A stretch of DNA of 64,000 nucleotides. Source: Alphaproteobacteria bacterium. Lineage in GTDB: Bacteria; Pseudomonadota; Alphaproteobacteria; Rickettsiales; UBA1997. The notes below the pieces were generated by a model, which saw nothing but the letters and a program-made list of their open reading frames with translations, was not told the origin of the DNA and ran no database searches. Shown piece after piece: positions 1-64,000 of this stretch. The stretch covers positions 59,131 to 123,130 of the forward strand of contig JAGKWR010000002.1 in assembly GCA_021151765.1 (NCBI GenBank). The letters run 5' to 3'. The position numbers were made by a program, and so were the translations under genes. Numbering within the stretch: position 1 is the stretch's first letter; each line of letters starts with the position of its first letter.

Positions 1-682
1 CAAGGATTGAATGCGGCTTGTCTTTTTCATCAAAATAAAGTTCGCAATAAGCGATATCGGAAATGATGTAAATTTGATGTTTTTTACAAAAATCGACGAT
101 TTCTTGATAGAACTCCAAGCCAACAATTTCAGTAGTCGGATTGCACGGATAATTCACAATAACTGCCAAAGGTTTTGGCTGATTATTAGCAACTTTTTCT
201 TCAACTAATTTTTTAAAATCGCGCAGAAAATCTTGTGATTTAATCACCGGCAAATGCACCACGTTACTTTTCGAAAGCGCGAAAGCAAAAGTATGAATTG
301 GATAAGCAGGTGACGGCACCACGAAATAATTGTCCGGACTAGAAATTGCGGTAGCCAAAGATGCGATACCTTCTTTAGCGCCAATTGTCACCAAAGCTTC
401 TGACTTAGAATCAAGATCAACATTGAAGCGGCGTTTGTAATAATCACAAACTGCGTCGCGCAAAATGTGAATTCCACCAGTCACTGAATAAGCAAATAAC
501 GAACCATCTTTTGACAATTCCGCCAAACGATCCATGACAAATTGTGGTGGCGGAGAATCTGGAGTTCCCATGCCAAAATCAATAATTTCAACGCCGTTGG
601 CCGCCGCTTCCATTTTCAAATGATACATCGCTGCGAAAATATAAGGCGGAAGATTCTCAGTAAGGTAAAACTTATTTTGCAT
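1..682 (-). CDS. PLP-dependent aminotransferase, class I/II (5' part; 3' end runs off the window)
   Basis: Absent from the ORF track because no stop lies inside the window. Hand translation from ATG 682..680 gives [48 protein letters not shown]...[18 protein letters not shown], IDxGxGxPD and NxPxNPT are typical fold-type I aminotransferase landmarks. The start overlaps the aspS stop by 11 nt. Confidence 0.7.
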
Positions 683-2456
683 TCGGATTTTTCTTTATGT
701 CGATATGAAGTTCACGAAGTTGTTTTTGGCTGACTTCCGCCGGAGCATTCATCATCAAATCTTGCGCTTTACCGTTCATCGGGAATGGAATTACTTCACG
801 AATGTTTGGTTCATCAGCCAACAACATGATAATACGATCAATCCCCGGAGCAATACCGCCGTGTGGTGGCGCGCCATATTTAAATGCGTTTAACATAGCG
901 CCGAATTTTTGTTCGACCACTTCGCGGCCATAACCAGCAAGCTCGAAAGCGCGATACATAATTTCTGGTTTGTGATTACGAATTGCGCCTGAAGATAATT
1001 CTACACCGTTACAAACGATGTCATATTGGAAAGCGTTAATTGTAAGCGGATCTTGCGAATTCAAGGCTTCCAAGCCACCTTGCGGCATTGAAAATGGATT
1101 GTGAGAAAATTCAACTTTGCCAGTTTCTTCATCAAGCTCGTACATTGGGAAATCAACGATCCAGCAGAATTTATAAACTGATTCATCAATCAAACCAAGG
1201 TCTTGACCAAGTTTAATACGAACTTGTCCGGCGATTTTTGCTGCTTCCGATTTTTTACCACACGAGAAAAACACGGCGTCACCATTTTGCAAACCAGCGA
1301 TTTGCTTCAATTCAGCCAATTTTTCCGCGGACAAGAATTTAGCGATCGGACCTTTTCCTTCACCATTTTCGTCGAAAATAATGTAAGCCAAACCTTTGGC
1401 GCCGTTGCCTTGAGCGAATTCGATCATTTTGTCAAAAAATGAACGCGGTTGCGCTGCACATTTCGGAGCTGGAATTGCACGAATCAAAGCACCTTGCTCA
1501 ATTTGCTTGGCAAAAATTGAAAAATCTGAGCCGCGGAAAATTTCAGTAGCATCAGAAATAATGATCGGGTTACGCAGATCTGGCTTGTCGATGCCGTATT
1601 TCAACATGGCATCTTCATATTTGATGTGAACGAATTTTTCGTCAGAAGTTGTTTTGCTGCCGAATTTTTTAAAGATCGTTTTCAAAACTGGCTCGATGGC
1701 ATTGAACACGTCTTCTTGCTCAACAAACGACATTTCCATGTCGAGTTGATAAAATTCTGGAGTACGATCAGCACGTAAATCTTCATCGCGGAAACACGGC
1801 GCAATTTGGAAATAACGGTTAAAACCAGAAACCATCAATAATTGTTTGAATTGTTGCGGAGCTTGCGGCAAAGCGTAAAATCTGCCCGGATGCAAACGCG
1901 CTGGCACCAAATAATCACGAGCACCTTCCGGACTTGATGCAGTCAAAATTGGTGTTTGAATTTCCAAGAAACCTTGTTTGGTCATTTCTTCACGAATCGC
2001 TGAAATAACTTGGCTTCTAAGTACAATATTTTTGTGAGTTTTTTCACGACGCAAATCAAGGAAGCGATATTTTAAACGTAATTCTTCTGGATATTCGTTT
2101 TGATCGTTGATTTGGAACGGGATTTGTTCGGCTAAAGATTCGATCTTCAAATCGTTAACTTTAACTTCAATTTCACCTGTCGAAATTTTCGGATTCACCG
2201 CTTCTGCAGCACGTGATACAACTTCGCCAACAATTGTGATTACTGATTCAAGTTTAATTGATGCAATTTGGTCTAGGTTTAGAGCTTGATTTTGCTGGTC
2301 AATTACTACTTGCGTCAAACCAAAATGATCGCGCAAATCGATAAAAATTAAACTACCGTGATCACGTTTTGAATGAACCCAACCTGAAAGTTTTACAGTC
2401 TGTCCAACGTTATTTTTGTTAAGCTCAGAACAATTGTGTGTGCGATATTTATGCAT
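672..2456 (-). CDS. aspS: aspartate--tRNA ligase
   Basis: 609-aa ORF 672..2501. [12 protein letters not shown]...[32 protein letters not shown] and [18 protein letters not shown] are class IIb AspRS motifs. Start placed at internal Met16 (2456) because alphaproteobacterial AspRS begins MH(K/R)YR. Confidence 0.95.
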
Positions 2457-2591
2457 AATTTCAAACAAAAAAAATCGGATGAGATTCATCCGACTAAACA
2501 ATAAAAATTCATCGCGAATGCACGAATTTACTTCGCGCGTAGCGATTCAACTTAAAATAAATTCAAAACAAAGTTTTGAATTTAACTGTAT

Positions 2592-2888
2592 TTAATAGGC
2601 ATCATACGAGTTAGTTCCGCCGTGGTGCATACGATTCGGACAAACGTTACATTTCGAAGTCTTTGCCAATAAAAGCTCTAGAGCACGCGGCTCTTTCAAA
2701 CAAATAAACCAAGCAATCATGTGATTGAAAGGCAATAAAATCAAAAGATAGAAGAATTTGTTTGTAATTACGAAAGCCAGCAAAGAAACCATACCATTCA
2801 ATGCTGCAAAAGTATAACTCACGCCGAGCAACATCGGAGGTCGAGTAAGACCCAAAAACAGGGGATCAGTACCGAGAGTTCCAGCCAT
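2592..2888 (-). CDS. virB3: type IV secretion system protein VirB3-like
   Basis: 98 aa. DPLFLGLTRPPMLLGV followed by two hydrophobic helices and a C-terminal GGTNSYDAY tail matches the VirB3/TrbD pattern recalled from memory (D.L..G.TRPAM.LGV ... W.GNSYSP). Confidence 0.65.
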   Translation of the reverse strand: MAGTLGTDPLFLGLTRPPMLLGVSYTFAALNGMVSLLAFVITNKFFYLLILLPFNHMIAWFICLKEPRALELLLAKTSKCNVCPNRMHHGGTNSYDAY

Positions 2889-3032
2889 AATTTTTCAGGA
2901 AATAAATTGACAAAGGACAGTGGCGTACATAAAACGCGCGGTCTTTAAAAAAGTCAACTCTAGTTTAGTGCTTAGCACATTGTGTCTACCACGCATAAAA
3001 AAATAATACGCGCACTAAAAACCAACAAATAA

Positions 3033-4244
<1,212 letters not shown>

Positions 4245-4252
4245 TAAACGAT

Positions 4253-4307
4253 TTAGTGGTAAGACATTTCAACTTACCACTAACCGCTTACCACTTACCA
4301 CTTTTTT
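4253..4307 (+). terminator. hairpin plus T-run after aatA, with three TTACCAC repeats
   Basis: TTAGTGGTAAG (4253-4263) pairs with CTTACCACTAA (4273-4283). Two further CTTACCAC copies follow, then TTTTTT directly before the coaX ATG. Confidence 0.6.
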
Positions 4308-5078
4308 ATGCTCTTAACCTTCGACATCGGAAACACAAATATCGTTATTGGCCTTTTTGACGGCAATAAATTGACGCACAAATGGCGTATGATTTCTGAC
4401 ACCAAAAAGTCTGCTGACGATTACGCCGTTGATTTGATTGAACTTTTTTTGACTGATAAAATTGATTGTTTGAAAGTTTCAGGATCAATTATCGCTTCGG
4501 TTGTACCAGCTTTGACTTCTAAAATTTTCGATGCCTTAAAAAAATTTACTAACGAACAAATTTTCATCGTTGGCGATAAAAACGTAAAGCTAGACATCGA
4601 AATTCTAGTCCAAAATAAAAATGAAGTTGGCGATGATCGCTTAATCAATTCAATTGCCGCACGTCAAAAATTTGGCAACTCATTGATCGTTATTGATTTT
4701 GGCACTGCGACAACTTTTGATGTAGTCAGCCAAAACGGTGAATATCTTGGCGGCGTTATTGCGCCAGGTATCAATTTGTCGTTGAAAGCGTTGCACGATA
4801 TGACCGCAAAATTGCCTAAAATTACTGTACGTTCTCAAAAAAATGTCATCGGTAAAAATACTATTGAAGCAATGAATTCAGGTGTTTATTTCGGTTATAT
4901 CTCTTTAATCGAAGGTTTGATCGAAAGAATCGAGAATGAATTAGGCTACAAAACCACCAGAATTATTACCGGAGGATTATCAGAAATTTTTAAAGAAGCC
5001 TTGAAAACTCAAGTGCAACATCATGAGCCAGACTTAACGCTCGATGGCTTGAGAATGATTTATGAAAATAACAAATAA
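4308..5078 (+). CDS. coaX: type III pantothenate kinase
   Basis: 256 aa. N-terminal LLTFDIGNTN and IDFGTATTFD ASKHA-fold motifs. Confidence 0.9.
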   Translation: MLLTFDIGNTNIVIGLFDGNKLTHKWRMISDTKKSADDYAVDLIELFLTDKIDCLKVSGSIIASVVPALTSKIFDALKKFTNEQIFIVGDKNVKLDIEILVQNKNEVGDDRLINSIAARQKFGNSLIVIDFGTATTFDVVSQNGEYLGGVIAPGINLSLKALHDMTAKLPKITVRSQKNVIGKNTIEAMNSGVYFGYISLIEGLIERIENELGYKTTRIITGGLSEIFKEALKTQVQHHEPDLTLDGLRMIYENNK

Positions 5079-5091
5079 AAACTAATCTTTT

Positions 5092-5177
5092 TCTGTCATC
5101 CCAAACGTTAGCGAATCTCTCAATTTTAGTTCAATCATAAACTAATTAGATCCTTCGCTTACGCTTGGGATGACAGA
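5092..5177. repeat. RPE-like palindromic element (MITE-like), copy A
   Basis: Terminal inverted repeats TCTGTCATCCCAAACGTTAGCGAA (5092-5115) and TTCGCTTACGCTTGGGATGACAGA (5154-5177) match at 22 of 24 positions. The GTCATCC...GGATGAC ends resemble Rickettsia palindromic elements (from memory). Confidence 0.7.
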
Positions 5178-5195
5178 CATAATAAAATAAAAAAA

Positions 5196-6935
5196 ATGGA
5201 ACTTAATCTTAAAAAACACTTCTCAGATTTAATTTTTCTGCCTCTTGGCGGTGCCAACGAAATCGGGATGAACCTTAACGTTTATCATCTTGACGGCAAA
5301 CTCTTAATCGTTGATTGCGGCGTGGGCTTCGCTTCCGACGTGCCAGGAATCGACATGATGACACCAGATATTTCTTTTTTGAAAGCTAACAAAAAAAATA
5401 TTTTAGGAATTATCGTCACTCATATTCACGAAGATCATCTTGGTTCAATTCAATATTTATGGCGCGACTTGGAAGTTCCGGTCTACGCTTCCAACTTGGC
5501 AGCCAACTTTTTGCGCACCAAACTCGAAGAATTCAAACTCGATAAACAAGTTCCAATTCGTTTAATCGATTCCAGCAAAGATTTACAAATCGGACCTTTC
5601 AGCATTGAATTTCTTGGCTTGACGCACTCAGTTCCTGAGATGAAAGCTTTGATCATCAAAACTCCGAAAGGCAATATTTTACATACTGGCGACTGGAAAT
5701 TTGATCCAAATCCAGTTATTGGCGAAGTTTCTGAAAAAGAAAAAATCCGCGAATGGGGCGATCAAGGAAAATTTTTAGCCGTAATTTGTGACTCAACCAA
5801 CGCTATTTCTGAAGGCCATTCCAGATCAGAAGGCGATTTGCATAAATCTTTGAAATATCTAATCGAAGGCCGCAAAGGTATTGTCGGTGTTACAACTTTC
5901 GCTTCCAACATTGCGCGAATTTACACTATCGCATCAATTGCCAAAGAAGTTGGCCGTAAAGTTGTATTGGCTGGCTTTTCGCTACACCGCATCTACGAAG
6001 TTGCTAAAAAAAGTGGCTACGATTTTTCTGGCTTCGATTTTATTTCTGATCGCGAAATCAAATTCCACGATAAAAAAGATTTGTTGGTAATCTGTACCGG
6101 CTGCCAAGGTGAACCTAACGCCGCTGCCAGAAAAATTGCCACTGATCATCATCCTACAATTCGCTTTACGATTGGCGATTTAATGATTTTTTCGTCAAAA
6201 ATTATTCCCGGTAATGAGAAAAAAATCTTCTCATTATTTGACGCCTTTGCCAAAAAACAAATCGATGTGATGACTGAAAAAGATCACTTCGTTCACGTTT
6301 CTGGACATCCTTCGCAAGACGAGTTGAAAGAAATGTACGCCCTGGCCCGTCCTAAATTGGCAATTCCAGTTCATGGTGAATTTTTACACACCAAAGCTCA
6401 CGCTGAGTTGGCTCGCGAATGCGGCGTTCCTCGTACAATTCAAATTGAAAATGGTTTGGCCGTGAAATTGCAGGAAGAAAATTTCCAAAGCGAATGTGGC
6501 ATTGTCGGCATGGTAAAACACGGCTATTTCGGCGTTGATGGCAAACAACTCTTGGATTTAAACGGCGAAGTTATTCGCGAACGTCGTAAACTTCAAAGCG
6601 GCGGAATTGTTACTATTTCTTTAGCTTTGAATGATTCATTAGAAATGGCTTCGCGCCCAAGAATTCAGTGTATTGGTTCTTATGATTTAAAATCTGATCG
6701 CGATTCTGAAAAATTTATCCAAGAAGAAATTCAGTTTTTCCTCAAAAATAAAGCTAAAGAATTGGGCTTAAACAAAGTCTCTAAAGGCTTGTCGTTCTTG
6801 AAAAAAACCAAGAAAAAGAAAAGTTCAATTAACGCTGCCGAAATCGAAAAATCATTACGCGGTAAAATGCTAAAAATTTTCGAAGATTTGATGGGAAAAC
6901 GACCAGCTTTAGAGGTGACAGTCCACTTAATTTAA
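5196..6935 (+). CDS. rnj: ribonuclease J (metallo-beta-lactamase / beta-CASP)
   Basis: 579 aa. HIHEDHLG (HxHxDH) and the downstream beta-CASP pattern (DSTNA ... HVSGHPSQDEL). Confidence 0.85.
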   Translation: MELNLKKHFSDLIFLPLGGANEIGMNLNVYHLDGKLLIVDCGVGFASDVPGIDMMTPDISFLKANKKNILGIIVTHIHEDHLGSIQYLWRDLEVPVYASNLAANFLRTKLEEFKLDKQVPIRLIDSSKDLQIGPFSIEFLGLTHSVPEMKALIIKTPKGNILHTGDWKFDPNPVIGEVSEKEKIREWGDQGKFLAVICDSTNAISEGHSRSEGDLHKSLKYLIEGRKGIVGVTTFASNIARIYTIASIAKEVGRKVVLAGFSLHRIYEVAKKSGYDFSGFDFISDREIKFHDKKDLLVICTGCQGEPNAAARKIATDHHPTIRFTIGDLMIFSSKIIPGNEKKIFSLFDAFAKKQIDVMTEKDHFVHVSGHPSQDELKEMYALARPKLAIPVHGEFLHTKAHAELARECGVPRTIQIENGLAVKLQEENFQSECGIVGMVKHGYFGVDGKQLLDLNGEVIRERRKLQSGGIVTISLALNDSLEMASRPRIQCIGSYDLKSDRDSEKFIQEEIQFFLKNKAKELGLNKVSKGLSFLKKTKKKKSSINAAEIEKSLRGKMLKIFEDLMGKRPALEVTVHLI

Positions 6936-6946
6936 AAAATAAATTC

Positions 6947-7013
6947 CTGTCATCCTAAGCGTAGCGCAGGATCTCGTTAGATAAAATATCGGATCTCTTA
7001 CGCCGGATGACAA
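6947..7013. repeat. RPE-like palindromic element, copy B (degenerate)
   Basis: Left arm CTGTCATCCTAAGCGTAGCGCAGGATC and right arm GGATCTCTTACGCCGGATGACAA. The left arm aligns with copy A (CTGTCATCC.AA.CGT.AGCG...ATCTC) in the same orientation. It ends 14 nt before the ATG of the alaS C fragment. Confidence 0.6.
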
Positions 7014-7026
7014 ACTCGTAAAAACT

Positions 7027-8838
7027 ATGAAAGCCGAACTCAAAATTATTGCCGATCACTTACGTTCCACTTCTTTCTTGGTTGCCGACGGCGTGTTGCC
7101 AAGCAACGAAGGTCGTGGTTATGTTTTGCGTCGTATCATGCGCCGCGCCATGCGCCAACTTCACAAACTTGGTGCTAAAGAAGCTAAAATGTACAAATTG
7201 GTTGATGCTTTAATCAACGAAATGGGCGCAGCTTATCCGGAATTATCACGTGCTAAAGCTGTCATCATCGAAACTCTGAAAAACGAAGAGGAAAAATTCC
7301 GCGAGACTTTGGAAAAAGGTTTGAAAATTTTGGAAGAGGAAATTGCCAAAACTAACTCTGCTAAATTTTCCGGCGAAACCGCTTTCAAACTTTACGATAC
7401 TTACGGCTTCCCGCTTGACTTGACGCAAGATATTTTGAAAGAAAGAAATCTCGAAGTTGATATCGAAACTTTCAATCGCGAAATGGAAAATCAACGCGAA
7501 AGAGCTCGTAAAAACTGGGCTGGTTCTGGTGAAATGGCCGAAGAAAAAATCTTTTTCGACTTAAAAGAACAATTCGGCGCGACGCAATTTTTGGGCTATG
7601 AAACTTTAAGCGCCAAGGCGAAAGTTTTAGCAGTTTATCCCAATTTTATTGTGCTTGACCAAACGCCATTTTACGCCACTTCTGGCGGTCAAAAAGGTGA
7701 CGACGGCAAAATTGGCAACATCGAAATTTCTGAAACCAAAAAATTCGCTGGCGGATTATTCGCGCATTTTTTTGCTAACCAAAACTGCACTTTAAAAGTT
7801 GGCGATGAAGTTATCGCCGAAGTAAATTTTAAAACGCGCCAAGCTCGTGCTTGCAACCACTCAGCAACGCATTTAATGCACAAAGCTTTGAAAGAAGTTT
7901 TGGGAAATTCAATTTCGCAAAAAGGTTCTAACGTTGACTCTGATTACTTCACTTTCGACTTCAATTTCAATCGCGCCATGACGCCGCAAGAAATCGAAAA
8001 AGTCGAAGAAATGGTGAATACTCAAATCAAAAATTCCGCTTCTGTAAACACTAAATTAATGGGCTTGGAAGATGCGCGTAACAGCGGCGCTGAAGCTTTG
8101 TTTGGTGAAAAATACGACTCAGAAGTTCGCGTTGTAGCAATGGGAAATTCGATTGAACTTTGCGGTGGAACTCACGTTAAAAATACTGCAGATATCGAAA
8201 TTTTTAAAATTATTTCAGAAAAATCTGTCGCTTCCGGAATCAGAAGAATCGAGGCTGTAAGTGGATTTTCCGCTCAAGAATTTTTACGTCAGCAACAAGC
8301 AAAAGCGCAAAATCAAATCGCTGAATTAAAAGAAAAAATCGCCCAAAAAGATGCTGAAATTGCTTCTTTGAAAAATGCTGCGGTTGAAGAAAATCCAAGC
8401 TATTTGCTGGAAAATGACAGCAAAGTTTTGGAAGAAATTTTGAAGAAGAAAGACAAAGAAATCGAGAATCTCAAAAAGAATGCTGCTTTGGCAGAAATAC
8501 AAAATTTAAAATCGGAAAAAATTGCCGATAAAAATTTCGCGCATCACATTTTCAATAATGTTGATGGCAAAATTTTCCGCGACATTGCTACTGAAATTAA
8601 AAACAAAGCTGAGTTCAAAGATAATAGCGTGATTGTTTTATTTAACTGCGTTGCCGATTCTGCAACCGCAACAATTATCGTTTCAGCCAATATCACAACG
8701 CAAGTTAATGGTAATAATTTGTTGAAATTAATCGGCGGCAAAGGTGGTGGCAAAGCTGATTTTGTAACTGGTGGCGGCATTATTTCATCTCAAATTGCGA
8801 CCGCAATTTCTGCAATTAAAGAAAATTTAAATTCCTAA
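7027..8838 (+). CDS. alaS: alanine--tRNA ligase, C-terminal fragment (tRNA-recognition, editing and C-Ala domains; split gene)
   Basis: 603 aa. [41 protein letters not shown] aligns with E. coli AlaRS ...[38 protein letters not shown] (about residue 270 onward). Editing-site motifs HSATHLMH and CGGTH and a C-terminal [10 protein letters not shown] are present. No catalytic core is found in this ORF or upstream of it. Confidence 0.9.
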   Translation: [603 protein letters not shown]

Positions 8839-8840
8839 AA

Positions 8841-10184
8841 ATGACTCGTAAATATTTCGGAACCGACGGTATTCGCGGCACAGCAAATAAATTTCCGATG
8901 ACTGCGGAAATCGCTTTAAAAGTTGGCATGGCCATCGGCGCTAAATTTATTGACGGCGACCATCGCCATCGCGTTGTTATCGGCAAAGATACTCGCCTTT
9001 CAGGATATGTTATTGAACCAGCATTAACCGCCGGATTGGCAGCCGTTGGCATGGATGTGTTTTTGGTCGGCCCTGTGCCAACTCCGGCCGTTTCGATGTT
9101 GACGCGATCAATTCGTGCTGATATCGGCATTATGATTTCAGCATCACACAATCCTTATCACGATAATGGCATCAAAATTTTCACACGTGACGGCCACAAA
9201 CTTAGCGATAAATTGGAACGTGAAATTGAAGATTTGATTGAAGGCGACATCACTCCGCATTTGGCAAAATCTGAAAAATTCGGACGTGTAACTCGCCTTG
9301 ATGATGCTTCTAATCGTTACATCGAGTTCGTTAAAAATTCTTTCCCGAAAGATAAAAATTTGACTGGCATGAAAATTGTCGTCGATTGCGCCAACGGTGC
9401 GGCGTATAAAATTGCTCCGAAAATATTTTGGGAACTTGGCGCCGACGTAATTGACATCGGAACTGAACCCAACGGTTTCAACATTAACGAAAAATGCGGT
9501 TCAACTCATCCGGAAGCTTTATGTCAAAAAGTTATCGAAACTAAAGCTGATATTGGCATTGCTTTGGATGGTGACGCTGATCGTTTGTTGATCGTTGATG
9601 AAAAAGGTCAAGCTATTGATGGTGATCGCTTGATCGCTTTGATTGCCGAAAAATTACACAATGACGGCGCTTTGAAACGCGATACTGTTGTTGTAACTCA
9701 AATGTCCAACTTGGCGCTGGAAAATTATTTAAGTTATATTGGCGTTACGACAATTCGCTCGCAAGTTGGCGATCGTTACGTTTTGGAAGAAATGAAAAAG
9801 AATGGCTGCAACTTTGGCGGCGAACAATCCGGCCATATTGTGTTGTCTGATTACTCAACAACCGGCGATGGTTTGATTGCCGCCTTGCAAGTTTTATCCG
9901 TAATTTGTGACGCAAAAAAACCAGCAAGCGAAGTTTTAAACCTATTCCAGCCTTTCCCGCAATTGTTGAAAAATACTAAGTTTGAAGCTGGTAAAGCTAA
10001 TCCTTTAGAACAGAAATCGGTTCAAGATTTCATTAAATCAAAAGAACAAGAACTAGCGGAAAATGGTAGAATCTTGGTGCGTAAATCAGGAACCGAAAAC
10101 CTAATTCGCGTGATGGTTGAAGGCAAAGATCAACAACAAATCGAAAGAATCGCTGATGAAATTATCGCGGTAGTTAATTCTTAA
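8841..10184 (+). CDS. glmM: phosphoglucosamine mutase
   Basis: 447 aa. YFGTDGIRG, SASHNPYHDNGIK and LDGDADR. Confidence 0.95.
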   Translation: MTRKYFGTDGIRGTANKFPMTAEIALKVGMAIGAKFIDGDHRHRVVIGKDTRLSGYVIEPALTAGLAAVGMDVFLVGPVPTPAVSMLTRSIRADIGIMISASHNPYHDNGIKIFTRDGHKLSDKLEREIEDLIEGDITPHLAKSEKFGRVTRLDDASNRYIEFVKNSFPKDKNLTGMKIVVDCANGAAYKIAPKIFWELGADVIDIGTEPNGFNINEKCGSTHPEALCQKVIETKADIGIALDGDADRLLIVDEKGQAIDGDRLIALIAEKLHNDGALKRDTVVVTQMSNLALENYLSYIGVTTIRSQVGDRYVLEEMKKNGCNFGGEQSGHIVLSDYSTTGDGLIAALQVLSVICDAKKPASEVLNLFQPFPQLLKNTKFEAGKANPLEQKSVQDFIKSKEQELAENGRILVRKSGTENLIRVMVEGKDQQQIERIADEIIAVVNS

Positions 10185-10226
10185 ATAAGCCCTTTTCTTT
10201 ATTAATTAACCAAACCTCCAGACAAC

Positions 10227-10266
10227 AAAAAAGCCGAGCCAGTTTAAAACTGACTCGGCTTTTTTA
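10227..10266. terminator. bidirectional rho-independent terminator
   Basis: AAAAAAGCCGAGCCAGT-TTAAA-ACTGACTCGGCTTTTTT lies between convergent glmM and the pilin-like gene. Confidence 0.75.
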
Positions 10267-10285
10267 ATTCAAAATCTAATACTAA

Positions 10286-11185
10286 TTATGATTGAATTAC
10301 GTTAATCGCATATTTTTTAGACAAATATTTTTCAATTTCTTGACGGTCTGATTTTTTCAAGACGTTATCGAAAACAATAACTTCCATAATTTCGCCTTTT
10401 AAGCCTTGACCAACTCCATCAATTGCACCAACTGAAATTTTTGCTGTTGGAGAAACCCAAGCACTGCTAGCTACTGTTTTACTTCCTGTAGAACCATTCA
10501 TATCAGCCACTCCATTAATATAGCTGAAAACTTCTGGATTAGCCACCAATTGTCCATCAACTGAACTTGGATCAATTGTTAAGCAAATGATGCTAGCACT
10601 TCCTGCGTTTGCAACAATCTTAGCAGAACCAGTTACAGATCCAGCAACACCGTATACTAACACAACATTTCCATTTTCGTTAATTTGTACACCAAATCCA
10701 TCTTGTTCTTGTGTACCGTTATAGAAGATTGTATTTGATTGACTAAGGTCAGTAGTTCTTACAACAAAGAACATAGTGTAAGAGTTAAAAGCAGAATCAA
10801 TAACTCTCGTTCCATTAAAATGTCCAGAATCTGTTGAAACACCAGGAAGTGAATTAGTAGAGGTTGAAGCTACATATTTTGGAGAATCAGACCCGACAAA
10901 GCCATTAGTAATTGAAAGCTGAGGATTTAAATCATTCCAAACTGATAAAACTGATTTATCAGTAGCTTCAGAACTTTTAAAACTACCTTCCATACTAGTT
11001 TCTAACCAAAGGGATAAACCTTTAATACTGTTTACTGGAGAACTTTGAGTCAGAGTTTTAGCAGTAGTGATCTTAGACTGTCTTACAAGACGACTAGCTT
11101 GAGTAACACCGGCAATTAGCACCCCGATAATAAGGATAACAATCGATAGCTCAATCAAAGAAAATGCACTGAGGTTTTTTTTCAT
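10286..11185 (-). CDS. prepilin-type N-terminal signal + LamG (Laminin_G_3-like) domain protein
   Basis: 299 aa. MKKNLSA|FSLIELSIVILIIGVLIAG is a class III signal with Glu at +5 but Ala instead of Gly at -1. LWLETS...SVWNDL near the start and GEIMEVIVFDNVLKKSDRQEIEKYLSKKYAI at the end fit the LamG_3 pattern recalled from memory. Paralog of 38626..40575. Confidence 0.7.
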   Translation of the reverse strand: MKKNLSAFSLIELSIVILIIGVLIAGVTQASRLVRQSKITTAKTLTQSSPVNSIKGLSLWLETSMEGSFKSSEATDKSVLSVWNDLNPQLSITNGFVGSDSPKYVASTSTNSLPGVSTDSGHFNGTRVIDSAFNSYTMFFVVRTTDLSQSNTIFYNGTQEQDGFGVQINENGNVVLVYGVAGSVTGSAKIVANAGSASIICLTIDPSSVDGQLVANPEVFSYINGVADMNGSTGSKTVASSAWVSPTAKISVGAIDGVGQGLKGEIMEVIVFDNVLKKSDRQEIEKYLSKKYAINVIQS

Positions 11186-11195
11186 AATAAAATTT

Positions 11196-12449
11196 TTACT
11201 GTTTGTTGAAATACAGGGTGACTAAACTTCCAAAAAAAATGGATAGAATCGATGCGATTAAAATTCCGATTTTTACGCGGTCAAGAATTATCATTACTGA
11301 ATCTGTAATTGTATTATTTTGCACAAAAGACAACTCACCGATAAATAAACTCATGGTAAAGCCAATAGCTGTAAAAATGACTACTGAGTAAAATTTAGAC
11401 CAACTAACTCTAGCACCCAGATTCTTAGGCAATTCAGCTATTTTCATTTTAACAGCTACGAAACTAAACAACATAACTCCAATCTGTTTACCGAAAAACA
11501 AACCACAAATAATTCCCAAAGTAAGAGAATCACATAAGTCATTTACAGAAATATTTGAGATTTTTACTCCACTATTCGCCAAGGCAAAAATTGGTAAGAT
11601 TAAAAAATTAACCCACGGAGAAATTCTATGCGCCAAATTCTTTAAAAAATCCTGATTATGAGTTTTTAATGGAATAAAAAATGCTAACAAAACTCCGGCT
11701 AGAGTCGCATGAATACCTGATTTCAGAACGAATAGCCACAACAAAATTCCAAGTAACAAATACAGTACAATGTTTCCTGAATTATAACGATTTAACAATC
11801 CAAGAACCACTAAAGGTATCAAACTTAACCCCAAAAAAACGAAGCTCAAATCTTGGGAATAGAAAGCTGCAATTATTACAATCGCCATCAAATCATCGAG
11901 CACTGCCAAAGTGACGATAAAAACTTTCAAACAATGTGGAATTCTTTTGCCGAAGAAACAAATTACTCCGTAAGCAAAAGCAATGTCCGTAGCAGTTGGT
12001 ATTGCAAAACCTGTTAAATTTTGCGGCTTATTAAAATTGAAAGCACAAAAAATTATCGCCGGAACTATAACTCCGCCGAAAGCTGCCAATGCCGGCAGTG
12101 AGATTTTCTTTACACTGTTCAACTCTCCAACCAAGATTTCTTTCTTAAGTTCAAGACCGATTAGAAAGAAAAAAATCGCCATCAGAGCATCATTAATCCA
12201 ATCTTTGAGGGATAAATTTTTGTGGATCGATAAAAGGTCGATTGTAAGCGGCATTTGCTTGCCTAGTATGGCAAAATAATAGTCAGAGTAACTCGAATTA
12301 ACCCAAATTAAAGCGCAAGCGGTTGCTAAAAACAGTAAAATTGCCGTTGCAGCTTCAAGTTCGAAGAATTTTTTTATTCTAGTTGGAAGTAATTTATATT
12401 TTGAAGTCTTCACCAAGATAAACCTTTTTAACATCGGCGTTATTAACAA
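11196..12449 (-). CDS. nhaA: Na+/H+ antiporter NhaA
   Basis: 417 aa. [17 protein letters not shown] and [14 protein letters not shown] match E. coli NhaA motifs. The start is uncertain because the ORF 5' end overlaps the lptB 3' end (12394-12449). Confidence 0.9.
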
Positions 12450-13119
12450 TTTCGTCTTTTGTACCTGAAGTCAAAATCATGCCATCGTAAACAATATAAG
12501 CTCGATCCACAATTGATAAAGTTTCACGCACATTGTGATCAGTAATCAAAACACCAATATTTTTACGAGTTAGATGCGAAACCAAGATTCTAATATCATT
12601 TACCGCAATTGGATCAATACCAGCAAATGGTTCATCGAGTAAAATAAATGATGGATTTGATGCTAAAGCACGAGCAATTTCCGCCCTTCTTCTCTCACCA
12701 CCAGACAATGCCAAGGCGTGAGATTTTCTGATGTGAGTGATTGAAAATTCTTGTAGCAATTCTTCCAAGCGTTCTTTGCGCTTTACTGAATCTTGTTCGA
12801 CAATTTCCAGAATCGAGTAAATATTCTCTTCTACAGTCATATCGCGAAAAATCGAGGCTTCTTGCGGTAAATAGCCGATGCCAAGGCGGGCTCTTTGATA
12901 CATTGGCATATCTGTAATATCGATCTGATCGAGAAAAATATTACCATGACCAACATTTACCAAACCAACAATCATATAAAAACACGTGGTTTTTCCTGCG
13001 CCATTAGGACCAAGCAATCCGATAACTTCACCTTGTTTTATCTCAAAACTGATATCGCGAATAACGGTTTTTTTACCGTATTTTTTGCCTAAATTTTTTG
13101 CGCTTAAAACCTTAATCAT
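12394..13119 (-). CDS. lptB: LPS export ABC transporter ATP-binding protein LptB
   Basis: 241 aa. Walker [10 protein letters not shown], signature LSGGERRR, Walker B ILLDEP. Lies directly downstream of an LptA-like gene. Confidence 0.9.
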
Positions 13120-13766
13120 TGCTGTTCTTTTGACTTTTTAAACTCTTTGGCATCGTCGCCAAGTATCACTGTAACTCTTTTATCAAAACCTACCGGATGT
13201 TCTTTTTGATCACCCACAAAGTAACTTTTTTTCGTGGCAATATGATGAATAAATTTGTCACCACGTGCCACAGAAACTCCGTTATTCACCATAACATTTT
13301 TTTCCAAAACAAAAATATCTTGTTCTGGGTCGTAATATCCTTTATCGCCTACTGCTGTGAATTCATCACTAAAAATTCTAACTTTCTCGTTAGTGTAAAC
13401 TCGCTTGATTACCGATTTATTTTTATTTGGTTCTCTATTTTGTTCTATTTTTTTTTCTGCGCCCTCTTCTGAAGTTTCTTCAGATTTCTGTTTTTCTAAT
13501 TTCTTCTCTTTTTTTTCAGCATAGAGAATAGTCATTTTGTTGGATAAAAAACTGCTGTCATCTTTTTCAACTACAACGTTACCAATAAAATTTACTTGTT
13601 CAGATTTTCTCTTGATGTCGATTATATCTGATCTTATTTTCGTCGGGCTTGTTTTGGAAGATTTAGGCGCGCTCTTTTCTTTCAATTCAACATCTTCTTG
13701 CGCAACAGCGAAGTCACACAAAAAAAGCAAAAACAATAATTTGAATATGATGAAGAACCTGAACAT
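13116..13766 (-). CDS. lptA: LptA/OstA-family periplasmic LPS transport protein
   Basis: ORF 13116..13838. Signal-like [23 protein letters not shown] from Met25 (13766). OstA-type beta-jellyroll repeats (ADxIDIxRKSEQVxFxGNVVV...). Has a 4-nt overlap with lptB. Confidence 0.7.
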
Positions 13767-14271
13767 GAAATTTAATCTAGGACGATTTATCTTCTTCGTT
13801 TTTATAGGTTTAATTGCAGGAATTATTGTTTTTAACACACCTAAAAGCCTTGACGCAGAAGAGCTGAAACAATTTAACCGCGATCCTAAAAACTATAATG
13901 TTAAGTTGCAAATTTTAAATCCAAACAATTCCACAGTCGCTGAATTCATGGTTGCAGTTGCCGATGATGACAATAAAAGAATGTATGGTTTGATGTTTTT
14001 AGAACAAATGCCACAAGACTTTGGAATGATTTTCCACTTCAACAAAAATTCTGAAGTTAACATGTGGATGAAAAACACAATGATCACCCTTGATATGCTT
14101 TTCATCAACGATCAAGGCGAAATTGTGACTATAAAAGAAAATACCAAACCTTATTCGCTAGACATCATTTCTTCGGAAAAACCTGTTACTCAAGTTTTGG
14201 AAATAAATGGCGGAATTTGCAAAAAACTCAGTATTAAAGTTGGTCAAAAAATAAGAATTTTAAAAGCGTAA
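13747..14271 (+). CDS. DUF192 domain protein
   Basis: RMYGLMFLEQMPQDFGMIFHF...MWMKNTMITLDMLFINDQGEIV fits the DUF192 pattern. The track start at 13537 is antisense to lptA, so I use the MMKNLNMKF... start (13747, or 13765), which gives a TM or signal segment. Confidence 0.7.
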   Translation: MMKNLNMKFNLGRFIFFVFIGLIAGIIVFNTPKSLDAEELKQFNRDPKNYNVKLQILNPNNSTVAEFMVAVADDDNKRMYGLMFLEQMPQDFGMIFHFNKNSEVNMWMKNTMITLDMLFINDQGEIVTIKENTKPYSLDIISSEKPVTQVLEINGGICKKLSIKVGQKIRILKA

Positions 14272-15575
14272 TGAAAATATTTGTTATCCAAGACAAGCTG
14301 ACTTCCAACCTCGAATCTTCAGCAAAATCAAGCTTTTATCAATTCATAACCAAATCGCAACAAGATGGCGAAAGCGTTAATGCTAAAGTTGAAGAAATTA
14401 TCGCACAGACCAAAAAATCTGGAGACGCTACTCTGATCAAACTTTCCAATCAATTCGATAAAACCAAATTCAAGAAAGCTGCTGATTTTGTAGTTAGTGA
14501 AAAAGAAATTAATGCTGCCGAAAAACTGGTCGATAAATCAATTAAATCAGCACTTGAGAAAGCTTTTAAACGCATAAAATCTTATCACGAAAAACAACTT
14601 CCCCAAGATTTCCGTTACCGCGACAAAGAAGGAGTTGAACTCGGTAACTTATGGCGAGCTGTTGAAAGTATCGGAATTTACACACCTGGTGGCACTGCTT
14701 CTTACCCAAGTTCAGTTTTAATGTCTGCCGTTCCAGCTCTTGTAGCCGGAGTTAAAGATATCTCGATGTGTGTTCCAACAAGTGCTGGCGCGATTAATCC
14801 TGCAGTTTTATTGGCAGCAAAAATTTGCGGCATAAAAAAAATCTACAAAGTGGGAGGAGCACAAGCTGTTGCAGCTTTGGCTTATGGCACCAAAACCATT
14901 TCCAAAGTTAATAAAATCGTTGGCCCAGGAAATTCATACGTAGCTGCTGCTAAAAAAATTCTTTTTGGAACAGTTGGTATCGATATGATCGCCGGCCCAA
15001 CTGACATTACGATAATCGCCGATAAAAATAATAATCCTGATTGGATCGCCGCTGATGCTTTGTCGCAGCTTGAACACGGAGCCGATTCTAAAGCCTTTAT
15101 AATCACTAATGATGAAAACTTCGCCATCAAAGTTGTAGCTGCAATTCATAATATTGCTCACACTCTGCCACGCTATGAAATCATTGAAAAAAGCATGGAA
15201 AATTCAGCAATTTTTGTGATTAAAAATATCGAAGATAGCGCGCATCTGGCTAATTTTATCGCACCAGAACATTTGGAAATCGCTACCAAAAATCCTGAAA
15301 AAATAATGCAAAAAATCAAAAACGCCGGTGCAATTTTCTTAGGAAATTATACTCCCGAAGCAATTGGAGACTATATGGCCGGCCCAAGCCACACTTTACC
15401 AACTTCAGCTTCCGCAAAATTTTCTAGCGGTCTGTCTGTTTTTGATTTCCTAAAAAGAATTTCACTGATTTCTTGCACGCAAGAATCTTTCAATAAATTA
15501 GCCAAAAGCACTTCTACATTAGCTGAATGTGAAGGTTTGCACGCCCATAAATTAAGTGTTGATATTCGCAGATGA
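14271..15575 (+). CDS. hisD: histidinol dehydrogenase
   Basis: 434 aa. GGAQAVAALAYGT, SQLEHGADS and GPSHTLPTSASAKFSSGLSVFDFLK. Confidence 0.9.
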   Translation: MKIFVIQDKLTSNLESSAKSSFYQFITKSQQDGESVNAKVEEIIAQTKKSGDATLIKLSNQFDKTKFKKAADFVVSEKEINAAEKLVDKSIKSALEKAFKRIKSYHEKQLPQDFRYRDKEGVELGNLWRAVESIGIYTPGGTASYPSSVLMSAVPALVAGVKDISMCVPTSAGAINPAVLLAAKICGIKKIYKVGGAQAVAALAYGTKTISKVNKIVGPGNSYVAAAKKILFGTVGIDMIAGPTDITIIADKNNNPDWIAADALSQLEHGADSKAFIITNDENFAIKVVAAIHNIAHTLPRYEIIEKSMENSAIFVIKNIEDSAHLANFIAPEHLEIATKNPEKIMQKIKNAGAIFLGNYTPEAIGDYMAGPSHTLPTSASAKFSSGLSVFDFLKRISLISCTQESFNKLAKSTSTLAECEGLHAHKLSVDIRR

Positions 15576-16321
15576 TAAAAAAAATAATCCTAACAACTTG
15601 TTTACTTACTGTTGCTTTAAGCAGTTTTTCTTGTTCGAAAAAGAAGGAAGAAAAATCCAATGCTGAAATTGCCTATACCAAAGCAATGAAAAAGCTAAAA
15701 GATCGTGAATTTGTAAGCGCGGCTGAAGCTTTTAGCAAAATTGACGATGATTATCCTTTCTCAAAATGGGCAGTTAAAGCCCAAACTATGGCTGTTTATG
15801 CCTACTATAAAGAAGAAGATTACAATAAGTTAATCTCGACAGTTGATGATTTTATTCGTCTCAACCCAGCAAACAGCGATGTGTCTTACATGCTGTACAT
15901 GAAAGGTCGTGCCTTTTTTAACCAAATTCCAGAAATTGATCGCGCCCAAGACAATACTCATGAGGCTTCTGCAACATTTCGCGAGTTGATCGCACGCTTT
16001 CCTGATTCACAATATTCAGAAGATGCACGCAAAAAATTATCCTACATTGATGAACATCTGGCCGGAGCTAAAATGTCGATTGGACGCTACGAAATTCGTA
16101 ACAAAAATTATGTGGGCGCGATCGGTAATTTTACTGAAGTTACTGAGCGTTACCGCCTTACTAGCCAAGTACCTGAGGCTTATTTTCGTCTCACAGAAAT
16201 TTATTATAAAATTGGTATCAAAAAAGAAGCACTCGCTGCTTTCAATAATCTCAAAAGCACTTTTCCAAACAGTGAATGGAAAAATTTAGCGACTAAAATC
16301 GACCCTGAATTATTTCAATGA
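15572..16321 (+). CDS. bamD: outer membrane protein assembly factor BamD
   Basis: 249 aa. Lipobox LSSFSC and TPR-like repeats (DDDYPFSKWAVKAQTMAVYAYYKEEDY; RFPDSQYSEDA). Confidence 0.8.
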   Translation: MIKKIILTTCLLTVALSSFSCSKKKEEKSNAEIAYTKAMKKLKDREFVSAAEAFSKIDDDYPFSKWAVKAQTMAVYAYYKEEDYNKLISTVDDFIRLNPANSDVSYMLYMKGRAFFNQIPEIDRAQDNTHEASATFRELIARFPDSQYSEDARKKLSYIDEHLAGAKMSIGRYEIRNKNYVGAIGNFTEVTERYRLTSQVPEAYFRLTEIYYKIGIKKEALAAFNNLKSTFPNSEWKNLATKIDPELFQ

Positions 16322-17562
16322 AAACTCGCGCTATTATTGGCTCCGACAATATTTGGCTGCCCTACACTCAAATGCAAAATCATTTGCCGCAGCTCGAAGT
16401 TTTGCGCACGAAAGATTGTAAAATTTTCCTCAAAGATGGTCGTGTTTTAATTGACGGAATCAGCTCTTGGTGGTCTGTGGCGCACGGTTACAATCATCCG
16501 CATTTAGTTAAAGAAATCACCAAACAAGTCAAAATTTTGCCGCATATTATGATGGCGGGATTTGCCGCCGATCAAACTTACAAGCTGGCAAATCGCTTGT
16601 GTAATTTCGCAAAAATGGATCGTGTTTTCTTTTCCGATTCCGGATCAACAGCAGTTGAAGTTGCCATGAAAATGTGTTGGCAATTTCACATAAATAAAGG
16701 CGAAAAAACGCGTACGAAATTTATTTCATTTAAAAATTCTTATCACGGCGACACTACTGGCGCAATGTCTTTGGCTGATTTAAACAGCGGCATGCATCAA
16801 AAATTCGCTAATTTATTGCTACAAAATTTTTCGCTCGATTTACCCCAAAATACTCAAGATTTAATCGAATTTGAAAATTTTATCGTCGCGCATAAATCAC
16901 AACTTGCCGGAATTTTTGTTGAACCAATGGTGCAATGCGCTGGCGGTATGGTTTTTGGTGATGCACAAATTTTACGTCAGATTTTTTTGATCGCCAAAAA
17001 ACATCAAATTCTTTTCGTGGCCGATGAATGCGCTGTCGGGTTTTATCGCCTCGGCAAAAAATTTGGCTGTGATTTTGCAGAAATTTCACCAGATATTTTA
17101 ACTTTAGGGAAAGCACTGACTGGCGGATTTGTTGGCTTGGCAGCAACTTTAACAACAAACGAGATTTTCGAAACTTTCCTCAGCGACTCGCTCGACAACG
17201 CTTTGATGCACGGACCAACTTTTATGGGCAACCCTCTTGCCTGTTCAGCTGCCAACGCTTCGCTCGATCTTTTTGAAAAATATGACTACGCCAAAAAAGT
17301 CGCCAAAATCGAGAAATTTTTACTGCGAGAATTAAACAAATGCCGCAGCAAAAAAAATGTCAAAGGTGTACGCGTGATTGGCGCGATCGGTGTTGTCGAA
17401 ATTGTCGGCGACTTCAGCAAAATGTTGGAATTACGCCAAAAATTTATCGCCGCCGGAGTATTCTTGCGCCCTTTCGCCAATTGTGTTTACGTCATGCCAG
17501 CCTTGAACATCAAAAAGAGCGATTTGCAAAAAATCACTGACGCTATCAACGCCATTTTGTAA
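16318..17562 (+). CDS. bioA: adenosylmethionine-8-amino-7-oxononanoate aminotransferase
   Basis: 414 aa. IWLPYTQM, SSWWSVAHGYNHP, DECAVGFYRLGK and LTLGKALTGG. Confidence 0.85.
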   Translation: MKTRAIIGSDNIWLPYTQMQNHLPQLEVLRTKDCKIFLKDGRVLIDGISSWWSVAHGYNHPHLVKEITKQVKILPHIMMAGFAADQTYKLANRLCNFAKMDRVFFSDSGSTAVEVAMKMCWQFHINKGEKTRTKFISFKNSYHGDTTGAMSLADLNSGMHQKFANLLLQNFSLDLPQNTQDLIEFENFIVAHKSQLAGIFVEPMVQCAGGMVFGDAQILRQIFLIAKKHQILFVADECAVGFYRLGKKFGCDFAEISPDILTLGKALTGGFVGLAATLTTNEIFETFLSDSLDNALMHGPTFMGNPLACSAANASLDLFEKYDYAKKVAKIEKFLLRELNKCRSKKNVKGVRVIGAIGVVEIVGDFSKMLELRQKFIAAGVFLRPFANCVYVMPALNIKKSDLQKITDAINAIL

Positions 17563-17593
17563 TTATTTTCAGCCCTGCCTTAGTTTAAAAAAT

Positions 17594-19342
17594 TTATTCA
17601 GCGTAAAAATTTGCAATCACTTCGCTGTATTTTTTTTCAAGAACTGCTCGCTTAAGTTTCATTGAAGGAGTTATGTCGCCGGATTCGATGGATATTGGCT
17701 GCGTTGCGATATGAAATTTTTGAATTTGTTCCCAGTGATCTAACTTAGAATTCAGAATTGTGATATTTTTTTCGACGAATTGTTGTAAAATTTTTGATTG
17801 TAGAAACTCAACATCATCGCCTTTGAAATTAAATTTTTGTTTGAATTTTTCCAAAGTTTCAAATTCGGGAAACAACAAAGCACTGGTAAATTTTCGCCCT
17901 TCCCCGATTACAACCGCGCCCAACAAAAAGCCTAAATTTTGCATTAATTTTTGTTCTAAAACTACCGGCGAAACATATTTTCCATTAGCGTTTTTGAAAA
18001 CTTCTTTTTTGCGCCCAATAATTTTTACAAAACCATCAGCGTCAATTTCGGCAAGATCACCGGTTTTAATCCAACCATCTTTCATAACTTCTGCAGTTTT
18101 TGCCGCATCGTTATGATATCCGCGCATAATATTTGAACCACTTGCCAGCAATTCGCCATCCTCAGCAATTTTAAGTTTTACGGAAGTAAAAGCTTTGCCA
18201 ACAGTGCCGAATTTGTGATGATCCGGACAATTTGCCGCCAAAACTGGCGCACATTCTGTCATGCCGTAACCACAATATAGTGCAACACCGATATTGCGAT
18301 AAAAGCGTTCGATATCTTGTGACAAAGCTGCTCCACCACAAATCATCATACGCATTTTGCCACCTAAAGCAGCACGGAATTTTTTATAAACCAACACATC
18401 AAAAATTTTATCGAGCAGATTTTGCGGACACTCAACATCTTTACTCAAAGCACGTTTTATGGCTTTTTGGCCTAAAAATTTTTTGAAAAAACTACCATTT
18501 TCAACATTGTCTTTGATGCGCGCAAAAACTTTTTCCATCACTCGCGGCACAGTCGTCATCAAGTTTGGTTGCACTTCACGCAAAAAAACGCCGACATTTT
18601 TTACATCGTCAACAAAATGAACCTCAACACCTTGCGTAATGTAAAACATCATCACCATACGTTCAAAAATATGGGCTAAAGGCAGGAAAGACAAAACTAC
18701 ATCTTCTTTTTCTAAACGATAAAAAATCGCCGTATCGTGAATTTGCGAAACTAAATTTTGATGAGTTAATTCAACGCCTTTGGGCTTTCCAGTGCTTCCC
18801 GAAGTATAAATTATTGTCGCTAAATCTTGCGGATTTGTCGCGCTGACTAAATCTGCAAAATTGTATTTTTGCTGCTGCGCTGCTTGGCGACCAATTTCTA
18901 ATATTTCTTCAAAGCTCACTGCACCTTGCTTTCCGGCTGCATAAGAAATTATTTTTATGTCGGGATTATAATTTCTAACTTGCTCTAAAACCGCGTCATT
19001 ATCGGTGAAAAAATACGCAACTTTGGCGTCGTTAATTTCAAAAATTAAATTCTCGCTCGAAATATTATCAAAAATTGGAACTGTCACTGCACCAGCTAAA
19101 ATGGAGGCGAAATCAACAATTAACCAGATTGGATTTTGATAAGAACAAATCGCCAAAGTTTGATTTTTCGTAACTCCAATTTCTTTCAGTCCGCAAGCAA
19201 AATGGAAGATATCATCACAAAATTGCTGATTGGAAAAACTGCGCCACTGACCATTTTCTTTGAAATTTAAAGCTCGCGCATTGTTGAACTGTTGTGCTTG
19301 AAAATCGATTAGTTGCGTTAAAGTTTTGAAATTGGCCATCAA
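17594..19342 (-). CDS. long-chain acyl-CoA synthetase (AMP-forming)
   Basis: 582 aa. YTSGSTGKPKGV, GYGMTE and TGDLAEID adenylate-forming motifs. Confidence 0.85.
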   Translation of the reverse strand: MMANFKTLTQLIDFQAQQFNNARALNFKENGQWRSFSNQQFCDDIFHFACGLKEIGVTKNQTLAICSYQNPIWLIVDFASILAGAVTVPIFDNISSENLIFEINDAKVAYFFTDNDAVLEQVRNYNPDIKIISYAAGKQGAVSFEEILEIGRQAAQQQKYNFADLVSATNPQDLATIIYTSGSTGKPKGVELTHQNLVSQIHDTAIFYRLEKEDVVLSFLPLAHIFERMVMMFYITQGVEVHFVDDVKNVGVFLREVQPNLMTTVPRVMEKVFARIKDNVENGSFFKKFLGQKAIKRALSKDVECPQNLLDKIFDVLVYKKFRAALGGKMRMMICGGAALSQDIERFYRNIGVALYCGYGMTECAPVLAANCPDHHKFGTVGKAFTSVKLKIAEDGELLASGSNIMRGYHNDAAKTAEVMKDGWIKTGDLAEIDADGFVKIIGRKKEVFKNANGKYVSPVVLEQKLMQNLGFLLGAVVIGEGRKFTSALLFPEFETLEKFKQKFNFKGDDVEFLQSKILQQFVEKNITILNSKLDHWEQIQKFHIATQPISIESGDITPSMKLKRAVLEKKYSEVIANFYAE

Positions 19343-20458
19343 TTATAGAATATTTTTAATCAAACCAAAAATTGTCTGAACTTTTAAGTATAAGTCAGGA
19401 TTATGCTGCAGATAAGAACGAATCATCACATCAACACCTGAAGTTTTGGCGAAATACAAACAAATTATCATCAAAAACATGATCGAAAAATAATTGGCGA
19501 TCGAATCAAAAAAACGTGGCCCAATCATTGATTCTGTAATCTTAACATTTTGCACTTTAGCAATTCTTTTGGCGGTGCCGGGATGAGTTGAAAAAAGTGT
19601 AAAATAACCGCCTTTTCCAAGCATCGACAAAGCCAGTGCCATGTTGTGTCCGCCGAAAGCACGCGCTGATTGATAATCACAACGAAATTCCAAAGAACGG
19701 CTGATAAAACGGCGTAAAAATTCGTAAACGTTATACACCACGAAACGATTAAAAAAAGTCAGCAAAAATCGCGTCACCGAATATAAATTTGTCATGATAT
19801 AGCTATATTGTCGCATCGCTGGAATCATCACGAAAAATTGCGTAATTACTCGAAATATTGTAGTCAAAACTGACGACACAAAATTGGTTACTTTTTGATT
19901 AGTGATGATCAAAAAACCCGGTAAAAAATCTTTATTCACAAGATGCGACATCTCATGCCCTATAATGCTGCGCAAGGCATTAAGGAATTTTTTTGGATCA
20001 GAACACTCAACCAAATAATGTTTAATTAAACCGTGAGTTAAAACTATCGCTTTTTTGTTGAAACTGCTCACCGCGTAGGCGTTTATTTCATCAGAATTCT
20101 TAACGTATAAACGTACATTTTTTTCACCAAATTTAGTTTTAACTTGATCGAAAATATCGCTCAAAAAATCGTAATCTTTAATCTTGTCAAAACGCTTGCA
20201 GTTCTTCAAAGAAGAGCGCACAGAAAAGCCAAACAGAAAATCTAAAAATAAATAAAACAGCATCAAAAAGCTGATAACGAAAAAGATAAAACAAAAAACC
20301 AACTGTAATTTATTTAACATTCCATTATCTAAGGTAGAGTGATTTGCTCCCATATTAATCAATGGCAGAAGCGCAATCGTAAAAGGTGAAATCAAAACCA
20401 TAATGTTAATTACGGTAATCACATAAACGAGAATCAAACTAATAGGTTTAGAGAACAT
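19343..20458 (-). CDS. M48-family membrane metallopeptidase
   Basis: 371 aa. Multiple TM segments, HEMSHL (HExxH) and STHPGTAKRI. Confidence 0.7.
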   Translation of the reverse strand: MFSKPISLILVYVITVINIMVLISPFTIALLPLINMGANHSTLDNGMLNKLQLVFCFIFFVISFLMLFYLFLDFLFGFSVRSSLKNCKRFDKIKDYDFLSDIFDQVKTKFGEKNVRLYVKNSDEINAYAVSSFNKKAIVLTHGLIKHYLVECSDPKKFLNALRSIIGHEMSHLVNKDFLPGFLIITNQKVTNFVSSVLTTIFRVITQFFVMIPAMRQYSYIMTNLYSVTRFLLTFFNRFVVYNVYEFLRRFISRSLEFRCDYQSARAFGGHNMALALSMLGKGGYFTLFSTHPGTAKRIAKVQNVKITESMIGPRFFDSIANYFSIMFLMIICLYFAKTSGVDVMIRSYLQHNPDLYLKVQTIFGLIKNIL

Positions 20459-20557
20459 GAATTTTCAGAAATTTAAGAGAAAGAATGTTTGAAATTTTTT
20501 AATAACTTATTACTTAGGACATAAATTTTTCAATTCTTTAATCCTACTTTAACAAAA

Positions 20558-21385
20558 ATGCGTACAATCCAAGTTCAAAATCTCAAAATCGCCAACAACT
20601 TACCATTCACTTTGCTTGCTGGCCCTTGCCAAACAGAATCAATGGATCACAGCTTGATGATGGCAAGCAACATAAAAAGAATTTGCGATAAGCTCGGCAT
20701 TAATTTTATTTACAAATCATCTTTCGACAAAGCCAATCGTTCAAGCGTTGGCGGTCAACGTGGTGCTGGATTGGAGAAAACTTTGCCAATTTTTGCCGAA
20801 ATCAAAAAACAATTTAAATGCCCAATCATCACTGACATTCACAACGAAGAACATTGCCGCATTTTGGCTGATCGTGAAGAAGTCGATATTTTACAAGTTC
20901 CAGCATTTTTGTGTCGCCAAACTGATTTATTGGAAGCCGCCGCGAAAAGTGGTAAAGTGATTAACATCAAAAAAGGTCAATTTTTAGCGCCTTGGGATGC
21001 CGCAAATATCGTTAAAAAAATGGATTATTTCGGTAACCAAAACGTAATGTTGACTGAACGTGGCGTCAGCTTTGGCTACAATACTTTGGTTTCTGATATG
21101 CGTTCATTGCCAATCATGGCACAAACTGGTTGCCCAGTTGTGTTTGATGCGACGCACTCAGTTCAACAACCTGGTGGTTTAGGCGGCGCTAGTGGCGGCC
21201 AACGTGAATTTGTCGATACTTTGGCTTCAGCAGCAGTCGCAGTTGGTGTTGCCGCTGTATTTATGGAAGTTCACCAAGATCCAGATAACGCGCCTTCAGA
21301 TGGTCCATGCATGGTGCGTTTAGACAATTTAGAAAAACTTTTGACCAAATTGAAAAAATTAGACGAGATCGCCAAAGCTCAGTAA
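20558..21385 (+). CDS. kdsA: 2-dehydro-3-deoxyphosphooctonate aldolase
   Basis: 275 aa. [32 protein letters not shown] and ATHSVQ. Confidence 0.95.
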
Positions 21386-21400
21386 CAACTAAAAAACCAT

Positions 21401-22069
21401 ATGAAACTTCATCTTTTAGTTATCGACGACGACACCAGATTACGTAACCTTCTTGGACGCTTCTTGGAAGAAAATGGCTTTCAGGTGTCACTTGCTAAAG
21501 ATACAGCTGAAGCGAAAAATATGATCGAAACCACAAGGTTTGATTTGATGATTGTTGACGTAATGATGCCCGGCGAAAGCGGTATCGAATTTACTTCTAA
21601 TTTCCGCAAAAGTTCTACCACTCCAATAGTTATGCTAACTGCACGTGGTGAGTTTGAAGATCGCATTAAAGGTCTTGAATCTGGTGCCGATGATTATTTA
21701 CAAAAGCCTTTCGAACCAAAAGAATTACTACTACGCATCAATAATGTTTTGAAGCGTTTTGGCGTTGCTAGCAAAAATCCAAATATTTGTAGTTTTGGTG
21801 AATTCTCTTTCAATCTCAGTGACGGCCGTTTGAAAAAAGGCGAAGATTTCATTCACATCACTGATTCAGAAAGCAAAATTTTAAAAATATTGTGCCAAGA
21901 AACTGGCAAAGTAATCAGCCGCGAAACTTTGTCTTCATTATGCGGTGACATTGACGAACGTAGTATCGACGTTCAAATCACTCGCTTAAGACGCAAAATC
22001 GAATCCAATCCAAAACAGCCACACTACCTACAGACTGTAAGAAATAAAGGTTACGTGATTTACAATTAA
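21401..22069 (+). CDS. OmpR-family response regulator
   Basis: 222 aa. Receiver domain (VIDDD...DLMIVDVMMPG...MLTA) and winged helix (ERSIDVQITRLRRKIE...YLQTVRNKGY). Confidence 0.9.
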   Translation: MKLHLLVIDDDTRLRNLLGRFLEENGFQVSLAKDTAEAKNMIETTRFDLMIVDVMMPGESGIEFTSNFRKSSTTPIVMLTARGEFEDRIKGLESGADDYLQKPFEPKELLLRINNVLKRFGVASKNPNICSFGEFSFNLSDGRLKKGEDFIHITDSESKILKILCQETGKVISRETLSSLCGDIDERSIDVQITRLRRKIESNPKQPHYLQTVRNKGYVIYN

Positions 22070-22102
22070 AAATTGGATTTTGTTTTGCTACCAATTGTAG
22101 TT

Positions 22103-23473
22103 TTAATTATCTTTTTTCGGCAAAATTTTGTTCAAGATTTTTTCGCCTTCTTCACTTTGAGCGATTCCAGATAACATTGAGGCAATATCAGTCCCACCTT
22201 TAGCAGAAAAAATATCAGTAATTTTATTAATGCCACTGCTGATATCACCACCGTTTGCGATAACTTTTAAATTAGCGCCTTTCAGTGATTCAGCTTGTTT
22301 CATGCCGATTGCTTGATCGGCCTCAATTTTACGAACAGTGAGTAAGTAATGTTGATAAGATTGATTTTGTCCAATCTCTTTCGCCAACTCAATCTGTGCA
22401 TTTACTGGAGCTAATTGCATCAATTTCTCAGCTTCTGCTTTTGCTTCACCTTCAGCTTTTATACCTTCAGCTCCAAGTTTCTGTGATTGTAGATTTCCTT
22501 CGGCATGCAAGATGTTTTGCTGTTTTACACCTTCAGCATTTATAATACTTTTTTGTTTCTCGCCGTCAGCTTTTATAATGTTGGTTTGTTTATCTTGATC
22601 TGCTTTTACTAGATTTTTATCGCGTTCGATCTCAGCTTTCTTGATCTCTTCAACTCGCACAACATTCATTTCTTTTTCTTTGGTAATACGTTGCTGTTCT
22701 TTGATTTCTTGCGCAGACATTTCAATTGCGATCCCAATTTGCTTGTCTTTCTCAGCGGTTCTTTGTCCGACTTCTTGTAATGATTGTTGTTCTTGCAAGG
22801 AAGTTTGTTTGCGGGCTTCAATCTCTGCTATTTGTGCAATTTGCATATTTTTTGCGACTTCGGTACGAGACTGCATTTCGATATGAGATTTTTTCTTCTC
22901 CATGATGTTTTTAATCACCGAACTATCTTTGTGATCTCTGATATCCATCAGCTCAATATTCTTGACTGTTGAAACCCCCCAATTTGATAATTGAGCACTG
23001 ACTTCTTTAGTAAATTCATCACCAAACTTTGAACGACCTTGCATAATTTCTTCAATTTCACTGCTAGCGAGAATTGTTCTAACCGATCCTTGAACTACAG
23101 CTTTTAATTGTTCTCTTAATTCATCAAAAGAGGCAACACGTTGAGCAGATACATCACTCGAGGTGATTCTAAAAAATGCCTTGATATCAACCACAAAAGG
23201 AAGACGTCCTTTATCGTAAGCTTCATATCCACTAAGATCTAAGTCAAAAACACTTACTGGTAAAATTGTCTTAGTCACCCCAATTACAGGAAGAGCTGAC
23301 GGCCATTCGTAATAAGTATTTCCATCAGCCATATCTTTTCCGTAAGATACTGTTTTTTTGCGTGACTGCACAATGTGCACTTCATTAGTTGGAACAACTC
23401 TGCGTAGAAAATAAGGAATTGCGCAAATAGCCAAAATTATAATCACAACTGTAATTGGTAGTAAGCTATCCAT
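22103..23473 (-). CDS. SPFH/flotillin-like protein
   Basis: 456 aa. N-terminal TM segment, a Band-7-like region, then a long coiled coil with repeated (A/I)xAEG-type heptads. Confidence 0.7.
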   Translation of the reverse strand: MDSLLPITVVIIILAICAIPYFLRRVVPTNEVHIVQSRKKTVSYGKDMADGNTYYEWPSALPVIGVTKTILPVSVFDLDLSGYEAYDKGRLPFVVDIKAFFRITSSDVSAQRVASFDELREQLKAVVQGSVRTILASSEIEEIMQGRSKFGDEFTKEVSAQLSNWGVSTVKNIELMDIRDHKDSSVIKNIMEKKKSHIEMQSRTEVAKNMQIAQIAEIEARKQTSLQEQQSLQEVGQRTAEKDKQIGIAIEMSAQEIKEQQRITKEKEMNVVRVEEIKKAEIERDKNLVKADQDKQTNIIKADGEKQKSIINAEGVKQQNILHAEGNLQSQKLGAEGIKAEGEAKAEAEKLMQLAPVNAQIELAKEIGQNQSYQHYLLTVRKIEADQAIGMKQAESLKGANLKVIANGGDISSGINKITDIFSAKGGTDIASMLSGIAQSEEGEKILNKILPKKDN

Positions 23474-23693
23474 AAATAAAACAAGTTTAATGTTGGTAAT
23501 GAGTGACGAAGCTAAGTTTTAGTCACTTATGATTTCATATTCCCTAATTTCTAATTAAAATCATGAATAATTTGTTACAAATCCAGATCAGATTAATGAA
23601 CTACTATCTATGATCTTTTTAAAATTAATGGATAGTGTTCCAAGGTAATTCCGAGAAACAGACTTTTCTAAAAACTAATAATGATAACGACAG

Positions 23694-23908
23694 CTAGTCA
23701 CCGTAATCTTTTGACCTATCAACGATATAAAATAATCGATGCTCTTTAGTAATTCTGCGCAACCAAAAGCCTGAAAGTTCAAATTTTAGCTTTTCTAGCT
23801 TCCCTGTCACTTCGAATAGATGTTTTGATATTTCGTCAAACAGCTCCACAATCCGATTAAAAAAATTTTAGACGTTTGTCCTTTTCCGTATGCTAAAGGG
23901 AAAACGCC
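23694..23908 (-). pseudogene. decayed YoeB/Txe-family toxin gene
   Basis: Hand translation gives ...AFSL*HTEKDKRLKFF(frameshift in a T-run)NRIVELFDEISKHLFEVTGKLEKLKFELSGFWLRRITKEHRLFYIVDRSKDYGD*. This aligns with E. coli YoeB ...[61 protein letters not shown].... It has an in-frame stop and a frameshift, and lacks the N terminus and the C-terminal catalytic RYHY tail. Confidence 0.6.
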
Positions 23909-23916
23909 TTACTTTT

Positions 23917-25068
23917 TTACAAATCCAAAACCGTAAAGCGATTACGCGTAAATTTTGCGTGGAGCACGCAGCTTTGATATTGTTGATTGGAAAGATGCAA
24001 AGATTTGGCCGTAAATTTAATTGCAAAATGCTTGAAAACTTTACGCAGTTTTTCTTGATCAAGGTGAATAAGGCGCAGCTCTTTTTTTAGACTTTCCCAA
24101 TTAAATTTTTGCGACACAAGTTTAAGCTTCTGCTCATATTCAGCACGACATTGCGCATTAACTTTAGCGGAAAAGAAATTACTCATTTTATCGCTTTTGA
24201 TGATTTCAATTTCTTTGCAGCTTAACAATTTTTTTTGCAACTCAGATGAAGTGAACGTAGTCACGGCAATCATTTCTCCGTGCAGTTTATTCAAAGCAAC
24301 TTTTGGATATTTCATTTCAATAGTGTGAGCAATCATATGCTCTGATTGACTCGCCGGATATGAACCATTGGCAATTGTCATTCCTTGCCCTGACAACAAC
24401 AAAATTTCGGTTAATAATTGAATAAATTTGTCGTCACGCAACGAAAATTTGTGATAATTTTTCAACAATAATTCCATCTTTGCAGACAGCATTTGGAAGG
24501 GCTGGTCGCTGAAATAAGTATTGTAAATTTTGTGCGACAAATACCAATCAAACCAACAGCTGTAAAAACACAAACTATCGCCAATTCCGGCTTTGGTAAG
24601 TCTTGTGGGCGCTGATTTTAAAATTCTGACATCGCAAAAAACCGCTTCTGGCAAAGTTGCTGGCAAAGTTTTTTTGTGACGTGAAATAGTAATCGAAGCG
24701 TTGCGCGACAAATATCCGTTCATCGACAAAGCTGAAGCGATAATCGCGTAAGGAATATTGCGCTGCGCTGAAGTATATTTGCACAAATCGTTAATTGTGC
24801 CGCTACCCAAAGCGATGATCAAATCAACATCGTGCAAATTTTTGGCGATTTTTTGCAGGTTTTTTTCATCCGGATGCGGATTTTTCAAAATCAAAGTTCG
24901 ATAATTTTGCGGCAAAAAATCTTGCGCGAAAAAGCGTGAACAATTCTTCCAAATCTTTTCATCCGTGACAAAAAGCACTTTTTTACGAATTTTCCCCTGA
25001 ATTTTACTCGCCAAAAAATTTGCGAAATCTTGAGTGAAATTATCTGAAATTCTTACTCGATCGTGCAT
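23917..25068 (-). CDS. iron-containing alcohol dehydrogenase family protein (sn-glycerol-1-phosphate dehydrogenase / AraM-like)
   Basis: 383 aa. IIALGSGTINDLCKY, ASALSMNGY, KAGIGDSL, SEHMIAHT and a C-terminal RNRFTVLDL fit the Fe-ADH_2/AraM-EgsA pattern recalled from memory. Confidence 0.55.
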   Translation of the reverse strand: MHDRVRISDNFTQDFANFLASKIQGKIRKKVLFVTDEKIWKNCSRFFAQDFLPQNYRTLILKNPHPDEKNLQKIAKNLHDVDLIIALGSGTINDLCKYTSAQRNIPYAIIASALSMNGYLSRNASITISRHKKTLPATLPEAVFCDVRILKSAPTRLTKAGIGDSLCFYSCWFDWYLSHKIYNTYFSDQPFQMLSAKMELLLKNYHKFSLRDDKFIQLLTEILLLSGQGMTIANGSYPASQSEHMIAHTIEMKYPKVALNKLHGEMIAVTTFTSSELQKKLLSCKEIEIIKSDKMSNFFSAKVNAQCRAEYEQKLKLVSQKFNWESLKKELRLIHLDQEKLRKVFKHFAIKFTAKSLHLSNQQYQSCVLHAKFTRNRFTVLDL

Positions 25069-25158
25069 GAAAATGAAAAAACTTGTTAGATAAAATTGCC
25101 TTTATATTTTGCGCGCTCTCTTTACAAAGCCCTCGCTTTCAAATCAAACTTAATTACA

Positions 25159-25524
25159 ATGGAAAATCTACAACTATTCCTGCTTATTTTGCAGGTTATC
25201 ATCGCTGTTGCCATGATTGTTTTGGTTCTAATTCAAAAATCTGACGGAGATTCTTTAAGCGGAATTGGCGGCGGTTCTGGTGGTTTAAACTCAGTTATGT
25301 CAAGCAAAGCTTCTGCAAATATTTTAACCAAAATCACTATGGTTTTGATTGGATTATTTATGTTGAATTGCTTGGTTTTGGCTTCAATTTCCAACGCTAA
25401 AAAGAAGGAAATCCAACAACAGCTTGAAAAAACTATTCAAGAGCAAGAACAAAATGCTACACCTGAAGCCTCACCTTCACAAGTTCCAGCTCAAAAAACT
25501 CCTTCTGCTCCAAAGGTTAATTAA
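25159..25524 (+). CDS. secG: preprotein translocase subunit SecG
   Basis: MENLQLFLLILQVIIAVAMIVLVLIQKSDGDSLSGIGGGSG. The track ORF begins at an upstream TTG (25096); Met22 at 25159 gives the canonical SecG N terminus. Confidence 0.85.
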   Translation: MENLQLFLLILQVIIAVAMIVLVLIQKSDGDSLSGIGGGSGGLNSVMSSKASANILTKITMVLIGLFMLNCLVLASISNAKKKEIQQQLEKTIQEQEQNATPEASPSQVPAQKTPSAPKVN

Positions 25525-25542
25525 TCCTAATTTTAAATTATA

Positions 25543-26643
25543 ATGAAAGTTACAGCCCTAAACCAAACTCATCGCGATCAAGGCGCAAAAATGGTTGAGT
25601 TCGCTGGCTACGATATGCCAGTTCAATATGCAGATGGTATGTTGAAAGAACATGAATGGACTCGCTCTGGCAATGTCGGCATTTTCGACGTTTCACACAT
25701 GGGTCAATTCTTCATCGAAGGTGCTGAAGTTGTGAAATTTTTGTCACACATCACGCCAACTGATTTTTCTTTGAGCACTCCAAATTTGGCGAAATACACT
25801 GTTTTGACCAACCCAGAAGGCGGCATTATTGATGATTTGATCATCACTAAATTAACCGACACTAAATTCTTCATCGTGTTGAACGCCGGCTGCAAAGAAA
25901 AAGATTCAGCTTGGATTAGAAAAAATCTTCCAGCCGACATCACTTTCACTGAACTTTCTGATCGTTCATTGATCGCAGTTCAAGGCGGAAAAGCAGAAGA
26001 AATTTTGAACAAATTTTTAGCTGCCGGAAACTTGGCTGAATTGCCTTACATGAATATTGGTTTCTTCAAATTGAAATCTGGCGAAGAAGTTTTCATCAGC
26101 CGCACCGGCTACACTGGTGAAGATGGTTTTGAAGTTTCAATTCCAAATTCAGCTGCGGCGAAATTCTGGCTTGATCTTTCTGCATTGTCAGAAGTGAAAC
26201 CAATCGGTCTTGGCGCTCGTGATTCACTTCGTTTAGAAATGGGTTATCCGCTTTACGGACATGATTTGGACGACACAACTTCACCAATCGAAGCCGCATT
26301 GGGTTGGGTTGTTAGCAAAACTAATACAACTTTCATCGGCGCTGATCGCGTTTTGAAAGAAAAAGCTGAAGGTGTTAAACGCAAAAGAATCGGTGTAAAA
26401 TTGCTTGATCGCGGTATTGCTCGCGAAGGCACTGAAATCAGAAAAGACGGCGTTAAAATCGGCTTTTTATCAAGCGGTGGTTTTTCACCAAATTTAAAAG
26501 TTTCAATTGGTCAAGGTTACTTCGACACTTCTTTAGCGAAAGTTGGAGATGCGGTAGTTGCAGTAGTTAGAGATCGTGAAATTCCAGCGGTTCTAACTTC
26601 GCCAGTTTTTGTCGAAGCCAAAACCAAATCAGTTAAGAAATAA
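25543..26643 (+). CDS. gcvT: glycine cleavage system aminomethyltransferase T
   Basis: 366 aa. FAGYDMPVQY, IFDVSHMG, RTGYTGEDGFE and ARDSLRLE. Confidence 0.95.
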   Translation: MKVTALNQTHRDQGAKMVEFAGYDMPVQYADGMLKEHEWTRSGNVGIFDVSHMGQFFIEGAEVVKFLSHITPTDFSLSTPNLAKYTVLTNPEGGIIDDLIITKLTDTKFFIVLNAGCKEKDSAWIRKNLPADITFTELSDRSLIAVQGGKAEEILNKFLAAGNLAELPYMNIGFFKLKSGEEVFISRTGYTGEDGFEVSIPNSAAAKFWLDLSALSEVKPIGLGARDSLRLEMGYPLYGHDLDDTTSPIEAALGWVVSKTNTTFIGADRVLKEKAEGVKRKRIGVKLLDRGIAREGTEIRKDGVKIGFLSSGGFSPNLKVSIGQGYFDTSLAKVGDAVVAVVRDREIPAVLTSPVFVEAKTKSVKK

Positions 26644-26670
26644 TTAATAACATTAAAATAAGGTAAAATT

Positions 26671-27036
26671 ATGAAATTTACTAAAGACCACGAATGGATC
26701 AAAGTTGAAGGCGATGTTGCTACAATCGGTATCACCGAATATGCAGCTGAAGCTTTGGGCGAATTAGTTTACGTTGAATTGCCAAAAGTTGGCAACACTT
26801 ACAAAGTTCACGATGCTTTCGCGGTTGTTGAATCTTCAAAATCTGCAAGTGACGTTTACATTCCAGTTGCTGGCGAAGTTGTTTCGGTTAACGAAGCTTT
26901 GTCTTCTCAACCAGAATTAGTTAACAACTCTTCTTACGAGAATGGTTGGATTGCTAAAGTTAAAATGAGCAACGCTGCTGATTTAGCTGATGCAATGGAT
27001 GAAGCTGCTTACAAAGAATTTTTGAAAAACCAATAA
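26671..27036 (+). CDS. gcvH: glycine cleavage system protein H
   Basis: 121 aa. FTKDHEWI and the lipoyl-lysine motif VESSKSASDVY. Confidence 0.95.
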   Translation: MKFTKDHEWIKVEGDVATIGITEYAAEALGELVYVELPKVGNTYKVHDAFAVVESSKSASDVYIPVAGEVVSVNEALSSQPELVNNSSYENGWIAKVKMSNAADLADAMDEAAYKEFLKNQ

Positions 27037-27052
27037 TTCAAGATTCATCATT

Positions 27053-27096
27053 ACAAAAAAAACCGGATTGGGTTTCGAACTCAATCCGGTTTTTTA
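27053..27096. terminator. bidirectional rho-independent terminator
   Basis: AAAAAAAACCGGATTG...CAATCCGGTTTTTT lies between convergent gcvH and pth. Confidence 0.8.
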
Positions 27097-27106
27097 TTGG
27101 ACGATT

Positions 27107-27676
27107 TTATAGATGAAATTTATTCATAAAACTTTCCACCTTCCCTTCTATCATCTCTTCAATCAAATCAGAAATTTTTAAGTTGGTTTTTTCAACCGTC
27201 TTCATTTCTTCCACGCTAAATCTTCCCAGCACATAATCAGCAGTTTCATATTCTTGATTTTGTGGACGACCAATTCCTAAACGTAAACGCCAATAATCTT
27301 TACCACAACATTCGTCAATTGAACGCAAGCCGTTGTGTCCAGCGTGTCCACCACCGATTTTAACTTTGACTTTCCCTAAAGGCAGATCGAGATCATCGTG
27401 AAAAACGATCACATTTTTCAAATCGATTTTGTAAAAATTAATCGCTTCTATCACCGCAGTTCCAGAACGATTCATGTAGGTTTGCGGCTTAATCGCTAAA
27501 ACTTTTTGATTAGCAATTGTTCCGCTAAAAACTTCGCTTTTAAACTTTTTGGATTGCGCCGTAAAACCATAATCATCAACGATTTTGTCGAGCAACAAGA
27601 AGCCAAAATTATGGCGCGTTAATTCATATTCAGAGCCAATATTTCCAAGCCCGACCAACAAGAACATAGATTGCAA
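27107..27676 (-). CDS. pth: peptidyl-tRNA hydrolase
   Basis: 189 aa. LVGLGNIGSEYELTRHNFGF and GGHAGHNGLRSI. Confidence 0.95.
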   Translation of the reverse strand: MQSMFLLVGLGNIGSEYELTRHNFGFLLLDKIVDDYGFTAQSKKFKSEVFSGTIANQKVLAIKPQTYMNRSGTAVIEAINFYKIDLKNVIVFHDDLDLPLGKVKVKIGGGHAGHNGLRSIDECCGKDYWRLRLGIGRPQNQEYETADYVLGRFSVEEMKTVEKTNLKISDLIEEMIEGKVESFMNKFHL

Positions 27677-27739
27677 AAATTATTGAAAGAAATTTAACTG
27701 AAGTAATAAGAAAAACTTACGATCAAACTGTTTAATTAA

Positions 27740-28870
27740 ATGCCAAAAAAATCATTATATTTTCTCACATTAGTTTTTTGCGCTTTAATTTCTTGCTCAA
27801 AAAAGAAGGAAAATATTCCGCCGAAATACATACTTTCAAGCAATCCCAACGTGCAGAAACTTGAACTTGAAGATCATAAATTTTGCGTCTCGCTTGATTT
27901 GAACTCTGGCTCAACCAACAAAAATTTCAGCAATGATCTTTACTGGCATTGCCGTCTTTCCATGGCTAAATATAAACTCAACAGCCAAGTAAATTCGAAT
28001 AAATCGATCCTCTACAATACCGAAATTACTAATCTTATCACTAAAATTAGCCAAAACTTGTCTGATGCACGTGAATCTGTTTTTGTCAAAGAAAACAAAA
28101 AAATTGATTCCCGAGATCATCAAAAATGCGTAGAAATGGGCTATAGTTTTAACATGGATGATCGCATCAAAACTGATCAATATTTATTGTGTCGCAAAAG
28201 ATTGATTGATGACGCACAGCTTGATCCTGCTTACGGAATTGACGAATATTTAAAATATCCTAATCGCTCTTACAATTTAAGTTTCGTGCTCGACACACGC
28301 TTAGATATTGAAAATCAGAAATATGCCGAAGCACAAAAAAATTATCCTTATTGCGTAAAATATTTTCGTGATGACGTTCTTTTCAAAGAGTGTAAAACTG
28401 CACAAGACAATTCAAAACAATGCCTGAACGAAGTTGACGCTAAAAAATTTAAAAAAGAATCTGAACAAAAAACTCTTTGTCAAAAAGCTGCTTACGTAAG
28501 ATTTCCTGACTATTATTTAAAAGATGTTGATCAGCGTCGTAAAGATATCGAACGTGCCAAAGTTAATGCAGATTTATACAACAACAACAGCTTCAGCGCT
28601 CTTGGATTAATGCAAGGCGACATCGAGCTTTTCGAACCAGATAAAGTTTTTGAAGCGCAACTTGATGCTGCAGAAAAACAAAAAGCTTTAGAGAAAAATA
28701 TTAACTCAAAACGTGGTCTTTACAGCCGTGCGGAGCTCACTAAATTGCGTCAGAAATATATCATCGCTTGTCAGCAAAATACCGAAAGCGCTATTACCGC
28801 TTACGTTGAAAATTTGAAAAAAGATTGCGCTGATATTGCAAACTACAAAGTTAAGGACGAACTTTACTAG
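27740..28870 (+). CDS. hypothetical lipoprotein
   Basis: 376 aa. Lipobox CALISC. Regularly spaced cysteines. No family recognised. Confidence 0.5.
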   Translation: MPKKSLYFLTLVFCALISCSKKKENIPPKYILSSNPNVQKLELEDHKFCVSLDLNSGSTNKNFSNDLYWHCRLSMAKYKLNSQVNSNKSILYNTEITNLITKISQNLSDARESVFVKENKKIDSRDHQKCVEMGYSFNMDDRIKTDQYLLCRKRLIDDAQLDPAYGIDEYLKYPNRSYNLSFVLDTRLDIENQKYAEAQKNYPYCVKYFRDDVLFKECKTAQDNSKQCLNEVDAKKFKKESEQKTLCQKAAYVRFPDYYLKDVDQRRKDIERAKVNADLYNNNSFSALGLMQGDIELFEPDKVFEAQLDAAEKQKALEKNINSKRGLYSRAELTKLRQKYIIACQQNTESAITAYVENLKKDCADIANYKVKDELY

Positions 28871-28907
28871 TAACCAAACTAGTTCAACACCAATTCTCCT
28901 TTTAGAT

Positions 28908-31211
28908 TTATTTTAACAAATCTTCGACCACTGCCAATATTTTGGACTTATCATAAATCTTATCCAAATAATGGCTGGCACCAGCTTCAAGAGACTTATT
29001 TTTGGTATCCTCATCGTTATTGCTGCTGATCACTATGATAGGAATATTAAAGTTTCTAAACTTTTTAAACTGACTTCCTTCTCTAATCATTTTAGTCATA
29101 GTAATGCCATCTATGATTGGCATTTTTACATCGGTAAAGATCAAATCAAAATCCTTGTTATCCATTAATTCCAAAGCTTCTTGGCCATTTTCTACGCTGA
29201 AAATTTTGTAGCCGGCATTACGTAAAATACGATCTAAAACTACTCTATTTATTAGTTCATCATCACAAATCATAATAATCCCTTTATTGACTCTCTCATC
29301 TTTAGAAACTTGTGAATCTTGGCTACTCTGATTTGAATTATCTTTTACCTGATTCAGATCTAAATCAAACCACAGCTTAACTTTTGTGCCTTCAAATTTT
29401 TTTGATTCTATCTCAATTTTCGCTCCAATCGAATGCACCAAGCTTTTAACAATTGGCAGACCAAAACCATGAGAATCAACAACTTTAGCCAATCCAGTTT
29501 TATCAATTTTCGCTCCCTCACCGTCCAAAGCCATCTTGATTTGATTTTGAGTCATACCAATTCCATTATCTATCACCTCAACTTTAATCTTATGTTCCGC
29601 AAGCACGTGGCTTAACAACACTTTTACTTCAGTATTTTCGTTACTGTATTTGATGGCATTAGTGATAATGTTATCAAAGATACGTCTTACTACAATTTGA
29701 TCTGAGCTGATTAAAGGAATTTCATTTTCAAGAATTAAAGAAATTTTAACTGAATGCTTTGCTGCAAAGTTTTGATTGATAAAGATCAGCTCTTTTAAAA
29801 CCTCTTTAATACTAAACTCTTCAATCAAGTTTGTTTTTTTCAGATCAATCTTTGGTAAATTAATAGAAAGTAGCTCTTGAGCCATTCTAAGAATGCCGTC
29901 AGATTGTTTAAAAATCATATGAGAATATTTGGAAATCTGCGCTAAATCTTTTTCTTCATTAATCAAATTTGCCAATCCACAAATTCCAGCAGCATAGTTT
30001 CGTAGATCGTGATTAATTGATTTTGTAACTTGCTGCAGATCTTTATTAACTTTACTTAATTGATTCTTTAGCAGTTCTTCTTTTTTGACAAACTTCTTAA
30101 TCGACAAGATTGCTTTGGCTAATTGATTCATCTCAATGCTACTATATTCAGCAATCTCCACTTCATAATTTCCGTCAGCAATACTTTTTGCAGCTTTTGC
30201 AATCACAATAATTGGCTTAACTAAGCTGCTGTACAGCAAAAAGAACAACAGCAAAACTAAAACAACCAAAGAGCAAAAAATAATAATATCATTGAAAACC
30301 ACTTTATCTATTTCTGCCCTTTCCAACTTTTGGTTATAAATGGTGAAGATTATGTAAGGGTAATCCTTCATTTTATTATAGTAGATTGAGCCAAAACCTT
30401 CATCGCTAAAAACACTTACATCATCGATAAAACCTTTTTCTTTACTGGCGATTTCTAACTTTTTGCTATCCAAATATTTTAGAATTTCTGCATGGTTAGT
30501 TTTAGGAGAAGCGGCAATAAAAGAGCCATCTTTGTGCGTTAAGATAAAACTAACGCCATTAATATTTATAACCTCATTAAACTTTCTCTCTAAACTGCTA
30601 ATAACAAAACTTGTAATTACCGATCCCAAATATTTTCCACTTTTATCTACAACACCATAACCAGCGGGAATTGCGTATTTATAGCTATAAATTCCATAAA
30701 CTGGTTTTCCCAACTGTATCTTAAGAGGATTAGAAACTGTTAGAGGTATGTAATCGCGATCTAACAAATATAACTGCTTATCTAAATGTAATCCTTTGTT
30801 GCTCGAAACAATAAAACGAAACTTATCATTAGCCCAAGCAAAAGTACTGAATTGCATTATTCGATTATCAGGAATTCTATAACTGACCAACAATCTTTTT
30901 ATAAATTCATAATCATTCCACTTCTTGTTATCGACAATTTGTCTGGCGATAAAGTTCATGGAATGCTCGGTATACTCAATTGCATCGATGAATGTATTTT
31001 CAATTCTTCCTGACTGATTTTCTAAATTCTGATATATAGTACTTTTGATGTTGTAGTAATATTTGGCAAACAGACCAAAATAAATTACAGAACTGAGAAT
31101 AACAAAAAATGTGATGTAGATGACAAACTTTCTAGAAATTGAAAAAGGTCTTTTGAGAAATTTTAATAACCTTCTGATTTTCATAGAATCATCTCGAATT
31201 ACTAACATCAT
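28908..31211 (-). CDS. hybrid sensor histidine kinase with C-terminal receiver domain
   Basis: 767 aa. Two TM segments bracket a periplasmic region of about 270 aa. HAMP-like linker, H-box SINHDLRNYAAGI, N/G boxes ITNAIKYS, DNGIGM and GFGLPIV, receiver IMICDDE...DLIFTDVKMPIIDG. The start may be Met10 (31184). Confidence 0.85.
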   Translation of the reverse strand: MMLVIRDDSMKIRRLLKFLKRPFSISRKFVIYITFFVILSSVIYFGLFAKYYYNIKSTIYQNLENQSGRIENTFIDAIEYTEHSMNFIARQIVDNKKWNDYEFIKRLLVSYRIPDNRIMQFSTFAWANDKFRFIVSSNKGLHLDKQLYLLDRDYIPLTVSNPLKIQLGKPVYGIYSYKYAIPAGYGVVDKSGKYLGSVITSFVISSLERKFNEVININGVSFILTHKDGSFIAASPKTNHAEILKYLDSKKLEIASKEKGFIDDVSVFSDEGFGSIYYNKMKDYPYIIFTIYNQKLERAEIDKVVFNDIIIFCSLVVLVLLLFFLLYSSLVKPIIVIAKAAKSIADGNYEVEIAEYSSIEMNQLAKAILSIKKFVKKEELLKNQLSKVNKDLQQVTKSINHDLRNYAAGICGLANLINEEKDLAQISKYSHMIFKQSDGILRMAQELLSINLPKIDLKKTNLIEEFSIKEVLKELIFINQNFAAKHSVKISLILENEIPLISSDQIVVRRIFDNIITNAIKYSNENTEVKVLLSHVLAEHKIKVEVIDNGIGMTQNQIKMALDGEGAKIDKTGLAKVVDSHGFGLPIVKSLVHSIGAKIEIESKKFEGTKVKLWFDLDLNQVKDNSNQSSQDSQVSKDERVNKGIIMICDDELINRVVLDRILRNAGYKIFSVENGQEALELMDNKDFDLIFTDVKMPIIDGITMTKMIREGSQFKKFRNFNIPIIVISSNNDEDTKNKSLEAGASHYLDKIYDKSKILAVVEDLLK

Positions 31212-32475
31212 TAGAATTCTCTTTGGCTCGAGATCTCGACCTCATAACTTCCCTAATTTGCAGCTCTCCAGCCCACGCTTCTTCTAGTATTTTTGTATCC
31301 TCTAACGAAGGACGACGATTTTGATCATAAGGTAAATATAGCACATCAGATTCAGGAAGAGAAAGATCATATCTTGGAGATGATAATAAAGATAAAATAG
31401 TTTTAGTTGTACTTGTGCTATCATGTATTGCCTTTGCGTAACTTTCGAGTCCGTGTCCCAAAAAGTTATGTTTCAAAACATCTGATTTATCAAAATATAA
31501 CTCTTTAACTTTACCAGCACCAAATATGTACATAGATTCATTACGACCTAATCTAACAGATTTGAATATTTCCGGTCTGTAAAGAAGAGAATTACAATGA
31601 AAATTATTAAAATCCGCCTCTGGCTTAGCAGTTCCCATATCCATAACTGATCGAATATTCAATACACTGATACGGTCTAGTCTTCTGACTTCAGCATCCC
31701 CAAAATCAGTATAATCTTTTTCTGTGATATCACCAAGATCGATAGTGCCTTGTTCCACAGCTGTCAAAATTTCTTTAGAAACTTTTTTGCCTCTCCAATT
31801 AACCGGACTACCAATATTAACCACAGCCACTTTTTCAAAATATCTTTGAATCAAAGAAGGATTTTTACCTTCTTTATCCAAAGATTGCGCAATCTTATCA
31901 TACAAAAAATTGATGTGAGATATGTTCTCACGATGTCCAATACTAAAGCCAACTAAAAGCAAATTCTGAACTTTTCTAGGATCTTTTAACTTACCATCAG
32001 TAAAGAATCTTTTTTCTAAGACTTGTTTAAAGAAATTCTGTGACTCTTCTTCGTTTACGTAAGACTCGTCGTAATAATATGGCAGACCTTTTCTAAACCT
32101 TTCTTGTCTACCTTCGGAGTCTCTCAAAGAACTATAAACCGCAACTTCATCTTTGTATAATAAATGAGAAATCGGCTCATATGATTCAAATAAACTCTTC
32201 TCTGATCCACCACCACCTAAACCACAAGAAAGCACGATCGAAAAATGATTACTAATATCGGTTGAATCTAATATCTCAGATTTTCCTGCTTTATCAAAAG
32301 TAACGACTTTGCCAGCAAGGATATTGGGTTTACCCTCTTTTATCTTTTGGGGAGATTTACCTACACCAAGAGTATTATCTCTAATCAATTCTACTACATT
32401 CGGGGTCACAAAAGAACTACGACGCGCTAATGTTGCAAAGGATCTTATACTAATAATATTAGGTGGTTTCATCAT
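31189..32475 (-). CDS. hypothetical protein, possible alpha/beta-hydrolase
   Basis: 428 aa. GxSxG-like LLLVGFSIGH, a glycine cluster LSCGLGGGG that could be an oxyanion-hole region, and a late His (NFLGHGL). Pattern-level only. Confidence 0.3.
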   Translation of the reverse strand: MMKPPNIISIRSFATLARRSSFVTPNVVELIRDNTLGVGKSPQKIKEGKPNILAGKVVTFDKAGKSEILDSTDISNHFSIVLSCGLGGGGSEKSLFESYEPISHLLYKDEVAVYSSLRDSEGRQERFRKGLPYYYDESYVNEEESQNFFKQVLEKRFFTDGKLKDPRKVQNLLLVGFSIGHRENISHINFLYDKIAQSLDKEGKNPSLIQRYFEKVAVVNIGSPVNWRGKKVSKEILTAVEQGTIDLGDITEKDYTDFGDAEVRRLDRISVLNIRSVMDMGTAKPEADFNNFHCNSLLYRPEIFKSVRLGRNESMYIFGAGKVKELYFDKSDVLKHNFLGHGLESYAKAIHDSTSTTKTILSLLSSPRYDLSLPESDVLYLPYDQNRRPSLEDTKILEEAWAGELQIREVMRSRSRAKENSNDVSNSR

Positions 32476-32623
32476 TAAAAATTATAAAAATTATGACTCA
32501 GTTTAATTGAACTAACATGTTACTACTTTGAATCATAGGTAATTCTTTTACTAATCTTGGGCTGTCTTTTCCAATGAAAAACTCAACCACTTGATTTTGC
32601 AAAAATTCATTACGGCTGATTTT

Positions 32624-33580
32624 TTATGACATTGCCAACATTTTACGCAAAGGCTCTTCGGCTTTCACTCGCAAAGCTTCGTCAAGTTGTAATTCTCCGC
32701 CACTTGGCGATTTGTCGCCATATTTTAAAACTAGGTAAAGCTTCTCTAAAGTGTTAAGCTGCATGTGCGGACAATTGTTGCACATCGTACAACCAGCACG
32801 ATCTTCAAAATAGCATTCATAGAACTTTCCGGTCGGATTATCACGTTGCATTTGATGAATGATGTGCGGCTCAGTTAGAACAATAAATTCATCACCTTGA
32901 TGTTGCGTCGCAAATTTCAAAAGCGCTGAAGTTGAGCCAATGTGATGAGCGTACGCCAACAAATGTTGCGGACATTCCGGATGCGCAATCACCTTAGCAT
33001 TTGGATGATTCGCGATCAATTTCACCAATTCTTTCTCGCTGAATTGCTCGTGCACCATACAAGATCCGTTCCACAAAATCATTTTGCGGCCAGTCACTTT
33101 TTCTAAATAACGACCCAAATGTTGATCCGGCGCGAAGATAATTTCACGATCCGCGGGAATTTGTTCGATAATTTTTTTAGCGTTAGAAGACGTAACGATA
33201 ATATCTGACAAAGCTTTGATATCGGCGGAACAATTAATGTAGCTTGCAACCAAAGCTTGCGGATGTTTTTTCTTAAACTCGGCAAATGGCGCTGGTTGGC
33301 AAGAATCTTCCAAACTGCAACCTGCTTTCAAATCTGGCACCAAAACTTTTTTGGAAGGCGACAAAATTTTCGCCACTTCCGCCATAAATTTTACGCCACA
33401 AAACACGATTGTATCCGCATCAGTTGCCGCAGCATTGCGCGATAAATCAAGTGAATCGCCAACGAAATCAGCAATATCTTGGATTTCGCCATCTTGATAA
33501 TAATGCGCCAAAATCACGGCGTTTTGTTCTTTTTTTAAACGAAGAATTTCTTCTTCCAAATTATGAGGAATTGCAAACAT
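32624..33580 (-). CDS. nadA: quinolinate synthase
   Basis: 318 aa. [22 protein letters not shown], three-fold repeat architecture and a C-terminal Cys cluster. Confidence 0.9.
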
Positions 33581-33582
33581 GG

Positions 33583-34572
33583 TTATAATCCAACGATTTC
33601 AAAAACTTCTTTTTTAGTTTGAGCGGCAATCGCTCTTGCTTGTTCTCTGCCTTGATCAAGAACTTGACGAACATAAGTTTGGTCTTGCTTGAAGCGTCTT
33701 AAATTTTCTTGAATTGGGCGTAATTTTTCGATCAAACTTTCGGCTAAATCATTTTTAAATTTACCGTTGCCAGCAGTTTCATATTCTTGCGCTAAATCTT
33801 GTGGCGACTTATTGGCCGCCGCCGAGAAAATATTTAACAAGTTGCACATTTCCAAACGCGACTCGTCAAAATTGATTGTTGGCAATGAATCGGTTTTGGC
33901 CTTTTTAATTTTTTTCAAAATCAAATCAGCGTCGTCATTTAAATTGATGCGCGATAAATCTGATTCATCAGACTTGCTCATTTTCTTAGCGCCATCTTGC
34001 AAAGACATGATGCGTTTGACTTCTTTGACAATCATCGGCTCCGGCAATTTAAAGTATTCGCAACCAAAACGACGATTAAAAGCGCCGGCAATGTCGCGAG
34101 TAAGTTCAAGATGCTGTTTTTGATCTTCGCCAACCGGCACAATATCGGCGCGGTAAAGCAAAATGTCGGCAGCCATTAAAACTGGGTAAGAGTAAAGACC
34201 GAGATTTTCATCTTTTGCTGATTTCTCTTTAAACTGCGTCATACGATTGAGCCATCCCATCGGCGTCAAAGTGCCAAAAACCCAGGCCAATTCTGCATGT
34301 TCAGCCACTTCGCTTTGAACAAATAACGTAACTTTTTTGGGATCTAAACCACAAGCCAAGTAAACCGCAGCAGCGTCAATCACGTTTTGACGCAGTTCGC
34401 GCGGATCTTGCGGCAAAGTAATAGCGTGCAAATTCATCACGCCGAACACGCATTTGTGCTGATCTTGCAAATCAATCCAATTTGCAATCGAACCTAAGTA
34501 ATTTCCCAAATGCAGATTTCCTGTCGGCTGAATTCCAGATAAAACAGTTTTCATAATTTGATTTGATTTCAA
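33583..34572 (-). CDS. trpS: tryptophan--tRNA ligase
   Basis: 329 aa. [16 protein letters not shown] (HIGH-type) and KMSKSD. Confidence 0.95.
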
Positions 34573-34591
34573 TTTTGAAGGGCGCGCACTC

Positions 34592-34615
34592 TAATTTCGT
34601 GATCTTGTAAGGCAA
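34592..34615 (+). repeat. direct-repeat copy of the rnpB promoter-proximal / P1 5' strand sequence
   Basis: TAATTTCgtGATCTTGTAAGGCAA here versus TAATTTCcacGATCTTGTAAGGCAA at 37004-37028. Identical 7-nt and 15-nt blocks. The two copies bracket the ankyrin gene 34701..36959. Confidence 0.7.
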
Positions 34616-34700
34616 CAAAGCTTTTTTAAAATCAGTTCAATTTGGTTGAAAAATTGCAATCTCTTTCAAATGGCTTTGCAAATCTATTTCCCGCGACAAA

Positions 34701-36959
34701 TCAGAGGTTCTTTCCTTTAGTATTTTTAGCTGAATTTTCTTCTTGGCTTTGCACTTTTTCACGAAAATCTGCTTTATGATTTTTACGTTCAAAAACTTTT
34801 TCGCCGCTTATTGTTTGAATTTTAAGAGGTTGCGGTGAGCGACTTGGAATTTCGATCTTTTTAGTTTCAAACTCAGTTCTTCCTTGGTCGGCAGATTGCT
34901 GATTTTTCGAAACTTCGTTTTCTTTATTCGGTTTTATCAATTCAGAATCTTGAGTTGGCGACTTTTGCTGCACATTTTCTGGTTGCAGATTTTTTAATTT
35001 TTCTTTCGATCTTTTTTCTTGTTCTGCCATCAAATAACCAATGTCTAAAACTTCAGATTTTGGCAAAACTTTTTGCTCTTTTTCTTGAGAAATTTGTAAC
35101 TGTTTTTGTTGTTGAATTGGCTTTATTGGTGCAAAATCTGTTTTGCTTTTGCTATCCAATACAACGCTGGAAGATTCTATTTTCTTATCGCCAGAATTAT
35201 CAGGAACTTTTATTTTTGATTGTTCCACCACTGTTTTGTTTGCTATTTCAGCTTTCTCAGAAACAGAGAATTTTGGTTCTATTGGTTGTTCTTTTTTAAA
35301 ATCAAATTGCACAGCTTTTTCAACAAGCTGAGGCAAAGTTTTTGATTCCGTGTTTTCTTGAGTTTTAACCTCAGATTTTTGTAATTTCTTACTATCGTTA
35401 CCTAACTCAAATACTTGATCTATTCTAACTTCAAGGCTCTGAAATGAAGTTTTTAAATCTTTAATCGGAGATTTTTTTTCGGATTCGACATCAAATTTTT
35501 TTGAATCTTGACCAACTATAGCATCACGTAAATCCTGAGTTATGTAGTTACCCTTGGCAATTGCTTGCGAAATTGCACTAACTAAAACTTCACGACGTGA
35601 AAACATCGACAACGCACCAATCATTGATGAATCAGCGTTATCAACTGCAATATCAATAATAGTTTTACTACCTTCACGATGATTGACGTTAGCACCACAA
35701 TTAATCAACAAAACTGCAATCAAAGACTGGCCAGATTTAACGGCATTAAACAGTAATTTATTGATATCTTCTTTGCTTAAATCGATTTGCAGCATTTTCT
35801 CCAGTTCAGCTATTGCAGCTGATTTGGTTTGTTTCTGTTCTTTATCGTTTTTTATTTCTGGTTGCGGTTTTTCTGCAACTTTTGACGGCTGAGAATTTTC
35901 AGCTTTTTCAGTATTTTGAATTTGACTTTGTTGCGCGATTTTAGCTAAAGCCTCGCTTAATTCTTGACGATTACTCGATTCTCTTTCTTTCGTGGAATAT
36001 GTTGTAACTTTTTGAGCAGTTTGGCTTTGAGATTGCAAATTTGATGATTTTTGTTCTGCATCACGAGTCTTTTGTTCTTTCTGAGCAGATTCTTTGGCTA
36101 ATTTTTCTCTCGCCAAAGTATATTCGTAAATCGCTTCCATTTCACGATAAATTCGCAACTGTTCTTGCTGCATTCTATCAATCTCAGCTTGCTGACGCTT
36201 CAAAGCTGCTGACTCAGCTTTTCGTTCTTTTGAATCATCATTTTTAGCTTTTTTACGAGCTTTTTCTTCTTCCTCTTTTTGGCGTGATCTTTCTTGATCA
36301 TTTTCTTGTTGTTCTGAATTTATTCCCTTAGCGCCATTTGCTTTCAAAACTTCTACAGCTTTTTGTTCACCAATCATTTCAGCAAAATCACGCGCCGTAA
36401 ATCCGTAAGAATTTTTTTCATTAACGTTAGCTCCGCGATCAATTAAAACCTGCATCTTTTCAATTTTACCGGAAAGCATCGCAGCCGTCAGCGGACTCAA
36501 ACCACATTCACCAAATTTACTTAAATCTTCTGGTTTAAGTTGGCATTTATCGAAGAATTCCATCGATTTTTCCAACGGTTTGCTTGAGGCGCAGGAAATG
36601 ATAAAAATTTCTTTAGCAATAGCTTTTACGCGGTCGCGACGCTGTTTCTCAGCTTCTACTTCTTTTTTAGTTTTGGGATTATTTGAGTTTAAATCTTGAC
36701 CTTCAGAATCTTTATCACGGGCTTTCGCACTTTCTTTTTCCAAAGCTTGCAGCTCTTTTAGATAATCGCGTAATTTTTTTGGCAAAGTTTCAATTAAACT
36801 AGCCGCTTTACGATTTTTTAACTTAGCAATATTTTCAGGTTGGAAGTTTTCATCGCGCAACAAATCTTCAATAAAGTTACGCAAATATTGCTCATCAACT
36901 TCTTCTTCCAAAGGTATGTTAAAATATTCGTCTGAATTTTGATTTGGATTATTTTTCAC
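34701..36959 (-). CDS. ankyrin-repeat protein with long charged coiled-coil / low-complexity regions
   Basis: 752 aa. ANK-like units (GLSPLTAAMLSGKIEKMQVLIDRGANVNEKNSYGFTARDFA; LLFNAVKSGQSLIAVLLINCGANVNH) separated by E/K/Q-rich stretches. Paralog of 40578..41612. Confidence 0.8.
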   Translation of the reverse strand: MKNNPNQNSDEYFNIPLEEEVDEQYLRNFIEDLLRDENFQPENIAKLKNRKAASLIETLPKKLRDYLKELQALEKESAKARDKDSEGQDLNSNNPKTKKEVEAEKQRRDRVKAIAKEIFIISCASSKPLEKSMEFFDKCQLKPEDLSKFGECGLSPLTAAMLSGKIEKMQVLIDRGANVNEKNSYGFTARDFAEMIGEQKAVEVLKANGAKGINSEQQENDQERSRQKEEEEKARKKAKNDDSKERKAESAALKRQQAEIDRMQQEQLRIYREMEAIYEYTLAREKLAKESAQKEQKTRDAEQKSSNLQSQSQTAQKVTTYSTKERESSNRQELSEALAKIAQQSQIQNTEKAENSQPSKVAEKPQPEIKNDKEQKQTKSAAIAELEKMLQIDLSKEDINKLLFNAVKSGQSLIAVLLINCGANVNHREGSKTIIDIAVDNADSSMIGALSMFSRREVLVSAISQAIAKGNYITQDLRDAIVGQDSKKFDVESEKKSPIKDLKTSFQSLEVRIDQVFELGNDSKKLQKSEVKTQENTESKTLPQLVEKAVQFDFKKEQPIEPKFSVSEKAEIANKTVVEQSKIKVPDNSGDKKIESSSVVLDSKSKTDFAPIKPIQQQKQLQISQEKEQKVLPKSEVLDIGYLMAEQEKRSKEKLKNLQPENVQQKSPTQDSELIKPNKENEVSKNQQSADQGRTEFETKKIEIPSRSPQPLKIQTISGEKVFERKNHKADFREKVQSQEENSAKNTKGKNL

Positions 36960-37018
36960 GGTTAATCTTTAAAACTTAATTTGCTTTGCAAAGCGACACT
37001 TTGTAATTTCCACGATCT

Positions 37019-37514
37019 TGTAAGGCAAGTAGATGATCGCTGGTTTTAGTTTGGTAACAAATTTGAAAATCAGAGGAAAGTCCGGACTCCTCGTCAGAAA
37101 CGATACCAGCTAACGGCTGGCCACGCAGCTTGAATAAACTAGAGCGGCTGAGGGAAAGTATCACAGAGAATATACCACCAACCATCATTGACTAGCTTGA
37201 TTTTATGCTCTCTTAATCGGAAGTGTTTAGTCGCTACCTTGATGAATTGGCCAGGGTGAAAACGCGAGGTAAGAGCTCACGCGCTTTCGTGGTAACACGA
37301 ATTTGGAAAAACCCTATCGGGAGCAAGACCAAATAGGAATGGCAGTTTAGCAATAAACAATGTTCTGACGCATGCCGTTCGGGTAGGTTGCTTGAGGTCA
37401 ACAGCGATGTTGATCCTAGATGAATGATCGTCCCGCTTACGCTTCGCTACAGCGCGGCTTTGCCCGTGTTGTTGAAGTGTTTGCGGACAGAATCCGGCTT
37501 ATTCTTGTCTTACA
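37019..37514 (+). ncRNA. rnpB: RNase P RNA, bacterial type A
   Basis: GAGGAAAGTCCGGACTCC (37073-37090), CCAGGGTGAAAACGCGAGGTAAGAGCTCACGCG, GGGAGCAAGACCAAATAGG, GGGTAGGTTGCTTGAGG, CCTAGATGAATGATCGTCC and GACAGAATCCGGCTTAT align block by block with E. coli M1 RNA. P1 pairs TGTAAGGCAAG (37019-37029) with CTTGTCTTACA (37504-37514). Ends are accurate to about 5 nt. Confidence 0.9.
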
Positions 37515-37690
37515 TTTTAAATTCCGGTGAGAGCCGGATTTTATTTATTTCTTCTGATCGCAAAACGATCAGTGGCCGGCTTATTCTTGTCTTACATTTT
37601 AAATTTCGGTGCGAGCCGGATTTTATTTATTTCTTCTGATCGCAACACGATCAGTTGGCCGGCTTATTCTTGTTTTACATTCATTAAATT
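37494..37690 (+). repeat. tandem repeat (about 82-83 bp, about 2.4 copies) of the rnpB 3' end plus terminator hairpins
   Basis: Units start at 37494, 37576 and 37659 (partial). Each begins CCGGCTTATTCTTGTCTTACA (the rnpB P1 3' strand). The two full units (1 and 2) continue with hairpin TCCGGTGAGAGCCGGA + T-rich tract and hairpin CTGATCGCAAAACGATCAG. Units 1 and 2 differ by 3 substitutions and 1 indel. Confidence 0.85.
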
Positions 37691-37777
37691 TAAAACTGCG
37701 TTTTAAATTTAGGTTAATTTCGAGTTGCTACAGGCGAAGTAAATTCGCCTATCCACAACAAAGTTTATTTTTTTAAG

Positions 37778-38563
37778 ATGCTTACTACCAACGAAATTCG
37801 TACAAAATTCCTCGATTACTTTGCCAAAAATGGCCATGAAATTATTGCGTCTAGTCCTTTGATTCCGCATAACGACCCTACTTTGATGTTTACCAACGCG
37901 GGGATGAATCAGTTCAAAAATTATTTTACTGGCGTGGAAGTTCCGAAATTCAAACGCGCAGCGACTTCGCAAAAATGTGTCCGTGCTGGTGGTAAACACA
38001 ACGATCTGGACAATGTTGGCTACACTGCCCGTCATCACACTTTTTTTGAAATGTTAGGTAATTTTTCTTTTGGCGATTATTTCAAAGAAGAAGCGATTTT
38101 TTATGCGTGGAATTTGTTGACGAAAGAATTCGGTATCAACCCACAAAAGCTTTTAGTTACTGTTTATCACAACGATGATGAAGCGGCAAATTTTTGGAAA
38201 AAAATTGCTGGTTTAAATGATGATAAAATTATTCGTATCGCAACTGACGACAACTTCTGGTCGATGGGCGACACTGGTCCTTGCGGCCCGTGCTCAGAAA
38301 TTTTCTTCGATCATGGCGATAAAATTTTCGGCGGCCCTCCAGGCAGCAAGGATGAAAATGGTGATCGTTTTATCGAAATTTGGAATTTGGTTTTCATGCA
38401 ATTTGAAAAACACAAAGACGGCAAAATGATTCCATTGCCAAAACCTTGTATTGATACTGGCATGGGCTTGGAACGTGTCACTTCAGTGATGCAAGGCGTT
38501 CATGATAATTACGAAACTGACAGCTTCAAAAAATTGATCGGCGAAATTCAAAAAATTGTGTAA
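37778..38563 (+). CDS. alaS: alanine--tRNA ligase, N-terminal catalytic-core fragment (split gene)
   Basis: 261 aa. [101 protein letters not shown] and DTGMGLERV. It ends ...[13 protein letters not shown], about where E. coli AlaRS reads ...LFRTLIQAVAKVT. Confidence 0.9.
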
Positions 38564-38625
38564 GTTTTGGAATGTAATTCAATTTCTTACACAGTCGCTA
38601 ACCTAGAAATGGTAGATTCCCAATT

Positions 38626-40575
38626 ATGAAAAAACCAAATATCAAAGCCTTCTCTCTGGTTGAAATCACGATCGTAATTTTAGTGATTGGTGTTATTATT
38701 GCTGGTGTGTTGGCGAGTAATGTTTTGATTAAGAAGTTTCGTATAGCTACGGCGCAGAATTTGACGCAGTCGTCACCGATTCAAGGTATTGCAGATTCGG
38801 TGTTGTGGTTGGAAACTAGTTTGGACAAGAGTTTTAAGGCTTCAGAGAGTGAGGATAAGTCGAAGTTGAGTGTGTGGTATGATGTTCGTGAGTCTATGTC
38901 TAAGAATAATGCTGTTCAAAGTGATGCTGCTTATGCTCCGAGTTATTCCAATAGTATTAATTATGTGCAAGCGGTGAAGTTTGATGGCACGAATGGTTAT
39001 TTTACGGTGGATGGCTCAGTTTTGAACAATACGAATTACACGATTTTTGTTCTAGAGAGGAGAGAGAGTAACAAGAGCGGTAATTATTTTATTGGTGATG
39101 CTTCATCTGAGAATCAATCAACTACGAATAAGAATTTAGTTTTAGGTTATAGTGCTGATGGGACGGTGATTCATTCGCAATCTAGTGATAATTCTTACAG
39201 TTCGAGTATTTCGACTTATGCGTCCTCAACTGGCAAGGCGCGAGTTTTTAGTTTTGTTCATGATAGTTCTGTGGGTAAGAAGACTTATATTAACGGACTT
39301 CTAGCTGCGACTTCGACTGATACTAATAATTTATCTGGGATGAACACTTTGACGATTGGTAAGTCTTATCAGGGTCAGATTGGCGAGATTGTGATGTTTG
39401 CTCGTGCTTTGACTGATGAAGAGAGAGAATCGGTTGAAGATTATTTGGGTAAGAAATGGAACAGCACAATTTTACGTTCTATTGGTGGATCTGCTTCATC
39501 TGGCGGTATTGGTGGAAGTTGTGTTGGCGGAACTGTCAGCGATTCGGGATGTTTGATTTCTTGTACAGTAACTGCTGCTAATGGGATCACAGCTACCACA
39601 GTTCAAGACGGATCTGGATCTTTAACTTGTAACGCTGCAGCAAATTTCACTGGTTCTTTGCCTTACTCCTGTGTCAACGGTGTCTTCCAATATACAGACA
39701 AAACAAGCTGCTCCTGCGCAACTGGTTATAATCTAACGGGCTCGACTTGTACACCAATTAACCCAAGTTGTTCAGGTGGCACCGAATCTACCACAACTAT
39801 TTCAGGAATTACTTACAAACTGCATACTTTTACATCTTCTGGAAATCTTGTTTGTACAGCTGGTGGCCGTAGTCAGGTATTAGTTGTAGCTGGTGGCGGC
39901 GGCGGTACATTTTTTGGTGGTGGTGGTGGCGGCGGCGGTGTCGTATTTAAGTCTAGCCATACTCTTACAGTCAAAACTTATAGTGTTACAGTTGGTAGTG
40001 GTGGTATTGCTAATACTTCAGCTACAACCACTCCAGTTAATGGTGGCAACTCAGTTTTTGATACTATTACCACTTATGGTGGTGGTGGCGGTGGAAATAA
40101 CTCTCTAGCAGCTGGAAAAGCTGGTGGCTCTGGTGGCGGAGCAAACAGGGGAGATGTTCCGAGCAGAGTTGGTGGTGCAGTTATTACAAATATCGCAGAC
40201 GGAGGAATTTCTTACGGAAACGTTGGCGGTGCCACAGCAAATATTACAGGTTGGGGTGGTGCTGGTGGAGGTGGAGGAGCTGGATCAGCAGGTGGTCAAG
40301 GAGGTTCTAACGGCACAGCAGCTGGAGAGGTTGGTGGTAGTGGTGGTAATGGCGTATCAATAAGTATAACAGGAACACCAACTTATTATGCCGGTGGCGG
40401 TGGTGGTGCTGTTCAGGGAAACTTAACCCCATCACCTGGTGGTTTAGGTGGAGGTGGAGCTGGAGGTCGAAATCCAGTCGCCGGAACAGATGGTTATGGT
40501 GGTGGTGGTGGTGGCTCAACTAACATACCTAAGAGAGGTGGTTCTGGTGTCGTAATTATTCGTTACGCTAAATAA
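38626..40575 (+). CDS. prepilin-type signal + LamG domain + Cys module + glycine-rich C-terminal domain protein
   Basis: 649 aa. MKKPNIKA|FSLVEITIVILVIGVIIAG. LamG_3-like region (LWLETS...SVWYDV...GQIGEIVMFARALTDEERESVEDYLGKKWN, about residues 55-280). Cys module at residues 299-382. Glycine-rich domain from ITYKLHTFTSSGNLVC...VLVVAGGGGG to GGSGVVIIRYAK. Confidence 0.75.
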   Translation: MKKPNIKAFSLVEITIVILVIGVIIAGVLASNVLIKKFRIATAQNLTQSSPIQGIADSVLWLETSLDKSFKASESEDKSKLSVWYDVRESMSKNNAVQSDAAYAPSYSNSINYVQAVKFDGTNGYFTVDGSVLNNTNYTIFVLERRESNKSGNYFIGDASSENQSTTNKNLVLGYSADGTVIHSQSSDNSYSSSISTYASSTGKARVFSFVHDSSVGKKTYINGLLAATSTDTNNLSGMNTLTIGKSYQGQIGEIVMFARALTDEERESVEDYLGKKWNSTILRSIGGSASSGGIGGSCVGGTVSDSGCLISCTVTAANGITATTVQDGSGSLTCNAAANFTGSLPYSCVNGVFQYTDKTSCSCATGYNLTGSTCTPINPSCSGGTESTTTISGITYKLHTFTSSGNLVCTAGGRSQVLVVAGGGGGTFFGGGGGGGGVVFKSSHTLTVKTYSVTVGSGGIANTSATTTPVNGGNSVFDTITTYGGGGGGNNSLAAGKAGGSGGGANRGDVPSRVGGAVITNIADGGISYGNVGGATANITGWGGAGGGGGAGSAGGQGGSNGTAAGEVGGSGGNGVSISITGTPTYYAGGGGGAVQGNLTPSPGGLGGGGAGGRNPVAGTDGYGGGGGGSTNIPKRGGSGVVIIRYAK

Positions 40576-40577
40576 AT

Positions 40578-41612
40578 TTAACGTCCCATTCCACCACCTT
40601 GGGAATTATTGCTGTGGTGAAATGGATTATTTACGTGAGATTGCAGCGATCCGGCATTGTCAATCATCTGCCCCATGACTTCACTAACTCCTCGTACGTT
40701 CTCTTTCGTAATCACACTAGCGCGATCAGCAACTATTGCTGTGATTGCCCAATTACCAGTTTTAGCAGCAGTTTGTAAAATTGTTTCTCCGCCTAAATTG
40801 GCGTTCACATTCGCTCCATCTAAAACTAAACTATTAACTGAAGTAATATCGCCACTTAAAATGGCATCGTGCAATTGTTCTTCTTTAGTTTGCGAATTTT
40901 GCGGTGATGTTTGGTTATCGTTTATCTTACCAAATAAATTCTGCGAACTGCTTTTAGCGCCATTTTCTCGCAATACTGAAGTTAAATCACGATCAATTTT
41001 CAAAATCGCAATATCCAAAGCTGACAAGCCTTCATTATTCAAAACATTGAGCTGCACACCTTCTGTAATTAGAAATTCCATCATCCATTTTTTAACTCCA
41101 ATTTTAACAGCAATATGAGCAGAATTATCACCATTTGGCGATCTAAAATTTACGTTTGCTCCGAGCATAATCAACCATTGCAAAAACTTTTTACCGCGAT
41201 TGCCCAACAAAGCTGCGCTTAAAGCGTTGAATTTACCTTTGCGATTAAATTTGTTGAGATCGGCTACATTAAACTCACAAACATCAAAAAAATTAGTAAT
41301 CTCTTCAATATCAAGGTTTGAAGCACAAGCTGTAACAAATAATTCTTGAGCAATTTCCCGCAAATTTTTTTCAAAATTCGCGCCTTCTTTTTGCAATTCT
41401 TTTTTAAGCTGCTTCAGCTGATGTTGTAGTTCTTCCAACCAAGCTTTTTGATCTAAGTTACTACCTAAATATTTGGCACCAGCTAATTTCTCTGCAAAAT
41501 TATTAACATAGTCGCGATCAAATTTATCGGCTTTGTTCTGCTTAGATTTTGGCTCATTTTTTTGCGAAGAATCTTTTACAAACCAAGAAAAAACTCTCAC
41601 AAAGAAAGCCAT
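40578..41612 (-). CDS. ankyrin-repeat protein
   Basis: 344 aa. ANK units (GDNSAHIAVKIGVKKWMMEFLITEGVQLNVLNNEGLSALDIA; LHDAILSGDITSVNSLVLDGANVNANLGGETILQTAAKTG). The N-terminal module is shared with 34701..36959. Confidence 0.8.
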   Translation of the reverse strand: MAFFVRVFSWFVKDSSQKNEPKSKQNKADKFDRDYVNNFAEKLAGAKYLGSNLDQKAWLEELQHQLKQLKKELQKEGANFEKNLREIAQELFVTACASNLDIEEITNFFDVCEFNVADLNKFNRKGKFNALSAALLGNRGKKFLQWLIMLGANVNFRSPNGDNSAHIAVKIGVKKWMMEFLITEGVQLNVLNNEGLSALDIAILKIDRDLTSVLRENGAKSSSQNLFGKINDNQTSPQNSQTKEEQLHDAILSGDITSVNSLVLDGANVNANLGGETILQTAAKTGNWAITAIVADRASVITKENVRGVSEVMGQMIDNAGSLQSHVNNPFHHSNNSQGGGMGR

Positions 41613-41620
41613 AATCAGTT

Positions 41621-43192
41621 TTATTTTATTTTTTCTTCAACCAATTTCACAAAACTTTCAATGCCAAAAAGTGCAATGAAAGATCCCATTCTTGGGCCTT
41701 GATCTTGTCCTAATAAAATTTGGTAAAGCGCTAAAAACCAATCACGCATATTCTTTTCATAACCGTGATTTTTACCAACTTGGAATACTAAATTCTGCAA
41801 CAACGCGCCGTCATTTTTTTGTTCTTCAGTTGCGTTTTGCAAAGTTGTAACAAGTTCGCGAAGTGCTGATTTTTCAGCGTCAGTAGCTTCACGATATTTT
41901 TTATTTTTCTTGATGAAATCGTTGTAATAGTTGATGGCGTTGCCGACCAATTTCGCTAAATAAGGCGAGTTTTCTTTGGTCAAACCAGCTTGGTATTTGG
42001 AAATAAAACCCCACAGAACCGAGTCATTTTCTGGGTTACAAGCCGATGCCAAATTCAACAACAGCGAATAGCTCAAGTTAAAATTAATCGCCGGAACTTT
42101 TCCTTCATGAATGTGGAAAGCAGGATTATCAAACTTTGCCGCCTCTTCCTGAGTTGGATAAGATGCCGCAAAAGTTAAATATTCGTCAGCCGCTTTTGGA
42201 ATTACATCGAAATATAAACGTTTGGCAGTTTTTGGTTTTTGATACATAAAAAGTGCCATCGATTCAGCTGGCGCGTAGGAAAGCCACTCTTCAACTGAAA
42301 TGCCGTTACCTTTCGATTTCGAAATTTTTTCGCCAGAATCTGACAAGAACATTTCGTAAGTGAAATTTACTGGTGGAATGCCGCCCAAGATGCGGCAAAC
42401 TTCGCGGTAAATTCTTTCATTTGGTTGGTGATCTTTGCCGTAAATTTCGTAATCAACACCCAAAGAATACCAGCGCGCGCCGAAATCAATTTTCCACTGC
42501 AATTTGCAATTTCCGCCGGTAACTGGAATTTCTTTTTCAACTCCGTTTGTATCAACGTAAATAACCGTTCCTTTGGCTTTATTTACACCTTTCACGCCTT
42601 TGTCGATAACAATTCCAGATTCTGGATCAATCGGCATAAATGGCGAATAAGTAGCTTGGCGTTCTTCACCCAAAGTTGGCAACATCAAGTTCATCAAATC
42701 TTCGTATTTTTCCAAAACGCGCAGCATTGTTGAGTCAAAGGCACCAGATTTATATTTGTCTGTCGCTGAAATAAATTCATATTGAAAACCAAAACCATCC
42801 AAAAAGCCACGCAAACGCGCATTCATGTGATGTCCGTAAGATTCATGAGTGCCGAAAGGATCAGAAACTGAAGTCAGCGGTTTGCCTAAATTAGCACGTA
42901 CCATTTCTTGTTGCGGCACGTTGTCTGGAACTTTGCGAAGCCCGTCAATGTCGTCAGAAACGCAAAACATTTTAGTCGGAATTTCCGGCGCAATTAAAGT
43001 GAAAGCGTGACGCACAAAAGAAGTACGTACAACTTCACCGAAAGTTCCGATATGCGGCAAACCTGACGGCCCGTAACCAGTTTCAAAAAGAACGTAACCT
43101 TTAGCCGGAGTTTTACCGCCAATTTTATCGTAAATTCTTTTAGCTTCTTCAAAGACCCAATTTTTGGGCAAATTATTTATATCGAGTTTCAT
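41621..43192 (-). CDS. lysS: lysine--tRNA ligase, class I
   Basis: 523 aa. Class I architecture with PSGLPHIGTFGE (HIGH-like) and KISKSKGNG (KMSKS-like). There are no class II motifs. Confidence 0.9.
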   Translation of the reverse strand: MKLDINNLPKNWVFEEAKRIYDKIGGKTPAKGYVLFETGYGPSGLPHIGTFGEVVRTSFVRHAFTLIAPEIPTKMFCVSDDIDGLRKVPDNVPQQEMVRANLGKPLTSVSDPFGTHESYGHHMNARLRGFLDGFGFQYEFISATDKYKSGAFDSTMLRVLEKYEDLMNLMLPTLGEERQATYSPFMPIDPESGIVIDKGVKGVNKAKGTVIYVDTNGVEKEIPVTGGNCKLQWKIDFGARWYSLGVDYEIYGKDHQPNERIYREVCRILGGIPPVNFTYEMFLSDSGEKISKSKGNGISVEEWLSYAPAESMALFMYQKPKTAKRLYFDVIPKAADEYLTFAASYPTQEEAAKFDNPAFHIHEGKVPAINFNLSYSLLLNLASACNPENDSVLWGFISKYQAGLTKENSPYLAKLVGNAINYYNDFIKKNKKYREATDAEKSALRELVTTLQNATEEQKNDGALLQNLVFQVGKNHGYEKNMRDWFLALYQILLGQDQGPRMGSFIALFGIESFVKLVEEKIK

Positions 43193-43197
43193 AAATT

Positions 43198-43419
43198 TTA
43201 TTTTGTTACAGCATTATCGTTATTTTTAACAGACTGATTTTGAGAAATTTGAACTGAAGTAGAGGGTGGTATTATTCCAGCTGGTTGTTCTGGATTCCAA
43301 TATTCTTCAATATCAGAAATAGCATTTGATCTTGTGCTACGTCTTTGCTCTTGATCAGTCAATTCTTTTTCTTCAAAAGAAGGAGTATGATTATCTTTAT
43401 TATCAGATTGGTTATTCAT
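43198..43419 (-). CDS. hypothetical small low-complexity protein
   Basis: 73-aa N/Q/S-rich ORF filling the lysS-mtaB gap on the same strand. No family recognised and it may not be expressed. Confidence 0.3.
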   Translation of the reverse strand: MNNQSDNKDNHTPSFEEKELTDQEQRRSTRSNAISDIEEYWNPEQPAGIIPPSTSVQISQNQSVKNNDNAVTK

Positions 43420-43443
43420 TGAAATTATCTCTTAAAAGTTTGT

Positions 43444-44856
43444 TTACTTAATTTCAGAAATGATTTCACCGCATAAGTGATTTCGCTCAAATCCGGTAAT
43501 TTTCACTAATTCTATTTCGCCATTTTTGTATTCTAAAATATCAGAAGTAATTTTTACATCCAAAAAATTCTCGGTTTTGCCTTTTCCATCTTTTTCAACA
43601 ATCACGTTGAAACTTTTACCAACCTGCTTTGACAAAAATTTTTGCAACTCAGCTGCGCCAGTTTCGCGCAAAATTTTAGCCCGTTCTTTGGTAATTAAGC
43701 CGTTCACTTGCGGCATTTTCGCGGCCGGAGTTCCTTCACGTTTCGAATAAGGAAAAATATGGGTAAAAATTATTCCAGCTTCTTCAATTAATTTGCGTGA
43801 ATTTTCGAACATTTCATCAGTTTCAGTTGGAAAACCAGCAATAATGTCAGCACCGAAAGTCATATCTGGTCTAATTTCACGAGCTTTGCTGCAAAAATCT
43901 AGGACTTGCTGACGCGTGTGACGACGCTTCATTCTTTTTAAAATTATGTCGTCTCCCGATTGCACACTTAAGTGCAAATACGGCATAAAACGTGGTTCGG
44001 TGCGCAAAATATCGAAAAATTCTTCGTCAATTTCGGCAACATCAATTGAAGATAAACGCAATCTTGGCAGCTCTGGAACCAGCTTCAGCAAACGTTTTAT
44101 CATTTGCGACAAAGTAATTTTCACCGGTAAATCTTCGCCGTAACCAGAAATATCAACTCCTGTAAAAACCACTTCTTTATGACCCGCCGCAACCATTTTT
44201 TTGACTTGCGCAACAATTTCACCAAAAGCCACTGAACGAGAATTACCACGACCAAAAGGAATCACACAAAATGTACAACGATGATTGCAGCCATTTTGAA
44301 TTTCTAAAAAAGCACGTGTTTGATTTTCAAAGTAAGAAACCAGTTGTGGCGCGGTTTCACGCACTGACATGATGTCATTCACTTTGATTTTTTCACTTTC
44401 AAAGTCAGTTAGAGAAATTTGCGATTTCTTTTTTTCTTCAACAAAAATGCGATCTTGGTGAGAGTTTAAAGAATTTATGGATGAAGAGTTCGGAGTTAAA
44501 AGTGAGGAGTGTGATTCGTCACTGCTATTTTTGTAACTTTCAGGATTAGATTTTTCGGAGTTCCCTAAGACTAAATCTACTTCCGCCATTTTAGCATATT
44601 TTTGCGGATCGATTTGGGCGGCGCATCCTGTCACAACTATTTTAGCTTCTGGATTATTTTTGCGAGCTTTGCGCAAGGCGGCGCGCAGGTCTTTTTCCGC
44701 TTCAGAAGTTACGGCGCAAGAGTTGAAAACGATCAGGTTTTTTTGTTCAGTTTGAGCAATCGCTTTTTTGATTCCTTCCGATTCGAACGCATTTAGGCGA
44801 CAACCAAAAGTAACAACCTGATTGGTGTTTGAGTTATGATTTTCTTCTGCGGTCAT
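43444..44856 (-). CDS. mtaB: MiaB-like tRNA threonylcarbamoyladenosine methylthiotransferase MtaB
   Basis: 470 aa. TFGCRLNAFESE (UPF0004 domain), radical-SAM CNHRCTFCVIP and a C-terminal TRAM-like region. Confidence 0.8.
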   Translation of the reverse strand: MTAEENHNSNTNQVVTFGCRLNAFESEGIKKAIAQTEQKNLIVFNSCAVTSEAEKDLRAALRKARKNNPEAKIVVTGCAAQIDPQKYAKMAEVDLVLGNSEKSNPESYKNSSDESHSSLLTPNSSSINSLNSHQDRIFVEEKKKSQISLTDFESEKIKVNDIMSVRETAPQLVSYFENQTRAFLEIQNGCNHRCTFCVIPFGRGNSRSVAFGEIVAQVKKMVAAGHKEVVFTGVDISGYGEDLPVKITLSQMIKRLLKLVPELPRLRLSSIDVAEIDEEFFDILRTEPRFMPYLHLSVQSGDDIILKRMKRRHTRQQVLDFCSKAREIRPDMTFGADIIAGFPTETDEMFENSRKLIEEAGIIFTHIFPYSKREGTPAAKMPQVNGLITKERAKILRETGAAELQKFLSKQVGKSFNVIVEKDGKGKTENFLDVKITSDILEYKNGEIELVKITGFERNHLCGEIISEIK

Positions 44857-45451
44857 TGATCATGATTACGTGGCTAACAACTTTTTCCACGCCTCTAACG
44901 TTAGTAATTATATCGGTAACTCTTTTTAATTCAGCTTGATCTTGGGCAACGCCAATCAAGTAAACTGTGCCGTTAACTGTGGTAACTTTGTAATTGAAAG
45001 TAGCGATATTTTTAGCAAAGACCAATTTAGTTTCGATTTTTGACGTGATGAAATAGTCATAAGTTGCGGAAGTATAATCACGAAAATGCACTGAATCACC
45101 ATCACGAATTTGAATCTCATCAATAACTTCTTTTACACCAAAGGCTTTCCAAGCAAGCTCGGAAGCAAGTTTGGCTTTTTGGACATCACGCGCAATTCCC
45201 GTTAAAAGAACGCGACCTTCGTTAACCGTAACATCGATTGAATTGCCAAAGTTTTTCAAACCGTTTTGCAAAAAATCAGCGTGTAAAGTTGTGTAGATTT
45301 GAACGTCGTAACGCGTGTTGTTTAAACTTTTTTCACGAGTTGCAACTACTGCAGTTGTTACAGAACCAACAACGACTGTTTCAACACAAGAAGTGAGGAT
45401 AGTTAATGCCAAAATTGCTGATAAAATTTGACGATTCCCAAAAAAACTCAT
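44834..45451 (-). CDS. BON-domain (OsmY-like) lipoprotein
   Basis: Two BON-like units (VTVNEGRVLLTGIARD; KVTTVNGTVYLIGVAQD). Start placed at MSFFGNRQILSAILALTILTSC (Met31, lipobox LTSC) rather than the track start 45541. Confidence 0.7.
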   Translation of the reverse strand: MSFFGNRQILSAILALTILTSCVETVVVGSVTTAVVATREKSLNNTRYDVQIYTTLHADFLQNGLKNFGNSIDVTVNEGRVLLTGIARDVQKAKLASELAWKAFGVKEVIDEIQIRDGDSVHFRDYTSATYDYFITSKIETKLVFAKNIATFNYKVTTVNGTVYLIGVAQDQAELKRVTDIITNVRGVEKVVSHVIMINDRRRKS

Positions 45452-45629
45452 ATTTTTAGTATGTTTTGAATGCTTGATAATAAAGGCGGGAAGACATATG
45501 GAAATATTTTTTACGTTAGTTTTTCGATTTGAACATTGCAAATTATTTTTCGATTCATAATTTGCGCGACCTCACTTTCGAAATCACTTCAAAAATTTTT
45601 CAAAAATTCGCAAAATTTATTTTTTATTT

Positions 45630-45704
45630 GCGGGCGTAGCTCAGTGGTAGAGTGTCACCTTGCCAAGGTGAATGTCGAGGGTTCGAATCCCTTCGCCCGC
45701 TCCA
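45630..45704 (+). tRNA. tRNA-Gly (anticodon GCC), CCA encoded
   Basis: GCGGGCG acceptor stem pairing with CGCCCGC. D arm TAGCTCAGTGGTAGAG. Anticodon stem-loop TCACC-TTGCCAA-GGTGA. T arm GGGTTCGAATCCC. 3' TCCA. Confidence 0.95.
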
Positions 45705-45709
45705 AAAAA

Positions 45710-45740
45710 CCAGACCTAATCGAAGGTCTGGTTTTTTTTT
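45710..45740 (+). terminator. rho-independent terminator after tRNA-Gly
   Basis: CCAGACCT-AATCGA-AGGTCTGG followed by nine T. Confidence 0.85.
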
Positions 45741-45967
45741 GCACTAAATGTTTCCAGTTTTAAAAGAACCACAAATTAAAAATCTTCCCTACAAAACTGT
45801 TTTATTGAAATATTTCTCACCAAATAATCGTAAGTAGAATATTCTGACTGTTTAGAAAATACTCTGTATTCCAAAAAAATGGTCTGCACAAAAAATCGTA
45901 GCCTAAATGAAAACAACATTTTAGTTTCAGAGCTGGTTCAAAATTCTTCGCTAAAGACCTGTCATTA

Positions 45968-48900
45968 ATGAATTTCAAAATCCCTAAATTGCACAAGAAC
46001 AAAATTCTTCAAGCGAGTATATCGTTGCTTGTGTTTGCTGGGATATTTCTGATATTTAATACTATTTCTCCTCCTAAAGATCTGCAAAGTGCGGTTTCTT
46101 CCTGCGTTTCTTATACTGGCGCTAATTCCGGAGTTAATTGCGCCTACCCTCCTTGTGCTTTATTAACTTCAGGTGCTAATCCTGGGGTAAATTGTTTACC
46201 TAATTGTGCAAATTTAACTGCTGCAACTTCCATAACTGGTAACTCAACTCCAGTTGGCGGTGTAAATTGTTATTATCTTGATAAACCTCTGTGTACTGCA
46301 ACATCAAGATCCGTTTCGGTTATGGATATAAACATTCCTAATATCATGACCCCCCCTACAGCACCGGATCCTAGAACTAATTGTGCAGACTTAATTGATC
46401 TACCTCTTTGTGAACAAGTTACTCTTTCAACCGCGAATCCAACAGCCAATTGTGTAAAAGAATGTGGTGCAAACGATAATGTTGATACAGCAACGTCCGG
46501 ACATAATGTAACGTGTGTAAGATTTTGTGATAACATGCCAAATATAAATGGCACTAGTACCAAAATGACAGCTGTTCCTAGAACTTCTTCTTCCGTTGGT
46601 AATTGCGTTCCACGCCAATGTCATCAATTAGCAATCGGTACAAAACCAAACGGATCTAATTGCTCTTTGAATAGTTGTAATAAATTGTCTCCGGATGAAA
46701 TGAATCAGAGCAGAATACAAAATGAAGATGATACTAATTTTGCCCAATATTGCGATGGCAGCACCGTTAAATGTTATGAGTTTTCAGCAAAACAACTTCC
46801 CTTTACTAGATATCGACTAAACAACACAATGTGTCAGATTCATAAATGTAAACCAGCAACCACTTCTTGCGGCAGAATTGACAGTTGTACTGGATTTACT
46901 TTGTACAGTGCAACTACTGATGATACTTTGAATATCTCATGTAACACCACTTCTGCTTTAGATAACGGATCAACTCAGCAATATAGCAGTCTCTATTCAA
47001 AATATATTAATGTTGGTCTTCCAATCTCTGACACTTCTTTTTGTCAAGCAGTTGTATGTAAACCAACTTACTATCTTCCTTACCCTTGTTCGGCTGATGC
47101 TAGTGGAAATCTAACAGTTAGAGATACAAATTGTGATGCTTCAGGTGATGGTTCAATATGCGGTACTGTCCAATGTAGTAAGAATGATGAATGTAAAAAA
47201 GATCTAGGATTTTGTTACAAAACAATAGACTGCAATTTATCTAGCAACTCTACCAACTCTGTTTGTATTGCAGCAAATGGTTCTGACGTTAGTAATGATG
47301 GCAATTTTGAAGATGATACAGATTCATCATTTCATAGACCAGTTCCACTTAATAAAGCTTATAAAAATAACGATCCATCACAGGGATATAGAATTTCTGG
47401 AACCTGCTACACAATAAATCAAATGAAATCACAATCTGATGATAGTAGCGATGATCATAAATGGGGAGTAGATCCAGTAATTCCAATGTCTTGGCTCTTT
47501 GGTGCAAAAGATATAAGATTAGGCTATACTCATTCACAACTATCACCTGATCGTACAAGATCTCCTAAAGCTTGTGAACCGTCAAAGGTTGGTTCAAGAG
47601 GAACTGGTTATTCTTATCTGTGTGGCAATAAATCAAGTCTGTATAAACCAATAAGCGAGAAAAGCGCTTTTTACAAAGGATACGTATCTACAGAATTTTT
47701 GGATAATGGTAATACTATTGCCAAACTAAATGTTTGTTTACGATTCAAAAATACTTTAAGACCTGATGATAATACAATTGATGACTCAGAAACATGTGGC
47801 TCGAGAGAATGCGCCATAAGCTATTTTTCAAGTAATCCAATTTCTCAAGCTTGCGGTTTTGATTATTGTCGCACTCTAACAGTAAATTCAGTCAATCCGA
47901 AAGAATGTGCAATGAGTGGAGACTTATTTGATGTTACTCAAGCTAGCAACTCTAATAATGATAACAAAGCTTGTAGCGAAATAGTAGACAGTAACCTCAG
48001 ACTACGAGCTGTACAATATGGTAACAGAATATGCGCCTTTGTTGATTCATCGACTCAGTTTGCTTATAATAAAATGTTTTTTGATGAAAATGTTAAACTT
48101 GATGATGGAGTCACTTGCGTTAGCGGAACTTATAACCAAAAAACCAAAAAATGTGAAAATGGCAAAGATACTAATGATAAACCGGAAGAAGCAACACACT
48201 GGCGTACTATATTAAAAGTGAAATATACCGGTTCAAACACTGATCTGAATGGTTTTTATGATCGTAACGGCAAATTTATCAAAGCCCAAGAATGTGTTCA
48301 AGTGCCTCTCAGCGATTCACCACCAAACTTATACAATTTAGCTTCTTTACAAAATTCATCAAGAATGTTCACACCACCTTTATTCATAAGAGCAATAAAT
48401 TCAAAACGTGAAGGAGTACAAGTTTCATCAGATGCTTCCGGCACAACAGATTTCTTAGAACCTGAAGTAGTAGTTCAGTTCGGCACTTCCAATAAAACTC
48501 TTAGTATTGGCACTGGTTTAAGTGGCTATGAATCAACTCTTGATTCAAAAAGTTATGCTATGGACTCTACGGCTATAAAAACTGTAATGAATGGAATCAC
48601 TTACTCAGCTAATATTCTAATTAAAAAAGAATTTAATTCTGCAATCAATCAACCAACAGTTTGTTTATATCAAAGATTTAATTCAGATAACGGATATTAT
48701 GATATTAAAATTGGTTGTGCTAATAGATCGCTTCCAGAAATAGATAACGCCAACACTACTTCTCAAAGCTCTATTGGTGTTCGTAAAATTAGTATAACTG
48801 CGGATACTAATGGAGTTAATACTCTAGATAAAACTACTCAAAAATACGGAGATGCTACCCTGATATTTAAATATTGTGGCGATGCGAGCTGTTCAAATTC

Positions 48901-51850
48901 GAAATCTATTAATTTCAAAAATATTGATCCATCACAACCAACTTGTTTAGGAACCCAAGAAAGTGATATGGAAAAATACAAAGTTTGTGTGCAACGCGAT
49001 GAGTGTTCTCAATTGTGGAAAGAATGCATGGAGAACGAAATATCAATCCAAAATAATGGTGAAACCGAGTCAACTGCTGCAGAAAGATTAAGATGTCAAA
49101 AGCTGGCTGTTAATTGTAACAACAAAAAAGGAATTACTTCACAAAGCAGTAACTTCGTTGATCAAGTTAACTCAACAATAGCAGATACTGATGCTTATGG
49201 TTGGTTTAATGAGATGTGTATAGTTTCTGGCTTTTCTGATAAATTGTCACAAAAGCTGATTTACCGTAAAATAACTTCAGCAAGCAATGTAAAAGGTAAA
49301 TGCCTTGCTGTTCCGAAAAGCTCACTATCTTCAGTAAATAGCGCAAATTTACAAACTCTTGCCAATTCTTGCCCAAGAGGTGGTGATGGAGTTAATTGTA
49401 TATGTATTGATGCGACTACTGCAATAAGTGGCTATACAATAGATAATCCAACTCCTCATGAAGCTGGTCTTTGTATTTCAATTCCAACGCCAAAAGTTTG
49501 TAGTTCTGTAAATTATGGCGGAGATAGTTATAACTCATCTTCTCTCGGAGGTTCAGCATATACTAGCTCCGGAGGAACCGTTAACACACAGCATGCGAAT
49601 AGATCAACTTCTAACGTTGGAGCATCAGTTGGCGGAGGCTTTGGTGAATTCCCAACTTCAGTTGTTGGTATGAATAATATAAAAGGAACTTGTAACGGCT
49701 TCTGGCAATCACAATCAACTAGTAGTGGTGTTATAAGTCCGAAAATGAATTGCTTAGACAATACTGCAAGTAGCACAAATGGTAAGTGGAGCGGTCTAAT
49801 TACTAATTCAGAATCAGCAGCCTGCGTTCGTTTTTCTTCGCCTGCGATAACTACCGGAAATAATACAAATGATTCTGATGCCTCTGGCAATTATCCAAGT
49901 CAAACTTACACAAAATCAACCGAAACAAACGATGTAGCAAGCAATACCTTCGGAGCCGTTACACTTGGAACTAAAGGAGAATCAAATGGCTACGCAATTT
50001 GGCCATCATTCACTAAAACTAACGATTTTCTACAAACTTACACCGCTACTTCTTGTATAGCAGGATATCGCACAAATTCACTCCCGACAAGAGGAGTTGA
50101 TCAACTTGGCAATCCAAAAAGCGTTAATAGTAGTTGCACCAGAATTACCTGTCCTGCAATTAATCCTTCAACTAATCCTATCGACTGGACGGCTTGGGCT
50201 GCATCAAAAGGCGCTTCATTTGGAGTTGAAGTTGATGCAATGGGTCGCCCACTTACTACAACCTACACAACTCCAGCCTCACGCAGCATTTCTTCAGTTA
50301 CACCAGGATCAACCAGAAAAGGTTATTGTAACACATCTCTTGGTTTCTTCCAAGCAGTTGGCAATTCACAACCAGAAAGAGATTGTTTATATGATGGAAC
50401 TTGGGGACCAGTCAGAAATCCATGCGTGAGTTCTTGTAATGCAGTAACAAATCCTGGATCAAGCGATGGTTTTGCAACATGGCCAGCTTCAAATAATCTC
50501 ACTGCTGGTCAAAGTGCTGTCGTATCTGGAACCTGCCAATCAGGTTATTCTCCTTACCCTTATCCAAGATTTAAAGATGATACTGGTACAGCAATTACCC
50601 CAATCCCAAGCGCAACATCTGGCTCACCTGAAACAAGTCCGAAAAGAACTTGTCAATATTCTCAAGTTGTTGGTGGTGGAAGCGCTAATACCTGGACCAA
50701 TGTTTCTTCAACATGTGTAAATCAATGTCCTGGATATGATATAGATACTAGAGAAGGAGTTGGTAAAACTTCTCATAATACTGCACAATTTGGATCAATT
50801 GAAATCAGATGGCCTTCAACCTCTACTGGAGCGACAATAACAAGAACTTTTGGTTATAACTCAGCTGGAACCGAAGTCGGATTCAATAACCTAACTTCGC
50901 AAACTGCTTCTGATTATTCACAAGCTGGAAGAACTAACGGTTATTTCATTGTTTCCAGAACCTGCAATTCAAACTATACTTGGAGTGCTCCAGTTGTTCA
51001 ATGCGCTACTAATGGCGGAACTGTTAATAACTCAATTATAGGTTCTAGCGGCAATAACACTACAGTGAATGCCGGCTCATCTGTTCAAGTAAATTCTTGC
51101 ACAAGTAACTTCGGCACTCCTTCTATGCCTTCTTACCAATGCAAATCCTACAATGGTAGTACAGACTCTTATGGCTATCAAAACATCGATCAATATTACT
51201 ACAGCCTAGTTTCAGGATCAGCTTGTGCAGCAATCACATGCAACTTAACAAATAACACATCTTATGGAGCAAGTGGTGGTTCCGTTTATACAGGAACTAC
51301 AAGAAATATTAACGTTGGAGAAGTAGTATCACTATCTTGTAAAAGTGGTTTTGGTAAAAATATTCCATCCCCTGCAATCACGAATGGTAACGATAGTAGT
51401 TGCGGCAGAACAGCTAACGATAGAACTTCTCAAAGTCCTACAGCAACTTGTACAAATAATAACGGCGTGGGAACAATCGTTGTAAACAATGACTGCTCCG
51501 CATGTAGAAGTTGCAGTGCTAGCCAATATTCTTATATCAACTCATCTAATGTTAACTACACAGGACTTAACTGTTATGTTGGCTGCAGTGGCAATACTGA
51601 CCAATGCTTTGTAATTAATCACTACAACAGATACGCAACAGTTCCAGCATCTGGATCAGTAAACGCATATGACTATTCTTGCGGTAACGCTGGAGACAAT
51701 GTTACAACTGTAACTTTTGATAACTGTGCTGCAAACACAACTTGCTCTAAAATCACGAATGGCGGCAAATGTGGTAGCAACACGGTGAGATACACGTGCG
51801 TCGACGGAGACTATCAGCTCGATTACTCAACTTGTGGATGGAGTTACTAA
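45968..51850 (+). CDS. giant cysteine-rich secreted/surface protein with Sushi/CCP-like modules
   Basis: 1960 aa. N-terminal hydrophobic anchor or signal ILQASISLLVFAGIFLIFNTI. Roughly 100 Cys by hand count. N/S/T/G-rich. Residues about 45-240 carry about 8 short (G/T)xNC-x(2-7)-C units. Residues about 1190-1843 carry about 6-7 modules of the form C...hhhxxC-x-(S/N)-G-(Y/F)...C...(W)...C. Confidence 0.7.
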   Translation: MNFKIPKLHKNKILQASISLLVFAGIFLIFNTISPPKDLQSAVSSCVSYTGANSGVNCAYPPCALLTSGANPGVNCLPNCANLTAATSITGNSTPVGGVNCYYLDKPLCTATSRSVSVMDINIPNIMTPPTAPDPRTNCADLIDLPLCEQVTLSTANPTANCVKECGANDNVDTATSGHNVTCVRFCDNMPNINGTSTKMTAVPRTSSSVGNCVPRQCHQLAIGTKPNGSNCSLNSCNKLSPDEMNQSRIQNEDDTNFAQYCDGSTVKCYEFSAKQLPFTRYRLNNTMCQIHKCKPATTSCGRIDSCTGFTLYSATTDDTLNISCNTTSALDNGSTQQYSSLYSKYINVGLPISDTSFCQAVVCKPTYYLPYPCSADASGNLTVRDTNCDASGDGSICGTVQCSKNDECKKDLGFCYKTIDCNLSSNSTNSVCIAANGSDVSNDGNFEDDTDSSFHRPVPLNKAYKNNDPSQGYRISGTCYTINQMKSQSDDSSDDHKWGVDPVIPMSWLFGAKDIRLGYTHSQLSPDRTRSPKACEPSKVGSRGTGYSYLCGNKSSLYKPISEKSAFYKGYVSTEFLDNGNTIAKLNVCLRFKNTLRPDDNTIDDSETCGSRECAISYFSSNPISQACGFDYCRTLTVNSVNPKECAMSGDLFDVTQASNSNNDNKACSEIVDSNLRLRAVQYGNRICAFVDSSTQFAYNKMFFDENVKLDDGVTCVSGTYNQKTKKCENGKDTNDKPEEATHWRTILKVKYTGSNTDLNGFYDRNGKFIKAQECVQVPLSDSPPNLYNLASLQNSSRMFTPPLFIRAINSKREGVQVSSDASGTTDFLEPEVVVQFGTSNKTLSIGTGLSGYESTLDSKSYAMDSTAIKTVMNGITYSANILIKKEFNSAINQPTVCLYQRFNSDNGYYDIKIGCANRSLPEIDNANTTSQSSIGVRKISITADTNGVNTLDKTTQKYGDATLIFKYCGDASCSNSKSINFKNIDPSQPTCLGTQESDMEKYKVCVQRDECSQLWKECMENEISIQNNGETESTAAERLRCQKLAVNCNNKKGITSQSSNFVDQVNSTIADTDAYGWFNEMCIVSGFSDKLSQKLIYRKITSASNVKGKCLAVPKSSLSSVNSANLQTLANSCPRGGDGVNCICIDATTAISGYTIDNPTPHEAGLCISIPTPKVCSSVNYGGDSYNSSSLGGSAYTSSGGTVNTQHANRSTSNVGASVGGGFGEFPTSVVGMNNIKGTCNGFWQSQSTSSGVISPKMNCLDNTASSTNGKWSGLITNSESAACVRFSSPAITTGNNTNDSDASGNYPSQTYTKSTETNDVASNTFGAVTLGTKGESNGYAIWPSFTKTNDFLQTYTATSCIAGYRTNSLPTRGVDQLGNPKSVNSSCTRITCPAINPSTNPIDWTAWAASKGASFGVEVDAMGRPLTTTYTTPASRSISSVTPGSTRKGYCNTSLGFFQAVGNSQPERDCLYDGTWGPVRNPCVSSCNAVTNPGSSDGFATWPASNNLTAGQSAVVSGTCQSGYSPYPYPRFKDDTGTAITPIPSATSGSPETSPKRTCQYSQVVGGGSANTWTNVSSTCVNQCPGYDIDTREGVGKTSHNTAQFGSIEIRWPSTSTGATITRTFGYNSAGTEVGFNNLTSQTASDYSQAGRTNGYFIVSRTCNSNYTWSAPVVQCATNGGTVNNSIIGSSGNNTTVNAGSSVQVNSCTSNFGTPSMPSYQCKSYNGSTDSYGYQNIDQYYYSLVSGSACAAITCNLTNNTSYGASGGSVYTGTTRNINVGEVVSLSCKSGFGKNIPSPAITNGNDSSCGRTANDRTSQSPTATCTNNNGVGTIVVNNDCSACRSCSASQYSYINSSNVNYTGLNCYVGCSGNTDQCFVINHYNRYATVPASGSVNAYDYSCGNAGDNVTTVTFDNCAANTTCSKITNGGKCGSNTVRYTCVDGDYQLDYSTCGWSY

Positions 51851-51866
51851 AATATCTGAAAAATAT

Positions 51867-52913
51867 TTAGTAAGAACTAAACAAACCTTTGATGTTTTTG
51901 GAATTACCTACTGAATCAAGCGACAGCATAACTAAAATTCTGGCTTTCTGCGGGGTTAAATTATCCGCAGTTAAAAAACCAAATTGATCGTCATTAATCT
52001 CAACATTTGGCGCTACATTGCCGCTTAAAAGATGCGAAGAGCGTACAACTAAAATTCCTTTTTTTACCGCCTTTGCCAAAGCTTTCACTGTTTCTTGATT
52101 AATATTTCCATCACCAACTCCCGCCAAAATTATAGCTTTTGTGTTAGCCGCAACCAAGTCATCAATTTGTTTAGGATCAAAGCCAGCGTAGGCGTAAACG
52201 ATATCAACTTGCGGTAATTTCTTAATTTTTGCGACATCAAATTCTGAATCTTTAGTGTGCAAACGTAACGGCGCATAATAAAAATTTACCTTACCATAAT
52301 GAACATTGCCGATCGCTCCAGCATTTGGCGCAGCAAAGGCCATAACGTTTGTTGTATGAGTTTTTGTAACATCGCGAGCTGCTAAAATTTGTTCATTCAT
52401 TACTACTAAAACGCCTTTATTTTTAGCATTATCGTCAGCCGCAACTGCAACAGCATTGTACAAATTCAACGGACCATCCGCACTGATTGAAGTTGCGGGA
52501 CGCATTGCACCCACTAAAATTACTGGCTTATCGCTTTTCACTGTAAGGTTTAGAAAATAAGCCGTTTCTTCCATCGTGTCAGTTCCATGAGTAATCACCA
52601 CTGCATCAACTTCTTTTTGCGCCAAAGTTTCATTCACTTTTTTGGCGATCACTAACCAGTCATTTTGATTAATATCTTGGCTGCCTTTTTGCATAATTTG
52701 CTGCGCCGAAATATTGGCCAACTTTTCAATTCCCGCCGAACTTTTGACAATTTGATCAATATTAATTTTCGACGAAGAATATTGCGACTTATTTGCCGAT
52801 TCTCCAGCACCAGAAATAGTTCCACCCGTTGCTAAAATAACGATATTTTTGGCCATAGAATCAAAAGAGAAAATTGATAACGAAAATAATAAACAAAACT
52901 GCGATAACTTCAT
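51867..52913 (-). CDS. ansB: L-asparaginase, type II (periplasmic)
   Basis: 348 aa. Signal peptide, ATGGTISGAG and HGTDTMEETAYFL. Confidence 0.9.
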   Translation of the reverse strand: MKLSQFCLLFSLSIFSFDSMAKNIVILATGGTISGAGESANKSQYSSSKINIDQIVKSSAGIEKLANISAQQIMQKGSQDINQNDWLVIAKKVNETLAQKEVDAVVITHGTDTMEETAYFLNLTVKSDKPVILVGAMRPATSISADGPLNLYNAVAVAADDNAKNKGVLVVMNEQILAARDVTKTHTTNVMAFAAPNAGAIGNVHYGKVNFYYAPLRLHTKDSEFDVAKIKKLPQVDIVYAYAGFDPKQIDDLVAANTKAIILAGVGDGNINQETVKALAKAVKKGILVVRSSHLLSGNVAPNVEINDDQFGFLTADNLTPQKARILVMLSLDSVGNSKNIKGLFSSY

Positions 52914-53455
52914 GAATTGCCTCTACTAGTTGAATTAATTGTAAATTTACTCACATCCCAACCAGCACCTTTAACTAAGTGTGGATTTTGTTGGTTACTG
53001 CGTTTTTCTACACGAGTACCGTTTGTCATAACTGGTTGCATAACATCAATTACACTCTGCAATAACCCAATCGAATTTAAATCAACATTGTCAGAAGCTG
53101 AAGAAATCTGATCTTCTTGCATGGCAAGATAGAGCAAATCAAACTTTGAAACTTGCAAATCGAAACTTTCAACTATGTGCGAAATTTTTTGTTCATTCAA
53201 AATACCGTATTTAGCTGCTATTGCCAAAAAAAGCTTTTGATCTTCTTTATTCGCAAGATTTGAAGAGAGCTCGATGAATAAATCATATCGCAATTCTGAG
53301 TTTGAAATTTCTTTAATCTCTTGGCACAAATCAGAAACGGAACGAAAATCACCAAAATTAATTCTGCCAGATAGACCTGACTGTTTTATGTTTTGATATT
53401 TCTCTTGCTCAAGTCTTCCGTTTTCACTTTGATGATTTGTTGTACGGAACATCAC
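52910..53455 (-). CDS. hypothetical protein
   Basis: 181 aa. 4-nt overlaps with both queH (upstream) and ansB (downstream). No family recognised. Confidence 0.5.
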
Positions 53456-54135
53456 TTCACCTCTTTTGCAGTAGTTAAATTTTTATCGACACCAGTTTCG
53501 CAGTAAAATTCTTCACCGATTTTGATTTCTTCGCGGCCATTTTTAACGCGCCATTCGTTTGAATCACGCAAGCTGAAAATACAGCCGCAATATTCTTGTT
53601 TGTAAAATTCTTCGCGCTTAGCAATTTCATACATGCGCGCGGCACCCCCTTCTTTGCGCCAATTGTAAGTCCAATAATCAACTCCTTCGTAATGACTTGC
53701 GGCGCGAATACCGCAATCATTGATTTGATCCATATTTTTCCAGCGTGAAATCCCTAGCGAAGAAGTGATTGTCGTAAAACCATTTTCATAAGCATGCAGC
53801 GCGGTGCGTTCAAAACGCATGTCGAAACAAGCTGTGCAGCGAATTCCGCGTTCTGGTTCCCATTCCATTCCTTTGGCGCGCTTGAACCAATTTTGCACGT
53901 CGTAATCAGCATCAACGAAAGGAATTCCCAACTTTTCGGCAAAACGAATATTTTCTTCTTTGCGAATCAAATATTCTTTGCGCGGATGAATATTGGGATT
54001 GTAGAAAAAGATCGTAACATCAATTCCCGAAACCTTCATGCGTTCCATCAAATCACCAGCGCAAGGCGCACAGCAACTATGCATTAAAACACGATTATCT
54101 TTGGCATTTTCGGGCAATTTTAACTCGTAAGACAT
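53452..54135 (-). CDS. queH: epoxyqueuosine reductase QueH (DUF208)
   Basis: 227 aa. [20 protein letters not shown] and later Cys motifs (CTACF, YCGC). Confidence 0.8.
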
Positions 54136-54152
54136 TTAGGATTTTTGCTTTT

Positions 54153-54206
54153 AGATTTTAGAAATTAGATTTGCGCCATCATTGATAAATCTAATTTCTA
54201 AAATCT
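54153..54206. promoter_or_regulatory. perfect 20-bp inverted repeat in the queH/mutM divergent intergenic region
   Basis: AGATTTTAGAAATTAGATTT (54153-54172), a 14-nt spacer GCGCCATCATTGAT, then AAATCTAATTTCTAAAATCT (54187-54206). Function is unknown (operator, bidirectional hairpin or small palindromic element). Confidence 0.5.
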
Positions 54207-54219
54207 TAAATCAAAATTT

Positions 54220-55032
54220 ATGCCAGAACTTCCTGAAGTTGAAACCGTGCGCCGCGGCATTGCCAATTTAGCCGGCAACAAAGTCAGCAAAATTTTCCGC
54301 TCTGACAAAAAAATGCGCATTGAATCAACTCTTGATTTACAAAGTTTGAAAAATGCCAAAATCACTGAAATCAGCCGCCGCGCTCGTTATTTGATTATTC
54401 ATTTCGACAACCAAAAAAGCTTGATTATCCATTTAGGAATGAGCGGCAAAGTAACTGTCAAAAACGACTTCGAAAAACTTAAACATGATCATTTCGCGTT
54501 GGAATTTTTAGACGGTAAATACTTGATTTTAAACGATGCGCGCCGTTTCGGGTTTGTTGATTTAGTCGCTACTAAAAATTTAGAAAAACACAAAATGCTG
54601 TCAAAGTTAGGGCCGGAACCTTTGTCGCAAGAGTTTGAGTTCGACTATTTGAAATCCCAGCTCCACGGCAAAAATATGAACATTAAAACCACAATGATGG
54701 ACAACGAAATTGTCGTCGGCGTTGGTAACATTTACATTAACGAATCGTTGTTTGATTCCAAGATTTCACCAACTCGCCAAGCTTCTTCAATCAAAGATTC
54801 TGAGCTGAAAAAATTGATCGCTTCAATCAAAAAAATTATTCAAAACGCCATTGATTTAGGCGGTTCTTCAATTTCAGATTATGTCACAGCGTCAGGCGAT
54901 TTAGGCAATTTTCAAAACACTTTCAAAGTCTATGGACGCGACAAGTTACAATGTCTTTCTTGCAAAAATTTAATCCAAAAAATAAAGCAAAATGGTCGCT
55001 CCAGCTTTTATTGTTCAACTTGCCAAAAATAA
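54220..55032 (+). CDS. mutM: formamidopyrimidine-DNA glycosylase
   Basis: 270 aa. MPELPEVET and a C-terminal zinc finger CLSC...CSTCQ. Confidence 0.95.
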   Translation: MPELPEVETVRRGIANLAGNKVSKIFRSDKKMRIESTLDLQSLKNAKITEISRRARYLIIHFDNQKSLIIHLGMSGKVTVKNDFEKLKHDHFALEFLDGKYLILNDARRFGFVDLVATKNLEKHKMLSKLGPEPLSQEFEFDYLKSQLHGKNMNIKTTMMDNEIVVGVGNIYINESLFDSKISPTRQASSIKDSELKKLIASIKKIIQNAIDLGGSSISDYVTASGDLGNFQNTFKVYGRDKLQCLSCKNLIQKIKQNGRSSFYCSTCQK

Positions 55033-55033
55033 T

Positions 55034-55462
55034 ATGAAAAAAATCTTCGCCCTAATTTTTTGTTGTTTTGCCCTATTTTCTTGCGCCGACACTCAAACAA
55101 TTGCGGCACCAAAAAACGCTGCTGTTGCTGCGGAATTATCGTCTAATGATTTCGTCAAAGGCAGCGAAGATATTCCTTTAATTCAAGGTTTGGAACTTGT
55201 TGAAAGTGAAAATGTTGATTTTGATTCTGAGTCAGGAAGCTTCTCCAGCATTGAATATAAAAGCCCTTTTTATCTCGAAGCCGTGCAAAATTTTTACTTG
55301 CGCACTTTACCACAAATGGGCTGGAAATTAATCCGTAACGACCAAACGGAATCAAGCTTCACTCGCGAAGGCGAAAGATTAAAAATCGAATTTTTGCAAA
55401 AAGACCACAATTCAAAAAGCAGTTTCGTACGCTTTTATTTTTCTTCAGCACCAAGAAGATAA
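55034..55462 (+). CDS. hypothetical lipoprotein
   Basis: MKKIFALIFCCFALFSCAD (lipobox LFSC) from Met15 of track ORF 54992..55462. Confidence 0.6.
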   Translation: MKKIFALIFCCFALFSCADTQTIAAPKNAAVAAELSSNDFVKGSEDIPLIQGLELVESENVDFDSESGSFSSIEYKSPFYLEAVQNFYLRTLPQMGWKLIRNDQTESSFTREGERLKIEFLQKDHNSKSSFVRFYFSSAPRR

Positions 55463-55483
55463 AACTTCAAATAAGCTTTCCGA

Positions 55484-56647
55484 TTAAATCATCTTAAGAT
55501 TTCCGTAATCAACATCGCGGTGATATTTGCGTTTGGTGAAAGCCAAAATCAAACCAAAACAAATCGCTGTCGACATCATAGAAGAACCGCCGTAGCTGAT
55601 GAAAGGCAAAGTCATTCCTTTGGTTGGCAACAACTTCATACTAACGCCAATATTTACCACAACCTGCATGGTAAACTGCGTCATCAAACCGCACAAAGCC
55701 AAGAAAATGAAAGAATCTTCTTCTTCCAAAGCACGTTTGACGATGCGTGTGATTAAATAAGCGAAAATTACGATGATGATGATGCAGGCCAAAATGCCGT
55801 ATTCTTCACCAACAACGGCGAAAATAAAATCGGTGTGCGCATCGGGAATAAATTTCTTCACCACGCCGTTACCAGGGCCAGTTCCAAAAAATGAACCGTT
55901 GACGAAAGCGTCGAGCGATCTTTCAACTTGGTAATTTTTACCGTCCGAATCCGTAAATTTATTGATACGATCTGCAACGTGCGGAAAAACAAAATATGCA
56001 CCAAATCCGCCCAAAACAATAGCCACGCCAATCGCGCCAATAATAAATAATGGCAAACCGTAAGCAAAAACTTGCACCAACCACAAGGCTGTGAATGTTA
56101 GCGTCATACCGAAATCTGGCTGTTTCAAAAGCAAAGCGATAATCACCAAATATAAACCAAAGGAGAAACCATATTTGCGCCACCATTCATCAGCGTCAAA
56201 GCGTTGGAAAATATAGGCGTTGGCAATAACAAAAAATGCTTTAGCAAATTCTGAAGGCTGCAAAGTAAAGCCTCCGAGCGAGATCCATCTTTTTGCACCT
56301 TTAGCTTCTGATCCGAAAAACAAAACCATCACCAGCAAAACAATCACAACAGCAAGGCCGGAGAACGAAAAAAACTTAATTCTTTCTTGATCCAGAAACG
56401 AAATCGAAACCAATAATCCCACCGAAATAATCGCAAAAATTATTTGTTTTTTGAGGAAGAAAAATTTCTCAACATCAATTCTTTTAGCAATCGCCGGACT
56501 AGAGCTGGCTGTCATCATCAAACCAAAAACAATAATTCCGATTACGATTAAAAAATTGATTTTGTCGATATCAATCCACCATTTCTTGATTAGATTCATG
56601 TTGCGGCGATCGAAAGGGCGATTTGCTTTAATGTCCCAACTATCCAT
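55484..56647 (-). CDS. SEDS-family peptidoglycan glycosyltransferase (FtsW/RodA)
   Basis: 387 aa. About 10 TM segments, PDAHTDFIFA and LPTKGMTLPFISYGGSS. FtsW and RodA cannot be told apart from context. Confidence 0.85.
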   Translation of the reverse strand: MDSWDIKANRPFDRRNMNLIKKWWIDIDKINFLIVIGIIVFGLMMTASSSPAIAKRIDVEKFFFLKKQIIFAIISVGLLVSISFLDQERIKFFSFSGLAVVIVLLVMVLFFGSEAKGAKRWISLGGFTLQPSEFAKAFFVIANAYIFQRFDADEWWRKYGFSFGLYLVIIALLLKQPDFGMTLTFTALWLVQVFAYGLPLFIIGAIGVAIVLGGFGAYFVFPHVADRINKFTDSDGKNYQVERSLDAFVNGSFFGTGPGNGVVKKFIPDAHTDFIFAVVGEEYGILACIIIIVIFAYLITRIVKRALEEEDSFIFLALCGLMTQFTMQVVVNIGVSMKLLPTKGMTLPFISYGGSSMMSTAICFGLILAFTKRKYHRDVDYGNLKMI

Positions 56648-56748
56648 AATTTTAATTTACGATTTATGATTTGTGATTTAAAAATCTGATTATCTCAAAA
56701 CAAAATCCTAAAAGTTAAATCCTAAATCTTAAATCATAAATTTTTCTC

Positions 56749-58158
56749 ATGTCTAAAACTTCCTCGAACAAAATGTGGGGCGGCAGATTTGATGCTAAAC
56801 CGTCTGACCTGATGCAAGAAATAAATCAATCAATCACTTTTGACAAAAAGCTCTACAAGCAAGACATTAAAGGCTCGACAGCTCACGCAAAAATGTTGGT
56901 AAAAGCCGGAATTTTGACGCCAGCCGAAAGCAAAAAAATTATTGATGGTTTGAAGAAAATCGAAAAAGAAATCGAAAGTGGAGAGTTTAATTTCAAAATC
57001 GAGCTCGAAGATATTCACATGAATATTGAATCACGTTTGCGCGAAATTATTGGCGACGTAGCCGGAAAATTGCACACCGCACGTTCGCGCAACGACCAAG
57101 TTGCCGTTGATTTCCGCCTTTTTGTACGCGACGAAATCGATGCAGTTTTAGAATTGATTAAAGATTTACAAAAAAATTTGGTCCAAAAAGCTGATGAGAA
57201 TTTCGGCGTAATTTTACCGGGATTCACCCATTTACAAGTAGCGCAGCCTGTTTTGTTTTCGCATCATTTGTTGGCTTACTTTGAAATGTTCAAACGCGAC
57301 GCTTCACGTTTACAAGATTTGCGCGTGCGCATGAATGAATGTCCTTTAGGCGCTTGTGCCTTGGCTGGAACTTCTTTTCCAATTGATCGTAATTTCACCG
57401 CCACAGAACTAGGTTTTGATCGCCCAACTGCGAACTCGATGGATTCAGTTTCTGATCGCGATTTCGCCATCGAATATTTGTTTTGCTTATCATTGATCGC
57501 CACTCACTTGTCACGTTTCGCTGAAGAAATTGTGATTTGGATGAGTAAAGGTTTTGAGTTCATCAAACTTTCTGACGCTTTTACTTCTGGTTCTTCAATC
57601 ATGCCGCAGAAGAAAAATCCGGACGCTGCAGAATTAGTTCGTGGCAAATCTGGTCGAATTTTTGGCTCAACGATTTCGCTTTTAACCACAATTAAAGGCC
57701 TCACGCTGACTTATTCCAAAGACATGCAAGAAGACAAAGAACCAGTTTTTGACGCTTCGGAAAATTCACGCCTTTGTTTACGCGCAATGTCTGGAATGAT
57801 CGCTGACATGAAAGTAAATAAAGAACAAATGTTCAAAATGGCTGGCGGCGGCTATTCAACTGCAACTGATTTGGCTGATTGGTTGGTAAAAAATTTGAAA
57901 ATGCCATTTCGCGATGCACATCACGTTACCGGCACAATCGTTAAACTAGCTGAAACTAAAGGACTCGATCTTCATCAACTTAAACTTGCAGAAATGCAAA
58001 AAGTTGAAAAACGCATCACCTCCAAAATTTTCGACGTACTTTCTGTAGAAAATTCAGTTGCCAGCCGCACCTCAATTGGCGGTACTGCGCAAGCTCGAGT
58101 AAAAGAAGAAATCGCAAAAGCGAAAAAGTTTTTGAACAAAAAGAAAGGTGAAAAATAA
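56749..58158 (+). CDS. argH: argininosuccinate lyase
   Basis: 469 aa. [16 protein letters not shown] and [12 protein letters not shown]. Confidence 0.95.
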
Positions 58159-58159
58159 A

Positions 58160-58303
58160 ATGAGCAGAATTTTTATCGTAATTTTGGTTTTATCCTGCGC
58201 CCTCACCTCCTGCGGCCGCAAAGGACCTTTAACTTATCCCGAAGGACAAAAACGGCCAAAATTCGATAAAATTTCTGATGAAATGACCAAGCCGGTGAAG
58301 TAA
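58160..58303 (+). CDS. small lipoprotein, LptM/YifL-like
   Basis: 47-aa ORF below the track cutoff: MSRIFIVILVLSCALTSCGRKGPLTYPEGQKRPKFDKISDEMTKPVK. Lipobox LTSC followed by G-x-KGPL-x-YP, like E. coli YifL (GCGLKGPLYFP). It sits directly after argH, the usual position. Confidence 0.6.
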   Translation: MSRIFIVILVLSCALTSCGRKGPLTYPEGQKRPKFDKISDEMTKPVK

Positions 58304-58585
58304 AGAAGCATAGTGATTTAAACAGTCCGTCAACTTACCTTGCGGGCGATGCCTTCAAGATCAAAACAAAAACAAGTGCGGAAGTGATTACAAAAACGCA
58401 AAGGTGAGGAATTAAAAATCCTATATTTCTTGCGTAAGAGCGCTGAGACCGACAAGAGACTAGATATGATTGAAATAACCATCAAAACAGTTGATGAAAA
58501 TTTCAAAAATGCACTTCTTAAAAATTTGTTTGGCTAAACAAGGAATGAATAAGATGATTTTTAAAAACTATTCGATGTCCTCGGT

Positions 58586-59095
58586 TTGTTTGATTATAAA
58601 AAGGGTTTTCCACTTACTAAAAGTGAATTAGAAGGTATTGATAAAAGACTAAAATCTGAAGTTGAAAAAGGTAGTTTAAGAAGTGATCAAGTCGACAGAC
58701 GAAGACTTATAGAAGCTAATGCTATTGTGGGATCTAAAATAGAAGAGCAATTTGAAGAAGAGTTTTCAGAAAAAAAAGAGAATGTTGCAATCAATTTAGA
58801 TTACGATTCAAACCGTAAAATTTCTGGTCGTATTATTCTTTCAAGAAAAGATCAAACAAAGCTCGAAAAAATTACTACAAAGCATTTAGATATTATGGAT
58901 GTAGCATTCCATAATGCTTTATCTCATTCTGAAGTTAGAGATATTTATTCAGCAGCAAAGAGCGAGTTTGCAGATCAGTCTGTTTTGAAAGATGGTGGTT
59001 GGAATAAATTAGAAGGTTTTACAGAACGTGCTTTCAAAATCAGAATTGATCAACAAATAGAAGACTCAAAAACTTTGGGAGGTCAAAGCAAATAA
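58586..59095 (+). CDS. hypothetical protein (TTG start; possibly 5'-truncated or frameshifted)
   Basis: 169 aa, charged and helical. AGA/ATA-rich codons. A short ATG ORF (MNKMIFKNYSMSSV...) runs into it in another frame. Confidence 0.4.
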   Translation: MFDYKKGFPLTKSELEGIDKRLKSEVEKGSLRSDQVDRRRLIEANAIVGSKIEEQFEEEFSEKKENVAINLDYDSNRKISGRIILSRKDQTKLEKITTKHLDIMDVAFHNALSHSEVRDIYSAAKSEFADQSVLKDGGWNKLEGFTERAFKIRIDQQIEDSKTLGGQSK

Positions 59096-59625
59096 TGAAA
59101 GTTGATTTTGCCAAATTACGTAACCAATTAAAATATCTCACCTTTGATGATATTGAGGATAGTTATGGACTTGGTTTTAATGCTATAAAAGGAGCACTAT
59201 GTTCTAGAATTTGTAGCTACTTAACAACAAAGTCTTTATCAAAAGAGGAGGTAGACCAATATTTCAAAAACGCTTTGAATTTAGAGAGAGAGCTTGATCC
59301 ATCAGGAATGAATGAAGTAGAAAAAAGTATATATGATATGGTACGAGATCCCAAAAAGATAAAGTATGTTTTAGGCTATAAAGACATAGATCCAGACCTA
59401 ACAGAACAACAACAAGAAGCATTTAGGAATTGTGTTAGAGAATTATATCCAAGAATGACTGAAGCAGCTCAAGCTACAAAAGAAAGATTGGAAATGTCTG
59501 AACAACCGAGATTAGAGGCAAGAGAAGAGACACAAGAAGAGCCGAGAAAACAAGTAAGATGGGCAGATAGATTTCCACGAAAAGATCAATCAAATTCTGG
59601 TGTTATTGCTGTTGGCAACAAATAG
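59095..59625 (+). CDS. hypothetical protein
   Basis: 176 aa. The start overlaps the upstream stop by 1 nt (TAATG). No family recognised. Confidence 0.45.
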   Translation: MKVDFAKLRNQLKYLTFDDIEDSYGLGFNAIKGALCSRICSYLTTKSLSKEEVDQYFKNALNLERELDPSGMNEVEKSIYDMVRDPKKIKYVLGYKDIDPDLTEQQQEAFRNCVRELYPRMTEAAQATKERLEMSEQPRLEAREETQEEPRKQVRWADRFPRKDQSNSGVIAVGNK

Positions 59626-59917
59626 TATTTTTAAGGTACTGTGATGCCTTTAAAATCGAGGGTAACGCGCAACCCCGCGACATTTTTAGCGGCAAAATTT
59701 TTAAAAGGGTGCGCACCTATTTTATACTCATTATTTTTTTCAATAAAAATCCTAAAAAGTATTTTTAGCACAATTCTGAGGCTAATTTGCGACTAACAAT
59801 TAAGTAACATATCTATCAAATCGATACTCAAAATTTCCGTATAATCTGGGATAGTTTTTTGATACATTGGAAATAATTGGATGTTGCTAACTAAGCAAAA
59901 AGTTAAATTTCATAAAA

Positions 59918-60535
59918 TTAATTAATTTCTTTAATGATGCTTTTAACTTGCACTACAGTTTGATCCTTTGATTTCGAGGTGTCCACAACAAAATCTGCCT
60001 GATTTTTTCTTTCCAAATTACTCAATTGTTTAGCAATTATTTGATCGAATTTTTTTGCTAAATTTATCTTCTCGGCGGCGAAGTTTTGCGGGTTTAATTG
60101 GCGCGCACGCGCTAAAAATCTTTTTTTGCGAATTGAAGGAGATGCCAAAATTGCCACAACGTAATCACATTCATAAGCTTTAGTTTCAAGGAGCAGCGGA
60201 ATATTCAAAATCGCTAATTTCTTACACTCTTTTTGTGCTTGCGACAAAAATTGTAGATAATTTTGACGTACTTTTGGATGCAAAATTTCTTCTAAAATGC
60301 GCAATTTGTTTTGATCGGAAAAAACAATTTTACCCAAAATTTTACGATCAATTTTATTATCAATAAAACTTTCTGGAAAATGTTTTTGAACTTGCGCAAT
60401 CGTTGTTAAATCTGATTGCAAGAGCTTGTGAACTTCTTTATCAGCATCAAAAACAGCGGCACCATTTTGGGCGAAAATCTCGGCTACAAAGTTTTTTCCC
60501 GAAGCAATTCCTCCTGTCAAACCGATGATTTTCAC
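59918..60535 (-). CDS. coaE: dephospho-CoA kinase
   Basis: 205 aa. IIGLTGGIASGKN P-loop. Confidence 0.9.
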   Translation of the reverse strand: MKIIGLTGGIASGKNFVAEIFAQNGAAVFDADKEVHKLLQSDLTTIAQVQKHFPESFIDNKIDRKILGKIVFSDQNKLRILEEILHPKVRQNYLQFLSQAQKECKKLAILNIPLLLETKAYECDYVVAILASPSIRKKRFLARARQLNPQNFAAEKINLAKKFDQIIAKQLSNLERKNQADFVVDTSKSKDQTVVQVKSIIKEIN

Positions 60536-60563
60536 GTAGTTTCGCTGTTTTTTGATGATTAAA

Positions 60564-61997
60564 TTAGTTTTGCAATTCAGCAGGAATTGTTGCCTGACAA
60601 AATTCTAACTGTTTTTTTAAGCTATTTTTTAGTTCTTTGAGATTTTTCAATGAATTGGCTTCTGCGCGCGCAACCAAAACTGGTTGAGTATTTGAAGCAC
60701 GAATCAACCACCAACCGTTCTCTTCATTGACACGAATTCCATCAACATCGTTAAATTGCAAACCCGATTTTTTCAAACTTTCTTTCAATTCTTCAACGAT
60801 TTGGAATTTACGTTCTTCACTGCAATCAATTCTGATTTCTGGAGTTGAGAAAGTTTTCGCCATTGATTTACGCATCGCAAACAAACTTTCTTTTGATTCA
60901 GCAACAATGTTGATAATTCTGATCGCGGCGTAAAGCGCGTCGTCAAAACCATAATATTTATCAGCAAAGAAAATGTGACCCGACATTTCACCAGCCAACG
61001 GCGCTTTGGTTTCTTTCATTTTAGCTTTTACCAAAGAATGTCCGGTTTTCCACATCAAAGGTTTGCCGCCAGCTTTCGCGATTTCTTTGAACAAAACGTC
61101 GCTAGCTTTGACGTCAGCAATGATTGTTGATCCACGTTTTTTTGCCAAAATTTCACGAGCGTAAAAAACCATCAATTGGTCGCCCCACAAAATTTCACCT
61201 TTATTGTCCATAACGCCGATGCGATCGCCGTCGCCGTCAAAAGCAATTCCAAGGTCGCATTGTTGTTCGATTACAACTTTTTTCAAATCTGCCAAATTTT
61301 TCGGAACTGTAGGATCAGGATGATGATTTGGGAAAGTGCCATCAATTTCAGAATAAAGTAAAATATGCTCAGAAGCGATGCGTTCAGTTAAACGAATCAT
61401 CACGTTGCCAGCAGCGCCGTTGCCGTTATCCCAAGCAATACGCAATTCTTTTTTTGGTTTGAATTCGTCAATTTCGTCAAGCAAATGGCTTTCGCTTTGC
61501 GCTAAAATACAATCATCAAGCAAGCGTTCTGCGTATTCTTCTTCAACTTCAACATTTTGAATTGAACCTTGTTCGTTAACGAAATCAGAGGCAGCGGCAA
61601 TTTTTCCGACGTTCAGAATGTCATCTCCGTAGAACGGACGCTCTTTGAGCATAATTTTAAAACCGTTATGATCTTTTGGATTATGCGATCCTGTAACCAT
61701 AATTCCGGCGTCTTGCTCTAAATGATAAACTGAGAAATATAGCATCGGAGTTGGGCCAACACCAACATCAGTAACATCCAAACCAGATTCCATCAAGCCG
61801 CGAATCAATTCAGCTTTCAAAGCCGGAGAACTCACGCGTCCGTCACAAGCAACTGATATTTTCTTTTTGCCATTTTTACGCAAAAAAGAAGCAAAAGCTT
61901 TGCCGACAAAAAATGCATCTTTATCAAAAAGAGTTTGACCATAAATACCACGAATATCGTAAGCGCGAAGGATTGATGAGTGAAAGTTATGTGACAT
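60564..61997 (-). CDS. phosphomannomutase/phosphoglucomutase
   Basis: 477 aa. TGSHNPKDHNGFK, FDGDGDRIGV and GEMSGH. Confidence 0.9.
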   Translation of the reverse strand: MSHNFHSSILRAYDIRGIYGQTLFDKDAFFVGKAFASFLRKNGKKKISVACDGRVSSPALKAELIRGLMESGLDVTDVGVGPTPMLYFSVYHLEQDAGIMVTGSHNPKDHNGFKIMLKERPFYGDDILNVGKIAAASDFVNEQGSIQNVEVEEEYAERLLDDCILAQSESHLLDEIDEFKPKKELRIAWDNGNGAAGNVMIRLTERIASEHILLYSEIDGTFPNHHPDPTVPKNLADLKKVVIEQQCDLGIAFDGDGDRIGVMDNKGEILWGDQLMVFYAREILAKKRGSTIIADVKASDVLFKEIAKAGGKPLMWKTGHSLVKAKMKETKAPLAGEMSGHIFFADKYYGFDDALYAAIRIINIVAESKESLFAMRKSMAKTFSTPEIRIDCSEERKFQIVEELKESLKKSGLQFNDVDGIRVNEENGWWLIRASNTQPVLVARAEANSLKNLKELKNSLKKQLEFCQATIPAELQN

Positions 61998-62001
61998 TTT
62001 T

Positions 62002-62787
62002 CTAGTTAGTTATGTTAATTTTTCCTGTTGTTGGCGAAGAAGCTGAGGCAAATTTTTTCTTATCCATTCTGCCGGCTAAATAACCTGCTCTACCTGCTTC
62101 AATTGCCAATTTCATAGCATGAGCCATCAGAACCGGATTTTTGGCTTTAGCAATTGCCGTATTCATTAAAACGCCATCACAGCCAAGCTCCATGGCGATC
62201 GCAGCATCAGATGGAGTTCCGACACCAGCATCAACTAAAACCGGAACCTTTGATTGCTCGATAATAAATTCGATATTCAAACGATTTTGAATACCAAGAC
62301 CAGAACCAATTGGCGCTGCTAAAGGCATAATCGCGCAACAACCGATATCTTCTAATTCTTTTGCTACAATTGGGTCGTCAGACGTGTAAACCATCACATC
62401 AAAACCATCTTTGATCAACAATTCCGCGGCTTTGATGGTTTCAACAACTTTTGGATAAAGTGTTTTTTCATCAGCCAAAACTTCTAATTTAACCAAATTC
62501 CAACCACCAGCGGCGCGAGCCAAACGCAAAGTACGCACAGCATCTTCCGCGGTAAAACAGCCTGCAGTGTTGGGTAAATAAGTGTATTTGTTTGGATCAA
62601 CAAAATCTTGCAGCATCGGTTCGCCTTTCTTTTCAATATTAACGCGACGAACAGCAACGGTAACTATTTCAGCTCCAGAGGCTGCAATAGCATCTTTGGT
62701 TTCTTGAAAATCTTTGTATTTGCCTGTGCCAACTAAAAGGCGAGAAGTGAATTTGCGGCCTGCAACGGTGAAGAAATCGGGAGTCAT
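62002..62787 (-). CDS. thiG: thiazole synthase
   Basis: 261 aa. [28 protein letters not shown] and [11 protein letters not shown]. Confidence 0.95.
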
Positions 62788-62848
62788 TTTATCTGATTTT
62801 GATTTTGCCGAATAAAATTTTTATCCGGCAAATGTTCGAAAATAGAAA

Positions 62849-63604
62849 TTAGAATCTATTTGAGAAAGCAGTTACTAAGAACAACACAAAAGGTGCCGTC
62901 AACATCATACCGTCAAGACGGTCAAGGATTCCGCCGTGACCAGGAATAATGTTGCCAGAATCTTTTACGCCAAAAGTTCTTTTAAATTTAGATTCCAATA
63001 AATCGCTGGCTTGTTCAACAATTGCCAAAACGATGCTAAAAAATACGAAGAAGAAAATTCCACCACGGAACATGAAAGCGCTGATGAAACCAATAATCAT
63101 GCTGGCCACAATACCGCCAGCCAAACCTGTCCAAGTTTTGTTCGGACTAATTTCTGGAGCAAGTTTTGGTCCGCCGAAAGTTTTTCCAGAAAAGAAAGCG
63201 AAAATATCAGTCGACCAAATTACGGCGAACATCCACAATAAAATATTGGAATCGCGCATTCTAAGTTCCAGAACGCAATACATCGGAATGGCGATATAAG
63301 CCAAACCAATTAAACGCCATTTTTTTTGATCTTGTGATGATTTTATCAAGTCTAACCATTCTGCAGTCATCAAAATAGTGATTACGATGGCGAAGAAGAA
63401 GAACAAACTTTTAGAAGCACAAATTGCGTAAACTGCCAAAGGCACTAAAATTACGGCACTAATAACTCTCTGTTTAGTGTTGTCTGATGGATCAAGTTCG
63501 TCTATTTTAGCAATCAATTTGCCAAATAATTTGTTCACGATGCCATTGGCTTTAGTGAAGATTTTTTTTGCGCCATCAAGATGTTTTTCGTTATCTTTTA
63601 CCAT
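62849..63604 (-). CDS. cdsA: phosphatidate cytidylyltransferase
   Basis: Signature SDLLESKFKRTFGVKDSGNIIPGHGGILDRLD. Start placed at Met33 (63604) because the upstream part of the track ORF overlaps the uppS 3' end. Confidence 0.9.
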   Translation of the reverse strand: MVKDNEKHLDGAKKIFTKANGIVNKLFGKLIAKIDELDPSDNTKQRVISAVILVPLAVYAICASKSLFFFFAIVITILMTAEWLDLIKSSQDQKKWRLIGLAYIAIPMYCVLELRMRDSNILLWMFAVIWSTDIFAFFSGKTFGGPKLAPEISPNKTWTGLAGGIVASMIIGFISAFMFRGGIFFFVFFSIVLAIVEQASDLLESKFKRTFGVKDSGNIIPGHGGILDRLDGMMLTAPFVLFLVTAFSNRF

Positions 63605-64000
63605 ATCGCCTCTCTCTTTTGTTAAATTGATTAATTGCTTGCAGTAAATCTTTTTTGCCAAAATCTGGCCAAAAAACTTCTGTAAAATAAAGCTCGGCAT
63701 AAGCCGCTTGCCACAATAAAAAATTGCTAAGTCTCACATCACCAGCGGTTCTGATCAGAAGATCTGGATCAGGAATTTCTGGATGATATAAATTTTGTGA
63801 CAAATAAGTTTCTGTGATTTGTTCCAAGCTAATTTTGGCTTCACTAACTGCAAGGCTTATCTTCTTTACCGCGTCAACAATTTCTTGTCGCGAGCCATAA
63901 CTAAAGGCTACGTTTAGAGTTAAAGATTGATTATTTTTTGTTAATTCTTCCAGAACTTGAATCTTGTTTTTGGTGCTTTGTGGTAAAAGTTGTAAATTTC
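63591..64000 (-). CDS. uppS: undecaprenyl-diphosphate synthase (3' part; 5' end runs off the window)
   Basis: DLLIRTAGDVRLSNFLLWQAAYAELYFTEVFWPDF...RERRYGKR*. Hand translation upstream of the track ORF continues in frame (...LTLNVAFSYGSRQEIVDAVKKI...) to the window edge. Confidence 0.9.
   Translation of the reverse strand, partial: NLQLLPQSTKNKIQVLEELTKNNQSLTLNVAFSYGSRQEIVDAVKKISLAVSEAKISLEQITETYLSQNLYHPEIPDPDLLIRTAGDVRLSNFLLWQAAYAELYFTEVFWPDFGKKDLLQAINQFNKRERRYGKR

Follow-up and report, generated by a model that had tools for sequence, protein, structure and literature searches.

Evidence for an old housekeeping backbone with fast-changing gap genes, and for an alanyl-tRNA synthetase split in two, around rnpB of an uncultured alphaproteobacterium

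Introduction

Between two aminoacyl-tRNA synthetase genes, trpS and lysS, the low-GC genome of an uncultured, probably host-associated alphaproteobacterium ('Rickettsiales bacterium' in public MAG records) carries rnpB with repeats of its ends, two ankyrin genes, an N-terminal piece of alaS and a pilin-like gene. Was this stretch of about 7 kb gained as a unit, or is it an old gene order with other genes in its gaps? An earlier note on this DNA had described a single rnpB-centred islet at a recombination or integration hotspot, where alaS had been rearranged. Here, we analysed the stretch within the 64,000 nt that surround it (the window) and compared it with related loci (L001 and so on). We conclude with good confidence that it is an old, conserved housekeeping backbone, nadA-trpS-rnpB-alaS-N-lysS-(MiaB-like)-BON, with fast-changing ankyrin and pilin-like genes in its gaps and with alanyl-tRNA synthetase (AlaRS) split between two genes.

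Results

A shared backbone with variable gaps

The gene order described earlier, trpS, Ank1, rnpB, 3'-end repeats, alaS-N, pilin-like gene, Ank2 and lysS, proved correct by ORF, Pfam and Rfam analysis. At the borders, trpS encodes a class I TrpRS (33583–34572, minus strand; Pfam tRNA-synt_1b, E 4e-80) and lysS, a backbone gene, a class I LysRS (41621–43192, minus strand; Pfam tRNA-synt_1f, E 2.5e-121). The 496-nt rnpB (37021–37516, plus strand) specifies a bacterial class A RNase P RNA and matches Rfam RF00010 over its full length (model positions 1–367 of 367; 231.5 bits, gathering score 100).

This arrangement was compared with genomes that are all MAGs or metagenome contigs. The backbone nadA-trpS-rnpB-alaS-N-lysS recurs, whole or in part, in ten related loci. 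L089 has the order nadA-trpS-rnpB-alaS-N-lysS-MiaB-like-BON with zero accessory genes, and the backbone order with differing gap contents is seen in L001, L008, L009/L093, L010, L094/L095 and L100–102. Always adjoining nadA, trpS is syntenic in L001, L008, L009, L010, L089, L094 and L100–102, as is lysS in L001, L003, L089, L093, L095 and L100. An rnpB orthologue lies immediately 5' of alaS-N in L001, L008, L009, L010, L089 and L094 (by Rfam) and in L100–102 (by BLASTN), and this adjacency is kept in seven of the nine distinct relatives. Since the backbone is common to ten loci and stands free of accessory genes in L089, rnpB and alaS-N are core genes and not island cargo, which contradicts the idea of a single 7-kb islet with these two genes at its middle.

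The accessory genes occupy three short gaps in this backbone and are drawn from gene families expanded within the lineage. The trpS-rnpB gap is empty in some relatives, holds an Ank1-like gene in others and contains Ldh-like and HK-RR genes in L001; the rnpB-alaS-N gap has no additional content in some and tandem repeats or a PemK/MazF toxin gene in others; and the alaS-N-lysS gap holds nothing, one, two or three ankyrin genes, the pilin-like gene or unrelated ORFs. From 20 to 58 kb, gene order in the window agrees with that of L089, L010 and L008 except for scattered inserts, and window-specific genes are also found in other gaps across this region, so that flexibility is not peculiar to the trpS-lysS stretch. 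Pfam scans of the larger ORFs between 28.9 and 44.9 kb of the window detected no integrase, recombinase or transposase, only ankyrin, aminoacyl-tRNA synthetase, pilin-like, HK-RR, NadA and radical-SAM proteins, and the genes called at related loci likewise carry no integrase or recombinase in their precomputed Pfam annotation.

Ankyrin genes

The two ankyrin genes, Ank1 (752 aa; 34701–36959, minus strand; Pfam Ank_2, E 8e-8) and Ank2 (344 aa; 40578–41612, minus strand; Ank_2, E 6e-13), are paralogues in the same orientation at the edges of the stretch, as had been noted: they are 36% identical over 108 aa (E 3e-15), in a match that takes in an N-terminal stretch outside the ANK repeats. Their Ank_2 scores of 33.1 and 49.6 bits, respectively, both exceed the cut-off of 27.3, and the tail of Ank1 is of low complexity and rich in K, E and Q. 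Ank1 has a counterpart in the sister genome, a 783-aa gene with 93% amino-acid identity in the codon alignment (89% by BLASTP; dN/dS 0.34), and its orthologues fill the trpS-rnpB gap in L094 and L100–102, with 37–38% identity to the L100 and L101 genes. Ank2, of 'type A', matches L001_Ank and L100_367 from the alaS-N-lysS gap over the full length at 49–50% identity, compared with 34% for the type B gene of the sister. In L100, type A and type B paralogues stand in tandem; the window has kept type A and the sister type B. The start codon of Ank2 lies 8 nt beyond the lysS stop, which makes co-transcription with lysS probable.

Both edge genes are common to relatives with dS above 1, and what had been taken for islet edges are thus long-standing residents of their gaps. 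These paralogues have resided in the trpS-rnpB and alaS-N-lysS gaps since before these species diverged, and they turn over there as copies arise in tandem, are lost in some genomes and not in others, and change quickly in sequence. A conserved gene order in divergent relatives, taken in the earlier note as the mark of an ancient, stable arrangement, holds for the backbone and the ankyrin genes, the pilin-like gene being the exception.

Pilin-like gene

The pilin-like gene (649 aa; 38626–40575, plus strand; Pfam Gly_rich_2, E 4e-15) is the only gene of the stretch specific to the window genome, and in this gap it is absent from every relative examined. It converges on Ank2, with the two stop codons separated by 2 nt (...TAA AT TTA...), as previously described. 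In its product, a putative prepilin-type N-terminus (KA/FSLVE) leads through a ConA/LamG-like lectin domain and a Cys-rich linker to a Gly-rich domain at the C-terminus. The N-terminus, KA/FSLVEITIVILVIG, fits the cleavage motif, with Pfam N_methyl at 18.8 bits, below its cut-off of 21.2. In an AlphaFold2 model (pLDDT 84.7), a helix spans residues 11–48 and a beta jelly-roll residues ~58–280; in Foldseek, the latter matches 5hon_A (E 6e-7, TMt 0.64, rmsd 3.0 Å), as well as trans-sialidase lectin and BoNT Hc domains. The LamG part named in the earlier note is borne out by the ConA-like lectin fold of the model, though Pfam gives no direct LamG match to the protein, PF13385 being confined to homologues apart from a sub-threshold hit in the paralogue o299. 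The family has more than 1000 members, with several copies per genome, and is expanded in the lineage and dispersed across loci; the closest homologue occupies a dnaJ-rlmN gap. Between alaS-N and Ank2, a prepilin-lectin-Gly-rich gene would have been acquired by the window alone.

The 'foreign-looking' composition ascribed to this gene holds for its overall GC of 0.438, above the 0.376 of the window, but not for GC3, which at 0.286 lies within the 0.23–0.44 of the other window genes; the excess lies in GC2 (0.557) because the protein is 19.1% glycine. With Ank1 at 0.238 and Ank2 at 0.293, the GC3 of all three accessory genes falls within the window range, with no sign of foreign composition.

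Repeats from the two ends of rnpB

Repeats derived from rnpB do occur on both sides of it, as the earlier note had stated. On the 5' side, a left direct repeat (34592–34615, plus strand) copies the rnpB promoter and the first ~10 nt of rnpB, and matches a right direct repeat (37004–37028, plus strand), comprising the putative working promoter and 5' end of rnpB, in 22 of 25 alignment columns; its score was 33, and the highest among 500 shuffles was 32. Every insert in the trpS-rnpB gap is bracketed by this trpS/rnpB promoter segment, with one copy on each side: the motif TCTTGTAAGGCAA is present in two copies in all six genomes with an insert and in one copy in all four without. In L001, the repeat brackets the Ldh-like and HK-RR genes and is 69 nt long with a near-perfect core. 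On the minus strand, 34592–34615 reads TTGCCT-N17-TAGAGT, a promoter-like sequence that would point at trpS, and across genomes the trpS-side copies read TTGCCT-N17-TAAAAT, TAAGGT or TAGAGT; a generic promoter scan of the region found no excess of sites over shuffled sequence. The genes trpS and rnpB are divergently transcribed from a spacer of ~45 nt, within which, as we infer from these consensus-like hexamers, their promoters appear to overlap. The distribution of two copies in six genomes and one in four may stem from one ancestral duplication passed down within a single subclade and need not imply recurrent insertion.

On the 3' side, an 82-nt tandem repeat (37494–37691, plus strand; 2.4 copies, TRF score 343, 93% matches) repeats the terminal 23 nt of rnpB at 37576–37598 and 37659–37681. 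Each unit contains these 23 nt and two hairpins, one of them terminator-like and with a T-run; terminator-like sites lie at 37523–37538 and 37605–37620, and the region folds with a z-score of −3.1. The rnpB terminus and the terminator have been duplicated in tandem. Two copies of the rnpB 3' end are also present in the sister genome and in L010 (89 nt apart), and one in L001, L008, L009, L089 and L100–102. This end is an indel site: the sister genome has a PemK toxin gene there.

Exactly at these 3' repeats, synonymous divergence from the closest relative, the sister genome, rises 3–4-fold, from 0.10–0.17 to 0.34–0.68, which fits a recombination breakpoint. To the left, dS is 0.17 for nadA, 0.11 for trpS and 0.10 for Ank1; within the high tract it is 0.44 for alaS-N, 0.43 for lysS, 0.49 for the MiaB-like gene, 0.36 for BON, 0.68 for o1960 and 0.34 for the asparaginase gene; beyond it, queH and fpg return to 0.18 and 0.12. 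This tract of ~16 kb, with its left edge at the rnpB 3' repeats, is most simply an import by homologous recombination, and it could also reflect a chimeric metagenome contig. Of the proposed hotspot, variable gene content among relatives is upheld, and the dS jump fits recombination, but a single 7-kb islet is not supported.

An alanyl-tRNA synthetase in two genes

alaS-N (261 aa; 37778–38563, plus strand; Pfam tRNA-synt_2c positions 1–257 of 552, E 6e-123) encodes a stand-alone AlaRS catalytic core with class II motifs 1–3, which align free of gaps with E. coli AlaRS within residues 3–269 (392 bits). It is an intact ORF of conserved length in more than 120 sequence clusters; its best 120 homologues are all 253–307 aa long, with 76–91% identity, and dN/dS against the sister genome is 0.027. 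The remainder is encoded by alaS-C (7027–8838, plus strand; tRNA-synt_2c positions 269–549, tRNA_SAD and DHHA1), 30 kb away on the same strand and downstream of rnj, which contains the tRNA-recognition, editing/SAD and C-Ala/DHHA1 domains and no catalytic core. Across the lineage, alaS-C is a separate gene of about 600 aa that always adjoins rnj (among the matches listed, mostly 575–675 aa, the longest 714 aa, with 55–96% identity), and its context aspS-aminotransferase-coaX-rnj-alaS-C is kept in L099.

In E. coli numbering, the halves fit end to end at ~269 and ~277, and the two intact ORFs jointly cover full AlaRS (NCBIfam TIGR00344 positions 1–247 and 269–847). No full-length AlaRS occurs among the listed matches to either half, which, with 64 kb of this genome covered, speaks indirectly against a full-length alaS elsewhere in it. 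Of the 80 GTDB loci returned, 34 were checked: AlaRS is split in L009 and L010, most of the others have 860–900 aa, and none of these stops at the split site. Both halves are in conserved contexts under strong purifying selection and the split is lineage-wide; alaS was not broken recently at this locus. In most relatives, alaS-N directly follows a co-oriented stable-RNA gene, mostly rnpB and in one case tRNA-Ile, so its expression is possibly tied to the promoter and RNA processing of that gene.

Discussion

Several other explanations of this locus have to be weighed. That a ~7-kb accessory islet was gained by integration or recombination around rnpB, and that the same event broke alaS and left its N fragment, would account for rnpB-derived repeats on both sides of rnpB, for accessory genes at both edges and for the raised GC of the pilin-like gene. 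We judge this reading, already largely refuted, very improbable: the rnpB-alaS-N adjacency and the alaS split are shared with relatives at dS above 1 and AlaS-N identities down to 79%, L089 has the same backbone free of accessory genes, the ankyrin genes have orthologues resident in the same gaps of relatives, the GC3 of the pilin-like gene is native and alaS-C stands in a conserved context of its own 30 kb away. Hardly credible at all is the view of alaS-N as a dead remnant, with AlaRS activity supplied by another gene. The ORF does span only 30% of a normal AlaRS and, at 399.6, misses the NCBIfam alaS cut-off of 457, hence its public label 'hypothetical protein'; its conserved length in more than 120 clusters and its low dN/dS, the alignment of all catalytic-core positions, the equal conservation of an alaS-C devoid of that core, and the lack of a full-length lineage AlaRS among the top matches to either half all speak against it.

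The direct repeats might instead be att sites, left by integrase elements that repeatedly hit the 5' and 3' ends of rnpB and later lost their integrases, with Ank1, the Ldh-like and HK-RR genes and PemK as remaining cargo. Two different cargoes do sit at the identical point within the same bracketing repeat, 69 nt long in L001, the rnpB 3' end is present two to three times in the window, L094 and L010, and the toxin gene that follows the second copy in L094 is of a kind typical of mobile DNA. This is nevertheless unlikely, given that no integrase or recombinase was detected by Pfam in the larger window ORFs or the related loci, that the 82-nt units at the 3' end follow one another head to tail with no intervening DNA, and that 59 nt from outside rnpB were duplicated as well, which matches the outcome of tandem duplication. 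Moreover, no rnpB-like copy lies 3' of PemK (about half of shuffles score equally), the Ank1-like genes belong to a resident paralogue family rather than foreign cargo, and composition is native. Somewhat less likely still, the mosaic of a dS jump and sister-specific genes could be an assembly artefact, one of the two metagenome contigs being chimeric for co-occurring strains. A second related strain, with the same locus (L101), is present in the sample of the sister (GCA_013572995.1), and the break coincides with a short repeat, a place at which an assembly can jump between strains; however, the low dS regained on both flanks would require two switches in one contig, records of the window proteins exist for two contigs of different source (NCBI and Logan), and gap contents vary among many independent assemblies regardless.

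The old backbone with changing gaps thus appears the best account of the stretch. We infer, from sequence, that the two AlaRS gene products would assemble into a working enzyme. Going further, we lean towards the view that this uncultured, Rickettsiales-labelled lineage of Alphaproteobacteria uses a two-subunit AlaRS, split at the boundary between catalytic core and tRNA-recognition domain and independent in origin of that of Nanoarchaeota, as its sole AlaRS. A bacterial two-subunit AlaRS would have been overlooked because automatic annotation names its catalytic half a 'hypothetical protein', a label that follows from its score below the NCBIfam cut-off. If this is correct, production of the catalytic half may depend on the promoter and RNA processing of a stable-RNA gene.

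Comparison with known systems places the individual components. Genomic islands target tRNA and tmRNA genes, and variable cargo adjoining rnpB, with direct repeats from the ends of rnpB, resembles such stable-RNA-gene islands; unlike them, this locus has native composition, cargo that is mostly resident paralogues and no integrase among the ORFs scanned, its 5' repeat includes a promoter, and its 3' repeats are tandem and free of cargo between them. The pilin-like protein may be akin to type IV pilin and T2SS pseudopilin-like proteins with large C-terminal domains: its N-terminus looks like a class III signal (A-1, F+1, E+5), and the long hydrophobic alpha-1 helix is modelled at 11–48, but ConA/LamG lectin and Gly_rich_2 domains replace the pilin head and N_methyl is below its cut-off; no description of this family was found in the literature searched. 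The ankyrin-repeat paralogues are likely to be effectors. Like the ankyrin-repeat effector families of intracellular bacteria, such as the Legionella Dot/Icm Ank proteins, they have ANK repeats, evolve fast, form paralogous families and are scattered among housekeeping genes; identity to known effectors is confined to generic ANK repeats, and the NCBIfam models AnkH and AnkY match only weakly, with scores well short of cut-off. For the synthetase, the closest parallel is Nanoarchaeum equitans, in which AlaRS-alpha (NEQ547) and AlaRS-beta (NEQ211) jointly provide G3:U70-specific activity (PMC11392972, PMC10036535), the alpha subunit being equivalent to E. coli AlaRS368N (PMC11392972). In both cases, AlaRS is encoded by two separate, distant genes; the nanoarchaeal enzyme is archaeal, whereas the split AlaRS of the window, known here as a sequence, is bacterial. 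In E. coli numbering, the AlaRS of Nanoarchaeum is divided at ~368, within the tRNA-recognition domain, and that of the window at ~269, at the boundary between catalytic core and tRNA-recognition domain, so that the C half carries the whole of the latter, and this difference points to independent origins of the two splits.

Organisation of the trpS–lysS stretch

Combining an ORF listing with Pfam and Rfam, we established a gene order that starts with nadA (32624–33580) and trpS (33583–34572), both on the minus strand, and continues through the ankyrin gene Ank1 (34701–36959, minus; 752 aa), a class A rnpB (37021–37516, plus; Rfam 231.5 bits, full model), an 82-nt tandem repeat of 2.4 copies (37494–37691), alaS-N, encoding the 261-aa N half of a split alanyl-tRNA synthetase (37778–38563, plus; Pfam tRNA-synt_2c positions 1–257 of 552), a 649-aa pilin-like gene (38626–40575, plus) and the ankyrin gene Ank2 (40578–41612, minus; 344 aa) to a class I lysS (41621–43192, minus). 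From trpS to lysS this is the order reported in the earlier note, and further details were borne out as well: the stop codons of the convergent pilin-like gene and Ank2 are 2 nt apart; the two ankyrin genes, both on the minus strand, are paralogous, their alignment at 36% identity (108 aa, E 3e-15) taking in an N-terminal stretch that is not ANK; and rnpB-derived repeats lie on both sides of rnpB, as tandem copies at its 3′ end and a 5′ copy beside trpS.

Two further features of this region were also noted. A GC-skew sign change at ~37–40.7 kb (within 34400–41000) is not a replication-related switch and tracks gene orientation, since the plus strand there carries no genes other than rnpB, alaS-N and the pilin-like gene; the G-rich glycine codons of the pilin-like gene add to it. 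Between lysS and a MiaB-like gene, a 73-aa ORF (43198–43419, minus) is 26% identical to the 70-aa ORF at that place in the closest relative (the sister, L094/L095) and is flanked by genes 93–95% identical to the sister's; it is either hypervariable or no real gene.

A conserved core between flexible gaps

Related loci, listed here with the identity of their AlaS-N to that of the window, resolve the stretch into constant and variable parts. The simplest arrangement, nadA-trpS-rnpB-alaS-N-lysS-MiaB-like-BON without any accessory gene, occurs in L089–92 (87%). Starting with the same nadA-trpS-rnpB-alaS-N series, L008 (80%) continues with an unknown 548-aa gene, and L009/L093 (88%) with a 488-aa gene of the Ank1-like family and then lysS. 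In three groups the trpS|rnpB gap is occupied and bracketed by a duplicated promoter segment: by an Ldh-like gene and HK-RR in L001 (91%), where an ankyrin gene of type A lies between alaS-N and lysS; by an Ank1-like gene in L100–102 (90%), where types A and B lie there in that order; and by an Ank1 orthologue in the sister (98%), where a PemK toxin gene separates rnpB from alaS-N, and a 1132-aa gene, a 247-aa ankyrin gene and a type B gene precede lysS. L003 (87%) reads fabH-alaS-N-lysS without rnpB, and L006/L007 (82%) read tRNA-Ile-alaS-N followed by an unknown 514-aa gene. In the latter, one branch of the split-alaS lineage, rnpB is replaced by a co-oriented tRNA-Ile(GAT) gene (9903–9979) lying ~20 nt before alaS-N, so that alaS-N is preceded by a stable-RNA gene there too.

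These gene orders indicate that rnpB and alaS-N are core genes whose adjacency is ancestral, and that both ankyrin genes at the edges are old residents of their gaps. Window Ank2 and the sister's 346-aa gene share 34% identity, and types A and B stand in tandem in L100; by sequence comparison the two genes are paralogues, type B having been lost in the window and type A in the sister. The pilin-like gene alone has no counterpart at this site in any relative compared.

The locus is thus built on a conserved core of rnpB and split alaS, flanked by trpS and lysS, with gaps that hold ankyrin and pilin-like families, both expanded in the lineage, and its content changes by duplication, loss, replacement and homologous recombination. 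Of the proposed 7-kb accessory islet, the variation in gap contents between relatives stands; the core is conserved, and no sign of a discrete mobile island was seen at the locus. Nor is the stretch uniquely flexible within the window, where window-specific genes (band-7, HK-RR with a 428-aa ORF, a 1960-aa ORF and others) are scattered over a syntenic backbone from 20 to 58 kb.

Another flexible gap lies outside the proposed islet, where a 767-aa hybrid histidine kinase/response regulator and the 428-aa ORF, without Pfam match (28908–32475, minus), sit between a 376-aa ORF (27740–28870) and nadA, with nothing in the corresponding gap of L089, L010 and L008. The 1960-aa ORF (45968–51850, plus; GC2 0.51) has no Pfam match, a signal-like N-terminus and Cys-rich repeats; it is missing at its position in L089 and L001, and its 1977-aa sister version shows the maximal dS of the locus (0.68). 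In addition, an LRR protein of L003 (4678–6450) carries a novel E3 ubiquitin ligase (NEL) domain; this and the many ankyrin genes suggest that the lineage lives in association with eukaryotes.

Duplication of the trpS/rnpB promoter segment

The 5′ repeat was found by aligning gap edges across relatives; BLAST of rnpB against the window gave the 3′ copies only, apart from a 20-nt match inside argH (57883–57902, E 0.006) that we took as chance. At 34592–34615, beside trpS and beyond Ank1, lies a copy of the rnpB promoter and the first ~10 nt of the gene (37004–37028), aligning at 22/25 columns with a score of 33, reached by 0/500 shuffles (best 32). In L001 the repeat extends to 69 nt with a near-perfect core and brackets other cargo. 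The motif TCTTGTAAGGCAA, corresponding to rnpB −5 to +8, is present in two copies in 6/6 genomes with a trpS|rnpB insert and in one copy in 4/4 without.

Where no insert is present, a ~45-nt spacer separates the divergent trpS and rnpB genes. The trpS-side copy reads TTGCCT-N17-TAAAAT, TAAGGT or TAGAGT on the minus strand, with TTGCCT complementary to rnpB +4 to +9, suggesting that the two promoters overlap within the spacer. Because of this putative overlap, only inserts that duplicate the segment would be tolerated, as they would keep both essential genes expressed, and selection would then retain both copies. Alternatively, the repeats could be att sites left by a lost integrase; beyond the repeats, nothing speaks for an att origin. 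The literature searched contained nothing relevant on rnpB as an integration site. Read as promoter duplication, the locus shows how accessory genes enter between essential genes with a very short common regulatory spacer, with the promoter segment duplicated on both sides.

3′ repeats and a probable recombination breakpoint

In each 82-nt unit, the terminal 23 nt of rnpB are accompanied by two hairpins, one of them terminator-like and bearing a T-run. Copies of the rnpB terminus number three in the window, two in the sister, two in L010 (followed by a MITE-like palindrome) and one in other relatives. Since the 59 non-rnpB nt are duplicated too, these repeats are a tandem duplication; an integron-cassette reading of the 59-nt spacers was dropped, as there is no IntI and the spacers are duplicated rnpB terminator. 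A degenerate third copy considered after the sister's PemK gene aligned no better than shuffles (248/500). That gene, which has no counterpart in the window and no obvious antitoxin, encodes a solitary 127-aa PemK/MazF-family toxin (L094 5449–5832; L095 19609–19992) and separates the duplicated rnpB 3′ end from alaS-N.

Window and sister are 95–97% identical from nadA to 37629, inside repeat unit 2, where the alignment breaks. To the left, dS is low (nadA 0.17, trpS 0.11, Ank1 0.10); it then rises (alaS-N 0.44, lysS 0.43, MiaB-like 0.49, BON 0.36, the 1960-aa ORF 0.68, asparaginase 0.34) and falls again to the right (queH 0.18, fpg 0.12), which argues for a separate history of a ~16-kb tract (37.6 to ~53 kb) bounded on its left by the rnpB 3′ repeats, where the PemK indel is found too. 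The same pattern could arise from a chimeric contig, a caveat given weight by the co-occurrence of two related strains in the sister's sample. If the tract does have a separate history, neither importer nor donor is singled out, window and sister being equally distant from L001 and L089 at saturated dS (>1). This break is the best support for the suggested recombination hotspot; the tract is, however, far larger than the islet. Overall, the observation of the earlier note is confirmed and its interpretation partly supported.

The pilin-like gene

The pilin-like gene had been described as foreign-looking, and its GC is indeed raised (0.438); its GC3 (0.286) is well within the range of the window's other genes, and the high GC2 (0.557) arises because the protein is 19% glycine, so that the excess reflects amino-acid content and not foreign origin. 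The family comprises >1000 proteins with a prepilin N-terminus, a Gly_rich_2 domain and often a Pfam Laminin_G_3 match, and is common in MAGs of the same taxonomic labels, often with several members on one contig; the homologue nearest in sequence lies at another locus, dnaJ|rlmN (78% identity over 62% of length). An AlphaFold2 model (pLDDT 84.7) comprises a long N-terminal helix, a jelly-roll matching ConA-like lectin domains (5hon_A, TMt 0.64) and a beta-rich, Gly-rich C-terminal part; the gene probably encodes a lectin-like protein carried on a pilus or at the surface. The literature searched yielded nothing relevant on the prepilin-LamG-Gly-rich family or the RIFCSPLOWO2_01_FULL_40_26 genome. 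A second, shorter prepilin-type paralogue (10286–11185, minus; 299 aa) adjoins glmM, with N_methyl at 22 bits, Laminin_G_3 below threshold and 35% identity to the N-terminal 285 aa of the pilin-like protein.

A two-gene alanyl-tRNA synthetase

The most interesting by-product of the locus analysis concerns alaS. Its C half, alaS-C, is an intact 603-aa ORF (7027–8838, plus) covering Pfam positions 269–549 and the SAD and DHHA1 domains. Mapped onto E. coli AlaRS (PDB 3hxu), AlaS-N reaches residue ~269, and AlaS-C begins at the conserved ...IADH... motif, ~8 residues past that point; the halves thus dovetail, placing the split between the catalytic core (motifs 1–3) and the tRNA-recognition domain.

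The best 120 database homologues of the N half are all 253–307 aa (76–91% identity), and the best C-half homologues mostly 575–675 aa (longest 714 aa; 55–96%), with full-length AlaRS absent from both lists. When 34 of the 80 species-representative loci returned were read through, alaS was split in L009 and L010 only; the others, including Rhizobiales, Sphingomonadales, Pelagibacter, a Rickettsiaceae MAG and a Holosporales MAG, mostly encode 860–900 aa, and none ends at the split site. An alaS-N search of the representative library was uninformative on independent splits, as clustering at 50% identity merges the split lineage with truncated fragments.

Against the closest relative, alaS-N shows a dN of 0.012 (dS 0.44), and the context aspS-aminotransferase-coaX-rnj-alaS-C is kept in a relative at 69% identity. 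Full-length-alaS loci of other Alphaproteobacteria, compared as a check on ancestral position, share no neighbour with either half. As the split is common to the lineage and the contexts are kept, the idea that alaS was rearranged here finds no support as a local or recent event; judged by sequence, the fragment is one half of a lineage-wide bacterial two-gene AlaRS. Scored with the NCBIfam alaS model, the N half falls short of the cut-off (399.6 vs 457) and the C half passes it (505.6), which explains their public names, "hypothetical protein" and "alanine--tRNA ligase", respectively.

Upstream of alaS-C, a ~70-nt palindromic MITE-like element (TGTCATCC...GGATGACA; 6940–7010), occurring once within the window, fills the rnj/alaS-C spacer. 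It is also found there in L089 (~9880–9950) and L010 (~9845–9935), the spacer in L099 is only 4 nt, and related palindromes (CTGTCATTCTGAGCG..., TCGTCATCC...) lie just 3′ of rnpB in L010 and L089.

This arrangement puts the catalytic core on one polypeptide and the whole tRNA-recognition domain on the other. The G3:U70-reading residues of E. coli AlaRS lie in the tRNA-recognition domain, and the placement of the split bears on how acceptor-stem recognition is coupled with catalysis. The AlaRS halves are also mis-called in these MAGs, which can affect metabolic calls and estimates of completeness.

Among aminoacyl-tRNA synthetases, AlaRS has been singled out as the one that keeps its prototype architecture across biology, the split Nanoarchaeum enzyme excepted (PMC10036535). 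In Nanoarchaeota, the alpha subunit corresponds to E. coli residues 1–368 (PMC11392972, PMC10036535); this was the only split AlaRS in the literature searched, which held nothing relevant on a bacterial split alaS or AlaRS. Compared with the nanoarchaeal enzyme, the window's split lies at another site (~269 vs 368) and in bacteria, and a bacterial lineage split at another point would offer researchers of aminoacyl-tRNA synthetases a second, independent natural experiment.

Follow-up and report, generated by a model that had tools for sequence, protein, structure and literature searches.

An ankyrin-repeat gene (ank) lies between trpS and rnpB in the DNA analyzed here, a 64,000-nt stretch (the window) from an uncultured alphaproteobacterium, and it is bracketed by direct repeats containing the 5′ end of rnpB. 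Relatives either carry an insert with both repeat copies or have trpS beside rnpB with a single copy. The account that we favor, and consider rather probable as a whole, is that a repeat-flanked ank gene inserted into overlapping divergent promoters, that both copies of the promoter region were kept, and that the insert was later lost precisely in some lineages.

We confirmed the repeats where the preliminary description had placed them, with the 24-mer TAATTTCgtGATCTTGTAAGGCAA (34592-34615) and the 25-mer TAATTTCcacGATCTTGTAAGGCAA (37004-37028) flanking the 752-aa ankyrin open reading frame, one on each side. Both contain the same 7-mer and the same 15-mer, separated by gt in the left copy and cac in the right. 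The sequence GATCTTGTAAGGCAA occurs exactly twice in the window with two mismatches allowed. The right copy runs into a full-length bacterial type A RNase P RNA gene (rnpB; 37019..37516, plus strand). Rfam model RF00010 was placed at 37021-37516 (231.5 bits versus a gathering score of 100; model positions 1-367), and helix P1 can be extended to 37019 by the pairing of TGTAAGGCAAG with CTTGTCTTACA at 37504-37514. Placement and pairing thus bear out the earlier claim that the first 10 nt of rnpB (37019-37028, in the P1 5′ strand) are part of the right copy. Full-length rnpB genes above the gathering score were also found in relatives L002, L082, L083, L085, and L088.

Weaker similarity had been reported to continue past the 25-mer (34616-34710). 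The 10-mer AAATCAGAGG is indeed present at both places named, 34698-34707 and 37067-37076, and it alone accounts for the best local alignment score downstream of the repeat. That score was equaled by 6.7% of dinucleotide shuffles and in 3.5% of real 100-nt windows (null sets of 2000 shuffles and 1246 real windows), and the flanks upstream of the two copies aligned with p = 0.08. The extended similarity is thus at chance level in the window, and relatives do not have the segment. Alignments of 34616-34715 with rnpB +11..+77, and of the upstream flanks with each other (p 0.03-0.08), were rejected as evidence. The 85 nt that separate the ank stop codon from the left copy (34616..34700, minus strand), and that hold the TTTGGTTGAAAAATTG and AAATCAGAGG matches, occur only in the window, L001, and L082/L089, and their similarity to rnpB +11..+58 does not reach significance. 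Unrelated sequence lies directly past the left copy in L083, L084, L085, L090, and L088, and the ank stop codon is about 10 nt from that copy in L083 and L084. The true extension of the homology lies on the upstream side, where it takes in the rnpB promoter as far as about −38, and it is visible only against relatives.

The ank gene (34701..36959, minus strand) has a GTG start and encodes a protein that matches Pfam Ank_2 at residues 148-211 (33.1 bits versus a cutoff of 27.3), with Ank_3, Ank_4, and Ank also above their cutoffs. The protein contains much low-complexity K/E/Q sequence and evolves fast, its orthologues at the same position being 89, 58, 54, 38, and 28% identical. Against the L082 orthologue, dN/dS is 0.34, and dS is 0.098, the same as for trpS (0.111). 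The GC content of 0.31-0.38 is inside the range of the window. These values show that ank is a real gene as old as its neighbors and vertically inherited, and that the insertion is old.

The comparison set comprised sixteen relatives and the window. Eight lineages are occupied (window, L082, L083, L084, L085, L090, L088, and L096), all with both copies, and we found no relative that carries ank without the repeat. In the less eroded lineages, the repeat covers about −38 to +14..+17 of rnpB, some 55 nt of homology; left copies reach +14..+17 in L084, L085, L088, and L096, and across relatives the left copies end at +10 to +17, near the ank stop codon. L096 has a 34-nt perfect repeat, and its insert carries lactate dehydrogenase-like (LDH-like) and hybrid histidine kinase genes in place of ank. 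We rejected the idea that these genes form the same mobile two-gene module as the 428-aa and 767-aa genes that follow nadA in the window, as the kinases are only 29% identical and the other two proteins unrelated.

The remaining nine relatives (L002, L091, L092, L093, L094, L095, L097, L098, and L099) are empty, with trpS beside rnpB and a single copy of the block. Such sites support the earlier proposal that ank inserted between the two genes, trpS being directly divergent from rnpB in L091, L093, L098, L099, and L002, the closest relative in the genome collection. At four of them (L091, L093, L098, and L099), the flank of the left copy is joined to the body of rnpB; in L098, left-type sequence lies upstream and right-type GTGGATGG downstream. 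The promoter of the other five (L092, L094, L095, L097, and L002) stands between the left and right types. The single promoter of L002 combines the spacer of the window's left copy, GGCGCGGCAC, with the −35 region of the right copy, ATTGCTTTG, a motif common to the single-copy promoters of all five. These intermediate lineages do not have the extra C (TTTGCAA) found in the right copy of every occupied lineage except L088 (seven of eight).

From their conserved positions, we assigned putative promoters to both copies. The right copy (36981..37028) would be a bidirectional promoter region: rnpB would use TTGCTT (36981-36986) and TAATTT (37004-37009) with a 17-nt spacer on the plus strand, and ank would use TTGCCT (37028-37023) and TACAAA (37005-37000), also 17 nt apart, on the minus strand. 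The left copy (34577..34615) is homologous to the rnpB promoter spacer, the −10 box, and rnpB +1..+10, the last two corresponding to TAATTT at 34592-34597 and TGTAAGGCAA at 34606-34615. It lies next to trpS (33583..34554, minus strand), whose translation from MKTVLSG gives a tryptophanyl-tRNA synthetase of 323 aa; an identical protein with a PF00579 match is present on a Logan contig, and orthologues with 80-99% identity adjoin the locus in every relative. The left copy contains, on the minus strand, a putative trpS promoter of the sigma-70 type with a −35 box TTGCCT (34615-34610), a 16-nt spacer, and a −10 box TAGAGT (34593-34588). The pattern TTGCCT-16/17-TAnnGT is kept in every left or single copy of all lineages, and in the window and L083 the homology of the left copy ends exactly at AGGCAA. 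The left copy thus probably serves as the trpS promoter. A generic consensus scan returned promoter sites no more often than in shuffled sequences, and its list does not include the putative promoters because a site such as TTGCCT-16-TAGAGT matches 8 of 12 consensus positions, below the threshold of 9.

The sequence beside trpS had been described as a decaying copy, a view that its conservation contradicts. Among six ank lineages, the mean pairwise identity of the left 25-nt block is 85%, versus 82% for the functional right block, and the flanks of the left block are conserved less (49% for the next 30 nt, downstream, and 61%). We infer that both copies are conserved because each keeps a job, with rnpB and ank using the right one and trpS the left.

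In the history that we propose, trpS and rnpB would have stood back-to-back about 55-60 nt apart in the ancestor of this clade, with promoters that overlapped such that the trpS −35 box TTGCCT fell within the first 10 transcribed bases of rnpB. Insertion of ank between them would have been accompanied by duplication of a block of about 55 nt, from −38 to about +17 of rnpB. The right copy would then start the working rnpB and, on the opposite strand, drive ank; the left copy would have stayed beside trpS and been kept by selection because it carries the putative trpS promoter. In the window lineage, the dispensable edges of the left copy may have eroded, leaving the 24-nt block. The copies would still be long enough for recombination, which may have removed ank precisely in at least two lineages and joined the left-type flank to rnpB. 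The arrangement might have originated by Campbell-style integration of a circle bearing a copy of the block, or as a tandem duplication of the promoter that later received a gene. In lineages with left-type empty sites, there would in principle also be room for a trpS promoter with a short leader that does not overlap rnpB.

The order of events in this history was read from trees and from the promoters. In a concatenated TrpS+NadA+AlaS-N tree, L091, L093, and L099 are sister to the window, L082, and L083 with 100% bootstrap, and L098 groups with L085, L090, and L096 (74%); the tree thus nests the left-type empty sites within ank-bearing clades, as expected if they arose by loss. Bootstraps at the deep nodes are 2-39% (rooted with TrpS of Rickettsiales- and Caedimonas-like metagenome-assembled genomes, about 55% identical), and the ank-bearing L088 groups weakly with the intermediate empty lineages. 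Because the deep nodes are weakly supported, insertion before loss is argued from parsimony and the intermediate promoter. In the outgroups from the genome collection (L003-L007, L009, and L010), no rnpB was found within 10 kb of trpS, so the adjacency of trpS and rnpB is specific to this clade. Co-occurring strains appear to exchange DNA at this locus: dS is 0.44 for alaS-N versus 0.11 for trpS, and a PemK toxin gene is patchy among relatives. Some empty sites could therefore be imported alleles and not deletions in place.

We searched the locus for traces of a mobile element. Pfam families of recombinases, transposases, or integrases had no match (E ≤ 1e-5) in 46 of the 52 window open reading frames of at least 120 aa, and the cargo between the repeats in all eight occupied lineages, ank or the LDH-like and histidine kinase genes, includes no integrase or recombinase. 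The preliminary description had suggested looking for such an enzyme linked to similar repeats, and none turned up in the open reading frames scanned or in the inserts of relatives. In a metagenome scan for attP-type or circular junctions, all 11 matches were trpS/rnpB loci. Viral contigs scanned for an attP-like copy gave 0 matches to the 3′ core and 16 to the 16-mer 5′ core, the latter all with random flanks as expected by chance. Dispersed copies of the 61-nt 3′ insert (see below) or of the ank-flanking segments were absent elsewhere in the window and the loci, and the insert ends have no convincing terminal inverted repeats. A transposon or insertion sequence with a target-site duplication of 2-14 bp was rejected, given a repeat of 25-55 nt and the lack of a transposase and of convincing inverted repeats. 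The literature that we searched yielded no relevant report of rnpB as an attachment or integration site.

These results bear on several other explanations. It is next to impossible that the repeat reflects mere coincidence in AT-rich intergenic sequence. Within the window, only the 25-mer is significant and not the extended similarity, but 0.14 occurrences of the 15-mer are expected from shuffles at two mismatches. The strongest argument is comparative: the two-copy layout recurs in every ank-bearing relative, in eight lineages altogether, with Ank proteins down to 28% identity, which refutes coincidence. We also regard as very improbable that the left copy is functionless and owes its apparent conservation to repeated gene conversion from the right copy. 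In L096, the two copies have lineage-specific bases in common over 34 nt (GCACC...CGTGATC), while those of its sisters L085 and L090 differ at two positions, so the identity of the L096 copies could reflect gene conversion and not selection. However, in the window, L083, L084, and L085, the copies differ in or beside the block (gt versus cac, TAATTG versus TAATTT, and CTCG versus CGCG) with the 15-mer intact, conversion tracts would not end exactly at the AGGCAA boundary, and homologous recombination works poorly on blocks of 15-25 nt.

The likeness to islands that integrate at tRNA and tmRNA genes, drawn in the preliminary description, held for the flanking repeats with an RNA-gene end and for the empty sites, and failed for an integrase, an attP, and recent acquisition. 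Repeats and empty sites of this kind are the classic signature of a site-specific integrative element, which here would have targeted the 5′ end of rnpB and brought a promoter and the first bases, the repeats being attL and attR. The left-type empty sites would be its expected excision product. Also in keeping with an element are a second repeat-flanked insertion at the 3′ end of rnpB, whose distal copy is the displaced native end now gathering mismatches, and a variable neighborhood in which the PemK gene comes and goes and the L096 cargo is replaced. The present 2.4-kb insert would be a stripped remnant of the element. We nevertheless hold this explanation to be unlikely, since the searches above found no enzyme and no junction, the insertion is ancient and vertically inherited, and rnpB did not emerge as an attachment site in the literature. 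In addition, the intermediate promoter, probably the primitive one, is explained by a duplication of resident DNA no less well than by a replacement segment borne on an element. Little credence can be given to the further idea that the 5′ site marks the first element to integrate at the promoter-proximal end of an RNA gene with a replacement promoter and 5′ strand, ank being a reversible cassette gained and lost by populations via the repeats. It is also quite unlikely that two steps occurred with no mobile element, a tandem duplication of the ~55-nt promoter followed later by illegitimate recombination that landed ank. The duplication would have uncoupled the overlapping promoters and made the junction a harmless landing place. 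Small tandem duplications do arise at rnpB in this lineage (an 82-nt 3′ unit, present 2.4 times), the two copies go back to a promoter of the kind seen in the intermediate empty lineages, and donor ank paralogues exist nearby in the window (40578-41612) and in relatives. Nevertheless, adjacent promoter copies without cargo were seen in no relative, and the distance from the ank start codon to its promoter (22-25 nt) equals that of trpS in L002 (23 nt), which would be odd for a random landing.

Our preferred account, insertion into overlapping promoters with later loss, shares features with several known systems. Islands and prophages that use tyrosine integrases at the 3′ ends of tRNA and tmRNA genes are likewise bracketed by repeats of the end of an RNA gene that stays intact, have empty sites, and restore a single copy upon precise loss; the small insertion at the rnpB 3′ end has their canonical geometry, with a distal, decaying native end. 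In contrast with those islands, the ank insert is a 5′-end insertion that takes in the promoter, no integrase was found in the 64-kb window or the inserts, the cargo is a single chromosomal-looking gene long inherited vertically, and the “displaced” 5′ copy is conserved. As in other overlapping divergent promoters, or promoter duplications at gene gain, a compact control region is common to two divergent genes and both copies would be employed. Here, however, one putative promoter overlaps the start of the transcribed region of an essential ribozyme gene; a fragment of an RNA gene would therefore have been duplicated and preserved as promoter DNA. The sites in L091, L093, L099, and L098, with at least two origins, are what deletion between short direct repeats is expected to produce, RecA dependent or by slippage, although the repeats here are 25-55 nt, the events are reconstructed from phylogeny, and some empty alleles may have been imported from co-occurring strains. 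The ank gene resembles ankyrin effectors of intracellular alphaproteobacteria (Wolbachia, Rickettsia, and Holospora-like symbionts) in its fast evolution, abundant low-complexity sequence, and few ankyrin repeats, as well as in having several copies per genome, located in variable regions. In Wolbachia, many ank genes are carried on prophage WO, whereas the gene studied here is on no recognizable mobile element and its position is fixed throughout the clade.

The locus thus offers a natural example of how an effector-type gene may enter the compact control region of two essential genes and break neither, the overlapping promoters being duplicated and the ribozyme-gene fragment then kept as putative promoter DNA. 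Short repeats can in this way make an effector gene a presence/absence polymorphism among close, co-occurring strains. For annotation, it is a warning that a conserved RNA-gene fragment next to a protein-coding gene may be something other than a decaying att scar. Were a recombinase found to be linked to these repeats, rnpB would count as an integration target alongside the tRNA and tmRNA genes, and it would be the first one used at its 5′ end.

The second repeat-flanked insertion in the window sits at the 3′ end of rnpB, where direct repeats of that end form 2.4 tandem units of 82 nt (37494..37691, plus strand). Each unit contains CCGGCTTATTCTTGTCTTACA, with the 3′ strands of P4 and P1, and two hairpins, the first of them terminator-like. 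The third, distal copy (37659-37681) has one mismatch and is the native 3′ end, and the flank after it matches, almost base for base, the flank past the single 3′ end of L091. Two copies of the 3′ end are present in L082 and L083 and one in L091, L093, L099, L088, L085, and L002. In L085 and L088, ank and the 5′ repeat occur together with only one copy of the 3′ end, and we therefore rejected a common origin of the 5′ and 3′ repeats in one event; the two events are separate. The N-terminal half of alaS (37778..38563, plus strand; 261 aa matching Pfam tRNA-synt_2c at profile positions 1-257 of 552) follows rnpB in all relatives whose contigs extend there.

The ankyrin-repeat gene ank (752 aa, 34701-36959, minus strand; Pfam Ank_2 33.1 bits, cutoff 27.3) lies between trpS (33583-34554, minus strand) and rnpB, a full-length type A RNase P RNA gene (37021-37516, plus strand; Rfam 231.5 bits), which is followed by the N-terminal half of alaS (37778-38563). 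It is flanked by the two repeat blocks reported in the preliminary description, TAATTTCgtGATCTTGTAAGGCAA at 34592-34615 on the trpS side (left copy) and TAATTTCcacGATCTTGTAAGGCAA at 37004-37028 on the rnpB side (right copy). Their identical 15-mer occurs only twice in the 64 kb with up to two mismatches allowed, for a chance expectation of 0.14. The reported repeat is confirmed and far beyond chance. Helix P1 forms by pairing of TGTAAGGCAAG (37019-37029) with CTTGTCTTACA (37504-37514), so the right copy takes in the first ten rnpB bases together with a probable -10 box.

The source organism belongs to a clade of uncultured alphaproteobacteria whose nearest named TrpS neighbours are Rickettsiales- and Caedimonas-like MAGs, at ~55% identity. 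We assembled 16 related loci from a TrpS scan of the genome collection, contigs encoding Ank homologues and a metagenome scan with the repeat, and found three states of the locus. In occupied loci (the window, L082, L083, L084, L085, L090 and L088), an orthologous ank, with identities from 89% down to 28%, is present between trpS and rnpB. The cargo of a further locus, L096 (6634-10408), has been replaced by two genes, one LDH/MDH-like (402 aa) and one for a hybrid histidine kinase/response regulator (752 aa), and a stub of the ank 5′ end (MFDEEKID…) adjoins the right copy. The block is present twice in every occupied locus, L096 included. Empty loci of the left type (E-L; L091, L093, L099 and L098) consist of the trpS start, the left-copy flank (…GAATTTGGGGGTTGCGCCAAAGAGCGCGGCAC…), one core and rnpB. 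In empty loci of the intermediate type (E-R; L092, L094, L095, L097 and L002), there is one promoter, TTGCTTTGAAAGGCGCGGCAC-TTTAATTTC (CTTAATTTC in L002). Its -35 region is that of right copies and its G+C-rich spacer that of left copies, and it lacks the extra C (TTTGCAA) that right copies have in seven of the eight occupied lineages, all but L088. The proposal that DNA was inserted between copies of the rnpB 5′ end therefore stands: relatives with empty sites exist, and ank without the repeat, an arrangement at odds with that model, was found in no relative among the loci compared. The trpS-rnpB spacer of E-R lineages is filled by short tandem motifs and long, nearly perfect inverted repeats (CATTGTCACCCTGAGC…GTCGAAGGGTGATTC … GAATCACCCTTCGAC…GCTCAGGGTGACAATG; ~1040-1330 in L092, ~2715-2880 in L094, ~8395-8690 in L097, and also in L095) that look like a MITE or other palindromic element.

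Once the loci were lined up, the homology of both copies with the single-copy promoter was seen to run from approximately rnpB position -38 (TTGC…) to +10, and the left copy extends to +14 to +17 in L084, L085/L090, L096 and L088 (GGCAAGTGG, GGCAAGCAGA, GGCAAGTGGAGG). This extent points to an ancestral duplication of ~55 nt, of which the 24/25-mer of the window would be the remainder after erosion of the left-copy edges. The repeat is perfect over 34 nt in L096, where it was possibly homogenised by gene conversion. The weaker similarity described beyond the 25-mer in the window is noise. Local alignment of 34616-34715 with 37029-37095 yielded only the 10-mer AAATCAGAGG. Dinucleotide shuffles reach its score in 6.7% of cases and real 100-nt windows in 3.5%, and the flanks upstream of the two copies gave p = 0.08. 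The 85-nt segment 34616-34700 is confined to the window strain and L082, a relative with 99% TrpS identity.

We conclude that the repeat is probably a duplicated bidirectional promoter. The left copy is maintained and not in decay, contrary to the earlier account. In six independent ank lineages, mean pairwise identity is 85% for the left 25-nt block, as high as for the right block under rnpB constraint (82%), against 49% for the 30 nt downstream of the left block and 61% for the 30 nt upstream. All left and single copies share, in minus-strand orientation, TTGCCT, a 16-nt spacer (17 nt in L088) and TAnnGT (TAGAGT, TATAGT, TAATGT, TAAGGT or TAAAGT), located 30-45 nt upstream of the trpS start; judging from this conserved position, the motif is probably the trpS promoter. 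The rnpB homology ends exactly at AGGCAA, the complement of the -35 hexamer, in the window and L083. The putative hexamers match 8 of 12 consensus positions, and these promoters were not listed by a generic promoter scan. In a compact ancestor, the trpS promoter would have overlapped that of rnpB and reached into rnpB positions +1 to +10, so that an insertion sparing both genes would require the block on both sides. The same architecture in the right copy (TTGCCT-16/17-TAnnnn) would serve as the ank promoter in each occupied lineage other than L088. The promoter is 22-25 nt from the start codon of ank and, in the compact locus L002, a near-equal 23 nt from that of trpS, as though ank had acquired the leader that originally belonged to trpS.

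Comparison of the window with L082 shows ank to be a functional, fast-evolving gene inherited along with its neighbours, not a recent import: its dS is 0.098 vs 0.111 for trpS, its dN/dS is 0.34 vs 0.02-0.05 for neighbouring genes, and its GC content (0.31-0.38) is inside the range of the window.

In a neighbour-joining tree of concatenated TrpS, NadA and AlaS-N, whose deep nodes are weakly supported, the E-L group (L091, L093, L099) is sister to (window, L082, L083) with 100% bootstrap, and L084, L085/L090/L096 and L088 fall outside this pair. The fourth E-L locus, L098, joins (L085, L090, L096) with 74% bootstrap, and the E-R lineages cluster together (79% in the TrpS tree). Since E-L sites are nested in ank-bearing clades and the E-R promoter combines features of both copy types, we favour as the most economical history a primitive, E-R-like empty site that would have undergone a single insertion together with the duplication, followed by at least two precise losses through recombination between the repeats, yielding E-L. 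L098 looks like such a recombinant between repeats: its sequence is L-type upstream of the core but R-type (GTGGATGG) on the downstream side. Alternatively, empty alleles may have been imported from co-occurring strains. Between the window and L082, dS is 0.44 for alaS-N vs 0.11 for trpS (0.10-0.17 over ank, trpS and nadA), a contrast that is a sign of exchange in the region and suggests a recombination breakpoint near rnpB. The patchy distribution of a PemK/MazF-family toxin gene between rnpB and alaS-N points the same way: it is present in L082 (4921-5304), L093 and L099, in the latter two directly after the rnpB 3′ end, and not in the window, L083 or L091. This pattern cuts across the phylogeny, suggesting that the gene was repeatedly gained and lost or that alleles were exchanged between strains.

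Two candidate explanations may account for the 55-nt duplication: a circle bearing the block integrated in the Campbell manner, by site-specific or homologous recombination, or a small tandem duplication arose and was occupied later. The analogy with genomic islands holds for the direct repeats of an RNA gene end, the empty sites and the precise loss, but no mobile element was identified. Integrase, recombinase and transposase domains were found neither in 46 of the 52 window ORFs of at least 120 aa nor in the inserts of relatives, and the insert has no convincing terminal inverted repeats. All 11 matches of the metagenome scan were trpS/rnpB loci, with no circle- or attP-type junction; in viral contigs the 3′ core had no match and the 16 matches to the 5′ core were all due to chance. 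No description of rnpB as an attachment site was found in the literature searched. The ank locus and tRNA/tmRNA-type islands are thus alike in outcome only, and nothing short of a recombinase linked to the repeats would make the locus much more significant.

A second repeat-flanked insertion affects the other end of rnpB. The last 21-26 nt of the gene (CCGGCTTATTCTTGTCTTACA; the P4 and P1 3′ strands) are repeated in tandem at 82-nt intervals, giving three copies (37494-37691). Each unit includes a terminator-like hairpin and a further one (CTGATCG…CGATCAG) whose stem is kept with different bases in L083 (CTGGT…ACCAG). There are two copies in L082 and L083 and one in L091, L093, L099, L085, L088 and L002. 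The flank after the third copy of the window matches, nearly base for base, that directly after the single 3′ end of L091, showing that the distal copy, which has one mismatch in the window and in L083, is the native rnpB end. The 61-nt unit with the terminator-like hairpin, of which the window holds no other copies, is therefore inserted DNA. This insertion was a separate and more recent event than that of ank; its geometry is canonical for 3′-end integration at RNA genes, but the insert is tiny.

Alanyl-tRNA synthetase is encoded by two separate genes 30 kb apart: a 261-aa N piece (37778-38563; Pfam tRNA-synt_2c positions 1-257) and a 603-aa second piece (7027-8838; tRNA-synt_2c positions 269-549 plus tRNA_SAD and DHHA1 domains). 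The stand-alone N-half is kept at 84-98% identity in 14 of the 16 relatives, those whose contigs reach it, and is followed there by unrelated genes. The pair resembles a split AlaRS, conserved and bacterial; splitting of this enzyme is known from Nanoarchaeum, and a quick literature search returned no bacterial case. The 1960-aa ORF at 45968-51850 had no Pfam match. Two further genes of the window, downstream of the N-half and within 38626-41612, encode a second ankyrin protein (40578-41612, minus strand) and a 649-aa glycine-rich protein assigned to Pfam Gly_rich_2, whose TGG-rich repeats occupy 39915-40514. Relatives carry other Ank or Sel1 genes in the equivalent position, and the rnpB neighbourhood as a whole appears to accumulate effector-like genes.

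Follow-up and report, generated by a model that had tools for sequence, protein, structure and literature searches.

A tandem repeat of the RNase P RNA 3′ end and its predicted terminator varies in copy number among uncultured alphaproteobacteria

We found that the RNase P RNA gene (rnpB) has its 3′ end and probable terminator repeated about 2.4 times, head to tail, directly upstream of the N-terminal fragment of a split alaS gene in the window, by which we mean the whole 64-kb stretch of DNA that was analysed. A first-pass annotation made from the letters alone had described the locus in these terms, and the description was correct. The reading that we favour, with a probability of roughly 70%, is that the array arose by tandem duplication of the rnpB 3′ end and terminator, that its copy number is unstable and is resized by slippage or unequal recombination, and that it acts at most as a set of stacked terminators. 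The duplication is real but fairly ordinary, as E. coli has the same layout.

The array at the rnpB 3′ end

The window carries a bacterial type A RNase P RNA at 37021..37516 on the forward strand (RF00010, RNaseP_bact_a; 231.5 bits against a gathering threshold of 100, E = 6e-74), and the Infernal alignment covers the full model from 1 to 367. At 496 nt, this RNA has large insertions relative to the Rfam consensus at 37163-37237 and 37448-37485, in the P12 region and between P2 and P4, which are missing from the 403-nt rnpB of the related locus L006. A putative promoter, TTGCTT-N17-TAATTT (36981..37009, forward strand), was read by eye and would drive the gene; the consensus promoter scan did not list this candidate, and identical hexamers with the same 17-nt spacing stand ahead of rnpB in L006 and L007.

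Tandem Repeats Finder placed the array at 37494-37691 with a period of 82, 2.4 copies, 93% matches and a score of 343. Infernal, which had been proposed as the means of fixing the mature 3′ end, put the end of rnpB at 37516, and the array, which starts at 37494, thus takes in the final 23 nt of the gene. The 5′ part of the repeat consists of the 3′ strand of P4, CCGGCUUA, followed by the 3′ strand of P1. The complement of the P4 strand lies at 37078-37085 (AAGUCCGG) and leaves the usual bulged U, a conserved feature of P4 in established RNase P structure, and the P1 label in Rfam is confined to 37502-37512. The first-pass annotation had the unit beginning with the P1 3′ strand; this strand is indeed present, but it is preceded by the P4 3′ strand and does not open the unit alone.

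We refer to the 23 nt taken from the rnpB end as the core and to the non-core part of the unit as X. Unit 1 (82 nt; 37494..37575, forward strand) has the true rnpB 3′ end as its first 23 nt. Unit 2 (83 nt; 37576..37658, forward strand) again contains the P4 and P1 3′ strands followed by two hairpins, and the changes relative to unit 1 are 3 substitutions and the insertion of one T, which agrees with the count of substitutions and indels given at first reading. A third copy, limited to the 23-nt core and carrying one C>T change (37659..37681, forward strand), is joined to a spacer, Z, that runs up to the alaS-N start (37682..37777, forward strand). The core 21-mer occurs three times in the window, against an expectation of 0 from 100 shuffles. 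About 60 nt separate the cores, with no cargo between them, and the copies are contiguous and head to tail. Small ORFs of 55-71 aa run across the repeats in three frames and are a product of the repeat itself.

Both full units hold two hairpins. Hairpin 1 of unit 1 (UCCGGU-GAGA-GCCGGA and then a U-rich tract; 37523..37538, forward strand) was returned by the terminator scan and folds at -11.4 kcal/mol (z = -3.1), and it is the probable intrinsic terminator of rnpB. Its counterpart in unit 2 (37605-37620, forward strand; -8.5 kcal/mol), also returned by the scan, is terminator-like and is followed by a T-rich run; the loop is of the GNRA type in both full units. Hairpin 2 has 7 bp and the form CTGATCG-N5-CGATCAG in both units; it reads CUGAUCG-CAAAA-CGAUCAG in unit 1 (37554..37572, forward strand; -9.8 kcal/mol) and lies at 37636-37654 in unit 2 (forward strand; -10.2 kcal/mol). 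It is almost unchanged in the sister strain L086, and a structurally similar hairpin stands at the equivalent place in L007. The repeat search, scans and folds together confirmed the layout first noticed, with repeats at 37494, 37576 and, in part, 37659 and two hairpins in each full unit. Spacer Z has an A/T hairpin at 37684-37712 and a G/C hairpin at 37732-37750. The latter (AGGCGAA-GTAAA-TTCGCCT) follows closely on a TTGCTA hexamer and stands 27 nt upstream of the alaS-N start, and its counterpart in L089, GCGCGAA-GTGAA-TTCGTGC, shows two compensatory pair changes; this conserved hairpin may be an operator or leader of alaS-N.

The gene downstream of the array encodes the N-terminal fragment of alanyl-tRNA synthetase (alaS-N, 261 aa; 37778..38563, forward strand; Pfam tRNA-synt_2c positions 1-257). 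It is co-oriented with rnpB and exposed to any read-through. The C-terminal part lies at 7027-8838 on the same strand (tRNA-synt_2c positions 269-549, tRNA_SAD and DHHA1), and alaS is therefore present in the window as two genes with 30 kb between them. Among the homologues of alaS-N listed, all of the best 120 (clusters at 90% identity) are standalone proteins, with lengths of 253-307 aa that mostly fall between 259 and 266 aa. This indicates that the split is fixed in a large clade of uncultured alphaproteobacteria. In many members of the clade, rnpB lies directly upstream of an alaS-N of 260-263 aa. The fragment had been called relocated, and this wording does not hold, as the split is common to a large clade and there is no local relocation peculiar to this genome. 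What sets this locus apart more than the repeat itself is the split alaS, closely linked to rnpB. In L006 (7294-7716), only 19 nt and no hairpin separate the rnpB end (7696) from the alaS-N start codon (7716), an arrangement in which alaS-N is probably co-transcribed with the RNase P RNA. Two paralogous proteins with similar prepilin-like N-termini are encoded at 10286-11185 (reverse strand) and, beside alaS-N, at 38626-40575 (forward strand); in Pfam searches the first has an N-terminal methylation motif and a weak concanavalin/LamG-like match, and the second has only a Gly_rich_2 domain. Ankyrin-repeat proteins flank rnpB and alaS-N (34701-36959 and 40578-41612), which suggests a host-associated lifestyle.

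An array of this kind could in principle be an assembly artefact of a single genomic copy, and no short-read contig crosses it: short-read assemblies break there. The way in which they break is informative. The exact alaS-N protein was found on three Logan short-read contigs, all of which start inside unit 2. In run SRR13740801, one contig carrying the upstream ankyrin gene and rnpB ends in unit 1 with the unit-1 variants present, and a second contig opens in the tail of unit 2 and continues through copy 3 into alaS-N. Contigs from two further runs have the same start in the unit-2 tail, making three runs in total. Both contig ends share approximately 27 nt that are identical between units 1 and 2. 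This pattern of break points, with unit-specific variants on either side, matches two non-identical units and not a single unit. Furthermore, arrays of different sizes were assembled through in other assemblies (L086, L090/L118, L007 and L116). An artefact is thus unlikely, and we consider a single genomic copy behind it extremely improbable. The breaks call for caution in assembly and annotation at rnpB.

Copy number and layout in relatives

Relatives were gathered by scanning genome contigs for alaS-N, by scanning metagenomes with the core 21-mer and by looking up alaS-N homologues; those recovered were uncultured alphaproteobacteria. We grouped them into species by the identity of rnpB and alaS-N to the window, and the array-bearing relatives form a small sample drawn from two species groups. 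In species 1, the window reads core-X-core-X-core(23 nt)-Z, and L086, with an rnpB 97% identical to that of the window, reads core-X-core-hairpin 1 followed by a PemK toxin cassette of approximately 500 nt. In species 2 (rnpB 83-84%), L088 reads core-Z, and L092/L093 have a core followed by the PemK cassette. In species 3 (rnpB 78%, measured for L007, L116 and L090/L118), where the non-core part is designated X′, L007 and L116 read core-X′-core(13 nt) followed by a palindromic element, L090/L118 have two identical 89-nt units followed by the identical 13-nt core and palindrome, and L119 opens at a unit junction and so has at least 2 units. The remaining loci (L089, L087/L091, L006, L108, L111/L112 and L125) have a single core; rnpB identity to the window is 73-82% for L089, L087/L091 and L006, the only ones of these for which it was measured. 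In units, the arrays measure 2.4 (window), 1.6 (L086), 1.15 (L007/L116) and 2.15 (L090/L118), and a single copy is the state of most relatives. The variation in copy number for which a comparison of related strains had been proposed was therefore found, both between sister strains and between samples of one species.

The spacer between rnpB and alaS-N harbours other insertions. The PemK cassette takes the place of spacer Z in L086 (reverse strand, ~2330-2860), L092 and L093; it encodes a 127-aa toxin of the PemK/MazF type (PF02452, E = 7e-16) with no antitoxin gene visible, and its presence or absence is polymorphic in two species, as seen in the window's sister strain and in L092/L093, the sister loci of L088. 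Long perfect palindromes (~120-150 nt) of three different kinds, resembling miniature inverted-repeat transposable elements (MITEs), lie in the spacers of different species, namely in L007 (9838-9960), L087/L091 and L111/L112, one example being ACTGTCATTCTGAGCGTCAGCGAAGAATCTC...GAGATTCTTCGCTGACGCTCAGAATGACAGT. The L007 palindrome cuts the second core to 13 nt.

L086 also differs from the window in its hairpins. Hairpin 1 of its copy 2 shows a double compensatory change, from UCCGGU/GCCGGA to UCCAGU/GCUGGA, and is intact with its U8, whereas decay has left hairpin 1 of its unit 1 at -1.9 kcal/mol (z = -0.4). On account of the compensatory change in one hairpin and the decay of the other, it seems that at least one working hairpin per array is kept. 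Given the decay of the first hairpin, the primary transcript of L086 probably contains two cores, which a pure spare-terminator view does not predict.

Origin of the array and possible uses of the extra copies

Under the tandem duplication that we favour, the duplicated segment would begin 23 nt before the rnpB end and take in the terminator hairpin and the second hairpin. Only the first 23-nt core would form part of the mature RNase P RNA, and the other cores would fall in the 3′ trailer. Once two copies were present, the array could expand, contract and be lost, being resized by slipped-strand mispairing or by unequal homologous recombination between the direct repeats. Such resizing would account for the whole-unit differences among sister strains and samples and for the single copy in most relatives, and the identity of the units involved in copy-number differences within a species points to slippage or unequal crossing-over. 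The sole likely effect would be serial, or back-up, termination between a strongly transcribed rnpB and a co-oriented alaS-N; on the sequence features described above, a terminator role is the most that we would assign to the array.

The relatives also bear on its history. In L088, the sequence directly after the single rnpB end is the same Z that follows the third core of the window, and the two Z spacers are ~95% identical, compared with ~85% for the flanking genes. The X of the window is homologous to the X′ of species 3 (L007; z = 6.2, 0/1000 shuffles), and X and X′ have the junction (G)TGG|CCGG in common. Species 2, although nearer to the window than species 3, has no X. The homology of X and X′, together with the lack of an array in the closer species 2, fits an old array that is easily lost, and the simplest history would be an old core-X-core arrangement that was expanded in the window and in L090 and deleted between cores in L088 and others. 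Comparison of Z with X revealed no similarity above shuffles (z = 0.4), and derivation of the unit from spacer Z by local duplication was rejected on this ground. Given this lack of similarity, a simple duplication in place could not have turned core-Z into core-X-core-Z: either relatives with one copy arose by deletion, or X was acquired by another route. Import of copy 3, Z and alaS-N from an L088-like genome was also rejected, as the informative sites of alaS-N follow L086 rather than L088.

A rival reading is site-specific integration, in which elements carrying their own core and a replacement terminator entered successively at the rnpB end and later lost their interiors by deletion, leaving stacked cores like those of attL and attR. 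Several observations fit: the core-Z of L088 resembles an empty site beside the core-X-core-X-core-Z of the window, X is unrelated to Z, every X supplies a terminator right after the core in the manner of elements that integrate into tRNA genes, and the same point is occupied by a polymorphic PemK cassette (L086 and L092/93) or by palindromic elements (L007, L087 and L111). However, core-Z is the sequence expected of an empty site and equally of a precise deletion between cores, and the expected traces of integration were absent. A Pfam survey of the 64-kb window (ORFs of 150 aa or more) and of the called genes on the flanking contigs revealed no integrase, recombinase or transposase domain, and in particular no tyrosine or serine recombinase gene adjoining the repeats. 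No further core copies were found in the window beyond the array, past the PemK cassette or elsewhere in 20 related loci, and the 21-mer had 0 matches in 2.9 million viral contigs. Ten 16-mer junction matches in viral contigs were set aside as chance, as none extends past 16 nt. The repeats do not bracket foreign DNA, only 60 nt lying between cores, and the layout and junction are unchanged in a species ~80% identical. In addition, the two units of L090 are identical, consistent with duplication in place. We therefore consider integration scars unlikely. The first-pass annotation had likened the layout to stacked attachment-site scars, a likeness that is not supported in view of the missing recombinase, cargo, distant core and viral attP; nor did further copies of the 21-mer mark island boundaries, as none occurs in the window beyond the array or in the related loci.

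The 60-nt non-core segment could also be a miniature mobile element, derived from a MITE or from IS200/605, that carries a copy of its target and inserted beside the rnpB terminator. It has two subterminal hairpins, it is missing from close relatives and other palindromic elements have inserted in the rnpB-alaS-N spacer. Against this, neither hairpin 2 nor the unit tail recurs elsewhere in the 64-kb window or the fetched loci, terminal inverted repeats are absent, and the units always lie head to tail at one site. We regard this origin as very unlikely.

The spot after rnpB could nevertheless be a special recombination site, since the PemK cassette and the long palindromes occupy exactly this position in relatives. 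A broader, and in our judgement unlikely, proposal is that the 23-nt rnpB end is a recombination joint at which short modules (X units, the PemK cassette and Z) are exchanged and amplified, with the number of terminator units serving as a heritable and quickly adjustable valve on transcription from rnpB into alaS-N. If this were true, the valve would govern rnpB read-through into the gene for the catalytic half of the split synthetase, and strains of the L086 type would transcribe the first unit into the RNase P RNA precursor. A precursor with an extra unit would then offer an entry route for new 3′-proximal helices into the ribozyme, and the independent E. coli architecture would reflect a general property of rnpB 3′ ends and not chance.

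A further possibility is that the extra copies are used. Read-through transcripts would pair the P1 and P4 5′ strands with a distal copy, giving RNase P RNA isoforms with an internal insertion of 82-164 nt or a regulated pool of inactive RNA. In equilibrium folding of transcripts that extend past unit 1, the 5′ strand does pair with the most distal copy, the cores are nearly unchanged, and in L086, with its first terminator hairpin decayed and its second intact, two cores are probably transcribed. However, a control with the array of E. coli K-12, where the first copy supplies the end of the mature 377-nt RNA, folds identically, which identifies distal pairing as a generic property of the nested energy model; a thermodynamic comparison of the cores as partners of the P1 5′ strand was accordingly discarded as non-discriminating, the most distal copy always winning. 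Co-transcriptional folding favours copy 1, and the first copy is directly followed by a terminator-like hairpin. Furthermore, the distal copies have CAGUGG in place of the conserved ACAGAAU linker that precedes P4, and most relatives do well with a single copy. The earlier suggestion of alternative 3′ ends thus stands in so far as distal pairing is possible in silico, and the identical behaviour of the control makes that pairing uninformative on function; we consider use of the extra copies quite unlikely. The array also illustrates that the 3′ end of RNase P RNA is not assignable from sequence repeats alone.

Comparison with known systems

Repeats in direct orientation that copy the 3′ end of a structural RNA gene are familiar as the attL and attR sites of islands and prophages in tRNA and tmRNA genes. 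The likeness extends to a gene-proximal copy that completes the gene, a displaced copy that retains the ancestral flank and a relative with an apparently empty site. The difference is that the rnpB array has no cargo and no integrase among the ORFs surveyed, that its spacing is 82 nt and that its units are identical within species. Tandem repeats tied to an RNase P RNA gene also occur in cyanobacteria, where short tandemly repeated repetitive (STRR) sequences inside rnpB were reportedly described by Vioque in 1997; those are heptamers inside a helix of the mature RNA and not duplications of the 3′ end and terminator. In its presumed fail-safe termination, the array resembles rrnB T1-T2, a pair of tandem intrinsic terminators after a highly expressed stable-RNA operon, in that at least two signals, each a hairpin with a U-tract, stand in series after a strongly transcribed RNA gene. 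Here, in contrast, the terminators are copies of each other, were duplicated with part of the gene and are polymorphic in number.

The closest parallel is E. coli, in which K-12 (NC_000913) has 3.5 copies of a 113-bp unit after rnpB that starts inside the rnpB 3′ end and contains the terminator. They were reportedly first noted by Reed et al. (Cell, 1982) alongside the sequence of the gene. Full-text literature searches returned no open-access text that describes these repeats or treats rnpB as a target for integration. Across complete E. coli genomes, the locus varies in length by steps of ~113 bp, with 4 cores in K-12, 3 in GF4-3, 2 in O26:H11 and 1 in O157:H7 and MS20657. In the 'single-copy' genomes (O157:H7 and MS20657; L106/L107 at ~700-760), the rnpB terminator is followed by TGCACAGGGTAAGATGAATAAATATCTACGG, which resembles the start of the 113-bp unit, AGATGAATGACTGTCCACGAC, and K-12 has the same flank beyond the array and its REP elements; an older duplicate, now decayed, thus seems to underlie the E. 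coli array too.

The structural features of the E. coli type of rnpB 3′-end and terminator repeat were all found in the window, and termination is predicted. In both, the unit opens within the rnpB 3′ end with the P4 and P1 3′ strands, holds a rho-independent terminator and is repeated head to tail, and copy number varies in both (1-4 cores in E. coli and 1-3 here; 3.5 copies in K-12 compared with 2.4 in the window). The E. coli unit is longer (113 versus 82 nt) and takes up ~50 nt of the gene, and the unit in the window has a second hairpin that the E. coli unit lacks. The window array precedes a co-oriented fragment of an essential gene, alaS-N, whereas the next gene in E. coli, yhaC, is convergent. 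In a blastn-short comparison, the only match to the E. coli unit was the 8-9-nt CCGGCTTA(T), and the two units share no sequence other than the universal CCGGCUUA. On these sequence comparisons, the window array is an independent analogue of the E. coli repeats and is not homologous to them. It provides a second, independent and better-sampled case of an E. coli curiosity, of little import in itself, and its natural series of 1, 1.15, 1.6, 2.15 and 2.4 units could be used to gauge how well stacked weak terminators insulate a downstream gene.

Follow-up and report, generated by a model that had tools for sequence, protein, structure and literature searches.

The window, i.e., the whole stretch of 64,000 nucleotides analysed here (GC content 37.6%), carries the AlaRS gene alaS in two separate pieces on the plus strand. 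The first-pass annotation had proposed a stand-alone catalytic-core ORF of 261 aa at 37778–38563, and this was confirmed by the ORF call and by the match of its product to the N-terminal part of the Pfam and TIGR00344 models. The gene, alaS-N, ends in ...GEIQKIV and a stop codon, has no internal stops and encodes a chain (alpha) equivalent to residues 1–270 of E. coli AlaRS, the class II catalytic core. Alpha matches positions 1–257 of the 552 in Pfam tRNA-synt_2c (PF01411; E 6e-123) and positions 1–247 of the 847 in TIGR00344 (alaS; 399.6 bits). Its residues 3–260 align with residues 3–269 of E. coli AlaRS (PDB 3HXU), and it is 63–64% identical to the catalytic fragments of E. coli AlaRS and 9JC7. 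Each half was modelled with AlphaFold2 from its own homolog alignment. The model of alpha is of moderate confidence (pLDDT 72.8), has a TM score of 0.85 to 3HXU and places the last helix at residues 248–260, where it closes the protein; structures of GlyQ are weak structural matches to it (TM 0.40–0.50, E ~1e-3). R69, W161, N203, D226, G228 and R233 are invariant across 36 N halves of the clade. The first five of these align with R69, W170, N212, D235 and G237 in 3HXU, which we take to be the alanine/ATP-binding residues of the E. coli enzyme, and alpha holds a class II catalytic core complete with them. Beyond one helix, alpha is without a tRNA-binding domain.

The rest of the enzyme is encoded by alaS-C at 7027–8838, an ORF of 603 aa for tRNA recognition, editing, a coiled coil and C-Ala (beta). 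It was found exactly as first described, with the N-terminus MKAELKIIADHLRS and the motifs HSATHLMH and CGGTH, and the claim that both halves have intact frames stands, as there are no internal stops here either. Beta continues the Pfam tRNA-synt_2c match at positions 269–549, matches tRNA_SAD (PF07973; E 1.8e-18) and DHHA1 (PF02272; E 7.6e-7) and covers positions 269–847 of TIGR00344 (505.6 bits). Residues 4–162 align with residues 279–437 of E. coli AlaRS (3HXU), and in the AlphaFold2 model (pLDDT 83) the first helix spans residues 3–20. Both readers of the G3:U70 base pair are on beta, N27 being E. coli N303 and D124 being E. coli D400 (numbering of PMC11392972). Across 41 C halves of the clade this Asn/Asp pair is invariant, and so are the editing ligands H278, H282, C379 and H383. 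Beta thus combines a tRNA-recognition domain that includes the G3:U70-reading pair with a tRNA_SAD editing domain, whose HxxxH and CxxxH motifs supply the zinc ligands, and a DHHA1-like C-Ala.

The stop codon of the C half and the start codon of the N half are separated by 28,939 nt, in good agreement with the initial estimate of about 29 kb. Because the C half precedes the N half on the same strand, a simple insertion into alaS is excluded, as the first-pass annotation had argued. The alignment of both halves to the AlaRS models that it had proposed gives the position of the break, with 1–257 and 269–549 of tRNA-synt_2c, and 1–247 and 269–847 of TIGR00344, assigned to the N and the C half, respectively. 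The gap was rightly said to be small; the estimate of 6–10 missing linker residues relative to E. coli was too high, since in the alignment to 3HXU only about five residues (271–275), an inter-helix loop, are unmatched, while about seven residues of variable linker, e.g., GVGSDNK, are absent relative to unsplit alphaproteobacterial AlaRS. According to the models, the cut removes just a loop between two helices, falling after helix 248–260 of alpha and before helix 3–20 of beta. The ‘prototype’ arrangement with all AlaRS domains on one polypeptide is found neither in the window nor in any other clade member examined. The window also holds aspS (672–2501), trpS (33583–34572) and a class I lysS (41621–43192), all on the minus strand and all intact single ORFs, and gene fission is therefore not general among the synthetases here.

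The split is conserved over a wide range of sequence divergence. Homologs were searched for in a collection of 5.8 billion proteins and the matches grouped into clusters at 90% identity. Among the matches listed, the N half is represented by at least 120 clusters, all stand-alone, of about 260–265 aa and 76–91% identity, and the C half by at least 120 clusters, all stand-alone, of about 560–675 aa and 55–100% identity. The termini are kept as well; among the matches listed, the N half ends 14–20 aa past QGxHDNY in 106 of the 111 clusters in which this motif was located, and the C half starts 5–9 aa ahead of IIADH in 109 of 120. Ten metagenomic relatives have the C-half start M[KR][AP]E[FL]KIIADH in common, and an in-frame stop is found 2–33 codons upstream of it in all nine relatives with upstream sequence (in L086 a contig edge is reached). 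These ten showed no AlaRS-like sequence before the C-half start and no N half within 10 kb of the C half. Distant relatives, in which the C part is at most 43% identical, all have both parts fused in a single frame.

Both halves are under purifying selection. By the Nei-Gojobori method the N half has a dN/dS of 0.043–0.077, its synonymous sites being almost saturated, and the C half one of about 0.09–0.15 (0.087–0.133 where dS is 0.18–0.7). Two loci encode an identical N-half protein and differ by five synonymous and zero non-synonymous changes. Relaxed selection on either half, which according to the first-pass annotation would speak against a functional split, is refuted by dN/dS values of 0.04–0.15, by the invariant functional residues and by termini kept in at least 120 clusters per half. 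The ORFs were intact in the relatives examined, and the relaxed selection, variable truncation and disabling mutations that mark pseudogene remnants were not seen in them. As far as sequences can tell, selection, conserved termini and invariant residues support the original suggestion that the gene is not dead but encodes a functional synthetase in two pieces.

The gene neighbourhood of each half is conserved too. The C half lies between rnj (RNase J) and glmM, and the order rnj, beta, glmM was found in 11 loci; the N half is located downstream of nadA/trpS/rnpB in seven loci. Both halves are visible together on one further contig, k141_758001 of ENA ERZ27247967 (44,990 bp; L106/L107), where they are on one strand, beta first, 26.4 kb apart. 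Alpha of this genome is 90% and beta 65.5% identical to that of the window. An identical split with the same C-then-N layout is accordingly present in a genome with a considerably diverged C half, which answers the question of whether relatives share it, and the halves are kept together in both of the genomes where both are visible. Rates of evolution differ strongly between the halves, as judged from the 90% (N) and 65.5% (C) identity between these same two genomes.

Neighbour-joining trees were built from the C part of 39 split and 48 unsplit sequences. The split forms group as one clade in 200 of 200 bootstraps, whether the whole C part or just its tRNA-recognition region is used. The nearest unsplit sequences in the C-part tree are L024, from a MAG labelled Rickettsiales, and L057. 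In the tree of the tRNA-recognition region L003, whose N part is the most similar among unsplit sequences, falls outside the split clade. Among 80 species-representative genome loci the AlaRS frame terminates at the split point in only two (L001 and L002). Four others have frames that end at 401–786 aa (L012, L030, L047 and L055) and one runs long (L044, 1010 aa), all of them reading through the split point, as does the AlaRS frame in all remaining loci of the set. An exhaustive search of representatives gave one clear split representative of 265 aa (P0242), the other short ones being fragment-like or ambiguous; the clustering of representatives at 50% identity merges split with unsplit AlaRS. 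The NCBI labels of the relatives are ‘Rickettsiales bacterium’, ‘Pelagibacterales bacterium’ and ‘Alphaproteobacteria bacterium RIFCSP...’. With the taxonomy of the clade based on submitters' labels and on gene content (VirB3, ankyrin proteins, class I LysRS), the sequences suggest a Rickettsiales-like lineage that is possibly host-associated, with which the ankyrin, VirB3, class I LysRS and pilin-like genes fit. Several sample names in the records suggest freshwater lakes as the habitat.

A full-length alaS closely related to the two halves was also looked for. The query consisted of the N and C halves joined, against which a close full-length AlaRS would score above either half on its own. 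Among 8000 candidates scored from the 5.8-billion-protein database the best full-length AlaRS were 52–54% identical overall (~960 bits) and resembled ordinary alphaproteobacterial alaS (those named being Oricola, Ahrensia and Brucella); two local alignments of partial coverage reached 58–59%, and stand-alone C halves 73–100%. No unsplit, re-fused or vertically inherited second copy was visible among these 8000 candidates. The lack of a close full-length relative argues against a vertically inherited second alaS, while a second full-length gene acquired otherwise, e.g., horizontally, may be located elsewhere in the genome. No AlaRS remnants were found flanking either half, and no neighbour genes were common to the split loci and the unsplit outgroup loci.

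The gene next to alaS-N on its upstream side, likewise on the plus strand, is that of the RNase P RNA, rnpB (37021–37516; Rfam RF00010, 231.5 bits). This arrangement is found in all seven loci examined (the window, 37021–37778; L001, 7294–7716; L002, 9290–10001; L084, 9453–10001; L107, L108 and L109), and the gap between the two genes varies from 20 nt (L001) to 261 nt (the window). It suggests that alaS-N is transcriptionally coupled to rnpB, and the two may perhaps form one transcription unit. Between the two genes in the window is a tandem repeat on the plus strand at 37494–37691, for which Tandem Repeats Finder gives 2.4 copies (93% matches) of a unit of 82 nt. The start of this unit overlaps the 3' end of rnpB, and a terminator-like hairpin with a T-run, seen at 37523–37538 and 37605–37620, is part of it; the repeat amounts to a duplicated rnpB 3' end with its terminator and is context, outside the enzyme itself. 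Three independent short-read assemblies (SRR13740801, SRR13740802 and SRR13740815) contain an N half identical to that of the window and, behind it, the same gene for a glycine-rich pilin-like protein; their contigs all break 139–162 nt upstream of the alaS-N ATG. As these breaks fall at the tandem repeat, only the upstream side of alaS-N is affected, and the copy number of the repeat is uncertain. The assembly matches came from an exact-sequence look-up of the N half; the corresponding look-up of the C half (P0121) returned no record. With the 3' junction of the N half found in three assemblies and synteny around each half in more than ten relatives, misassembly, which the first-pass annotation had wanted to see excluded, is effectively refuted.

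It is likely that these observations go back to one ancient fission of alaS, in an ancestor of Rickettsiales-like uncultured Alphaproteobacteria, that resulted in a non-covalent alpha/beta AlaRS. The fission site would be the surface loop between the helix at about E. coli 257–269 and the first tRNA-recognition helix (about 278 onward), and candidates for its origin are a duplication followed by reciprocal truncation, or a translocation. Alpha (261 aa) and beta (603 aa) would be translated separately. Alpha would provide the class II active site and make Ala-AMP, and beta would provide the acceptor-stem domain, with the Asn/Asp pair reading G3:U70, together with the editing site, the coiled coil and C-Ala for dimerisation and contact with the tRNA elbow. 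The two chains presumably dock non-covalently via the same interface as the domains of single-chain AlaRS; with the cut placed in an inter-helix loop, this native inter-domain interface could still form in trans. The resulting alpha-beta enzyme, probably alpha2-beta2 through C-Ala, would be the AlaRS of the cell. Such a model of an enzyme working in trans leans on the precedent of Nanoarchaeum equitans, where alpha and beta are active together. More tentatively, the free alpha chain, whose gene directly follows rnpB in every case, might have an activity or regulation of its own.

Other explanations for the two pieces can be weighed against a heteromeric AlaRS. It is scarcely conceivable that one alaS was broken, and its pieces misplaced, during assembly or binning. 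The window does derive from a metagenome contig, and the tandem repeat just upstream of the N half breaks short-read assemblies, but three independent assemblies show the identical N half with the same downstream gene, and the same stop, start and flanking genes recur in at least ten relatives that come from separate projects and were put together with different assemblers. Both ORFs also have proper start and stop codons, and in-frame stops precede the C-half start. An equally minute chance is left for halves that are joined again after expression, by a split intein or by RNA trans-splicing, into a single-chain AlaRS. Split genes are repaired in this way elsewhere, as in the case of cyanobacterial dnaE. 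Here the N half ends 16 residues past QGVHDNY and the C half begins 6 residues before IIADH, so near to these motifs that there is no room for intein halves; no residues beyond the AlaRS alignment are found at either terminus, neither N- nor C-fragments of an intein are present, and the C half, which begins M-K-A, offers no Cys, Ser or Thr as a nucleophile at +1. The genes are flanked by spacers of just 62 nt and 91 nt, in which Rfam detects no intron, and AlaRS domains are the only Pfam matches.

That the halves are decaying pseudogene fragments, with a separate full-length alaS elsewhere as the working AlaRS, is very unlikely. The evidence here covers a 64-kb window of the genome, and relatives of the N half are named ‘hypothetical protein’ in NCBI, whereas those of the C half are named ‘alanine--tRNA ligase’. 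The names are accounted for by the TIGR00344 cutoff of 457 bits, as alaS-N scores below it (399.6) and alaS-C above it (505.6). Decay is at odds with the low dN/dS of both halves (0.04–0.15), with the invariance of active-site, G3:U70 and editing residues and with lengths kept over at least 120 clusters per half, down to 55% identity, and no close full-length AlaRS was among the 8000 candidates scored. Somewhat more room, on the side of the improbable, is left for a divergence of functions without any joint enzyme, beta being an AlaX-like trans-editing or tRNA-binding protein and alpha adenylating alanine for another pathway. Free-standing AlaX proteins exist, and the editing domain of beta is homologous to that of AlaX/AlaXM, with the HxxxH and CxxxH motifs; the match to AlaXM is however partial, at 108 bits against a cutoff of 300, and unlike AlaXM beta adds tRNA-recognition and C-Ala domains and passes the alaS cutoff alone (505.6 against 457). 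The alpha subunit of N. equitans on its own gives weak, G3:U70-independent charging (PMC11392972), and the two genes in the window are unlinked and presumably regulated separately. On the other hand, the full tRNA-recognition domain of beta with its invariant Asn/Asp pair would be purposeless without a catalytic partner, alpha could not bind tRNA through a domain of its own, the 8000 candidates scored included no alternative AlaRS for the clade, and the halves are retained together in both genomes where both can be seen.

As the first-pass annotation had anticipated, literature searches for split AlaRS found only the case of the Nanoarchaeota and no published bacterial precedent. Papers on AlaRS from 2022–23 describe the single-chain ‘prototype’ as kept in all of biology and cite N. 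equitans as the exception (PMC10036535, PMC8887476). [quoted passage not shown] Two separate, unlinked genes are common to the Nanoarchaeota and the window. The location of the break is different. N. equitans alpha corresponds to E. coli residues 1–368 and keeps the U70-reading Asn (PMC11392972), whereas the break in the window, at about E. coli 270–276, is some 100 residues earlier and leaves both readers on beta, and it does not lie inside the tRNA-recognition domain as the Nanoarchaeota-type break does (~368). Nor is the ancestry archaeal, since the halves score 84.8 (N) and 298.1 (C) bits with TIGR03683 against 399.6 and 505.6 bits with TIGR00344, and their nearest unsplit relatives are alphaproteobacterial. 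With an AlaRS of bacterial type and a different break, the fission is therefore independent of that in the Nanoarchaeota. The breadth also differs, a broad bacterial clade in one case and an archaeal phylum with many split genes in the other. The bacterial split AlaRS is thus, as far as found, an undescribed instance of a phenomenon otherwise described in the Nanoarchaeota alone.

The division of labour between alpha and beta resembles that of bacterial GlyRS (glyQ alpha/glyS beta), likewise of class II, in which the catalytic and acceptor-stem domains are on different subunits, the small alpha subunit being little more than the catalytic domain. GlyRS is a separate family with specificity for glycine. 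The beta acceptor-stem (ATL) domain of GlyRS is homologous to the AlaRS tRNA-recognition domain (bioRxiv 10.1101/2023.05.29.542759). By sequence both halves in the window belong to the AlaRS family (Pfam/NCBIfam) and not to glyQ or glyS, and alaS-C has editing and C-Ala domains instead of the HD, body-tail and anticodon-binding domains of GlyRS beta. glyQ and glyS are usually adjacent, unlike the alaS halves, which are 26–29 kb apart. In comparison with the single-chain alaS of E. coli (~875 aa) all four domains and the tracked functional residues are present, while the polypeptide is interrupted and the gene order inverted, with the C part upstream of the N part. It is likely that a bacterial lineage, probably of family to order level within the Rickettsiales-like Alphaproteobacteria, relies on a heteromeric AlaRS in which the active site and the G3:U70 reader are on separate chains encoded 26–29 kb apart, the first bacterial split of this enzyme, arisen independently of the Nanoarchaeota, with a different cut and a GlyRS-like division. 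If this is true, catalysis and tRNA recognition meet at a genuine border between modules, which can be separated in the living cell, and the clade offers a natural system for studying the coupling in trans of G3:U70 recognition with catalysis and editing. Nature would also have repeated in AlaRS the division into a catalytic and an acceptor-stem subunit known from GlyRS, and the split would bear on the proposed descent of AlaRS and bacterial GlyRS from independent catalytic and ATL modules (bioRxiv 10.1101/2023.05.29.542759). A practical consequence concerns annotation. With only the C half being called alaS, both the annotation and the completeness estimates and phylogenies that are based on marker genes can be distorted for the clade. 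TIGR00344 is a standard bacterial marker.

Neither half has a sigma-70-like promoter ahead of it in consensus scans. Between rnj and alaS-C, most of the 91-nt spacer is taken up by a 65-nt hairpin on the plus strand at 6948–7012 (RNA fold -25.2 kcal/mol, z = -3.6). It occurs once in the window and is conserved in L085, and L087 has a similar ‘ggatgacaaa’ 3' arm. As a T-run is missing, the hairpin does not qualify as a classic intrinsic terminator; it may serve to terminate or process the rnj transcript and is regarded as context. A tRNA-Ala, in which the G3:U70 pair could be checked, was found neither in the window nor in 16 related loci. Directly downstream of alaS-N, at 38626–40575, is a gene for a glycine-rich protein whose N-terminus resembles type IV pilins and which contains a Gly_rich_2 domain, and two ankyrin-repeat proteins are encoded on the minus strand at 34701–36959 and 40578–41612. 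A VirB3 (type IV secretion) gene is located at 5610–5906 in the related contig L106. The window also contains an ORF of 1960 aa at 45968–51850 that has no Pfam family on record and a 34%-identical relative in L092 (9420–14774).
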